A program made the position numbers and the translations under genes. Shown here one piece after another: positions 1 to 64,000 of a stretch of 64,000 nucleotides of DNA. Location: NCBI GenBank assembly GCA_963693365.1, contig CAVNZM010000016.1, forward strand, positions 219,341-283,340, written 5' to 3'. Under the pieces are notes generated by a model, which was not told the origin of the DNA, made no database searches, and worked only from the letters and a program-made list of their open reading frames with translations. This DNA comes from Amoebidium appalachense. Taxonomy: Eukaryota; Protista; Ichthyosporea. Within the stretch, counting starts at the first letter, position 1. Each line of letters starts with the position of its first letter.

Positions 1-87
1 TGGGTAACCTTTGGGTATGTGGTCATTTTTATGTGGTCGTGAGTGATGCAATGCTTTCCTCGTAAAAGAGGGAGGGGAGGTGTGTGT

Positions 88-133
<46 letters not shown>

Positions 134-418
134 CGCACAGGAGACAGTGGCGGAAGGGAGTGTGTTTATCAAAGGCAAAGCAAACGGGGAGGTGGGGTAA
201 TATGTGGTTCATACAGTTGGAACATGTGTGGGCCCAAGCATGCCAGCGCTCAGCAAATAGTGAGTGGATATGCACTGTGCCACAGACCCTGCAAACACAC
301 CAAATACAAAACACTATGCAACGCACAAATTGGGGGGGAAATATATATATTGTCAGCAACTCATGTTACAATTATTAACACTTTGCTTATTAACTGACAT
401 TTTTTCTTCCCCTTTCAG

Positions 419-5039
<4,621 letters not shown>

Positions 5040-5952
5040 TTGGTTGAAATTGGCTACTTACCCACCTTGGTATCATGCTGTCGTAAACGGTGAATGATGG
5101 CCGCCCGAGGGGGAGGGGGAGGGGCAGGAGGGGGGGGGCTGTTAGTTACGAATGTCTTATTTATGGACAAAATTAGGAATGTATGTCATATGTAACATGT
5201 AGAAGTAATCATAGTAGTGCAGATACGCTTTGCTGCATCATGAATAGCCTAACACTCCAAATGTCGCCCAACAAATGGTTGTCCAACGTGCCAAGTTAGC
5301 TTATATTCCCCCTCGCATTTTTTTCTTTTGTACTCTCGGTGTCAGGGGTTTAAGTATGATGAGGAAATAATGGATAAGCTATCAGCAGACGTGAACTAAT
5401 AGAAGAAGCGAGTGATAGATATGCCGATGCAGACGTTTTTTTGAACAATCCGCGTATGACTTGTTAAAAGAAATGTCTTATACTAGCGAACATCTCCGAA
5501 TGCCTCTTATTATAACATTAATCTGTACTACTGAAGACTTCGATAAATCTTTCTATTTTTCGTCGCGATATGTATATAGTCGTGTTGCAAATGGGTTTCC
5601 AGGACGTCTGATTTGAGATGTGGGTTGATCAATCTTGGATGATATAGATATACATGACGTAAATTGCATGCTGGTGGTGGTGCATGTTTTAGATTTCTGC
5701 AAAACCTGATTAGAAGGTACGTGTATCCTTTTACTAATGTGATATACAAATGCGGTTGCATGCAAGATATACTGTCAGCCTGTACACATCGGTTATAATT
5801 CTGTATACATATGGTATATCTCGATGGATATCCGGTGAAGCAATAAAAGCGACTAAAGCATCGTGCCTATGGCAATTCTATTAAATTAAAAGAAATCTTA
5901 AGCCCTTCCTGATTCGCCGATCTGAAAAAAGCAGGCAGAAAAGGTTGCACAT

Positions 5953-6313
<361 letters not shown>

Positions 6314-6834
6314 ACTGTGGACACGGTATGTGCAGATGCCATCCGATTCTGTGTGCCTGTGGACAGCACACTGTGTATATGCGCGTGTGCGTTTGTGCAC
6401 TCTAGCGAAGTATGTTCATACAGACGTGGGCATACATGGTGGTCACAGATGCCCCACTACCAAGCACATTGAGAAATAACAGTCATCCGTGCATAGTGTA
6501 TGAAGTGCCTTACACAACAGACTCGATGTCCCAAAGCCTATCCCACAATCGCAGTGAATACATCAAGCCCATGCATGCGCCCAGATCAGTGAAATTGGTC
6601 ATTCTTCGGGTGACTGCAAACACATAATTTAACGCACACCGGCATATTGACTATCTGTTGAACCACGGTATGTGTAACGAGTTTTCTAGGCCTGTGTATG
6701 ATTATTTAAGTCGTTATCTCCTCCGTGTCCGAGAGTGAGGGCTTTTGTATTTTTCTTCTCCGATATATCGGTGATATATCGATGGCTTCTATTTTGCTGA
6801 GCATATCAATAAAGTCATTATATAAAAAAAACAC

Positions 6835-7492
6835 TTTGTGCAAATGTCTGTGTGTACATTTGGATTTTGTGTTCGTTTGTCGTTGAGTGTGTGTGTGCTT
6901 GCACGTGTGTGTATCACAAGTTTGTGTGTGTGTTTGTGTGTGTGTGCCTGTGTGACGGTGCACGGTGTGTGTGTGTGTGCGTATCCCTCCAAGCCCTCCC
7001 CCCCCCCCCCCCCCCCCCCCCTTTCCCCCCCCTTCCCGTTCAACCGAGTCCCCCCCGTGTCCTGTGGGTCATCTTTATGGGCGGGGAGGTTTTTTAATTT
7101 TTTTTTAATTTTTTATTTACTTTTATTTTTATTTTATTTTATTTTATTTTATTTTTATTTTTTTTTATTTTTTTTTGGGGGGGGGGGGGGGGGGGGGGGG
7201 GAGGGGGGAGGGGGCTGTGCGAAAATGTGTGCATATGTCTGTGTGCACATTTGGATTTTGTGCTCGTTTGTCACTGTGTTTGTGTGTGTGGTACGTGTGT
7301 GTGTGCGGGTGTGTGTATTACAATGTATGTGTGTGTGTGTTTGACGTGTGTGTCCGTGTGACGGTGCACGGTGTGTGCGTCTCCCCCCCCCCCCCCCCCC
7401 CCCCCCCTCCCTCCCCCCTTCCCCTTTTCCCCTTCTGTATTGTTCACGGGCTCTTTTCGGGCAGGAGGTTTTTTTTTTTTGTGTGTGTGTGT

Positions 7493-7523
<31 letters not shown>

Positions 7524-7620
7524 CTGTGTGAAAATGTGTTCATATGTCTGTGTGTTCATTTGGATTTTGTGCTCGTTTGTCACTGGGTGTGTTTGTATGT
7601 GTGTGGTGTGTGTGTCGTGT
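6835..7620. repeat. Degenerate tandem repeat, ~300-390 bp unit, about 2.5 copies
   Basis: Block tgtctgtgtg(t/c)acatttggattttgtg(t/c)tcgtttgtc recurs at ~6845, ~7236 and ~7545; block gtgtgacggtgcacggtgtgtg+poly(C) recurs at ~6950, ~7356 and, as a variant, ~7917. Confidence 0.75.
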
Positions 7621-7941
7621 CCGGCTCGCGGTCGCTCTTTTGGGAGCTTGGCTTACTGTTACTATGTGGCGGGCTGGTGTACGTCATTGAAAGGCGCAAC
7701 CATTTATTGTGCCAGATCACCATTACCGGCAATCATTCCCCAGATGAACTGACCTACCGAATTGCTTTTATACCAAAGCAATTTCGTAGCCGTGATTGTG
7801 GGACAGGAATGCCATCCAGCCTCACCAATCAAAAACCAGATCGGTGAGCCACATAACAGTGTGTGTGTGTGCACATGTGTATCACAATGTGGGCGTGTGC
7901 GTTTCTCCGTGTCTCCGTGTCACGGTGCACGGTGTGTGTGT

Positions 7942-8019
<78 letters not shown>

Positions 8020-9311
8020 AGGTGTGTTTGTGTGTGTGTGGTGTGTGTGTGTGTGCACATGTGTATCACAATGTGGGCGTGTGCGTAGGGGAAATAAGAT
8101 AATCAAACCTACAGCCGAGAAACCTTAAGATTTTAGACCCTAAACCGTATTTACCTAGTCTCCAAGGCTATGTACCCATTGGCTTACATAAGTGGCGGGG
8201 CACTATTACGCAGCGGGACCAAAAAAAAAAAAAAAAAAAAAAAAAAGGCCGCAGGGAAGAGAGCACTCAGAGTGACTAGTATTTACCTGTTATCTTAAAA
8301 GTGAGTGACCCCTGTATAGAAACTCTTGATGTGTTGGGGTCTCAGCCAATCAAACCATTATATATGAGTAACGAATTGGAAATTACTATACTTTATTTAT
8401 TTATTTATTTTATTATTTTATTTTTTTATCGTAGAAAACAATAAAGAAGTAGGTATATGGACATCATGTGTGTACAAGTTCACAACACAAAACATAAAAG
8501 ACACTCGTTTTGCATCCGGCCAATCAGATGTGCCCGTGATACCCAGCCAATGAGTAGGTGTTTACACCTAATGCAGGGGTTCTATTGGTTTGGTCATTCA
8601 TACTTGCCATTTCTTTAACATGTATTTGTCGTCAGGTTAGACTTCAGAAACTACATCCATATATCGAAAACATATACACATACATTTACACTCATACGAA
8701 CTACTGTAAGCCTTTCACAGTGTGCCGACCTAATATGTTGCGACTATCTCGAGCACCAGCTTTCAGGATGTATTGTCTGCACACAAAAACAATCACCATC
8801 TAATTAGGAGAACCCATGCCTAGAAAGAAAACTCACCAAAATGACAAGACATTCGTAGGTCTATCACACAATGGATGTGTGAGAAAAAACACAAAGTTTT
8901 AATTCGAACATAGCTGTGTGTGTACATCTTTTCATTTTGTTTTCCGTATGTGTTTGTGTAAGGGAGGGGGGTTTTAGGCCAGGAAGAGATGAATGGCCCT
9001 CTGAAGATGCTCTTGGTCGGGGGCGCTGCTGATCAGATTGACAAGCTGTGAGGGGGTATCAATTAAGTGCGTAACTGCAGGGGGGGGGTCTCCCAGGTGA
9101 ATTTCATTGGTGAAAGGAAAACTACATGACCCTCAACAGCGTGAGTTGTGGAGTGTGAGAGCAGAGAGAAAGGGCGGCCGGGGGGGGGGGGGGGGGGGGG
9201 GGGACAGGGGAGACCGAGAGCGAATAAGTTGAAAGTGGGTGAGTTATAATGGCTAGCAGAACTGATGCAAACATGAATCAGGCCACAAAACATGGAGGAA
9301 GGCAGATAACA

Positions 9312-10520
9312 CTAAGCACCACAGTTCTCTCCGCTTTGCAAGGGCTGGAGAGGGGAGCAAGGGAGCAAGGGGAGGGAGGGGGACGGGGGGAGGAGCGGGG
9401 AGGGGAGGGAGGGAGAGTGATGGAGACGGATGGGAATGATACAAACAGGGGGGGGGGGGGGGGAGGTGGGTTTTTGGGGGAGGGAGGTCGCAAAAAAAGG
9501 GGGATAGGGGGGCGGGCGGGGCGGGGCGGAGGGGGGGGGGGGGGGGGGGGGAGGGGGGGTTTTGAATGCGTCAAAAAGTACGAAGTACACAAGAACAAAC
9601 GGATAACACGATGCAGAATGCAAGCCATACATAAAGAGTATGCATAATAAGCAGAGCCCATCCTCAGGGGGGGCCCACGTCATCCACAGTACCCGAGTTT
9701 CGACCTATTCCCCTCGTTAACGAAACCCAACTCAGATACTGTTTCACTTGAACATGAGTAGGTCACCCGTCTTGATCAGAGACGAGCAGGGGGGGGGGGG
9801 GGGAGGGGGGAGGGGCGGGTGTTGAGTTAAGGGGATGGTAGGGGGAAGGGTGGGCGGTGGTGGGGAGGTAATGGTGGGAGGATTGGAGCACGGGAGGGGA
9901 AAAGGGAGCTAAGGGGAGATGAGGAGGGGATTGGGTAGAGAAGGGGGGGGGGGGGGGGGAGGAAGGGGGGAAAGCACGCGCTTTGGGGGGGGGGGGGGGG
10001 GGGGGAAGGGGCGGGGGGAGCTGGTTGTATGAAGGGAACACATACCGTTGCCGGTGCACACCTAACCCTGAGTGTATCCTCCCTCCTCTGGCCCTGTATG
10101 GGCCCCATTGTGGGGGGGTTTATTGGGGGGGTCCTATCCTCCTCCACGGCCATGGATATAAAATCCTGCCCTACCTCGGGGTGGAGGTGGGTGTCTAGTG
10201 CTAGAACAGTGCTTTGGAGCTGCCGGGGGGGGGGGGGAGGGGAAGAGGTGGGGGAGGGAGGGGGGGGGGGGGGGGGGGGAGGGGGTTAAAATGTGCTAAA
10301 AAGTATGAAGAACAGGGGTGTGAACGACAACACAATGCAGGTTTTGTAAAGAAAATGCAAAGTGTATGCAGGATGTGTCATAAGTAGAGCCCATCCTCGG
10401 AAAGGAAAAGGGGGAAGGGGCGGGGGGCGGGGGGAGGGGGGAGGGAAGGGTTGATTGCGTGTTGAGATACGAGAGAGCGACTGGGGGTGAAAATGTGTGT
10501 GTGGATCATGATGTGTGTAT

Positions 10521-10551
<31 letters not shown>

Positions 10552-13123
10552 GGAGGGTTTGAGTTGTGTGTGTGTGGGGGGGGGGGGGGGGGGGGGGGTT
10601 GGTGGAGATGTTAGAAAGAGAGAGGGTAGAAAGTGCAAGTTGACAACACACAGATATGCAACACACGACACAGTGTGATGGAGGTATGTAGCACAAGTTC
10701 TGTGTATGCTCTGCCTGTGTGTATATGTATGTGCCTGTGTGTGTGTGTGTCTGCCTAGTCGTCTCTTTGTGTGCTTGCGTCTACTTGAGTCCTTCTCTGT
10801 GCCTCTCTGTGTCTCCTTGTTTGTCTGTTTCTCTGCCTATCTGCTTGTGTGTCTCTTTCTGTGTCTCTAACTTGATTGTCTGCCTGTTTCTGTCTCCCTG
10901 TGTGTGCGTGTGTGTGCCTGCCTGTCCCTCTCCCTCTGTGTGTGTCAGAGTATCTGCCCGTCTCTCTGTGTGCTATGTGCATATGGGGGGGTATTGTCAC
11001 AGCACCCACCTCTCTAGCACACCGCATGGAGCTAAACTGCATCAGAATGCCTCCAAACGGCTGCTCCTCAATGTTCAGCTCTGCAGCATAGAGAAATTAG
11101 ATTATTGCAGATCGCACAAGATCATCTCTGATCGAATAAGACCAACTCGGACCAACTCAGATTGAGCAAAATTAGAGCTCAGATCATGTATTAACACATC
11201 AACCCAACCCAAATTGAATCAGATCGGATCAGATCGTGCTCACATCGAACAACATCGGCTCAAATCAACTAAGATATAGCAAGATCGGACAGTTAGCAGA
11301 TGGCCAAATTAAAACTTCTGACACGTGTGAACCACCACCCATGTCCTCACACAGATACAAGCAAGGGAATACTCCTGCACTATTGCTCGCTATCATAATG
11401 CATCGGGGGAGGGGTGGGGTAGGGGGGGGGGGGGGGGGGGGGAGAACACAAGCATGGCAAAGTAGGAAAGGCGACAATCAAAAGAAACCTGGCAGAATTG
11501 AATCGGAACAACGAGGAGAATTCGGGGGGGACGGGGGGGACGGGGGGGAAGGGGGGGTGGCCCGGGTTGCTCGAGTTACCTTCGGTAGGTTTCTGTGGCT
11601 GTGGTTGTTGTGTGAGGGCTGGCGTGGTGGGGGCGGTAGGAATGGGTCGCTGGGTGGTTGGCGGGGTGGGTGGGGGGGCTGGTTTAGTGGTGGCTGGCTG
11701 GGTGGTGGTGGGTGTGGGGGTCGGCCTGAAAATAGAAAGTAGGTTTGTTAGTGTTTGGAAGAGGAGGAGTGGGGTGTGTGAAGGGGGGGGGGAAGGGGGG
11801 GGGGGGGGGGGGGGGGGGAGCTTGAGAGGTGACTTGTTTCTTATACACCACATCTGGCCACATAGTGATAACGCTCAGAGGATTCCATTTTGGTCAATCC
11901 GCTCAAGCCGTTTTTGAGAAGAGGGCCACAGAAATCGGATTTAGCGCAGAGTTATGGCTTGCACAAAGCGGCATCTGCGTATGCTATATAATATATATTT
12001 CTTGCACAACAACAGCCAAACAAAACCGCAAAAACATAAAAAAAGTGGTTTGCATTCAATTATGTAAAAATAACTTGGTTATTGGATGTTTGTTTTCTCC
12101 CTCTGAATGCGATGGCGGTGCAGCTTCAAGGTAAGATTTATTGCCACACTCTTGCTTAAACGAATCAGATGGAGCTGGCTCACGGGTTTGATCGATAGAT
12201 TGGGCCTTGTTGGGAATCGGATTATTTTAGGTTATATCTCTTGATTGGGCCCGCAATTCCCTCTCGAAGGATTGAAGCTATTTGATTGGGCCCGCAATTC
12301 CCTCCCCCCAAAAGTTGTTATCACTAGTTGGCCCTATGTAGCAGAGAGCCTAAATGTGTTGAGGCTCATTCTCCCCTGTCAGCATTGAGTGTAAACCCCC
12401 GCTGCAAGCCACGTGTATGCGTTATAAGCAGAGCCCATCCTCAGGGAGGGAACAAGGGGGAGGGGGGAGGGGGCGGGGGGGGGGGGGGGGGGGGGGGTGG
12501 TTACACACGTTGTACTCCGTGCCACGGCCATGTCCACTTTTGCCTTCTTAGCCACATGTTCCACTTTCGCCTTCTCCGCCGCTCTAGCAGCTTCCCTCTC
12601 GTTCCTCTCTATCTCCCTTGCCACGAGCTCATGATAAGATCTATGCGCCATCTTACACGAGGACCCACTAGGGCAGGTGTGGTTGCAATAGAAGGACGGA
12701 CAGTCCTTGCCCGCGTGGAAGTGGGGGCAGGTCGTGTTTGATTGGCTGCAGGTCTTGGTGGCCTGCCACGTGGGGCATTGCGGGTTGGGGGGTACCGTGA
12801 GCTTGGTGGCTGTATGTGTGTGTTTGGGGGGGGGGGGGGGGGGGGGGGGGGGGAGGGGAAGGGGGAATGGGGGGAGGGGGGGAGGGGGAAAGGGCGGGTG
12901 GGTGGTGGTGGGGGGAGAAGGTGTGGGTGGTGGGTAAGTGTGTGGGCGTGGGGTGGCGGGAGGATGGGTGGATGGGGGGAGGGGGGGGGGGGGGGGGAGG
13001 GGGGGAAAGGGGGGGGGAAGGGGGAAGGGTGGGCAAAAGGGGAAGGTGTTAGAATGTGTTACAGAGTACAAGAACCATAATCAAGAACGGATACCACAAT
13101 GCATACTCCGTAAGCATCATACG

Positions 13124-13163
<40 letters not shown>

Positions 13164-13626
13164 ATCCCGCTCAGGGAACGAAGAATGCAGGGGCGAAGGT
13201 GAAGCAACCAAAGGTAGAGGGGAAAGTGGCAGGGGGCCATTTTAAAGACAGACCGGGGCGTGTAATGTTTGCAGGGGGGGGGGGGGGGGGTGGGTGGTAT
13301 GATGGCATAAAAGGGTGAGGAGGGAGGCAAACACATGATATAACCTGGGAAAGGCCCCGGGGAGGGAGGGGGCGGGGGGGGGGGGGGGGGGGGGGATGGA
13401 ACATAGAACTTGTGGCAAAGGTTTCCCCACTGCAAGTGCACAGTTGCACTTTGCACAAATGAGGGTTATGTCCTTCTCCCTGTCACGAAAAATAGGTCTA
13501 CCCCTTACCACCCCCCCCCCCCCCCCCTCCCCCCTCTTCCCCCCCTCCCCCCCCTTCTCCCCGCCCCCTGAGCCTTTCTGGCCCCCTTCACTCTTCCTGT
13601 CCCCCTCCCTCCTTGCCATCACACGT

Positions 13627-13692
<66 letters not shown>

Positions 13693-15096
13693 ACACACAT
13701 ACACACACAATCACCGACACACACGCTCTCTCTCTCTCTCTTTCTCTTCTCCCTCCCCTCCACCCACCCACCCACCCACCCACCCACCCACCCACCCACC
13801 CACCCACCCACCCACCCACCCACCCACCCACCCACCCACCCACCCACCCACCCACCCACCCACACACCCACCAACTCCCCCTCCCTCCCCCCTCCCTCCC
13901 CCCTCCCCCCGCCCCCCCCCCACCCACGCACACACCTATCTTCACTGCCTTTGACGCTGCCAAAGGTGCCCCGACCGATTGCACCCCACGTTGAACAGTG
14001 GCCGGGAGGGGGGCCGGAGGGGGCGGTGGTGGTGGTGGTGGTGGGAAGGCGACGATGGGTGGGGCGTAGAGGGTCGGGGGGAGCCATGGTATATGCGGAC
14101 CTGTAAAGGAGGGGGGGGGGGGGGGGGGGGGGGGGAGAGAGGGGGGGGGGTGAGAGGGGGGGGTGGAGGGGGTGGGGGGAGGGGTGAGAGAGGGGGGAAA
14201 GGGGAAGGGGGGAGGGTTAGAAACTGTCATAGAGTACGAAGCTCATTTTCCTAACGTGCAGAGTGCAAACCACACAGAGAGTATGTGCATAATAGGCAGA
14301 ACCCATCTTCAGGGGGGACACAAGTCATACACAGTTACCATGTAAGGACCCATTCATTGCGTCAGACGAAACCCAACTCAAATACTGCTTGACTTCGACA
14401 TAGATGGGTCGGGGGGGGGGGGGGGGGGGGGGTAGGATGTGTATAGTCTAATACAAAAATGTGGGGAAGTTGAGTGAAATAAAATCAAAATTAAAAAATT
14501 TAAAGGTTGACATAAGGTGGTAAAACCTTGTTGTGGGGAATATGTGTGTGTGTGGGGGGTTATAGTGCTTTTAGAGGAAATCAAAGAGAGCAACACAACA
14601 GAAATGGTAAGAAGGTGAGTATACGAACCAAGAAAGCACCATTAGGAGACTGTGAAGGGCGTGGCGGGGGAAGGGGGGGAAGGGGGGGGGGGGGGGGGGG
14701 AGGTTCCGAAAAACGAGGAGTCAAAAGCACAGCCCTGTGTGTGTGTGTACATACATTATTCGGCCTCAGCGGGTGGGCGGGGGGAGGGAAGGGGGGGGGG
14801 GGGGGAGGGAGGGGGGTTCTTACTGCATGGGGGGATCCACAGGGGGGGGAATGAATGGGATTGGGGGCTGCTGTGGTTGATGGGGGGGGAGGGCTGGCTG
14901 GAGGCCAAATGTGGTGGGTGGGGGGGCAGAGTTGGCGGCCATAAGAACTGGGTCATAGCCATCCCTGTTTGGGGGGGGGGGGGGGGGTGGGGGGGTGGGA
15001 GGGGAAGGGGAGAGGAAGAAGGGGAAGCGGGGGAGTTGGGGGAGGAGGGGGGAAGACGAGGGGGAGGAAGAGGGGGAACGGGAAGAATGTGTGTGT

Positions 15097-15144
<48 letters not shown>

Positions 15145-17862
15145 GGGGTCCTTAGATGTGTTACACGGAGAAAGTAGATAATCATGACAGGCAAGACCAA
15201 TGCAGATGCCAATGCAGAAGGGGGAATACATCAAAGGAGGGGGAGGGGGGGGGGGGGGGGGGGGGATTAGGATGTGGTAAAGAGTGTGAAGTGCCGTGTC
15301 ATGATGGATAACATAACACATGTTGCGAAAAACAACAGAGAATGCATCATAAGAAGGGGAAGGGGGGTGGGGGGGGGGAGGAAGCGGGGTTGGGGGGAGG
15401 GGGGGGGGTGTGTTAGCTAATTTCACCTGTGCATAATTGCTACTATCAAGTGCGGGTGCAAGGAAAATATGGCGTGTGAAAGCAAATAACGTGTGTTCTT
15501 AAGAGGAACACACGTATAAATGCCGGAGATTTGCTTCTGTGTGTGTTGGAGAAGGGGAGAAGAGGGGGGGAGGGGGGGAAGGGGGGGGGGGGGGGGGGGG
15601 GTCATTGAGGTACAAAGCATGCTAGCTATGAGTGAAAGCAAAAACCCCAGAGTTCACTTCAACAATCTGACCCCCCCCCAGGACTCGTGCGCACTCACCT
15701 GAGTGGGTCGTATCCCTGCTGGGCAGGAGTAAGGGGTCTCTCCGTGTAAACCCCCTGAGGCTGAAAATTCATTTCATGTTGCCAAAATTGGTCCTGTGGC
15801 GGTGGGCCACCCCAGTCCTGCTGTGGAGGCGGCTGGAAATTTTGCTGGGGCTCATTTCCGTAAAACCCCCACTCGTTCCCCCCCTGGTAGTACTCGACTG
15901 GCCCATTGAAACCCCCCTGAGGGGGGGCTTGGGGTGGTGCGGCGTTGAAATTTTGAAAATGGGACCCAGGTCGGTCTGTACGTAATATAGGGTGAGGTGT
16001 GAGGGGTCAGAGGACGCCTGAAAAAGCTATAAATTGTGAGGAAATGGGACCGGCCGGAGGCTGGGGGGGGGGGGGGGGGGGGGGATTATCCCCACTGTGC
16101 GTGTCGTGGGTGGTTGATGCACGTGCAAAGGGGCTGGGTAGTGAGTGTGGGGGGCTGGGGGGGGGGGGGTTGGAGTGGGTGAGAGGGAAGGGGAAGGGGG
16201 GGGGGGGGGGGGGGGTTGCATTGACACTTTCATCCCTCGTCAGGTTTTAGCACCCAAAAAATAAAAGCAAACCGAGATATATCCTGGAAATAGACCCCAT
16301 ATTGGCTGAGAGAAAGCAAAAAGGAGCAGTGGAAAGGGGGGGGGGGGGGGGGGGGGGGGGGGGGTGAGTGTGTGGGGGAGGGGAGAAGGGGTTTGAAAGG
16401 GGGGGGGGGGGGGGGAGGGAGGACGGGGGGGAGGGGTTGGAGGTCTGGGATAGGATGAGTTTCAGAAAGAGTGAAATTTGAAGGCGAAACTGCATCCGTT
16501 CATGCCCACTGAAAAGTGTGTCCTTTACCGTCAAGCAACGAATTCCGGCAGGGGGGGGGGGCTCAATACCGTCTATGAGGGGGTCATTGGGGTCACGTGC
16601 GTAACTGGCAGGGTGCTTGTACTTGCACCTCACCCCGTGGGTCACATAATAGTCGCACGTGCCCCGATTATTCCAGCGGTAGCATATGTCCTTGGTGTCT
16701 CCAACCTGGGGGGGGGGGGGGGGGGGGGTGGACAACGGGGAGGGGAGGAGGGGGGGGGGGGGGGGGGGGGATGTATGCGTTAAGGTTGGAAATATGGAGG
16801 AGACAACAACGAGCATCAACAAAACGTCACAAAAGTGGGAAATCCAAAATCAAACAATTTAAGCGTGCAGGCAGGAGACACCTGAACAGAGCCCATCATC
16901 AGGGAGGTTCCTATGCCTCCACAAAAGCATGGGTTTCGACTCTTTAACCTCTCGCGTGTGGTTCCCAGCCCATACTTTGTTTCAACAGCAGTAGGCGAGT
17001 CCACCCGTCTTGGCCAAAGACGAGCAGGGTTGTTCAAGGAGCAGCCGGGAAGATTGACAGGGCAGGGGAGGGAGGGGGGGAGGGGGGAGAGGGGGGGGGG
17101 AGGGGGGGGGGGGGGATAAGATAACCATTCGACATAAGACCTAACGCAGGGGGGGGGGGGGGGGGGGAGAAGGGAAGGGCAGGAGGGGGGAAGGGTAGGG
17201 GGGGGAGAAGGGGGGGGAGGGGGGAAGAATGGGGAGGGGGGGGGGGGGGGATACCATACCATTCAAGGAAGATTATGGGGGTGAGCAAAGCAGTTTAAAA
17301 ATGTTAAAGATGGTGAAGGGACCGCCATAGCCATATCAGACATTGCAATGTATAAGTGAGCAGAGTGAGAAAATCGAGTGGGTAGGCCCAATGGCCGTAA
17401 GTATGAACATGGGGAGGGGAATGGTAGCAAGGGACTGACCTAAAGTGAGCTCGATATAAAAAGAGACGGACCGTTTGAATGACGAGGGCAGGTGGTTGGA
17501 GCATATGCGCGCAAGGCCGAGAGAGTGGTTGGGGAGGGGGGAGGTGCTTTGGACAAAAAATAGACAAAGGGAATTTAGGGGGCAGGTTGGGGGAGGGGGG
17601 GGGGGAGGGGTGCAAAGAGAAGTGATGAGCGAGCGGCGGAGTGGGGGGAGGGGGGAGGGGGGGGGGGGGGGGGGGGGGGAGGCCTTCGGAAGGTGGAAGG
17701 TGTAGGGGGCGGTGTGGGTCGCATGAGGGCAGAGGGAGGGAGAGGGGGGGGGGGGGGGGGGGGGAGAAGGGGGGGGGAGGGAGAGCAGAGAGCTGTCCAC
17801 TGTGGCAAGCGGTAAGTGTAAGGGTGTGTCAGGGAAAAGATTGTGCGGGGGAGGGCACCGGA

Positions 17863-17895
<33 letters not shown>

Positions 17896-17987
17896 GGGGG
17901 AGGAGGAAGAGGGGAGAGGTGGGGAGGGGGAGGGGGGGGGGAGGGGGGGGAGAAACATACCCCCTTTGTCGCGTAATTGCTTGCCAT
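9312..17987 (-). CDS. Multi-exon CCCH zinc-finger protein (3 CCCH fingers, Pro/Gln/Thr-rich linkers), probable RNA-binding protein
   Basis: Minus-strand exons 17987-17961 (MASNYATKG|gtatgt), 16705-16570 (CYRWNNRGTCDYYVTHGVRCKYKH), 15975-15699, 14964-14824, 14100-13936, 12809-12509 (CPTWQATKTCSQSNTTCPHFH and CPSFYCNHTCPSGSSCKMAH), 11725-11580, 11080-11010, 10219-10046, then a tentative last exon 9344-9312. Phases match except at one junction near 14824/14100 (likely a homopolymer error or a missed exon). The 3' end is uncertain. Confidence 0.75.
9561..9792 (-). mobile_element. Structured intronic repeat element, near-complete copy (hammerhead-like motifs)
   Basis: Minus strand reads CCCTGCTCGTCTCTGATCAAGACGGGTGACCTA...CAGTATCTGAGTTGGG...TAGGTCGAAACTCGGGTACTG...CCCTGAGGATGGGCTCTGCTTA...GCATTCAAAA+poly(C); homologous to the copies at 14217, 16771, 22250 and 51772. 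Confidence 0.75.
14217..14410 (-). mobile_element. Structured intronic repeat element, degenerate copy
   Basis: Minus strand GACCCAT...CAGTATTTGAGTTGGGTTTCG...ATGGGTC...CCCTGAAGATGGGTTCTGCC...TTTCTAAC+poly(C); the GAAAC motif is lost in this copy. Confidence 0.7.
16771..17032 (-). mobile_element. Structured intronic repeat element, divergent copy
   Basis: Minus strand CAACCCTGCTCGTCTTTGGCCAAGACGGGTGGACTC...AAAGTATGGG...GAGTCGAAACCCATGCTTT...CCCTGATGATGGGCTCTG; lies in intron 1 of the CCCH gene. Confidence 0.7.
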
Positions 17988-20511
17988 TCTCAATCAGTCG
18001 TCATCGAAAGGCCCCAACAGAACGTGACTGTGTAAATGATAATTATCCTGCTACGTGACTTCTATTATTTATGGAATTATAGCTAGCCCCCCTGGAGCAG
18101 ATGGATGTGGGTAGCGTCTCACTGAGGCTCCTTTTCCGCCAGTCTCAACGCCTGTATAAGAAGTATAGACTAGTACCCTTGGCGCCGCGTATCTTTCTCT
18201 ATATAGGACGTATGTTTATGTTCTTGTCTTATTTCTCTGGCTCTTGAACAGCCTGAGTCACTATCACACTATAGTCGTCTAACGGCATCTGTGTTGGGTT
18301 TGCGCAAACACCTCGCAAGTGTCTAAAACGCTTGAATCATTCCTCGTTTGAATCATTAATCCAGGTACCGTCGCGTCGAACGGTTCAAGCCGCCCATCCG
18401 GCTAGCGTACGCGTAGTCAAGCGAAAAAAAATAAAAAAATAAAAATGCATGCCAGGCCAAGGTGGCCGAACGCAGGCATTTCAAAGGTGCATTCACCTCT
18501 TGTTGGCTTCATGCAATAATAATGCACTAAAACAAAAAACTAGAAACAACGCGCTCGTATTTTTGATTGGACGTGAAGGCGCTCCGACGTCTGCCGACAT
18601 ACACACCAACATACACCAATTCACCGATGCATGCACTCTGCACGAGTCCACACAAACGCACCCCTAAGCACACATCGTTCATCTATATGCCCGCACCTCG
18701 CGCATGTTGGTCTGAGGTCGAATATCCACCTCGCGTGCCTGTGCACAAACAGAAAACAGCAGACAGTTTTCAGATGTTCTTTGCATCGGGCCAGCCACAT
18801 TTATTGGAATGGCGCACGTGAAGCAATTGACGGACACACTATGATACAGGCACACACAGATGCACACATTCGCACGTACGTCAACGCATGAAACCGTGAA
18901 ACCTGAGAAACCACATGGCACAAGCAAGCGCACAGAGTCTGCGTCTGGCTCACCTAAAGAGGTTTCTTTCTTTCGCATCTCTCCCCCTTCCCTTCCCCTC
19001 TCCCCCTTCCCCGCTTCCCCCCCCCCCCCCCCCCCCCCCTTCCCCCCGCCTTTTTTCTTTTTTTTCAACTGTCAAGTTTGTGTCGTCTCTCGGCGCCACA
19101 CGTATGATACTCGGTGGGAACGGTTGCGCAAACTCCTCGAATATATCATCGCAAGATGTCACAAAGTTTGAATAAATGACAATCCCGGTTGAACAGGATA
19201 TACTACACTGAGCGTGTCAAGACTACCACTTACTTGTGACGTTGTGAAGGTGGCTGCTAGAAATTTCGCAACCTTTAGTTTTAGGCCACAAAGAATATGT
19301 TACAATTGAAGGTAAAAAGAGCACTTACTTTTGAACAATTATAGAAGCGATTGGACTCAAGCAAGCAATATCAGAACTGGACCAAGTGGCCCCCTGGATC
19401 ACGGATCTTTGATTGGTGATAACGGTTTTACGAGCCCGACATGTATGTTCATGATATTTGTTTGTCTGTATAAACTTTAAACTTTAATCAATTTGTTTTC
19501 CTTTGTAAAAAATACTTAAAACTGTAACTAAATAAACAGAGCCAATTAAATGAAGATCTCTATTGGTTAGATCATCTGCATGTTGCAATGCATGCAAATG
19601 AAAGCCAATCGTGTCAAGCCGATGATTATATGCATAACCCAATTATTTGAGGTGATTTTTAAGCAACCCAGGCACAAAAATTATGAACATGACTTAAGCC
19701 AAAAAAATAACCGGTTCTTGCATTATATTTTTTAAATTTATGCTCTAACCTCCATACACTCAATTTATTCCGCACGAAAGCACACCGAACTGCGAAAATC
19801 AACCTTTGACTGACGTTGCGGGCTTTTCTTTAGTCTACCAATCAGATTGGGTCTCCAGGGACATCTAGATGACTGGAATTTATTGTGCATTCTTGACAAA
19901 TATGCGTGACATTGTAAGCCAACGCTTACTGTAGCACTGATGATCTTATAGAACAAAAACACTCGTATCTTAAATTATAACACGTAAATTGTATGGTTAT
20001 TCTCCTAAATGGGGTGCTTGTGGGTCTCGGACGTTTCGCACGTGATACCGGTGTCACGGTTCGCCAGTTTCACCCTAGATCATAAACAGCGATGTGATTG
20101 GCTAACGCTGTTTCGATGTCGCATTTATAAATCGATTAATCGCCCCAACGTCGCTATTTTTCACCACGGCCTTTGAAACCCTTTGTTTTCCTTGAGTTCT
20201 TGTTCATAGTTGGTTTTTTATAATTTTCCCCTTTGAGTTTTTTTTTTAGCAAGTGATACACCTCATAGCTGTTTGTATAGTTGAATTTTCTGTTTGCATA
20301 GTCGAGGCTTTGGTACTCACATATGCTTCTGGCGTTTACTTTACTTCAATAAATATACGTGAATTATACCCACCCACAATCCATCGTTCCTACACATACA
20401 CATCCTGCTAGTAGGTTTTGAGACTTCAGTACATCACGGTTTCCCACACTTGCAAATGTCTTTCACGTTTAGGCTATAACGGCGGTTTATTTGGGGGGTA
20501 ATGCACATCAG

Positions 20512-23500
20512 ATGACAAAAGTCTTTTTGCACATAACGATCCCTGCGATGGGTTCGACCGTAAAACGGGGGGGCTGGGGAGCCCTTCCTGGAAGGTTGAG
20601 CTCGATTCTCATCCAGAAATACCTTAGGCTTACCCTGTTTATTCTGCTAGGTGTCGGCATTTTCTTGCATCTTTTCGCTCCATCCTCACCACTGGTTATA
20701 CCCAACGAAAATGAGACATACGAAAACCCAACCCCACGTCCAGTAAAACCACCAACACCCATCCCCCTCTCCACCAAATTTAAAACCACAACCGCTACCA
20801 GAAAAATCACAACCACAAACACAACCACAAAACACATACAAACCCGAACCAAAACGTATCAAGTACATCTACTACCGTGCAATAGGTAACGACCTTCCAC
20901 CAAGACACGCACTCGGTCAAACACTCACCAACGTTCAGTACATGTTGGACAACGAACCAGTCTTTCCAGAGATGGAAAAGAGATGGCTGGTGAACAGAAT
21001 AGTAGACCCCGAGCAGGAGAGGAAAGTTATTGCACTGCTGGAGAGCAGGAAGCAGATTTACCTCCATGTTCCAATCAACATCACCGAGTATGCCAAGAGA
21101 AACATTCGTTACGAGGGCTTCGGTGTGGCTGATATCCTACGTAGCGATGTTTACCACAACGCCACCGACCAACGAAAGGTGGAAATAGTCGATGCTATGC
21201 TCCACGACAAGAATCTTTATGTTATGCACAACAACGGCGCACGCAACATGATGCTTGAGGATGGCATAAAAGCAGGGGCAGAGTGGATCCTTCCCTTTGA
21301 CGGCAACTGTTTCATGACCAGAACGGCATGGGAGGAGATTAAATCTGCGCTTGAGCGCAAGGGTTCCGAGTCGAAGTACTTTGTGACGCCCATGGCACGG
21401 TTGCAGTCTAACGACCAGCTGTCAGAGCCTGGTTTCAGGCCTGAGGCTACAGAGGAGCCGCAGATCATCTTCCGGTGAGTGATGTTTGACGTTGTGTTCT
21501 GCTGTTCATTTTTCGTGTACACCATGCTGTGTGTTGCACTCGGTTACTTCTGTGGGCTTCGGTCTGTTCTCCTTGCACCTGTCTCTCTGAACAAGTCTGT
21601 TCTTAGCTGCCAAGCACAACATCGCTCTCCCTCCCCCCCCCCTCCCCCCCCCCCTCCCCCCCCCCCCCCCCCCCCCCCTGCCCTGCTCCCTCCTCCTTCA
21701 CCCCCCCCCTCTGCCCCCTCTCCCTTCCCCTCCCCTCCCCACGTTTTCATTACGCTAGCCCTTGTGAATCTGTACTTCACATTCATTACCACACCTTTAA
21801 ATTCTTTATCCCCACCACTATCACATTCTGGGGTTCGGCTTGCTCGTCCTTTTCACCCATAGGCTTTGCTGAAGCCCACTAACACGCTGAGCACGAGCCC
21901 CTCCCTGCACCCAACATGCTGCCTTTGCCTCTCTTTCTATCCCCGCTCTCCAAGACTCGCCTTTCTCTCACACACACCCATGTCACACGCACGCAATCTC
22001 TATTCTCTCTTCCCCCTCCTCCCCTCCTGCCCTTCCCAACCCACACCACTCGTCGACCCCTTCTTTTCTCCATTTGCTTATACTCCCTCCCCCCTCTCCC
22101 CCCTCCCCCCCCCTCCCCCCTCCCCCTTTACTCCATGCAACCGGGCATGGTTGCTCTGTGTCGTGCATCTGTAAGCACATACGCATTTTTTCGCTGCACT
22201 GCATTAGTTTGCACACACACCATCTTCGCCGTTTTGCTCACCTTGCTTGCATAAGCAACCCTGCTCGTCTTTGATCAAGACGGGTTGACCCGCCCAAGTT
22301 CAGTTGATGCTGTTGTCTGCGTTGGAGCGTCGTATATACGCGGGCTAAGGGGTCGAAACTCAGACGCAATTGATGACTTGGGTCCTCCGTGAGGATGGGC
22401 TCTGCTTATGACGCATACTGTGCACATGACTGATGTTGCATACTTGATTGTTTGCCTTTGCATGTGTCCTGCACCATGCTTCTCGTCATGTATGCGTACT
22501 TCGTACCATGTTCCGCATTCAAACCCCCCCCCCCCCCCCCCTCCCACACACACACACGCACACATACACACACAGCCACGACGCCAAGGAGCGCTTCAGT
22601 CCCAACATGCGCTACGGCCGCCGGCCCAAAGTCGAACTCCTCTGGCGATTGGCTGTGCCGGGGCCATGGGAGAAATGGCCGCAATCTATTGGACCGTGGG
22701 AGAAGAAGGAATGGACTATTTCTGACGACGTTCCCTTAGGAGGCGTCCCCACGGCGGGGTGGATCCCTCGTCTTTATTCCGGACAGGGGGCGCTGGAAAA
22801 GGCGGGGACGATCGTGAACAGGGGTATTAGTCGGTCTCAGGGGGTAGAGAGTATATTGTCGCGGTTGGATGTTCGTGTCGCCGAGGAAATGTACGGGTTT
22901 AAGGCGGGAAATTTGCTCGCTTGGAACGAGTCTGTGCTCCAGCGCGAACGGGACGCATACCGCGCCAAGTCCCACCCCGATCTGGTAAATCTGGTGAATC
23001 GCAAGATGCTCAAGTGCGCCGATGCCGCCCTCAAATTTGGTCCGTTTTCCGTCACGCACAAGAAGAATCTTCCCCCTAGCGACGACCCCCATGACTACTA
23101 CACGCCTTCCCCTTACTTTTGGCCCGACCCGAAAAACCCGAAAGCACCCTACAAGCGCCACGATGGGAAACGTGTCCCCGGGACGCTTCTTTACGACGAA
23201 CAGAGCGAAAATTATGACCGCAGCCGGCTGGCTTCCTTATTTGGTAATACCACGTGTTTGGCCCTGGGGTGGTATTTCACGGAAAGGAACGAATACGCCG
23301 TTCACGCCGCGGAGAATATTCGCACGTGGTTTTTGCGTAACGAGACGAGAATGAATCCTCACATGCGCTATGCGCAAATTCGGTGGGGTCACGATAACAA
23401 CGTCGGCGCAAATTACGGTATTATTGAAACCAAGGATTTGTACTTTCTTCTCGACGCGGTAAGGTTGGTAGAACGGTCGGGTGCGCTTTCTCCCGATGAA

Positions 23501-24112
23501 AGCGTCGCGCTCAAGGCGTGGCTGCGTGAGTTTGTGACGTATTTGTTGGAGAGCAAGCAAGGACTTGACGAGTATTACACTGCAAACAACCACGGCGTGT
23601 ACTATGACATTCAGATTGCAGCTATTGCGGCGTACATCGGCGACATGGACTTGTTTTTCCGACACACGGAACGTGCGAAGGGTCGCGCGCTTTGGCAGTT
23701 CGCCCCCGACGGATCGCTCCCGGAGGAGATGTCTCGTAAGACGCAACTTCACTATATGATGTTTGGCCTTCAAGGGTGGTATACGCTCGCTACCCTATCA
23801 CAGCGCGCGGGTGTGGACCTGTGGGGCTTTAAGGCAAGCAGTGATAGAACCCCGTTCCTTTACCGCGGCGCGAAATTTACAGTCCCGCAGTTTAATGTAA
23901 CGTGGACCAATCACCAGGTCGATAGGGAGGATATGGGGCGCATGTACCCCTTGTACTACGCGGCGGCGATCCATTACCCAAATTTGGTGAACGAGACGCA
24001 GGCATCTTTAAAGTACCCACGGCCCACCAACCTGTACGCTTTAAAGCCGGACTTTAACGCACATGACGGCATTATGCCTTATTGGAATTTGGGCCTTACA
24101 CTCATGAGTTGA
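20512..24112 (+). CDS. Type II membrane protein: TM anchor + Pro-rich stalk + GT-A-like domain + alginate-lyase-family ((alpha/alpha)n toroid) domain; one apparent frameshift
   Basis: Exon 1 20512 (or 20548)-21474 with hydrophobic LTLFILLGVGIFLHLF, then after a +1 shift at ~20750-20860 KYIYYRAIGNDLPPRHALGQT...NNGARNMMLEDG...AEWILPFDGNC. Intron gtgagt...cacag. Exon 2 22576-24112 with DYYTPSPYFWPDP...PYKRHDG, WFL..ETRMNPHMRYAQ, NNHGVYYD and HYMMFGLQ motifs typical of Alginate_lyase-family proteins. Confidence 0.85.
22250..22525 (+). mobile_element. Structured intronic repeat element, divergent copy
   Basis: CAACCCTGCTCGTCTTTGATCAAGACGGGTTGACCC...TGTCTGCGTTGGAG...GGGGTCGAAACTCAGACG...CTCCGTGAGGATGGGCTCTGCTTA...GTACTTCGTAC...GCATTCAAA+poly(C); lies in the single intron of the lyase gene. 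Confidence 0.75.
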
Positions 24113-24274
24113 GATGTGCAAAGTAGAAGGGGGAGGGGGGGGGGGGCTGTCGATTGGGTGTTTTTTTCCCCCTTAGGATTAAACGGCGTGTTTGGTTTTT
24201 TAAGGGTTTTTAATGGTTGGGTTAGTCCCGGTGTCATCATTTTGTTCTTCAATTTGGACGTGCATGTGATAACT

Positions 24275-24306
<32 letters not shown>

Positions 24307-24310
24307 ATGT

Positions 24311-24341
<31 letters not shown>

Positions 24342-24962
24342 GGGGGGTCCTTAAATAGTGGTAAAATAGCAAACATTGCGCAAGTATGTACGTATGTACC
24401 GTGAACACCGATATGTGGAATACGTAAGTATTTTGAGGAGTGTTGGTACCGCAGATATAGTATACAAGTATGAACACTGTGTAATGCATAGCAGTGCGAA
24501 TCTATTTGAGAATGTACGACCGGCCTGGTGTCGGTCAGTGTGATAATAAGTGCTACAATTTTCTGAGGTTTAATAACACTTTGTGCGATGTGGGTGTGGG
24601 TGCACGCGTCTTTGCATGTGTACGTTTACATGTGTGCAATGCCATGTGTGTGTGTGCCTGTACATGTCTACAGGCCTACATTCTACTGGTGTGTCGACGT
24701 GTGTGCATTTGCCTGTGCTTGTGTGCCCACGTGTATACGTGTATGCTACAGTGCATGCATGTGCCACGTGCACATGTATGCGCATGCCTGTGCGTGCACA
24801 CATCTACGTATGCATGAGCACATGTGTGGTCATGTGCACGTGTGAATGTGCCGCTGCAGTGCATGCGTGCAGAACTCTCTAGGTGCACTCGGGGTGTGAC
24901 GTGGCCGGTGGTACGTGGTTGTCGTGGCCATGCATATGGGTAGGGCGGCGGCGGCGGAGGGT

Positions 24963-24993
<31 letters not shown>

Positions 24994-25964
24994 CAGATAT
25001 GCCATATGTGGCAGTGCCACGCTGTTTTCGTGCACATGGCGATGTGCCTGCGGCATGATTTGCATCCATCGAAGTCGAAAATGCAAGTTCAATCGGTGCG
25101 TGACTCGTTACCATGTATGGCAATGATCTACGCAGCTAGTAAGGTAAATATGAAGAAAGGGGGAGGGGGGGGATCTTTGTGAAGCCCGGGAGTGGAGGAG
25201 CAGGATTGCTAGTGTGTCTTGTGTGTGTGTGGTGTGCGTGACGACAGTTAAGAGGAACGGGGTGGAAGGAGGGAGGGAGGGGGAAGAGGATAAGGGGGGA
25301 GAGGGGGAGACAGGGCGGACGGTTTGCAATTGAGGTTTGGTAAAGAGGGGAGGGGATGTTAGGGGAGGTAAGGGTGAAGGGCTTGTGTGTGTGTGTGTGG
25401 GGAAGGGGGGGGGGGGGGGGGGGGGGGGGGGGACGGGGGCGGCTAGGGGAGGAAGGGAGTGGATATGTATGTTAACTATGCAACAGTGCTTCAAGAGTTT
25501 TACTCGGCGGGTTGAAAGGTACCCAATAAGAAGCCTGAAAGGGGTCCCACCCCCCCCCCCCCCCTTTACCCCCCCCCCCCCCCCCCCCCCCCCCCCATGT
25601 CACAGGACGTTTTTGCACCGGGAAAATCTAGCCCTAGATCGTCTCCTAGACTGTATAGAGAAAGGCTAAATACCAAAGCGTTTCGAAATGGAAGCTTGCA
25701 TGTGTTCTGTGTTTCTAAATACTTTTTGGCATGTAGGATTTCAGCTTTATGCTGAATGTCTTCACATTAAAACCCCTATCGACATAGATACACCAACCTA
25801 TAGTGCAAAAATATCATGTGAAACCCCCTCAGCTCATCCGGGACCCCCCCCCCCCCCCCCCCCCCCCCCCCCGCCACCTCTTCCCAGCTCCTCCCCCACA
25901 CAGTGGATGGGCTTTAGCTTTATATTTTTTAGCGCCACCCTGCCCTCTCCCCTCTCTCCCCCTC

Positions 25965-25997
<33 letters not shown>

Positions 25998-26511
25998 AGA
26001 GAGAGAGAGAGAGAGAGAGAAAAGAAAAGAAAAGAAAAAAAACTCGAAACCTCGGAAAGAAAAAGAAAAAGAAAGACCAGAATTAGAAGAATGTTGAAGA
26101 GAAAATGATTGACACAGTAACACATTCTCGTACTCAGAAATACCAAAAGTTTTGCTGCCACAATCAAGGCCTTACAATACGGGTGACTATTAATATTAGC
26201 GACCAAACTCTGAACCAGGTGTCTGTTTCTGTCCCTACAATGCTGGTGTTAAATCGTGTCTTCAAGCATTATGGTGGTGGTGGTGGGGAGGGGAGAGGGG
26301 GGGGGGAGGGGGGGGGGGGGGGGGAGGCCGAGAAAGATAGAAGGGGGGTGGGGGGGAAGGGGGGGTGGGTGGGGGGGGGGGGGGGGGGGGGGGAAGTGGG
26401 TCTTGGAGATGCAGTAACACAGTGGCCAGAGTTGTGCATTACGCTTGTGCGGGTGTGTCACACAGTCCATGTGATGGTGTCCGTGCAGCATATATGCATG
26501 TAGCAATATGG

Positions 26512-26543
<32 letters not shown>

Positions 26544-26547
26544 CACG

Positions 26548-26612
<65 letters not shown>

Positions 26613-26988
26613 CGGGTGTGTAAGAACATGACAAAAAGCTGGACGCCATCTGGAAGTGTGTGTGTGTGTACGCGTATGCGGGGGTGCTTCGGTGTGTGGG
26701 TGTGGCTGTGCACGCGTGTGGGTATGAAGGTAGGTGTGACTCTCACTCAGTGTGTATGTGTTATTCATAGAACTTTCACTCGGTGTGTATGGAAGTTCAT
26801 AGAACTCTCACTCAGTGTGTATGTGTGATTTATAGAATCCACGCACGAGAACCTTGCCAGGCATGTACCTGTGCATGTGTGTGTGGGTGTGTGTGGGTGT
26901 GTGTCACGTGGTGTGCCTGTGCACCTGCTTTGGGTGAGGTCACCGCCCATGTGTGTGTAATCAAATGTGAGTGTGTTGGAGAGGCGAA

Positions 26989-27023
<35 letters not shown>

Positions 27024-27471
27024 GAGGCCAAGGGAAGGGGGGGAGGGGGGGGGACGGGGAGGAGGACGGGGTTTCGAGCCGGGGGGGAGGGGGGGAGATG
27101 GGGGGGAGGGAGGGTGGAGAAGGGGAGGAAGGGCGGGAGGGGGGAGGGGGGGGGGCTTCAGGGTGCTCGACCGTGTGTCCGTCACTGGAAGGGGAGTCTC
27201 AGTGTGCACATGTTATCATGTGATTACGGTAGCTGGGTGTAGGCTTCTGTGTGTGAAAGTAGAACATGTCGAAAGTTCTGAGCATATTATCCACACCGTT
27301 GCATTGGTTTGGTAATGAAATTCTCCAGAGTCTTTCTTTTCGTTGCTCTTGCACATGTATTTTCCTGGTTGATCGATGAGGGAAAGTGGGTGGGTGAGTA
27401 AGTGGGTTGACTGATAGTTTTGTGTCCGTGGACTGTGTGAATTTGGAGGAGGAGAGGGGGACCGGGGAGTT

Positions 27472-27528
<57 letters not shown>

Positions 27529-27530
27529 TC

Positions 27531-27579
<49 letters not shown>

Positions 27580-28421
27580 GTAGACGGGTTGACGAGGAAT
27601 TAAAAGTTTTTTTTCTGAATTTCTCGGTTGCTGCCGCAGAAAAAGCCGTGTGGGAATCGAGAAAGCAGAGCGCGGGTTTTCCTGAATGGTTTTTGGTTTT
27701 TGATGATACTCATTGGCTATCACAGAAAAATTATTGTTAAAGACGTCACCATTCATGTACACTCCTATGGTGGTTGTGGCCGGGATGTCTGGAGGGACTG
27801 GTTCCGTTTACGTGCGCAGAACGCATGTGCGCGCGAAGGGTGTGCTTGGGCCAGGGCGTGCGCTCGTCTCAGGACGTGTGTCTCGGGGTGTGTGTGCGCG
27901 CGCGTGTGCGCGTGTGCGCGTGTGGAGGGGGGGGGGGGGGGGGGGGGGGGTCGGGTCTGTCTGCTTGTGAGTTAGACCAGAGAGTTCTTTCAATAATAAC
28001 TGAACAATGAGCATGTAGTGTGCAAGATTAAATTATGGTGAAGTTTCTGTAAGTTTATTGAATTTGAGGAGAATATTTAATTCTGCTATTATAACAATAC
28101 ATTGGGAGATGATATATGCAAAACACCTCTTCTCCGATGATACTTGTGTGATATGTACAGTCCAAAGCCTTTCAAAATTAATCAGTATGCTTTTATGTGT
28201 CTTCAGCACTAGTACATACACAGTGAAAACTAAATCGCGTCAAAAACAAGCCGAGTGATTTGCAGCTGGTCAAAAAAAAAATAAAAAAAATCAAGAAGGC
28301 CCTTAAAAAAAAAAAAGAAAAGAAAGAAAAAAAGGGAAAAGGAGATTTGATGAAAAAACGGAAATTAAAAGAAAGAAAATCCCGTAGTTATACTTCATAA
28401 ACAAGTCACACGCGATACATT

Positions 28422-29060
28422 CTACACGAGCATTGCAGCCAACACACCCACAACCACACCAAACATACCCGGGGTAATAACCCCCGCACCACCTGCTTTT
28501 GTCGTGGTTTGACCCGCCGTAGGCGCGGTTGTGGTGGCCCCGGTTTGGGTGGGAGAAGTGGTAGTGGCAACGGGAGAAGTAGATGTCATAGTCATAGAGG
28601 AAGTGGAGCCAGGTGTGGTTGTGGTTCCACTCTGAGTTTGGGTTTGGGCGGCGGTGGAGGGAGAGGTAGAGTTGACAGAGGTGGTTGTGTTTGTCGCGTT
28701 TGCTTTGACAATGCTAACATACGCGTCAATCCCCAACTTGCGGTCAACGGGACCCAAGCACGCACCAAGAGGACCTTGCACATTCCACTGTGACTCGGCC
28801 GTGTTTTCAGAGCAGTTTGTTGAGTTGTAGCGCTTGAAAACGACGTTTGTGTTATTCACCAGCGTGGTAATGTAGTGCCAGTTGGTGAAGTTGGAGGGGG
28901 CCCTCGAGCACACACCAAACTCGAACGAACGACACTCGTTTTGCACTGGGGGCTTGAGCGTGCACGCGGAGTTGATGTATGGGCATGCAAGGCCGGTCTC
29001 TGCCGCTGTAAACGCGGAAAAGAAAAGTAAGGCGAGCGCGGGTGCAGGTGTGAACTTCAT
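28422..29060 (-). CDS. Intronless secreted, probably GPI-anchored surface protein (Cys-rich head, Ser/Thr-rich stalk)
   Basis: 212-aa ORF: signal peptide MKFTPAPALALLFFSAFTAA, 6-Cys domain with several N-x-S/T sequons, S/T-rich tract, small-residue omega region (KAGGAG) and hydrophobic C-terminus MFGVVVGVLAAMLV. Confidence 0.85.
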   Translation of the reverse strand: MKFTPAPALALLFFSAFTAAETGLACPYINSACTLKPPVQNECRSFEFGVCSRAPSNFTNWHYITTLVNNTNVVFKRYNSTNCSENTAESQWNVQGPLGACLGPVDRKLGIDAYVSIVKANATNTTTSVNSTSPSTAAQTQTQSGTTTTPGSTSSMTMTSTSPVATTTSPTQTGATTTAPTAGQTTTKAGGAGVITPGMFGVVVGVLAAMLV

Positions 29061-30646
29061 TTTCGTGTGTTTGTTTGAAAGGTGAAGTGAAAATGCAACG
29101 GGGACATAGAGAAATGAAGGGAAGATGTGTGTTTATATACTTGCGGACTTGTGCTGACGCGAACATGTGATTGGCGTCATCTTGAAAGATTTGGAAATGG
29201 GTAAAACTAGATCACAGATCTGATATGTCTCTTATGACCTGGTCTTAAATTGGCTCTCCTTCATAAACCTGATAGTAATATTACCTTAAAAACATCGCCT
29301 TATTAAATATATAAAAGTGCCATTTTGTGTGTTTAATAAGGTTAATTTATGATATATTTGACACAATAATGTATCAAAAACACTATGATATGTTGACAGC
29401 TTAAACTCGTTACCCCACTTCATAAGGGCTATCTTTGATTGGCTTTCGATTTTCTCATCTTTTTTTAGATTGACGTCACGCCCAGGGTCACGCCGGCAAG
29501 CCTTCCGTTTTCCCCTGTACTTTTGTTGTTTTTTGTGCATATTGACTTGGAAAAAATGTAGCTATTATAACCACCGTAAATTGAAAGAATTGTTCTGTTT
29601 GTGTGGCTTGTCGTTTTACGTCCAACACCTACAGTGTATCAGGACGGCTCTCACGATATGATCAGCTATTGTATGCAGCTATCAGAAAGTGCACGTGGCA
29701 CGCATTTGTGAAGTGATCGCGTGTTTTTTCCTCTTCTATTTTATATATAGCAGATCTGTACATAGACAGCACGCTTAGCCCACACATATGCCCATGTGTG
29801 CGTGATGAAGTCGAATAACAGCGAACAATTTTCATTATGTATATTCGCTAGCGCTGTGCCTGTAGCTGGGCATACACAGTAGCTATAGATAGGCAGATGT
29901 AGGCAGACTACCACTACGGGTAGTAAAAGTGTTGCAACACCGTGACAACCCGCTTCCATTGCTCCGAGACTGCATGCACGTGTCAGCTGTTCGTCACAGA
30001 GGCCACGTGGGCATTGCATGAACAACATTTTACACATTAGTGCTCAGAGCACATGCACAACTGTGGCCTGCAGCTGTACATGTGTATGTATGGTGCGCGT
30101 CATGACATGTATGTACGTCCTGCTACCTTGCAAGGCCCAGCAAGCATTGATTGACATGTGCAGATGCGCACGGCTGTCAAAAAATACTCTGACACCCCAT
30201 CCATCCGTGCATGCGACACACACACACACACACACACACTGTGCAGGTGACATGTTGGCTATTAAGAATCTACAAACACACATATATATGCTCGCTTGTT
30301 GGGGTTACCTCGGGCTTCTGCATACAAATTTTGGGTGGAAAGTACGTTGATTTTCATTGACAGGGTGCCACTGAAAGTTAGTAGAACGCAAATTTGTTTG
30401 TTTGTTTGGGGCTCACAACCCCACCAATACGTTGCAATGGGATAGATAAAAGCACCCAGACCAGCACCCACACACACACGGCATCTGGCGGTGAACTCAC
30501 GGGCACACACAAGCACCCACCACCTCCTTCCTTCCTCTTACTTACAACCCAAGCCACCGGCAAGCCCCCCACGCTCTATTTCCCACACCACCAAACACCA
30601 GAAACACCCTTTTTCCTTCTCTTTTCAACCACAGAAAAACAGCAAA

Positions 30647-31264
30647 ATGGCACCCGTTCTTTCTTTCTCCGCGGTTGTTTTTGCAACCCTTGCACTGGGC
30701 AGTGTGTGGATGGAGGGGGTGAGTGCCGGCGGCAAGAAGAAAGAGCAAGTGGTGCCCATCGTGCCCGTGCCTGTGCCCGTGCCCGTGGTGCCCCAGACCG
30801 TATTTTCAACGATTTTTGCGGCCCCCCAGGTGATTTACGAGACAAAGACCGTGCCAGGTGGGGGTTTTATAGTGTTGTTTTTTAGAAAATTTGGTTTTTG
30901 CAAAGATTTTTTTATGTTTTTTGGGGGGTGGGCTTTAGTTTGTGCAAAGATTGTGCAAAGGTATATAATTTGGGAATATAAAACGGCTACATTCACTTAA
31001 AGCCTTGAAAATACCTGTCAGATGTGTAAACAGTTGTTAACCCCCCTCCCCTCCCCCCTCAAAACCACCACTCCCTTCTCTTCGGATCGATGTGTTTTGC
31101 ATGTTTTTGTCTCCAATTAGCCCCTCTTCTGCTCCTAACAGAGCTTCGAACAGACAAATCATTGCCCTCCGCCTATCAGTCATTTAAATTCTAGGCACTA
31201 GAAATTGTGCTGAAGTCAAGCTTTAGATGTCGTGTAGATGAAATTTTATGCTGCTTACCATAAG

Positions 31265-31295
<31 letters not shown>

Positions 31296-31965
31296 AGTTG
31301 CCGTGCAGCAGACCGTCACGGTTCAGCCCAAACCCGTCACCGTCAACACCTTTGCTGTCGGTAAATATTGCCTCCCTCTCTCTCCCCCCCCCCCCCCCCC
31401 CCCCCCCCCCCACCCCCCCGGCCTCCCCCTCCCCAACAAAAAATAAATAAAATAAAATAAACACCACCACGACCACCAAGCACAAGCACAACCCACCACA
31501 ATCACCACCATCAACCTAACACCCACCTCCCCCCTTCTCCCCTTCCCCCAATCCCCCCTTTCCCTCCCCTCCCCCCCCCCCCCCCCCCCTATTCCCCCAC
31601 CTCTTCCCCTCCCCCCTCCCCCCCCGCCCCCCCAGAGACACAATACATTCAGGAGACCATAGCAGCAGCCCCCCTCACGGAGACCGTCTTCAGCACATAC
31701 ATGGCCACGGAGACACCAAAGGCTGTGGTGCTGCCCCAGTACGTCACCGGTATGTCTTCTTGAATCTTATAGAACCTTTTGGAACCTTTGTGTGTTTTCT
31801 CTTCGTCTTTTTTTCCGACTTAACCCCCCCCCCCAAAGAAAAAAAGAAAATAAAAGAAAAAAGAAAGAAAGAAAGAAAGAAATGAGGGTTTACTATCCAA
31901 CACATTCATCCCCAACTCTTTCCCTCTCTCTCTCAACCATCTCTCTCTCTCTCTCTTTCTCCTTC

Positions 31966-32000
<35 letters not shown>

Positions 32001-32374
32001 ACCCCCTCCCTCCCCCTCCAAAAAAAAATAAAACAAGGAGAGAGAAAGAAAGAAAGGGAGAAGATAAAAGAAAAAGAAATAAGTGGGGTTCTAACCCTGA
32101 ACCCCCCCCCCCCCCCCCCCCAGAAACCCTGACGATTGCTGTCACCGAGACACCCAAGCCCATCACCCAGACGGTAGCTGTGACGTCACAGCAGCAGGTG
32201 TACCAGACAATCTACGAGCAGCCCACGGTCACGAAGACCGTCTACGTCACACGTACGTGGAAACATGATAGAGGGGGGAGGGGGGAGGAGGGGGAGGGGA
32301 GGAGGAGGAGGAGGGGGGGGGGGAGGGGGGGGAAGGGGGGTTGATAATGTGCCTATGCCACTGTGTGTGTATGT

Positions 32375-32415
<41 letters not shown>

Positions 32416-33921
32416 GCCGGGGTGTGTGTGTGTGTGTGTGTGTGGGGGGGGGGGGGGGAGAGAGGGGAGACCGGGTTGGGCGGTGGAGGGGGGAGGGAGG
32501 GGGGAGGGGAATGGGGGGCGCTGCTACTAGAGAGAAGGCTGAAGGGGAACCAATTTTGCAACGGTGGTGTGTGTATTTGTGTTGTGTGTTGGGGAGAAAT
32601 GACCCCGTAATATTATTCTCACTCCTTTCCCATCCCCTTCCCCCTCCGGCCCTCTCCCCACGCCCCCCCCCCCCCCCCCCCTCTCCCCCCTCCCCCCTCT
32701 TTCTCCCCTCCCCCCCACCCTCCCCCCCCACAGAGACGCAAGTTCAGCCTCAGACCGTAGCAGCCCCTGCTGTTACCATCGATGAGACCATCTTTGTGAC
32801 CGAGACACCCAAACCTGTGGTCGTGCAAAACGTGGTTACCGGTATGATAGAACCCCCCGCACACACACACACACTCATTTATAGAACGCTCCCATCGTCG
32901 CCCCTCCCTCCCCCTCCTCCTTCCCCCCTCCCCCCCCCCCCCCCTAACACACACACACACCACCACCACCACCATAACCACTACCCGTGCCCACCTCCCC
33001 TGTCCCCCATCCCTCCCCCCACCTCCGCGCCCCCCCCCCACCGGTGCTCACCCGCTTTCCCGCTCCCCAGAACGTACCCATTTAACCCACTCCATCACAG
33101 TGCATCCTACTACCGCACTATGATCCCCCCCCCCCCCCCCCCCCCCCCCCCGGACAAGGCACACACACACACACACACGCTCACACAAGCACAATCACGG
33201 TGATGCACTTCCTATGCCCACACAGCCACGCTCCAACTTCCAAACCTATAGCCCCAGCGATTGACACAGGGCCCAAGGTAATATGGGAATGTTATCGCCC
33301 ATCACCTAATCATGGCTGTGATCGGGTAATCGATCGCGAACTTTTAGAAGAATGCTTATTGACTATGAGCTGCTAATCTACACGATCATTTTCATGGTCT
33401 TATCCCAACGCAAAAACACGCAGAAATGTCAATAGATATATGCCCTACTATCAATGGCTGGGCTTGTGCACAAAGTAACCCTAAAAGGCTATATTTGCAC
33501 TGGATTAACCATATATGGTCACAGAGTTCCAGACGCAATTCGTCACCGTTGCAGCCCCTGCCGTGACCGTTGCTGTGACGGAGACAATTGTCCCCAAGCC
33601 ACTGACCGTGCCCTTCACCGTCTATGAGACAGGTAAGGGCATACTCATATATCCCCCCCCCCCCCCCCCCCCCCTCCCTAACCACCACCCTTCCCCATCC
33701 ACACACACACACCTACAACATCCCGACACATGCACGCACGTGCGCACACACATGCACACTGGCACACAGTCATGCACCCAGAGAGAGAGAGAATAATTCC
33801 TTCCCCGAGATTTACCGAGATAGTAACACACGGGAAACAATGCGCGTGCGCAGTAATGCTACCATGCATAAACACGCTGGTCTACACAGATTCGATCCCC
33901 CCCCCCCCCCCCCCCCCCTCC

Positions 33922-33952
<31 letters not shown>

Positions 33953-34026
33953 AAAAAAAAGAAAGAAAGAAAGAAAGCACGTCTCTCTTTCTCTACACAG
34001 CCGGGCTCACACTAAAAAAATGTCTG

Positions 34027-34090
<64 letters not shown>

Positions 34091-34377
34091 ACACACAGAG
34101 AGAGAGACACCTACCGATCACACACAATAAAAAGGAAGAAAACAAAAAAAAAAAAAAAAAAAAAAAAGGGATAATGCTTGTTGCCTGGCATGCTTGCACA
34201 CACCCACACCATTGCTGATACCAACCCAATTCACCCTTTTTTTCTGTATGATTGGTGCGCTAAATATACCCACCAATCACAGTGTACGAAACCGTGGCCG
34301 TTGCCCAGCCGGCCGTGACCATCTTCGAAACGGAGGGGAAGGGAAAGAAGAGCTCCAAGGGCCGCCACGAGTTCTAA
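30647..34377 (+). CDS. Secreted Val/Thr/Pro-rich repetitive protein (7 exons, all introns phase 1)
   Basis: Exons 30647-30857, 31298-31360, 31636-31749, 32124-32252, 32734-32841, 33525-33632, 34283-34377. Signal peptide MAPVLSFSAVVFATLALGS, a VPIVPVPVPVPVVP motif, repeated VTETPKPV / AAPAVT / TVYET modules; ends GKGKKSSKGRHEF-stop. Confidence 0.85.
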
Positions 34378-34819
34378 ATATGGCAATCCGATTACCAAAT
34401 ATAGGCTGTAGTAGGGAGGGGACATGCATACCCATTTAGCGTTATAACGGCTGTAAACCTACAATGATTCACTGAAAGACAAAAAAAGAAAACAAATGCC
34501 AATAAAAGACAATTCTGCCACAATGGCCTGGTCCTCCTCCCTCCCCCAGCCGTTGCTCTCCCAACCCTTCCCCTCCACCCCCCTCCCCCAACACACACAC
34601 ACACACACACCCCGCCTTTCATCTCCCCTCCCCTCCACCGCCCCCCTTCTCTCTCCCTCCCTCCCCCCCCCCCCCCCCCCCTCCCTTCTCCCCCCCCCCC
34701 CCCCCCCCCATCCCCCCTCCGGTTCCCCCTGCTCTGTCTCTCGATATGGGCTATGCAATCTCTTATGCCTATCATACCCCTCCTCCCTACCCTCCCCAAC
34801 CTTCTCCTTTTCTTTTCCC

Positions 34820-34828
<9 letters not shown>

Positions 34829-34853
<25 letters not shown>

Positions 34854-35045
34854 TGTTGTGTTGGTTGCGATGGCGGAAGGAGAGAGGGGCTGGGTGGGTG
34901 GGTTGGTAGGTGGGTGTGTGGATTGGGGAGGGGGCAGGGGCGTTAGAATGCTATAGAGTAAGACGTACACACTCATAATATCACAATGCAGAGTGCAAAC
35001 CACAGATACGAGAGTACGCATGATAAGCAGTGCCCATCCCCGGGG
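34829..35045 (-). repeat. Near-identical inverted copy of the 3' end of COMMD3 intron 4 (53343-53582), including the element tail
   Basis: Reverse complement matches CCCGGGGATGGGCACTGCTTATCATGC...GCATTCTAACGCCCC...CGCAACCAACACAA(CA)nG with only a couple of substitutions outside the CA tract. Confidence 0.9.
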
Positions 35046-36613
35046 ACGGAAGGGGGGGGGGGGGGGGGGGGGGGGGGAATTCCCCCCCCCCCCCCCCTCC
35101 CCCCGGCCTCCCCCCCCCCCCCGCCCAGGCCTGTTCCCGCCCAGCCTCCCCCCCCCCCCCCCTCCCCCCCCCCCCCCCCCCCTCTTCCTCCCCACCCGCC
35201 CACCCCATCACCGTTACTATTGCCTTACGTCCTTCCCCGACCCCCGCCGCCCCCACCACCCTCAACTCTACCATCACCCATCTCCACCCACCACCACGTA
35301 CACACGCACACACACACAACCAAGCTGAGGCCCCCTGAAAAACATACTCCAGAGACTGACACATTGAAGCAAGAGGAAAGCGCATTAAACCTGGTGACCT
35401 TGCACAATTTTATGGAACCGAAAAACGTAAAAAGATTCCCCCTTCCTTCCCCTCTCTCACTTCCCCTCCCCTCCCCCCCCCCCCCCCCCCCCTCAAACCC
35501 CCTCCCTCCCCCCCCCCCCCCCCCCCACCCAAAAAAAAGAAAGAAAGAAAGAAAGAGAGAAAAGAAAAGAAAAGAAAAGAAAAGAAAAGAAAAGAAAAGA
35601 AAAGAAAAAAAGAAACTTGCACAACTTTTGGAAACCGGACACCACATTTTTCCACACATAAAGATCCCCCCCCCCCCCCCCCCCTCCCCCCTCCCCCCGT
35701 TTCCCCCTCCATCTCTCCCTTCTCCCCTTCCCCGCCTCCCCTCCTACCTCCTTACCCTCCCCTCCCCCCCCCCCACCCCCTCCCCCCCCCCCCCCCCTGA
35801 AAAAATTTCTCATAGAACGGTTTAAAAGGCTACTAATTAGATACAATGAACCACACACACACAACCCACTGTACCGGTCCGGCCAAGCACACATGAACAT
35901 GCAAAATGCACATATGGGCGCCGTTACCCAACGAAAATTTTTTTTAAACCCATTTGCTTCAAAACATGGTCATAGCAAAAAACCCAAATTCTTTCGCTCT
36001 CCACCATGGCACACACTCAGTGTCTAGCATGAGTGTTTACACAGGAAACGAAAAACAAAGGTGTGTTTGTTCTGATACATCCTGTTCAACCCCCCCCCCC
36101 CCCCCCCTCCCCCCCCCCCCCCCCCCCCCCTCCCCCCTCCCCTTTTTATTTCTCCGTACATTACCTAAATATATTTAAATCAAATTTAACACACAAGAAA
36201 CACGCGCACACGCACAGACAATGTGTGTGTGCCCATAAGGCATGCGAGAAAGCTGAAACACAGCGATTGCAGACAGTCACCCACGCACACGCATGTGCAC
36301 ATACACATATATAATATGCGCATGTACGCACACAAAAAACGCCGTGTAAAGATATACGCGCCGCACACACATATAATACCGGCTTTTTCGCGCACACGCG
36401 TCCACACGCGATACGTCCGCACATGTACATGTAGTCGGTGTACACTCAAGTACACGCAAGCATGCACACACACGTGTGCACGTACACACGCACACATGCA
36501 GACACACGCACACACGCACACACGCACACACACACACACACGCACGCAAACACGCACACACACAAACACACACACACACACACACATACACACACTGTTC
36601 AACACACGCACGA

Positions 36614-36707
<94 letters not shown>

Positions 36708-37468
36708 CCATACTGCTCCACGTTCGTTGATGTTCCGTTGCGTTCAAGTTGTTTACTGGTTCACCGTAGTGTCCAGAGTGCGGCAAACACTTCCAGAAAG
36801 CCACTTTTGAGTGGATGCGTAACTGACCAATAGGAGTGTTTTTAGATCCAATCCAAACAATAGATCAAACTGTCACAGTGTATTGACAAACATTGACATT
36901 TGTTGACTGAACTACCTTATATATATTGTTGCCGTTTAGCACCAATTATTTATGAAAAAGGTTAAAATAATTATGTATTTGTATCATGTACATAGTACAA
37001 TAAACACCATGCTTCGCTAGTACTAAGTTGACCGCACGGGCTGACTCATCACTCACCAGCTACAGGTATGCATAAAAGAATTTCAACGACACGCAATGAT
37101 TGGATAAGCGTTGTGATTGGTTGACGAAATCTGCTCAGATTTGGACCCCAAGATCTGCCGCACCACGGTGACGTTTGTTGTTGTTTGTAAACGTTGTTTG
37201 TTATCAATTCGAGTTGTTTCAAAGCTTGTTTTCTTACCTCAAAACCTCAGCCTATAGGAGCGACAGCCCACACTTTCCGGATTTATGTGGTTTTAGCAAA
37301 ACGCTGATAAAAGCTGGCGTCGGAGGGGAGTCACTTTGCATCCTTGCAATTGTGTCCAACTCATACCTACACTCCTTTCGAATATTCGGGAAAAAACCAC
37401 TTCTAGGGCCAGCAACTATACATACAGATTCGTGCACCTATACATAGTAGAACTGGAAGGGAAAAAAC

Positions 37469-38244
37469 ATGCAGCGGTGTGCGTATCTACATATGGCCGT
37501 GAGAACACTGGCGGCATGTCTTCTATTTTCTGCCCACCTTGTGCATTCACACGTGGTGAGGCGACAGCACCCAGACACACCAGGATGGCACCATGGAAAT
37601 GGACTGCCTCCAGGGCGCAAAACAACCACAGGTTGGGATTATTCCGCACCTTTTATGATTATAGTCCTACCACGAAATATGCAAATATGCACTGTGAAGC
37701 TACGACACATGCACATCCCCACCACCATACTACAAACACAAACACACACACACACACGCACGCACACACACACACACACGAACACACACAAACAAACACG
37801 CACACACACACACAGACACACGCACACACACACACGTGCACACGCATATGTACATACGGCACATGGTGACATATACACACGCATTGGCACGCACGCCTGA
37901 ACACAGTAGCACAGACATAAGTATGCCACAGAAAACACACATCATGCCCACAAACACCGTGACGCACACACAAACGCACACACGAACACGCACACAAACA
38001 TCAACCTCACACAATGTCACACACAAACCTACGTTACACACACAAACCCACCTACACACAAAAATAAGTATTATGTGACAGCAGACGCACACACACTGTG
38101 ACAAACAAACAGACACACACACAAACGCACACACACACACAAACACACATGTACACGCACCACATGTCACGTGCTGCACACGCACATGTACTTGTTCACA
38201 TGCACGCATACACACAAACACACAAACACACGCACACGCACGTA

Positions 38245-38279
<35 letters not shown>

Positions 38280-38280
38280 G

Positions 38281-38325
<45 letters not shown>

Positions 38326-41147
38326 ACGCATGCACCCACCGACCCACGCACCCACGCAACCACGCACGCTCGCATGCACACACACACGCACACACGCACA
38401 CACGCACGCACACACATAACTTGTATATTATATGTTTAATATCTCTGACGTTTCGTATAGCTAATGAAAATCACCATCATTCTGTTTAACATGCATGCAC
38501 ATCAAATATATGTGATCATCCCATCCATGTTTTTCAGCACACATGTTGCATCCCGGGTGAACCGTATAGTCACATTCTATCATAACGTTAAGATTATCAA
38601 ATTGAAACGTACACAAAAACAAACCCGCACACACCCATCCCACACACACCCGCATCATGATAGCAGCTTTGCGACACAAACTCAATACTTAAATATTATA
38701 CACACAGAGATCTTACTTCATAACCGCACGCACAGGCACAGTGGCTTTTGAACCAGTGAAACATATGCATTTAATAGGTGTACATTACAGAGGGCCCCCC
38801 TCTCCCCCTCTCTCGAGCCCCCTCCCTCCCCCCACCTCCCCCTTCCCCCCCTCCCCCCCCCCTTCCCCTCCCCTTCCCCCCTCCCCCCCCCCTCTGCGCC
38901 ACCCTGGCCTTCATAGTTATATATAATTAATCTACATCCCCACGGCACGAATTTACTAATTATTATACGTGCATGGAATATTCCAGACTGTAGGTGGGGC
39001 CCGTGGTCTGCATGGGGCACGTGTTCTGTGCCCTGTGGAAATGGTATCTCCGTGCGCACCCGACCCATGTATGTGGCTGCATATGGGGGCAGGGCATGTG
39101 TCGGGTCATCGCGTGAGTCGAAGCAGTGCATTATGCCGGCGTGCGGTAGGTACCTTCCCATAAATGGATGGTTGGAGAGTCACGTGCATTGAAACAGCGG
39201 TAGGAGGAAGGAAAAAAGTGAATACATATATGATTATCGTTAGTAGCTAGATTGATAAGTAGATACCGTGCATGACATGGTAAATGGTAGCTACTATGGT
39301 ATGAGTGGTGTGACAAGAGAAAACTTTTTAAAAAAGAAAACACGACTTGTTAGCCTGCATGCACGTTTTTTTTTTTTTTTTTTTTTTTGGGGGGGGGGGG
39401 GGGGAGGGGGGGAGGGGAGGGGAGGGAGGGGGCGGGGGGGGAGGGGGGGGGGGGGGTAAATTTTCTTTTTTGGGGGGGGGGGGGGGGGAGGGGCACCTAC
39501 GCCAGTTTTTGTTTTTCTTTTCCCACACCAGTTTATCTTTTTTTTCTTTTCTTTTCAGTAACGGGAAAGGGGGAGGGGGGGGGGGAGGGGGGGGGAAGGG
39601 GGGGGAGGGGGGGAGAGGGGGGGAGGGGGGAGGGGGGGGGGGGAGGTAGGAACCACCTACCCAACCTAGCAATATTCGCCCGTCTCTACTGTACAAGTTC
39701 ATAGTATGACCGGCTAACATATATCATTGCTTTTCCCTTTCAGCCAGTCCAGGGTGTGTGTGGAACGCCTGGTCTGCATGGGGTGCATGCTCCAAAACAT
39801 GTGGTGCAGGCACATCAGTGCGTGCACGTACATCCCGCCCAACCACTTACACAGCAACATGCCGCAATGTTGAAAAGGAGACGAAGTACTGTGTCAATAG
39901 GCTGTGTCGTGAGTAAACCCCCCTGCAGCCCCCAGTACACGAGTAGACTAAATTTAGGATTTTCAGGTTTTTGGTTGCTATGCCGTGGCCCTGATCAGCC
40001 AAAATTGTGGGCTTGTCAATTTCTCTAGCTAGTGTTATGCCGTGGGGCCTAGCCAGCCAATATTTTGGATTTTTCACAAATTCTGTCGCTAGAATCCCAT
40101 ACTCATTCATTGCACACAGTAGCAATCATTAATAATTGTGTAGCTAAGCAAGGCAAGTCAAGTTTAAGGCGCGATCTTGATATGTCGCCTGCATGGCGCC
40201 ATAATGACATCAGAGACCGTAAGTGAAACTTTGGATCGGGTTTGCCTATATTTGGTGTGATCTCCTTTTTTGGGCATGCCGGTAGCATTAACCATATAAG
40301 GGATTCCTGGAGAAAACTTCAAAGCTGACATAGTTATTAAGGGCCTCATCTCCATATCTGTGACCCAAACTTAAATATGCCACAGAGACCAATTCAGGTG
40401 CCTCCCTATTTGTGTAATTGTGTGCATACATTGACTCACCCCCCAATCCCCAGCCACCCCCTGCACGTGGCACCCATGGACCACGTGGTCTCTCTGCAGT
40501 GTCACCTGCGGCAGCAGCTCCACCACCCGCACCCGCACACAAACCCCACCCGTGGGAGGCGGAGCGCCGTGTTCCGGCCCGGAAAAGGAAGTTCTACCGT
40601 GTTCCAAGCCCTCGTGCACGGGGGATAACAGTGTGTGTGTGTGGAGTCAATGGGTTAATGGCACGTGCAGTGTCACGTGCGGGCAGGGCACAGCCACACA
40701 GACACGCAGGCAGATGGGTGGGCCCACGTGCATACGCACAGAATCGAGGACGGTTCCGTGCAGCATGCGCCCATGTGGTGAGTCGTGTGTTTTTGTTTTA
40801 AAACGTTTCCGATCTTAACTACACAATAGCATGATTTCATGTGTCCCTTTTTGCTTTGTGCAAAGTATACCTAGGCTAAAAACCGTTTCGCACAAAGATA
40901 GGTAATGCCAAAAAAGCACACCGAAAGCACTTACACCTGCAAACATAGGTGAGAGCAAACAAGCGCTTATCCCGATCTCCCCGTGCCCATTTTACTGCCT
41001 TCTCATTTTCGTTGCCTGATTGCACAAGAATACCCCCCCCCCCCCCCCCTGGGCGCTCCCCCTCCCCCCCCCCCCACACACATGCACACAAACACCCACA
41101 CCCACATCCACGGACTCACACAACACACACACATAAACACACACACA

Positions 41148-41206
<59 letters not shown>

Positions 41207-42247
41207 GCCTTTATGTTCGGAAGTTGCTTTCTTTCCTAACCTTCATACCATCTGATTGGTCGCATGTTCCTTTAAAATTTAAAATTTTAACCCAAGCTCA
41301 CCCCCCTTAGCCCCAGCCACCCCCTGCACGTGGCACCCATGGACCACGTGGTCTCTCTGCAGTGTCACCTGCGGCAGCGGCTCCACCACCCGCACCCGCA
41401 CACAAACCCCACCCGTGGGAGGCGGAGCGCCGTGTTCCGGCCCGGAAATGGAAGTTCTACCGTGTTCCAAGCCCTCTTGCACGGAGGATAACAGTGTGTG
41501 TGTGTGGAGTGAATGGGTTAATGCCACGTGCAGTGTCACGTGCGGGCAGGGCACAGCCACACAGACACGCAGGCAGATGGGTGGGCCCACGTGCATACGC
41601 ACAACATCGCAGGTGGTCCCTTGCGACATGGGTCCGTGTGGTGAGTTTTCTCCCGTTTTCTGTAAATATATCATATCTCGGCACTTACTCACAATGTATC
41701 TTTTCTTTACATACCATTCTTTGTAAGTGCAATTGCTCACACAGAACTTTGAAAAGCACACAATCGGCGCTAGTCGGGCATTTGTTTGTTTTTTTTAGCT
41801 TCAAAATTACCTCGAGTGTATAAAGGACACCCCCCCTCGGAGTCCCCCCATCCTCCCCACCCTCCCCCCATCCTCCCCCCCCCCTTCCCCCCCCCCCCGG
41901 CTCATCCTCTCTCCCCATCACCCACCACCCCCCGCCTCCCTTCTGCTTCTCCGCCTACTGCCGTTAACACCTCAACCATCTAACCTTATCTGCCCCCCCT
42001 TCCCCCCCCCCCCCCCCCCCCCCCCCCCCTCAATCCCACCCACCCACCCACTCACCCCCACCCCCTCCTCCCCCTTTTCCTCCCCCAATTTCATCATTTC
42101 CCCCCTCCTCCTGAGTCCTCCCCCCCTCCAAAAAAAAAAAAAAAAAAAGAAAGAAACAAAGACAAACCGCTAAGCCCCCATCCCCTTCCCCCCCCCCCCC
42201 CCTCCCCCCCCCCCCCCACCCCCCCCCCCCCCCCCCCCCCCCCCCCA

Positions 42248-42290
<43 letters not shown>

Positions 42291-45200
42291 AAAAAAAACA
42301 CAGCCGCCAACTGCAGCATCACATGGAGTGAGTGGGGGCCATGTGCCTTAGTGCCGTGTGGTGGTTCGTTTGGCGCCATCACAGCCAACAGTACAAGGAC
42401 ACGCACAGGCAGTGTGACTGTGCCTGCACAAAACAGGGGAGAATGCGTAGACGCGAAAGAGGTGGAAAAGTGTACGGTCACTGTGCAATGCGGTGGGTGA
42501 ATAGGTTAATGTTTGCACACATCTAGTGTATATTAAGTATATAATAGTGTATATTAAGTAATACAATAGCGTATACAATATACAGTAGTTAAAATTTTCT
42601 CGTGCATATTAACAATGCAATCACTTAGCACTCGGCAAGTTTTTCTGGCACATCGGCCCACAAGTGATAGTAGCCAGCATAGCCAATGTATAACAGCACA
42701 ACTAGACCGAGTTTAAGCAAACCAACCCCCCCCCCCCCCCCCCCACCACCACCACCATCACCTCCTCCCCCCCCTCCCCCCTCCCCCTTTTCCTCCCTTC
42801 CTCCCTGCCTCCCTTCCCCTTCTTCGCCTTGACCTTCTCTCATTCTCAGCCTTTGCACGTGAATGTGTCCTCTTTATTCAGAATCTATTCCAAGCCCTAT
42901 AGTAGTATTACTATGATTTAACGTTTTTGCAAGTTTTCATTTACTAAACATTTTGCTACTTTACCGAAAATCCATTTCAGAACCAAACTGCACCGTTACC
43001 TGGACGGAGTGGACAGCCTGTGGCCCGCTTGAGTGCACCCCCACCAACCATGGCCCAACCACAAAGACAGGCACGCAGAGTAGAAGCGCAACGCCAATGG
43101 ATGTGGAAAGATACTCGGTGGAGATGTGTGGGCCCTTGGGGGATGAAAAACCATGCAACGTGACACTGCAATGCGGTAGGTGCTTATGTGCATGTGGTGT
43201 GGTGAATGCATCTTTAGCATGTACGTCACACGCGGTGGATCTATTCCCCATAATTCTAACAGCAACTCGCACTGTGTATCGGAAATTCGGGTTGTGTGGT
43301 CTATCTAATTTGGGTAGATATGTACCGAACGAGATAGATAGGCAGGAAAACGTATCAACTATCCTCGGACTCAAAGTTTTCGGACACCATCATCTCCCAG
43401 CGTACTATTTGCAGTTGTAATTCTCGCTCAGCTATCCTCTCGCGGCGTGCAGGCATTCTGATGGTTATTCTCCCCCCCCCCCCCCCCCCCCCCCCCCCTC
43501 CCCCCCTCCCTTCCCCCACCCTCTCTCCCCCCCCCCCCCCCTCCCCACACACACACACACACACTTACACACACACACACACTCACTCACACTCACACCC
43601 TCGCGTGCGCACGCACACACACACGCACACACACACGCACACACACTTCCCACCCCAAAGACCACTTTGAGGGGTAGGTAATGAGCAGGCAAGGCTTTAA
43701 ACCCTAATAAGGAGCTTTACATGCTGACTGACTGACTTAACTGCTTCAAATTTATGACACCATACCGTGATATCCTATCAGCCTGAGGGATGCTCCCTCT
43801 ATAGTATATATCTTGTAATCGACGTACACTAACTTTCCCTCTATAGTATATATCTTGTAATCGACGTACACTAACTCTCCCTCTATAGTATATATCTTGT
43901 AATCGACGTACACTAACTCTCCCTCTATAGTATAGATCTTTTAATCAACGTACACTAACTCTCCCCCTTCCTCCATCCCCAGCCATAGACTGTGTCGGTA
44001 CGTGGGCCTCCTGGTCCCTCTGTTCCACCCGGCCATGCACCTCTTCAGACCGAGGCAACACCACAGCCACAGGCACACGCACACGCACATACACAGTCAC
44101 ACAGCCAGCGTCCAATGGCGGTGCAGCATGCCCCAACAGCCAATCGGAGGACTGCTCAGACAAAATCATGTGCCGTGAGTTGCCCCCCCCCCCCTCCCCC
44201 CCTCCCCCTCCCCCCCCCCCCCCCTTTCCCCCAAACCACACACACACTCACTCACACACACTCACACTCACACACACACAACCACCCACCCACTCCTCCC
44301 CCCCCCCCCCCCCCCCCCCCCGCCCCATTCCACACAAACAGATACAACAATCTCTAATTTTACCACTACTGTACAAGGTGGGAGTAGGAGTGCAAGCCTT
44401 CATGACCTCATGTATATGCATTAAATAGTAAATGTTTGGATCATACCTGCTATACAGTTATAACGCCCTTTATATACCTTGTTAGGAACTCCCCCGTCTT
44501 CGTAACCTTAATTTGCATTTAAGTCTACAGCAATACATCATAACTCTAACTTCTTCCTCCATCCCCAGCCATAGACTGTGTCGGTACGTGGGCCTCCTGG
44601 TCCCTCTGTTCCACCCGGCCATGCACCTCTTCAGACCGAGGCAACACCACAGCCACAGGCACACGCACACGCACATACACAGTCACACAGCCAGCCGCAA
44701 ATGGCGGTGCAGCATGCCCCAACAGCCAATCGGAGGACTGCTCAGACACAATCATGTGCCGTGAGTTGCCCCCCCCCCCACCCTCCCCCCTCCCTCCGCC
44801 TCCCCCCCCCCCCCCCCCCCCCCCACCCCAACACACACACACACACACACACACATTCTCACAACCCCGCGCCTACAGAGAATTGGATCTGCTTTCAAGA
44901 ATCCTCCACTTAAATATGGGCCCTTCTCCCCCTCTTCCCCCCTCCCCCCCCCCCCCCTCCCCCCCCTCCCCCCCCTCCCCCCCCATAGCACGCAACACAC
45001 ACACACATCCTGAATCCACAGCGCCAATCCGTTTTCGCTCCCAAAAACCATTGAGGCACCCACCGGTTAGTATTGTGTTGACCGGAGATCGGTTAGTATT
45101 GTGTTGCAAATTTTTAAACACGGCTGGCCACAAAAGACAAAACAAAAACGAAACAAAACCTAAAGGTTGCATATGCCTGTGTGAAAAAAGACAAACACAC

Positions 45201-46032
45201 TCCCAATCACCTAGCACCCCCACTATTGTTTTCTTATGTTTTGTATACGATGCTACTACACGCGCAATCTCACAATATCCTTTTGCATGTTTCTAGGTCA
45301 AGACTGTGTAGTGGCCTGGAGCGAATGGGCCCCCTGCAATGACGTCACATGTGAAGGCCGTACCGGTGACGTAACAGTCACCACCTTGCGCCTGCGTACG
45401 GGTACAATTTCAACCCCTGCACAGGCGGGTGGAACACCATGCCCCAACACACCAATAATAGAAAATGGCACGTGCACAGTGGATCTACATTGCACGAAGG
45501 ATTGTGTGGTCGCGTGGAGTGATTGGGGCACGTGCGCGCCAATGCCTTGCGCAGGGTTGGTTGGAAATCACACGGTGGGAAGTATGCGCACGCGGGCTGG
45601 TGTTGTGATGCAGCAGCCGACGCAAGATGGGGTGCACTGCCCTGGGAGTTTGAGCCAGACTGACATGTGCACGGTCAACCTAGTGTGCCGTAAGTGTCCC
45701 CCCCCCCCCCCCCCCCCCCCCGGAACCCCCCGACCCCCCCCCCCCCGACCCCTTCCTCCCCCCCCCCCCCCGACCCCTTCCTTCCCCCCCCCCCCCCCCT
45801 TCTCCCCCGAATCATTACTCATTGTCTGTAGTAGTGATCTAGTTTTTCTCCCGATTGACAAGAAAACTTAAAGAAATTTACAGGCTTGAGTTAAAGAACT
45901 CTCATATAGAGTTTTGTTTCCCGTTGGATTCCGCGCAGGAAAAAAGGAAAGCCCCTCATTGGCATCGGATATTAATTTCTTCCCCGGGGAAAAAATAAAA
46001 GAAAGAAAAAAAAAAGAGTGGAGAGTGGAGAG

Positions 46033-46066
<34 letters not shown>

Positions 46067-48056
46067 CCCTTTCCTCTCCCCTCTTTTTAAATTTTTAAAA
46101 AAAAACCAAAAAAAAAAACCTTGCCCACCAGACCCTTCAGGTGGCATCCCGATTCAGAGCTCTTCAAGGTTATTATTTGACTGTGGATAAATAACATGCC
46201 TCTCCCTTGGCCTCTCCCGTCTCCCCCATCCCTGCCTCTTTCAAACAAGCACCCTTTTGCTCCTTCTCACCCTCCTCCTCTCCTCCCTGCCTCCTTGCCT
46301 CCCTCCCTTTCCTTTCCTCCCCCCCCCCCCTCCCCCCCCTCCCCCCCCCCCTCCCGCCCGTCCCCTCCCCCTCTCCCCTTTCCCCTCCCTCTTTCAATCT
46401 CCTTCTCCCTCCCCTTTTCCCTCCCCCCCTCCTAAAAAAAAAAAAAAAAAATGAAAAAAAATGAATAACAATTCATCCTGCAGCCGGCAACTGCACGTGG
46501 AATACATGGTCAGACTGGGTGGATTGCCCCGCCACCTTTCCCTGCATAAATACGACCATCACGCGCACCCGCACCCAAAACGCCGCAATCAACGGGGGTA
46601 CACAGTGCATCGGCGCTGCAACGGAAACAAGAAACTGCCTCTGTCGTAAGTGCTGCTCCCTGATTTGTTTGTTTCGTGATGTGTGTGCATGTGGTTGTGA
46701 AGAGAATAATTGGATTCGCAAATGTGTTGTATTATAGAAGCAATCATTACATGCACGTGCAAATGAAAACAGTTGTCGTGCGCAAATGATGCGCAAAAAC
46801 ATCAGTTTACGAATACCTTACAGCTAGTTTTGTAAGGCGGGAGGGATAGCCATTGGTGCATGCAGAAGCAGATTAGCTATATATATAGACATGCACAAAG
46901 TGTGCAGATTGAGTGTCCTAGTATTTTACCACGTTGATTATGGTGTCTGTTTATGATTGTAAAGAAAATCTAGACATTATGCTTTACTGCAACTAGAAAA
47001 GAACTATGTGCCACTACCATAACCCGGATTTGAAGAAAAAAAATAATATTTCTCATCCGATGTGCACAAAGATCCACAGACACACATATAACCTAAATAC
47101 GCTTTAAAGACTCACATCACATTCGCAACCTTCCCACAGCATGTGCCAGCGCCAGCATGATAAAGCCCCAATCAGATTTCACCGCTGGCCAACCCGGCAC
47201 CTACTTCCTCTCATGGGTTAAGATTACGGGCACGGGGGGTGCTGCTGACGTCACGACTGCTGCTTTGGGCCGTGCCGTATGCGCTGAATACGGGGCTGAA
47301 ATGGTGACAGCCACACAGCAGATGTTGGGCAAACACCCACGGGCAGTTCTGCAAGGTGCGTTGTGTTTCTTTTTCGCTCTTTGTATATGCGCTAACCTGT
47401 GAGAGTTCAAGTTTTTTATTACAAAAACGGTTGCTTCTTCCAACCCACTAGTAACAGTAGTGTGAGGTGGCCGTGTTGGGGTGCATACTGGTGTAGGAGT
47501 ACATAGTGCATGGGTGCAGGCAACACAACGGATAAGGGTGCATGTGCAGGTGCATAGTTGTGCACAGAGAAGTGTAGAAGGTCACATTTGGTTCACAGCG
47601 TGTGCCTAGGAGACCACAAGCACACACACTGTATGTGTCTACCCCCGCGCCCCCCTCCTCCTTCCCTCAGCCCCCCCCCCTCCCCCCTCCCCGGCCGTGT
47701 CATTCCCCCCTCTCCCCTTCTCCCCCTTTCCGCCTCCCCCTCCCTCCCCCCCCCCCCAAAAAAAAAAAACAAAAAAAACACCCACACACATTCCAACACC
47801 AACATTTTGTAAACAAACACTCACTAACACACCACCCACTCACACAGAATGGGCCTACCAGTCACGTGCTCTACTCACCTCTTCAACATGTGGTGCGTAC
47901 ACGTGGGCGCTAGATGGGGGCACGGCAAACAACAAGAATGACGTAGCATGCATAGACTGGAACAGGGTGCTCTACACGGTGGAAACGTGGTGGTATATGA
48001 CGAGCTGCCCTATTGTCCCTAATAGGGTGCTGTGCTTCAAACATCGTAACAGCTAG
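37469..48056 (+). CDS. Secreted thrombospondin type-1 repeat protein (13 TSRs) with a C-terminal C-type-lectin-like domain
   Basis: Exons 37469-37631 (signal-peptide-like), 38987-39145, 39744-39908, 40454-40777, 41317-41640, 42304-42492, 42981-43175, 43983-44174, 44569-44760, 45297-45689, 46484-46645, 47140-47355, 47848-48056, all phase 1. WxxWxxWxxCSxxCG...RxR repeats. Last two exons: [13 protein letters not shown]...W...ACI...WYMTSC...VLC (CTL-like cysteine spacing, inferred). Confidence 0.9.
43793..43965. repeat. 41-bp minisatellite (about 4 copies) immediately upstream of a TSR exon acceptor
   Basis: Unit CTCTCCCTCTATAGTATATATCTTGTAATCGACGTACACTAA; each copy has a CACTAAC branch-like motif followed by a pyrimidine tract and TAG. 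Confidence 0.9.
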
Positions 48057-48827
48057 ATTGTATTTGATCCAATCGCATTCTAGAATAATTGGAATAACTT
48101 CTATTAGTAGGATATTCATTCATTATCTGGAAGTTGTGTACGTAATAATGTACTTTTAGAGTAATAAGGGAACATCTTCGGTCAATAGACAAAATTATTT
48201 CATTTTATGCATTAGATAGAAGTTTGCGCAAATGTAGGACCTTCAAGGAGTCATTAGTGACTGTGAATGAACCTTAGGCTAGCTATTTAGTTGTGTTGTT
48301 GTATTATATTAATACCACAACCTCATATGTAACAGTATGAGTTATAGCCAAGTTTGAATAAGGGCTGCAATACATAATAGCTAGTCATTCATTGCACCCT
48401 CGGTCCTAGGCTGTACTCTTGCACTGTTACATTCTTACGTAAGTTTCACACCATCATCTCTTATTACTAGCCCATATTGTTGGTCCCTTAGCAGAAAAAA
48501 CGGCGGTATATGGAACAAACCGTCACTAAGAATGTACTATATATTAAAAATAATTAAAAAAAAACTAATGTAACAGTAACAACTTTCACAGTGTCACCTA
48601 CCCACCCACTCACCCACGCACACAAGCAAACAGACTTATGAGAAACAAAAAAAAGAATATTTTCTGTTTTTACCATTTCGTCTTATTCCATGCGTACATA
48701 TACTTTGCCACTTTTTAGGCACCACATTTATTATTATTATTTATACTCCCCCCCCCCCCCCCTCCCCCCTCCCCCCTCCCCCCCCCCTCCCCCCTCCTCC
48801 CTCCCCCTCCCCCTTTTTTCTTTTTTA

Positions 48828-49110
48828 CGTGCAAGTGCACTGATAAGTCGACGAACATAACTCATTTTGTTGAAATGTCCTGCCTTCTTCTAGTGAGTGC
48901 CACATGGAGTCACAGTGGCATATACCTTGGTCCCTCGAAAATCTAATATGAATAAAAAGTACTATTGTGGATTGGCAACCCCCCCCCCCCCATTTCTCTC
49001 TTTTCGTTTTCTTTTCTTTTTTTTGTTTTGTGTGTGTGTGTGTTGGGGGGGGGGGAGGGGGGGAGAGGGGGGAGGGAGGAGGGGGGGGTTACCGTGTCTG
49101 CCACCGGGTA
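48828..49110 (+). repeat. Dispersed repeat, copy 1 (direct copy at 54211-54452)
   Basis: Shared blocks CGTGCAAGTGCAC...GACGAACATAA, GTTGAAATGTCCTGCCTTCT..T.GTGAGTG, CCCTCGAAAATCTAATATGA and TGTCTGCCACCGG.TAGC. Confidence 0.8.
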
Positions 49111-49745
49111 GCGCTAGCAGCAACGGTGCTCCCCCCCCCCCCCCCCCCCCCCACCACCACCACCATCACCTTTTTTTTGTTTGTGTGTGTAACCGGAAGG
49201 AGGGGGGGAGGAGAGGGGGGGAAAGGGGGGGGGGGGGGGAGGGAGGGGGGGGGGGGGGGGGGGGGGAGACGGGTATAAACACAAAACGCGGTTTAACACG
49301 TGCGAAACATTATCGTAATGATGCCTTATTAGGAAGGACGGGGCCTTCAAAACATCCCCGAAACCCCCCTCCCTCTCCCCCCTCCCCCTCCTCCTCCCCA
49401 CCCCCCCCCCACCCCCTCCCGCTTTTAGACCTCCCTCCCCCCCCCCACCCCCCCCCTTCCCCTCCCCCCCCCCCCCCCCCTCTTCCTCCACACACACATC
49501 GTCCGTGTCATGTACACGTCCCATGCCTACCTCATATATATGCATGCCACGTGCATATATATATGGGTTTTAACCCAATTTCTCGCATGCCCCAGCACCG
49601 AGATTTGACTTCAATTTTTCAGCAAACCAATGTATGTACGACACGCTGAAGTGGTGTGCCACGGTGTGGTGGTGGTAGTCACGGTGGAAGGGGGGAGGGG
49701 GTGGGTGGGTGGGGGGGGGAGGAGGAAGGGGGGAGGGGCCGGAGG

Positions 49746-49792
<47 letters not shown>

Positions 49793-50137
49793 CGGAGCCG
49801 GGGGAGCTCGAGAGATCCGGGAGGCGGGAAGGCCGGACACATGATGGACTCCCGAGGTTTTGGTGGGCAATGAGCAATTTTTATTGGTGCAATGCGCATT
49901 ATATGACGTCACTTTTTGAGTATGTTCGAGGCAAAAAGGAACAAATTCAAAAAAAAAAAGTTTTTATAAAACAAACAAAAAAAAGTAGGAATATCAAGCG
50001 AAAACAACAGAGTAATTTGGTGTGTGGGAAGACGCACGTAGCAGGAGGGTTCATTCTTATTATATATGGACGGAGGAAAAAGCGCAGTAGCATGTTTGTA
50101 AGGGGTGCACTAGCACACATACACATACACGTCCAGC

Positions 50138-51172
50138 ATGAACGTACCCCCTCAAACATGGGCAGACCTGTGTGCGTTGGATACTCTCACTCCCGCTGTA
50201 AGAGATGACCTCATACAACGCACCGCGGAGGGGTTGGCGGGCGTCCAACAGCCACGGATGGAAGGTCCGGTGTGTGTGTGTGTGTGTGTGTGTGTGTGCC
50301 TGTGCCTGTGTGTGCCTGTGTGTGTGTGTGTGTTCGAGCACGCATCAAGCGTGTATGTGCGTGTTAGCGTGTTTGTGTGTGTGTGTGTTTTGGGGAGATA
50401 GAGGGGGTTGAAGGGGAGGTGTGGGGGGGTGGGGGGTTGGGGGAGTGAGGGTCCGCGTGTGTTTATGCACACACAGTTATTTTTTTCCAGCAGACATGCT
50501 TTTGTCTTCTGATCCTTCATGTGCAGGTGTGGTAGAAGCTGCTTACCACACCACATGTCTTTTCACTGTTAACTGACTTTTGGTGTTGCAGGGGAGGGAT
50601 GTGGGGTGGGAGCTGAGGCACTTGCGGTGGTGGTGGCTGAGACGGTGAGGTGTGGCCTTAACGACGAGGAGATAGAGTAGGTGGAGAGAGTACACACACG
50701 TACACACGTACACAGGATATGCAGACACACACATGCATTTTCCGAACATCCTCACCTGCCAAGCATGTCACCACATCCGTCTTTTTCATGTTTCTGACCC
50801 CCCCCAATAAAAAAAAAGAAGAAGAAGAAGAAAAAAAAGAAAAGAAAAAAATCAGTCACTCACTTGTCACTTGCGCATGTGATCAGGATTTTTTTTGGTG
50901 AACTCTTGCTTCGCTAGCTTTGATATCAAATGAAATCTGTTCTCCGTTAGTTTGACCCATATACCCCCCCCCCCCCCCCCCCCCACCCACCACCTCCCCC
51001 CCCAACACACACATACACCCACCCTCCCCTCTGCAAATATCAGATACCCCCCCCCCCCCCTCCCCCCCCCCCCCCCCCCCCCCCCCCCGCCCATGGTACA
51101 TACACGTACACACACCCACGCATGCACCTGCACATGCACCTAGACATGCACCTGCACACTGCCTACATGACC

Positions 51173-51219
<47 letters not shown>

Positions 51220-52238
51220 AAAAAAAAAAGGGCCAACCCGTGCGGCTGTCCACGTAAGTTGTGTACTTAAGTTTTTTTTTTTTTTTGCATACATGCCTTA
51301 CGTCACCCAGTGCGAGTTTGTACTTCATTGTCTACCACACACTAACAAAAACAACAACAACCCCCCCCCCCCCCCGCGCACCAAAAAAACAAAACAAAAA
51401 AAAACAGAAAAAGCCCAGATCCCCCCCCCCCCTCCCCCCCCCCCCCCCCAAAAAAAAAAAAAAATGAAAAAAATAAATAAACAAAAACCCCAAACAGACA
51501 GCAGCTTTCACTGCGAGGGCACCAATGGGCCACCGACCTGACCCGCATTCTTTCTGCCCACAAGCCAGCGCTCATTTCCTGTGCCACCCACCCCCCAGCC
51601 ATACCAATGCTCACTGATGTGTCTTGGTCACTCGACTACACAGTTAGGGTGTGTCCTCCCCCCCCCCCCCCCCCCCCCCCCTACCCCCCCCCCCCCCCCC
51701 TCTTTTCTGGCTTCTGCTCACTGCTGCAACTTTAACGCCCGCCTTTTCCCACTGCCCTTGCCTGTTGCCTGCTCGCATAAGTAACCCTGCTCGTCTCTGA
51801 TCAAGATATGTGACCCAGCTATGTGTAAGTGAAACAGTATCCGAGTTAGGTTTGGTTGATGAGGTGAACGGGTCGAAACTCGGGTACTGTGGGTGACTTA
51901 GGCCCTCCCTGAGGATGGGCTATGCATGCTCTCTATGGGTGCTTTGCATTCTGCACGTTTTGTCCGTTGTTTTTATGTGCACTTTGTACTTGTTAGCGCA
52001 TTTCCCCCCCCCCCCCCCCCCCCCCCCCCCGTTGATATCGAGTTATGTGCGTATTTGCCTCATTTGACTATGGGCTTTGCATATTGTGCACATTTGTTAT
52101 TTTTTCCGGATCTTCATTACATGGCTCGTCTTGAAACTGCCATATGATAGATCAATCGTTATCTTTTTCAAAACGAAATTTTGAACAACCCTAATGAAAA
52201 GTGACGATTTCAGTAGAGTCGTATCTTGTGTCCCCCCC

Positions 52239-52296
<58 letters not shown>

Positions 52297-52632
52297 AGAA
52301 AAGAAACATCACCAGCACATACCCACCCAACCCGCCTGCCCTCACAACTTAGAAGGAAATTGGAAACCATGCACGTGTTTTCTGACTGCACGTGATTGCA
52401 GAGCCGACCAATAGCAAGACAGCAGGCAGCAGAGTACACCGTCACCATGGCAACAACCAATGGGAATGTGGCATTTGCATGCACCGTGGAGGAGCTGCAG
52501 GTGGGTGTGCGTGTGTGTATGTGTGTGTGTGTGTGTGCGCGTGTTTGTGTGTGTGTCTGTGTGTGTGCGTGTGTGTGTCCAAGTGCAGGTGCGGGTGTGT
52601 GGGTGTGGGTGTGTGTCAAGATATGTATTTGC

Positions 52633-52731
<99 letters not shown>

Positions 52732-52903
52732 TTGTGTGTGTGTGTGTTCCTGCTTCCGTGCGTGCGCGCGTGCGTGCATGCATGCCCGGAGCCTGGCCTG
52801 CCCCTGTGTGATTGGTTTTGGTTTGCCCGTTAGATTTACTTCCTCGGTTTTTGCACCTTCCTCCCCTTCGAATGTAGTGCATATGCCTGTTCTTCAAACC
52901 CAG

Positions 52904-52934
<31 letters not shown>

Positions 52935-53529
52935 ACCCCCCATTTCTCCCTGCCCCCAGCCCCAACAGCAACAGACACACACACACTCTCTTCCGTTCTC
53001 TTTCCCATTCACACGAAGTTCATGAACCATGGTCTTTTACCTGCCTCACCACGACCCCCCCCCCCCCCCCCCCCCCCCCCCTCCCCCCCCCTTCGGGTTG
53101 AGGCAAAGAATGTGTTGCAAACCAACCGAGGCATGTTTAGAATTCCATACCCACCTTTTTGTTACGGCATAGGAAACATGATCATGAGCTCTGTTCATTT
53201 GTCTTTTGCCCGAAAATTGTTTGGGTCCCTTCTCTCTCGCCCCCGTTTAGGATATCAATTGATGTGTTTACTTCCATGCTTGACACCCTCGAAAGCCAAC
53301 ATCCCCCCCCTCCCCCCTCCCCTCCCCCCCCCCCTTCCCCTCCCCGGGGATGGGCACTGCTTATCATGCATACTCTCGTATCTGTGGTTTGCACTCTGCA
53401 TTGTGATATTATGAGTGTGTACGTCTTACTCTATTGCATTCTAACGCCCCTGCCCCCTCCCCAATCCACACACCCACCTACCAACCCACCCACCCAGCCC
53501 CTCTCTCCTTCCGCCATCGCAACCAACAC

Positions 53530-53583
<54 letters not shown>

Positions 53584-53642
53584 ATCTAGTCAACATCTGT
53601 AAAGAGGCTCTCAACAGTGCCCAGCGCCATGCTGCACTGTGA
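50138..53642 (+). CDS. COMMD3: COMM domain-containing protein 3
   Basis: Exons 50138-50264, 50592-50676, 51498-51648, 52402-52500, 53583-53642 splice in frame. C-terminal [16 protein letters not shown]...EYTVTM...[23 protein letters not shown] matches my recollection of the COMMD3 COMM domain (LPHITDVSWRLEY...FSCSMEQLQDLV..LKDA). Confidence 0.85.
51772..52002 (+). mobile_element. Structured intronic repeat element, near-complete copy
   Basis: AACCCTGCTCGTCTCTGATCAAGA...GACCC...CAGTATCCGAGTT...GGGTCGAAACTCGGGTACTG...CCCTGAGGATGGGCT...GCATTT+poly(C); lies in COMMD3 intron 3. Confidence 0.8.
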
Positions 53643-53681
53643 TTGGCTGATCGGGCTACTACGTGCACGATGTATGTGTAT

Positions 53682-53743
<62 letters not shown>

Positions 53744-54210
53744 CATACATGATTACATCACGTATCATGACCTCGTCAGTGTATAGAAGCACAATGTCTT
53801 AATACGGAAAAGCACACGTACCCACCCACACACACACACACACACAGGCACATACACAGGCACGCATGCACACACGCGCGCGCGCACACAAAAGCTTTTC
53901 CTTTCGCGACCCCATGTTTTGTTAGATTACCGGTCGTATTGGCTTTTATCCCCCTCCCCCCCCCCCCCCCCCCCCCCTTTTTTTTTTAATTTTTTTTTTA
54001 TAGCTTTCCTATCACATCGCAGCCACACCAACCAAATCCACAGAGCATACACAACCAGAAACCTTAACGCCGCCTCAGTAATCTCGATATGAAAACACTG
54101 AAAAGCCTCCCGTCAGACGAATGAATGCTGATATTTGCCGAAGCAATAGTTGTACGTAATAGACAACAGAAGGATAAAGCTGTTTTAGATTACACACAGC
54201 AACCCCTGTG

Positions 54211-54452
54211 CGTGCAAGTGCACCAATAAACGGACGAACATAAAATGATTTTAAATCTGTTGAAATGTCCTGCCTTCTCCTGGTGAGTGACATATATGTT
54301 CACAGTGCCAGATATCTTTGCCCCTCGAAAATCTAATATGATATAAAAGAACTAGTGAAATGCCCCCCCCCCGCCTTCTCTCTCTCTCTCTCTTTTCTCC
54401 CTTTGGGGGGGGAGGTGCCCCAGGGGAGATATCGATGTCTGCCACCGGATAG
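54211..54452 (+). repeat. Dispersed repeat, copy 2 (direct copy at 48828-49110)
   Basis: Same conserved blocks as 48828-49110. Confidence 0.8.
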
Positions 54453-55056
54453 CATCAATTGTTCCTTTTTTTGTACTCTGTTTGTGTATGGGTGTGCATA
54501 CACACACACTTTCACATACGAGTCTGCAGACTTCCCACACACGTCTGCGCGTATGCGCACGTGCACAAGCACATCTGCGCACTATTGGCAAATGCACATA
54601 TACCGACATATGCATACGGGTGCCAAAATGCCGCACATGCATGCTCAACACACAACGTGGTCTAAGTCACACGTGCCAATTTCCGGAGAGTAAACTGCTG
54701 TGGTGATAAACTCGTTCCATGAAAGTTTATTTGCAAAACAAGTTCGACAACAACATCTTAAAAAAACGTGAAGCTCCTAGGCCTGAGCATATTGAACTTC
54801 TCATTACTCCTCATTCGACGGTTGCAGTTTGGCCTTGACTCACCTAGTGCAGTCCAGACAGATAGTGAGGCCAAGGTTGAATTCTGATGTGAAAAAAAAA
54901 AAAAAGAATGACTGATCGATCCTTCGGGCGACATCAACACCGTAGGCCGGGGAGAAACCAAGGAGAAACCCTCACGACTCCACTCCAAGAGAAGGAGTGG
55001 TAGCTTGACCAGCTAATTTCACTGCGGAGAAAACACCAATTGCAAGCAATCTTGGC

Positions 55057-55629
55057 TCAGATATATAAGAAGCAAGCACGAATTCTTCTTCGAACACACC
55101 CACCGTAGTCTCCCTCCGGGTCAGGCCCACAGGCCCCCCGCCTCAGGAACAACAGCACAGTCCAACACACCAGCGGCCGACCCAGGGCGAAGAACAAGAA
55201 CCGCTGCGATGGGTGAAGGCTGGCTGCAGGCGGCCTGGACGCCCAGGACCCAAGGGTGACAACAGCATAGAGAGCCTCTATATAGCTGCACGGTAGTGCC
55301 ACACGCCCAATGGGCGGAGATGACATGTGCCCGCCAGGCCCTCCACTACGAATGAAGTCCAGCAGCGAAGTGATGAACGTGTCGGTGGTGAGGGGCTCGG
55401 GCAAAGGGAAAGGAGGTACTGCAGCCCCCACATAGAGGGAATGGCCTGCACAAAACGGGTCAGATTCTCCACCGCCACAAAAACACCAGGGGTGGGTCAT
55501 CTTCACTGCCGGAATCTCCTTCAGCCTGACAAGGAGTTGCTCATCGCCAGCTGCAATGTCTGCCAAAGTGATGACGGATGAAGGCCATTTCGTATACATA
55601 CGTGCAACACGGTAACACAGTTTTTTCAC
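55057..55629 (-). CDS. Possible exon or pseudogene of unknown product
   Basis: Non-repetitive ~190-codon open frame starting at a tttatgcag acceptor (VKKLCYRVARMYTKW...); no family motif recognised; possible upstream exon at ~55780-55850. Confidence 0.3.
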   Translation of the reverse strand: MKKLCYRVARMYTKWPSSVITLADIAAGDEQLLVRLKEIPAVKMTHPWCFCGGGESDPFCAGHSLYVGAAVPPFPLPEPLTTDTFITSLLDFIRSGGPGGHMSSPPIGRVALPCSYIEALYAVVTLGSWASRPPAASLHPSQRFLFFALGRPLVCWTVLLFLRRGACGPDPEGDYGGCVRRRIRACFLYI

Positions 55630-56062
55630 CTGCATAAAGCTGCCTCGAGTTCGCTCACGCCCCGGGGAGGGATGCGCGTACGCGTGGGTGCGCGTGGGCC
55701 CTGGCTCTCTCACGTACACGCACACACACACACACATACAGACACGCACAGACACACACGCCGTACACACCCACAGTCCACACCGGGTGAAAGTTTTCCT
55801 CTGGCTTCCTGTGTTGTAGTGTTTGTCTGAGCTCAACATGCATCATCGCGGCGCATGCATGCGCCGGGTTCGCTGACGAAAGCACGAAACTGTGCATGGG
55901 TCAGGCCCAAGTTCGCGCCATTTACTTTCTTCTGCTGTCTGATTGGCTCATGCGTATTAGGTCTTGCCATTCAGCAAAATGTAACCATATATGGCTATGA
56001 ATATAATTTAGCAGCCTATCATTGATTGGGTAAAAATCATGTTCATTCTGCTTTTTTTTTGA

Positions 56063-57779
56063 CTTGACGTTTCCAAAGGCTTTCAATCTATTCTTCACAT
56101 ACACCCATGCCAATCCGCTTTTCGTAAAAACAATTCATGTTATGTTCAAATAATGGCACTGCACGATTCTATGCAAGTTGGTGCACAATATGTTGGCTTT
56201 ATTGATTGGAAAACTGCTTACGATTCTGTCTCCCCTGGTCTCCTATGGGAAAAGCTTGCTGCACGGGGTGTACCACACTGCATTGGTGTTCTGTTAGAAG
56301 CACTCTTGTCTCAAACCTATGGTAGAGCTGTGGTTAATGGGCATCTTTCATATGGTTTTGCTCGTACTAGAGGTCTCTTGCAGGGTTCATTGCTTAGCCC
56401 CTTTTTGTTTAACCTATTTATAGATGATTTGGCTGTCAAGATTTACGCCGAAAACGATGACCCTATTAATAACTTTCCGCCTGCACTTCTCTATGCTGAT
56501 GATCTGTCCCTCCTTGCCCGTACCCCTAGACGCCTGCAAAGATTGTTCGATGTAGTGTCAGAGTGGTGCAAGGCAAACCTTATGATCCTTAACATAGACA
56601 AATGTGGTGTTCTTGTACCTGATATAGCTAACAATTTACACACATTTACATTATCATCTAAACCTGTACCTATAGTTCCAGAATACAAATATCTTGGTGT
56701 TCCGGTTGATTCTGTTGGTGTTATGTTTCCCCATATGGTCGAAAAGAGGGTAGAGTTGGCTCGTAAGCGGTTAGCTTTCTTCTCGGCTAATATTTTTAAA
56801 GACACACCCCTCCATCCTTCTATTAGACTTACATTTATTCGCACTTTTGTCTTCCCGGCATGTGAATATGGTTTACCCCTTCTCGCCGCTTGGATCAAGA
56901 AAGAGAGAACTAGAGCGCTTAAACCCTTGGCAAATTTCCTTGAAGCAGAAGTTGCCTCCTTTCTATCTAACAACTGTTGTAAACCTGGGCCTGTAACGCT
57001 CTCGATATATGGTCTGGTCCCAATAGCTGCTAGAGTATCCTATCTCGCGCTGAAATTCAATAAGCACATAAGCCGCTTAAAGAAGTATTTGCCCTCCCAC
57101 CCTCTCTTCTCTATCCGACCTGTCCCCTCCTCACCTCTCCCCTCTTTCCTCCCCTCTCTCTCCCCTTCTCCCCTGGGCACAAATACAAATAAACCCCGCA
57201 ATAGTGTGTGTGTGACTTTGGACTGCCACTTACTTATTAAACATGTACACAATCACAAGATAATCACGCAATATAACAAATGGAAAAAGATACCACACGA
57301 CACTAGACCCGATGAAAGCATACACCTTGAAAAACTAAGCCTTATGTCTCGTTTTATATATACTGACCGCCTCAACCATATTGCCAAATATGGCACTCGC
57401 AAGTGTATAACACCTAAATACATATTACCTTCCTGTAGAACTGGTCTTTCTCTAGCTGATGGTATTATTGATCAATTACCACGCTTTTACTGTACACGTG
57501 CTATACAGTGGAGATCTAATAAGTATAAGGTGGCATCATTTGCATGCCCAAACAACACACACACACACCAGTTTAACCGGTCATGTATCGCCAAATGTAG
57601 TTTGATAGACCACATAATACCGCAACACACACACGTCACATTCACAACAGACACCCAGAAAGATAGCCTACCTGTAAATTACAACATCCTTGATTTTATA
57701 CTAAACACGCGTAACTACGACCTGTTTATTAGATGTATTGATTGGCTTGAGAAACACATCACTACAAAATTATAGCGCA

Positions 57780-57852
<73 letters not shown>

Positions 57853-57884
57853 CCAGCTGATACCGAGTGTCCCGAGGGGAGCCC

Positions 57885-57932
<48 letters not shown>
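56063..57932 (+). mobile_element. 5'-truncated non-LTR retrotransposon (LINE): RT + C-terminal Cys-rich region, (CA)n-containing 3' UTR and poly(A) tail
   Basis: Frame open from 56063 (HPCQSAFRKNNS) to TAG 57775: FIDWKTAYDSV, RGLLQGSLLSPFLFNLFIDDL, LLYADD, NIDKC, YKYLGV, EYGLPL, C-terminal QWR...C...C...ILDFILN. Followed by (CA)n and A44 at 57889-57932. No endonuclease domain or ORF1 present. Confidence 0.92.
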
Positions 57933-57933
<1 letters not shown>

Positions 57934-58240
57934 GGGGAACCCCAACTAATTGATTTCTCCTTGTAGTCTTTATGGTGTCTCGTAGAGAAAGTAAACCCTG
58001 ATATATAGTCACCACCCGACATCTATGTACGTGATCATGATATACCGCTGAGGGGATATTCCGAGCAAACCCCCCCCCCCCATACCTGAGACTGGTTCTC
58101 TTTGCCTCGAGTAAACAGCGTAAACCCCCAAAGGCTTTCCGGTTGGCAAGCTTTGTTCGCCGCAGTTTTGTCACTTTTACGTTCTTACCTTCTCGGATTA
58201 TCCGAAGTGCCCCCCTTCCCTGTGCGTGTCTGTAACCACC

Positions 58241-59639
58241 ATGCTCTCCTCTCTGTCTCTCTGCCTGCGTGGAGCACGCACGTGCGTGCCTGCAACTGCG
58301 GCAACGGCTGTGAAGGCGGGCAGCATCCGTTGGATGTCTATAGGTGCGTGAGTGTGCAGATGAGGTTCGTGTGGTTGTGTGGTTGTGTGCGTGTGTGTGC
58401 ACGTATGCAACTTCGCGCGCGTGTGTGCTTGTGTGTGTGCATGTGTGTGTGTGTGCGCGTGTCTACGTGTGCGTGTGTGCGTATGTGTGTGCGCGTGTGT
58501 GCGCGTGTGTGTGCGTGTGCGCCACGGTGTGCCTGCGCACGTAGCGTTTTTTTGGTGTCTGGAAGTCGGTTGGATGATATCATTATGGTTCGTTGTGTGT
58601 GGTTGCGTGTGCGTTTCAGGAGGGTAGGGCCCTTTTCGGAGATGTTTTTTCCAGGCACAACGGGTCATCTCAGATTTACCTACCTTTTGCAAAACACATG
58701 CCTAGCGTACTCCATCCAGCAACCAAGCAGGGTGGAGTGAGTGTGTTGTGCGTGCGTGCATGTGTGTATTTTGCATCTCTGTGCGTATTTATGGTCATCT
58801 CTCTGTGTTTTGTGTGCATCTGAGACGTTCAATATTGGAGTGCTTGCACATGCTGGCATATGGTGCGTGTGTAGGTGGCAGATTATTCTTAACCTGCCGT
58901 CCAGGTGCCGAGGGCTACACACACTACAAGTCTCTGGTTGCCTCTGTTCCTTCTCCCAATGTACTTCACGTCGAACTGAACCGCCCGGACAAGGCAAACT
59001 GCATCAATGACGAGTACGTGTGTGTGTGCGTGCGTGTGCGTGTGGTGTGTGTGTGTGTGTGTATGTGTGTGTTTGCGCGCGCGTGCGTGTGTTTAGATGG
59101 GTGTGGGGCCAGATCTGGGGGCGAGGTTGTGTGAATGTTGGTGGGCGTGTGCACGTGCGCACAACCGTGCACCCGTGCGTGTGTATGTGTGTGTGTGTGT
59201 TTGTGTGTTATGTGGCTGTCTGGCGGGATGGCTGGGTTTGTGGGGTGGATGTAGATGTGCATGTTTGCTTTGGGCGGGCAAAGCTCATTCATGGATTCCC
59301 GCCTATTTCCCCTGTGTCTGTGGTTTGGAATGGCTAATGTAGAAGACCCAACCTTGGGTTATGCAGTGGATGGATAGAGATGTTGTTGGGGCGTGGTGGG
59401 CCCACATAGGGGGTTGCTTGCGCCGTGGTGATGAGGTGTGGGAAACTGTCAAAGGGGACTTGGGTGGCGGCTGGCGGTGGTGGTGGTGGTGGTGGTGGTG
59501 GTGGGGGGGGGGGGGGGGGGGGGGGAAGGGGGAGGGGGGGGGGGGGGGGGGGGAGGGGGGGGGGGGGGGTGGTCAAGAAGAATGGAGTGAGAGGAGAGTG
59601 GAAGTCCACATGGATTCTGAGTTTTTTTTTTTTTTTTGT

Positions 59640-59670
<31 letters not shown>

Positions 59671-60240
59671 GGGAGATGTTTTAGCTAGCCCTTTTATTTT
59701 ATTCGTTCATTTTTTTTTGGGGGGGGGGGGGTGGGGGGGGGGGAATGGGTTGGGGGGTTTTCCTTTTTATTTCTTTATTATGATAGCCATTCTTAAATTT
59801 TTGGGGGGGGGGGGAGGGGGAGGGGGGGGGGGGAGGGGGGAGGGATGCTTTGGTGAGCGCATAGTGACCGGTGCTCCTCCCCCTCCCCCCTCCCCGCCTC
59901 TCTACCCCCCCCCTTCCCCCCTCCCCCCCCCCCCCCACCCCCCCCAGGCTGTGGGCCGAGCTTCGTGACGTGTTCCGGCAGGCAGCAGCAGACAGCCACG
60001 TGCGCTGTGTGGTTCTTTCTGGAAGGGGGAAAAACTTCTGCGCCGGCATAGACCGTATGTCTTTATCCCCCCCCCCCTCCGCCCCCCCTCCCCCCTCCCC
60101 TCCCCCCCACCTTGCCCATCCCCCGGGGGTACCGGAAATGGCTCGTGTTCTCTGAGGATAGACCCTACTTCCCTGTGCGCATACGTGCACTGCATTATTC
60201 GATGCACCTTGTGCTTCATACTGCATACACATTGCTGCCC

Positions 60241-60273
<33 letters not shown>

Positions 60274-60662
60274 ACACACACAAAAATAAAATCACTTCTT
60301 TGGGCGGTTATCGTTTTCTTGCATTCGGTAACTTGTTCGGGGGGGATGCCTCTTCTCTCGCCCGCCTGCCCCTCTCCTCTCTATCTTTGATTGCATTTTT
60401 TTCTATCCTTTTTTTTTAATGTTTCCCTTACCCATTGATTACAGTGTTTGCACTGACTCTCTGCACCAACGGCGCAAGGCAGGTCTTTAGGATACGATTG
60501 ATGAACCGTTTTACCCTTGAACGTCTTTTCTGTGTGAAGCAAACGATCTATTCAATAGCCGGAAAATCATACGACTGCACAAGGCCGATTGGTGCAGTAG
60601 GTCGGTGCAAGCACTGTAGTTACCCCTCCTTCCCCACCTCGTCAGATCCTCCGCACCTCCCC

Positions 60663-60755
<93 letters not shown>

Positions 60756-61392
60756 ACACCCACATGCATGCACATATTACGCAAGGACACACCGCCACAC
60801 ACGCATACATTTACACACATGCGCACACCCATCCACCATCCATCCACCCGTACACACACACACATCCACTCACTCACTCGGTCATTCACACACACGCCTG
60901 CCCACCCACCCACTCACCTCTCTCATCCGCCCCCCCACTCCTCCCCTCCCCTCCCCCCCCCCCCCCCCCGCCCTCCTTCCCTCCCCCATCTTCCCCCCTC
61001 AACCCCGTTTCGCTCCCCCTCCCCCCCCCCCCCCCCCCCCCCACTTCTAGTGCAGCTCTTTATGGGGATGAATTCCAAGATGACCAGCAAGGACCCTGCC
61101 CGTATCGCCTACAAACTCAAAGGCATCATCAAGGTAACAAATGCCCCCCCTCCCCCCCACTCCCCCTTCCCCCCCCCCCCCCCCCCCCCCCCTTTTGCTC
61201 TGCCTATGTTGCATACTCGTGCTCTTTATGTTCTTACCGCTATGTTGTCCATCATGAGTGTGTATTTCTTACTCGTGTGACACATCCCCCCCCTCCTGTT
61301 GGAGTACACTCCCCCCCCCCCCCCCCCCCTCCCCCCCCCCCTCCCCCCCCCTCTCCCCCCCCCCCCCCCTCCCCCCCCCCCCCCCCCCCCCT

Positions 61393-61429
<37 letters not shown>

Positions 61430-62025
61430 GCAGACACACACAAACACACACACACACACACCTCCTGGCCCAACTCACACGACACCCGTCCTCCTCCCCC
61501 CTTCTCCCAGAGGCTCGAAGGTGATTTAGCTATTTAACCAGTCCACCCACTGCACCTATAAATAGAACTACCAGGAGGGATTCAATGCCATCGAGCTATT
61601 TATAGCCCACCCACTAACAAATGAACCTATAAATAGAACTACCAGGATTCGAGCTATTTATAGCTTACAAATGTACCTATAAATAGAACTACCAGGATTC
61701 GAGCTATTTATGGCGCACCCACTAACAAATGTACCTATAAATAGAACTACCAGGAGGGCTTCAACGCCATTGATCTATTTATAGAACACCCACTAATCAA
61801 ATATACCTATAAATAGAACTACCAGGAGGGCTTCAATGCCATTGAGCAGTGCCCCAAACCGGTCATCGCCGCCATCCACAGATTTTGTGTTGGTGCAGGT
61901 AACTAGCCACCTCCCCCCCCCCCTCCCCCTCCCCCTTCCCCCCCTGCATCATAAGTTTTCTTTTGTACTGTAAACAGGATTCTAGGCTCCCTCCTCAAAC
62001 TAGCCGCCCCCCTCTCCCCCCCCCC

Positions 62026-62056
<31 letters not shown>

Positions 62057-63093
62057 ACTTCCTGCTGGGCTCCTTCCTGCTACGTAGCGTCCAACATGAG
62101 GTGCCTGCAAATGTCCTGTTTTTGCTTTTTTTTTGTTGACACGGGGGGTGGGGGGGGGGGGGGGGGTGGGGAGGAGTTACTGGTAGTGGGAGGCAAGGCG
62201 TGGTGGGTGGAGGAGAAGAAGACGACAAAGGGTAGTGTGTATTGGGAGGAGGGGGTGGGGTGTTGGGGGGGGGGAGAGAGATGGGGGGGCTGTTGCTGTG
62301 ACTGATGTTTGTTTTGTAGGTGTGGACATGGTTACTGCCTGCGACATTCGAATCTGCAGCAAAGACAGCAAGTTCAGCGTGAAGGTGCGTGCACGTGCAT
62401 GCACACACACAGCCACGTGCATGCACACACACAGCCACGTGCATGCACACACACAGCCACGTGCATGCACACACACAGCCACGTGCATGCACACACACAG
62501 CCATGTGCATGCACACACACAGCCACGTGTACAAGCACGGGCACACCATAGACACACTGACGTACACACCTGACGATACATCCCCCCCCCCCACCTCCCC
62601 ACCTCTCTGAAAGCCCCTTCTCCTCACCCATCTATGAAAGCCCCTTCTCCCCACCCATCTATCAGAATATATAGTCACGCTATCGACGATCTGATTGCCC
62701 CACAAGAGCCCCCCCCCCCCCCCCCCACCCCCACCCCACCCCCTCAAAAAAAAAAAAAAAAAGAAAAAAAAAAAAAAAAAGGGAAAAAAGAGAAAAACCC
62801 TGCCCCCTTTTGCCCAGTTCTCTCTGCCTAAGAACTAACTGCCACTTGCATGGCGGACATGCACATGGGCTGCTACTGTCTGCCCATGCAATAACCAAAA
62901 ACGGCAACTGTTCTTGCATTTTTATTGGGTCGATCTCATTGGTCCAATATCATGCAGGAGGTTGCACTGGGCATTGCTGCTGACGTGGGCACCCTAGCAA
63001 GACTGCCTCGTGTGGTTAGGTGGGACACTGCCCCCCCCCCCCCTCCCCCCTCCTCTTTCTGCTGGACACTCTGATCCCTCTCTCTCTCTCCCG

Positions 63094-63140
<47 letters not shown>

Positions 63141-63674
63141 ACACACACTCCGCCCCAGCTGCTACAAAAAAAATTCTTATGAAGGATGGAACGGTTGACT
63201 CAAAGAAATGTTCAATCACCATTTCCTTTCATTCTGTCATTTGAACCACCCGTTCCCCCCTTTTTTGTTTGGCATTTAAGAAGAACGGGAGGTACATACA
63301 TTAATACACAAATGTCCACCCTCGCCACCCATGGTCAAAGCTCATACACATGTGTTGCTTTTTGTGCGGGGGGGGGGGGGGGGGGGGGGGTTCTTATCAT
63401 TTTCATTGTACCCCGGAAGGTTTTCATACATCGTTTGTTTGCTGGTAAGGCCTCCAGATAAGCACCAACGTGACGATGCATGTGAATGTGACAGAGAGCC
63501 AATAGCAATTCAGGGTTCCACTGGACACCACTGCCCTTCTAACCCAATCATATTCGTGCAGAGCGGATTCCGTGGTTCGTGATTGGTGCTTTACTGGGCG
63601 GGATGTGGAGGCGGAGGAAGCACTGAGGGAGGGTTTGGTTGGCCGCGTGCTGGACTCACAGGACCAGGTTATGG
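58241..63674 (+). CDS. ECH1: Delta(3,5)-Delta(2,4)-dienoyl-CoA isomerase (crotonase family), 5' part; continues beyond the window
   Basis: Exons 58241-58343 (Arg/Ser/Ala-rich mitochondrial-type presequence), 58905-59013 ([13 protein letters not shown]), 59948-60054 ([18 protein letters not shown]), 61051-61133 (DPARIA), 61817-61898 ([20 protein letters not shown]), 62320-62384 ([14 protein letters not shown]), 62958-63019 ([20 protein letters not shown]), 63562-63674; phases consistent. Confidence 0.92.
61556..61846 (+). repeat. Tandem duplication of an ECH1 3' splice site + exon start (5 copies) with inverted-repeat arms
   Basis: CTATAAATAG|AACTACCAGGA at 61556, 61627, 61677, 61735 and 61807; the first four are each followed by CTATTTAT(A/G)G. 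Confidence 0.92.
62397..62528. repeat. 22-bp minisatellite (about 6 copies) just after an ECH1 donor
   Basis: Unit GTGCATGCACACACACAGCCAC. Confidence 0.9.
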
Positions 63675-64000
63675 GTGGGTGTTGATTAATTTTTTAAATT
63701 TAACGGTAAAATAGTTGTGTTATAATGAGTGAGCAGTGATATAAACAATAGCAATAGTAAGAGCAAGCAAACCAGTGGTAATGATAGTGATGATAATAGT
63801 GCTAGTGATCAAGTTTGTAGTAACAACAACCATAGAGTAGCTATATCACTGGGTGATCATAACCCTAATAATCAAACATCAAAAATCCACAACTACACAT
63901 ATAACAACTGGTATATTAGATGTCTACAACGATACATCACCCTCATATCTATTCATATAGTATATCTACAGCCACTCATATCTATTCATATAATATATCT

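What the first reader, a model, noticed from the sequence alone, without database searches (positions are those of the whole stretch)
51772..52002. Intronic repeat family with a hammerhead-ribozyme-like core in a non-canonical (pseudoknotted) strand order
Seen: five divergent copies (9561-9792 -, 14217-14410 -, 16771-17032 -, 22250-22525 +, 51772-52002 +) share one architecture. (i) CUGANGA, with three copy types differing exactly at the free N7 position: CUGAGGA at 9661-9667 and 51909-51915, CUGAAGA at 14306-14312, CUGAUGA at 16896-16902; the 22 kb copy has GUGAGGA. (ii) C-GAAA-C in four of the five copies. (iii) A helix starting right after GAAA with compensatory changes: CAGUAUCCGAGU/ACUCGGGUACUG, UGUCUG.GU/AC.CAGACG and AAAGUAUGGG/CCCAUGCUUU; its 5' strand ends in GUU in four copies (a UH cleavage triplet, e.g. 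51845-51847 and 22321-22323; GCU in the 16.8 kb copy). (iv) The bases after GUU can pair with those before CUGANGA (GGG/CCC; GGAG/CUCC in the 22 kb copy; imperfect in the 51.8 kb copy). (v) GGCU, or GACCC in the partial 60152 copy, two nt after CUGANGA can pair with GGUC/GAGUC before GAAA. Established: these are the three helices and core of a hammerhead, and CUGANGA-U-GGGC resembles Penelope-associated hammerheads. Inference: the strand order is UH -> GAAA -> CUGANGA, the reverse cyclic order of types I/II/III, so all three stems would cross. This could be a triple-pseudoknotted or dimer/trans-acting hammerhead; I know of no description of one. The 2-nt insert after A9 and the short stems I and II are weak points.
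Basis: partly seen in the sequence, partly recalled or inferred. Interest (0 to 1): 0.88.

Follow-up and report, generated by a model that had tools for sequence, protein, structure and literature searches.

The report
Split-core hammerhead ribozyme in protist repeats
A repeat scattered through the genome of what is likely a single-celled relative of animals carries the core letters of the hammerhead self-cutting RNA, predicted to fold with one link of the core opened and bridged by two extra helices; the same pairing pattern sits in the tails of published Naiad jumping genes that were reported to lack a canonical hammerhead, and cutting is likely but untested.

Summary
The repeats and motifs are real. 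The strand order UH, GAAA, CUGANGA is not new: it is 'type SGC', shown to cleave in vitro (Eckert 2023). The strand after CUGANGA instead closes a long-range helix P0. A kink-turn joins stem III to a further helix, and a palindromic hairpin abuts G10.1. So the A9-G10.1 link is opened into a four-way junction, which the published three-block scheme assumes cannot happen. The host is likely an ichthyosporean; copies are 5'-truncated and sit in poly-C. The focal 51.8 kb copy is decayed; the 9.6 kb copy is the best core. Cleavage is untested; geometry suggests action as a dimer. Verdict: new variant of a known kind.

The parts
51703..52003 (+). Focal copy of the repeat, 5'-truncated, between poly-C runs; longest copy in the window but decayed
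   Evidence: (family contigs cover from 51703)
51776..51787 (+). P0 5' strand (outer helix plus CCC 51785-87 pairing with GGG 51917-19); outer part degraded in this copy
   Evidence: outer 8/8 in the 22 and 16.8 kb copies, 5/8 here; 3 two-sided columns
51790..51810 (+). Hairpin H1 with self-complementary 6-nt loop 51798-51803; stem damaged here by three changes at 51807-09
   Evidence: majority letters
51812..51816 (+). Upstream stem II strand (G10.1 = 51812), preceded by U
   Evidence: first 5 pairs Watson-Crick in 5 of 5 copies, 2 two-sided columns
51818..51827 (+). P5 5' strand (equivalent of the stem I-II interaction helix)
   Evidence: 5 of 9 pairs with two-sided change
51828..51833 (+). 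Kink-turn bulged strand: 3-nt bulge then G, A, A
   Evidence: strands printed; definition
51834..51847 (+). Stem III 5' strand and GUU triplet; predicted cut 3' of 51847
51848..51869 (+). Stem I 3' strand in two parts (51848-50, 51863-65) around an inserted hairpin, then 3-nt linker; first pair broken by A at 51848 (majority G)
51870..51890 (+). Stem II strand 51870-74, GAAA 51875-78, stem III 3' strand to 51890
51891..51908 (+). Kink-turn non-bulged strand 51891-93 (G at 51893 here, majority A), P5 3' strand 51894-902, stem I 5' strand 51903-08
51909..51922 (+). CUGAGGA core, U, and P0 3' strand (9 nt of it deleted in this copy)
51923..52003 (+). 3' tail ending at the family's shared 3' end before poly-C
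9561..9791 (-). Copy closest to the family majority; core intact (U17 9729, G12 9701, C3 9667, G10.1 9764); outer P0 strand lost by 5' truncation
   Evidence: (records 9 and 13 match with 0 other letters)
22238..22523 (+). Diverged subfamily copy, sense strand, in the intron of an alginate-lyase-domain gene; full P0; C3 changed to G; kink-turn with U.U third pair
16771..17045 (-). Most diverged copy; full P0, kink-turn, different palindrome in H1; U16.1 changed to C
14217..14411 (-). Decayed copy truncated at the upstream stem II strand; GAAA lost
12404..12456 (-). Partial copy starting at the C-run before CUGAGGA
   Evidence: E 1e-9
10290..10399 (-). Partial 3' copy
   Evidence: E 2e-6
53338..53441 (+). 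Partial 3' copy; 97% duplicate at 34947-35046 (-)
13049..13112 (-). Weak 3'-end fragment (another at 61197-61286 +)
   Evidence: E 0.004 and 0.04

Best explanation
The repeat is likely a non-autonomous Penelope-like retroelement whose conserved domain of about 165 nt carries the hammerhead core letters and is predicted to fold into a split-core hammerhead that would cut 3' of GUU (51847 here; 9729 in the best copy). Shown in sequence: order upstream stem II strand, S, G, CUGANGA; helices P0, H1, II, P5, III with two-sided changes in all but H1; a kink-turn between P5 and III; shared 3' end, variable 5' end, poly-C flanks. Inferred: G10.1 comes from the upstream strand, and A9 is linked to it only through P0 and H1, forming a four-way junction; this is the fourth circular permutation of the SGC/CSG/GCS class, opened inside block C. 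Inferred with less weight: one copy forms a stiff bent rod whose loop cannot reach its own junction, so cutting would need two copies (a tandem transcript or a dimer started at the H1 palindrome); single intronic copies would then be harmless, and processing would be restricted to tandem element RNA.
For: Whole fold on the plain MAFFT alignment: 16 of 51 pairs with two-sided change, 0 of 500 shuffles as high, slid controls 3-5. The MFE of the 22 kb copy shows P0, H1 and the P5 arm. The same stem II strands with a preceding U occur in natural SGC ribozymes. Kink-turn G.A and A.G pairs kept in three diverged subfamilies while bulge and third pair change (definition). Read by eye in Craig et al. 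2021 File S5: the same architecture with unrelated stems in 8 Naiad records, e.g. Naiad_Plae P0 5, H1 8, II 6, P5 10, III 5, I 5 bp with no linker at the junction; in the Plae, Morbakka, Acropora and octopus records no downstream stem II can form. (C)n targeting and 5' truncation are features of the sister Chlamys clade; 12 of 13 listed segments have a downstream 30-mer with at least 50% C against 11% background. H1 loop is self-complementary in 4 of 4 copies, with a central two-sided change in one. Crude geometry leaves a 37 A gap for monomer fold-back. Dimer action is proposed for other PLE hammerheads.
Against: No cleavage data. Only five homologous copies were aligned; the structure was derived from them, so the shuffle counts are not probabilities. 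Stem I is 3 bp plus a weakly supported 3-bp extension (60% paired). Folding z-scores are modest (-0.12 to -1.78), and stem III is not favoured in the ensembles of the 22 and 16.8 kb copies. The paired variants at 9760/9706 match in frequency in run X1 (4.1% and 4.3%) but not in X9 (12.6% and 0.1%), and linkage is not shown; 2 of the 7 variant sites break a proposed pair; no core variant among 7 sites of 150 is what chance would give about half the time. No window copy has both full P0 and an intact core. A branch at A9-G10.1 lies beside the active site (own knowledge) and might block it. No autonomous partner and no tandem copy were seen; Naiads prefer (TA)n, and none of the Chlamys passages seen showed this fold. 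H1 loops are palindromic in only one of the Naiad examples, and their geometric gaps are smaller (10-26 A), so the dimer step is not general proof.
Confidence: 0.62

Rival explanations
1. Ordinary type SGC with a switch: the active stem II is the downstream strand after a 2-nt insert; the upstream strands (P0, upstream II, P5) are an OFF fold that is released by truncation, protein binding or dimerisation.
For: Downstream pairing is possible in 5 of 5 copies (4-6 bp), 6 bp in the 16.8 and 22 kb copies; an alternative interaction helix can form (9/9 in the 9.6 kb copy); inserts of 1-2 nt are known; the downstream strand is nearly invariant.
Against: 0 two-sided changes; fifth pair is C.A in the majority sequence; would need three strong helices to melt; impossible in the Plae, Morbakka, Acropora and octopus Naiad records that share the rest of the fold; fails the published SGC descriptor (checked by hand).
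Confidence: 0.12
2. The fold is real but no longer cuts: a hammerhead-derived scaffold kept for binding the partner reverse transcriptase or Snu13/L7Ae-type proteins, or for protecting the RNA.
For: Copies span the site; H1 and P0 inner strands are more conserved than the arm (23-24/26 vs 45-57/87-89); in a Poseidon PLE hammerhead mutants did not impair insertion in vitro and no reads ended at the site; PLE motifs cleave weakly in vitro.
Against: Catalytic letters are kept above background between subfamilies and across distant Naiads together with an NUH triplet, which binding alone would not need.
Confidence: 0.18
3. The element is a circular-RNA retrozyme and the split wiring only reflects where the circle is opened; copies are cDNA of a circle primed at a fixed site.
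For: Non-LTR retrozymes derive from PLE pLTRs and leave many solo monomers; the fold is a circular permutation of SGC/CSG.
Against: No tandem unit in the window; the 30-nt loose ends upstream of 51703 do not match the 3' tail; retrozymes carry type I motifs. The A9-G10.1 branch remains even in a circle.
Confidence: 0.06
4. Chance motifs in a structured SINE.
For: One origin, C-rich genome, descriptor tuned after the fact.
Against: 0 of 1000 shuffles; same architecture in unrelated Naiad sequences.
Confidence: 0.02

Closest known systems
Type-SGC hammerhead (HRIMA-1 and SGC variants; Eckert et al. 2023, PMC10085705; read main text parts 1-6 of 8 and supplement parts 1, 8, 19)
   Same: Order S, G, CUGANGA; crossing stems; 3-nt linker between stems I and II; a helix joining the far ends of I and II; same stem II sequences with U before G10.1.
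   Different: There the stem II partner follows CUGANGA(U) directly; here it lies upstream of S, with P0 and H1 bridging A9 to G10.1; kink-turn; hairpin inserted in stem I; genomic repeat of a eukaryote, whereas SGC was found only in metatranscriptomes.
Type-CSG hammerhead (same paper; two sequences)
   Same: Stem II partner and interaction strand lie 5' of S and G.
   Different: There CUGANGA and the stem I strand are also 5'; here they are at the 3' end.
Naiad/Chlamys Penelope-like elements (Craig et al. 2021, PMC8557442; read passages, section 9, supplement parts 1 and 12 and motif searches)
   Same: 5' truncation, microsatellite targets ((C)n in Chlamys), and in eight Naiad records the same RNA architecture.
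   Different: Authors report no canonical hammerhead, only 'HHR_core' or 'HHR_half_core' labels; no ichthyosporean is mentioned (0 occurrences); this element shows no ORF and no pLTR in the window.
Minimal type I hammerheads of PLEs and non-LTR retrozymes (PMC4209133 passages; bioRxiv 10.64898/2026.07.22.740005 parts 1-2 of 5)
   Same: Hammerhead near the 3' end of a PLE-type element; U after A9; proposed need for two copies.
   Different: Canonical C-G-S order, dimer through a palindromic stem III, tandem arrays.
Standard kink-turns Kt-7 and box C/D (PMC5061560, passages)
   Same: 3-nt bulge, G.A and A.G pairs; third pair A.G in two subfamilies as in Kt-7.
   Different: Here part of a ribozyme arm; U.U third pair in the 22 kb copy (its likeness to box C/D is recalled, not from a call).

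Membership tests
Hammerhead ribozyme | Core CUGANGA, GAAA, NUH, G10.1-C11.1, A15.1-U16.1 | tested here: met
   All 13 positions intact in the 9.6 and 51.8 kb copies; 5 departures of 65 over five copies
Hammerhead ribozyme | Stems I, II, III flanking the core | tested here: met
   III 13 bp, II 5-7 bp (upstream strand), I 3-4 bp; stem I is weak and broken in the focal copy
Hammerhead ribozyme | Site-specific self-cleavage | not testable with these tools
   No raw RNA reads; contigs cannot show ends
Hammerhead types I/II/III | Cyclic order C, G, S; three-way junction | tested here: not met
   Order S, G, C; Rfam gives only a 14-bit partial Hammerhead_1 hit, E 2.1, gathering 34
Type-SGC hammerhead | Order S, G, C | tested here: met
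Type-SGC hammerhead | Block C uninterrupted: stem II strand within 1-2 nt 3' of CUGANGA | tested here: not met
   Covariation supports the upstream strand (2 two-sided columns vs 0); 1-nt register has a G.G mismatch in 5 of 5; downstream pairing not excluded as a second state
Type-SGC hammerhead | Published descriptor (stem I 4-7 bp, linker 0-8, 0-15 nt between III and I) | tested here: not met
   By hand: stem I 3 bp, 19-nt linker, about 21 nt in the 9.6 kb copy
Type-SGC hammerhead | Helix joining the outer ends of stems I and II | tested here: met
   P5, 5 of 9 pairs two-sided, 80% paired, but its partner strand is upstream
Kink-turn | 3-nt bulge followed by G.A and A.G between two helices | tested here: met
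   3 of 5 copies (9.6, 16.8, 22 kb); private change in 51.8 kb, decayed in 14 kb
Non-autonomous PLE (Naiad/Chlamys) | Shared 3' end, 5' truncation, microsatellite target | tested here: met
Non-autonomous PLE (Naiad/Chlamys) | Partial tandem insertions (pLTR) | tested here: inconclusive
   None among the copies in this 64 kb; no genome held
Non-autonomous PLE (Naiad/Chlamys) | 3' end shared with an autonomous RT + GIY-YIG element of the same genome | not testable with these tools
   No genome; the window's only RT found is R2/L1-like
Non-LTR retrozyme | Tandem repeats each with a type I hammerhead | tested here: not met
   Dispersed single copies, non-type-I order

The most novel reading that the evidence does not exclude
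A fourth, four-stranded wiring of the non-circular hammerhead class, opened between A9 and G10.1, is the standard ribozyme of Naiad-type retroelements from unicellular holozoans to molluscs; it cuts only when two copies dock loop-to-junction as a kink-turn-shaped ring, which lets thousands of single copies sit in sense introns without cutting host pre-mRNA while tandem element transcripts are processed.
Probability: 0.3. Interest if true: 0.92.

Novelty: new variant of a known kind. Interest (0 to 1): 0.8.

Why it matters
The six-permutation scheme for hammerheads rests on the assumption that CUGANGA and its adjacent stems cannot be separated. A natural, covarying family that breaks this would extend ribozyme architecture, escape all current descriptors and Rfam models, and answer why Naiad elements seemed to lack hammerheads. 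Non-circular permutations were reported only from metatranscriptomes and metagenomes plus one doubtful bacterial case; here they lie in eukaryotic genomes. An example outside animals points to an old origin or to an undescribed PLE lineage in ichthyosporeans. The predictions are cheap to test by in vitro transcription.

Tried and rejected
No whole genome is held, so no genome-wide alignment. Rfam scan of the window: no ribozyme among the 150 listed of 221 matches. Sequencing runs: no RNA holder listed. An apparent depth dip at the cut site in run X9 vanished when the 9.6 kb copy was the reference: artefact of the focal copy's mismatches. One low-depth X9 contig bridges the site (record 17); X9 and X14 are only guessed to be RNA and contigs cannot show ends, so this says nothing on cleavage. 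A second mirrored hammerhead core at the upstream GAAAC was considered and rejected (G at position 17, no CUGANGA); it is the kink-turn. A type I reading in a tandem or circle was rejected (no stem II next to the upstream GAAAC). The 60152 segment is not supported as a member. ViennaRNA cannot score pseudoknots or kissing dimers, so folds A and B were compared only by helix stacking. Three look-ups in earlier findings returned nothing. The Naiad sequences were compared by eye only; no computed alignment of them was made.

Full report
Observation. A profile of them finds four more 3'-partial copies at E below 1e-5 and three weak fragments at E 0.002-0.04. All share a 3' end and differ at the 5' end; 12 of 13 listed segments are followed by a 30-mer with at least half C, against 11% of random 30-mers. 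Public contigs show a large family: 554 contigs of run X1 lie on the focal 401 nt and 1423 on 150 nt of the 9.6 kb copy; depth is not a copy number. The family covers the window from about 51703 and continues further 5' elsewhere. The 9.6 kb copy equals the majority at all but 7 variable sites. The focal copy has private lesions: first pair of stem I, the kink-turn adenine, three H1 changes, a 9-nt deletion.

Host and context. The large exon at 22562-24109 is identical to a transcript-derived protein and next most like proteins of Sphaeroforma arctica and of records whose prefixes I read from memory as other ichthyosporeans, so the host is likely an ichthyosporean. That protein joins across the intron that holds the 22 kb copy in sense orientation. 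The minus-strand copies lie between candidate minus-strand exons. The sense bias may follow simply from C-runs lying on the coding strand of introns.

The core is more than chance. Five of 65 core cells depart; core identity exceeds non-core identity between subfamilies (P 0.0015 and 0.024), not for the two near or decayed copies (0.057, 0.54). An S-G-C descriptor matched the 9.6 kb copy only and 0 of 1000 shuffled windows (tuned after the fact).

The order is known. Eckert et al. 2023 named it type SGC, showed cleavage and stem rescue, found it only in metatranscriptomes, and assumed block C cannot be interrupted.

It pairs 4-6 bp with no two-sided change; the 1-nt register has a G.G mismatch in 5 of 5. 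The strand before GAAA pairs instead with a segment 58-68 nt upstream: 25 of 25 cells Watson-Crick, 2 two-sided columns. That strand is preceded by U, as in natural SGC stem II strands. The strand after CUGANGA-U pairs with a strand further upstream (P0; 8/8 in two subfamilies, 3 two-sided columns). H1 lies between P0 and G10.1. P5 continues the upstream strand and pairs just 5' of the stem I strand, in the place of the SGC interaction helix. Between P5 and III lies a 3-nt bulge with G.A and A.G pairs in three subfamilies, the definition of a standard kink-turn. A structure-blind scan anchored on the 22 kb copy returned 24 five-pair helices; the 10 rich in Watson-Crick pairs are P0 (3), H1 (4), upstream II (1), III (1) and one alternative. 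On the plain alignment the whole fold has 16 of 51 pairs with two-sided change, against 5.6 in shuffles and 3-5 in slid controls; these are not probabilities, as the fold was derived from the same five copies. Against: stem I is short, Ib is 60% paired, z-scores are modest, the downstream helix is as stable as the upstream one in the 16.8 kb copy, and population variants support upstream II in X1 but not in X9.

The same fold in Naiad elements. Craig et al. 2021 report that Naiad and Chlamys PLEs lack canonical hammerheads, label some 'half core', and note (C)n targeting in Chlamys. I read by eye all 81 occurrences of one 6-letter G-block motif in their supplement, passages for other motifs and part 12. 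Seven of the 81 show the split fold (a ctenophore record, three Acropora with one degenerate, Naiad_Plae, two octopus); one more, the record before Naiad_Plae (Naiad-2_Movir by table order), came from another motif. Stem sequences are unrelated between lineages, yet II is 6 bp with an upstream strand, P0 starts 0-1 nt after A9, and a hairpin abuts G10.1. Stem I is 4-6 bp, only 2 bp in the ctenophore. Octopus has a kink-turn of opposite polarity; others have 3-7-nt bulges or an inserted domain. In Plae, Morbakka, Acropora and octopus no downstream stem II is possible. Seven occurrences in nematode Naiads show C, S, G order (pairing fully checked for two). No Chlamys occurrence showed the split fold. 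The search misses motifs broken by line ends and other letters around GAAA, so 8 of 54 Naiad records is a floor. Some record names follow table order, not a header that I saw.

Mechanism. Inferred: the core forms from four strands; A9 and G10.1 are joined through P0 and H1 in a four-way junction; the cut would fall 3' of GUU. Stems II and III stack (stated), so in this family P5 (9 bp) cannot reach from the far end of III to the far end of II: a crude model leaves 37 A (10-26 A for the Naiads). Either P5 opens, or the loop of one copy docks on the junction of another. The self-complementary H1 loop with a central two-sided change, which cannot pair within one hairpin, favours two copies here; I put this at about 0.4. 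It would parallel dimer-dependent PLE hammerheads. A fixed 3' end downstream of an internal hammerhead resembles internal initiation in a Poseidon PLE, where cleavage was not needed for insertion in vitro, so the biological role of cutting stays open.

Novelty. Searches of the held library found no description of a hammerhead opened at A9-G10.1, of one with a kink-turn in a retroelement, or of SGC-like motifs in a eukaryotic genome; 'type-SGC' occurs in one paper. Passages of Perreault 2011 list only small core insertions. Subscription papers are not covered. After I had derived the fold and the Naiad link, a look-up showed seven earlier AI reports of this scan with the same reading in animal genomes; they are not independent evidence and did not change my odds. 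What this window adds is a likely non-animal host, poly-C targeting, a hairpin inserted in stem I and the palindrome. Verdict: real feature, new variant of a known kind, interest 0.8.

Noticed in passing
PMC8557442 supplement File S5, nematode Naiad records (occurrences 11, 13-16, 19, 20): 3' ends show a type-CSG hammerhead order with an interaction helix; CSG was published from two metagenomic sequences only. Full pairing checked by eye for two records.
   Followed up: partly
window 56153-57775 (+), poly-A near 57880: Non-LTR retrotransposon ORF with RVT_1 domain, weakly like R2 and LINE-1 proteins; no sequence link to the ribozyme repeat seen.
   Followed up: partly
window 20512-24112 (+): Two-exon alginate-lyase-domain gene with ichthyosporean paralogues and otherwise bacterial relatives at about 40% identity; possible old horizontal transfer.
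   Followed up: partly
window 34830-35077 and 53309-53557: 97% identical inverted duplication of 249 nt that includes a partial copy of the repeat and its flank.
   Followed up: no
window 60120-60240 (+): Segment with CUGAGGA and a similar 3' end between poly-C runs, not found by profile or covariance model; perhaps a distant subfamily.
   Followed up: partly
3' ends of copies, e.g. 14217, 53441, 10290, 13049: Several end in a TAAC/TAACCC-like stretch before poly-C, resembling the C-strand of a TTAGGG telomere repeat (recalled), as in endonuclease-less PLEs; not tested.
   Followed up: no
window 40435-41646, 43793-44863, 61551-61827: Other direct duplications and short tandem repeats (94%, 93%, 90% identity).
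   Followed up: no
window 58240-63680 (+): Multi-exon gene that reads like an enoyl-CoA hydratase/isomerase, and at 420-5040 a phospholipase C-like gene end; both recognised by eye only.
   Followed up: no
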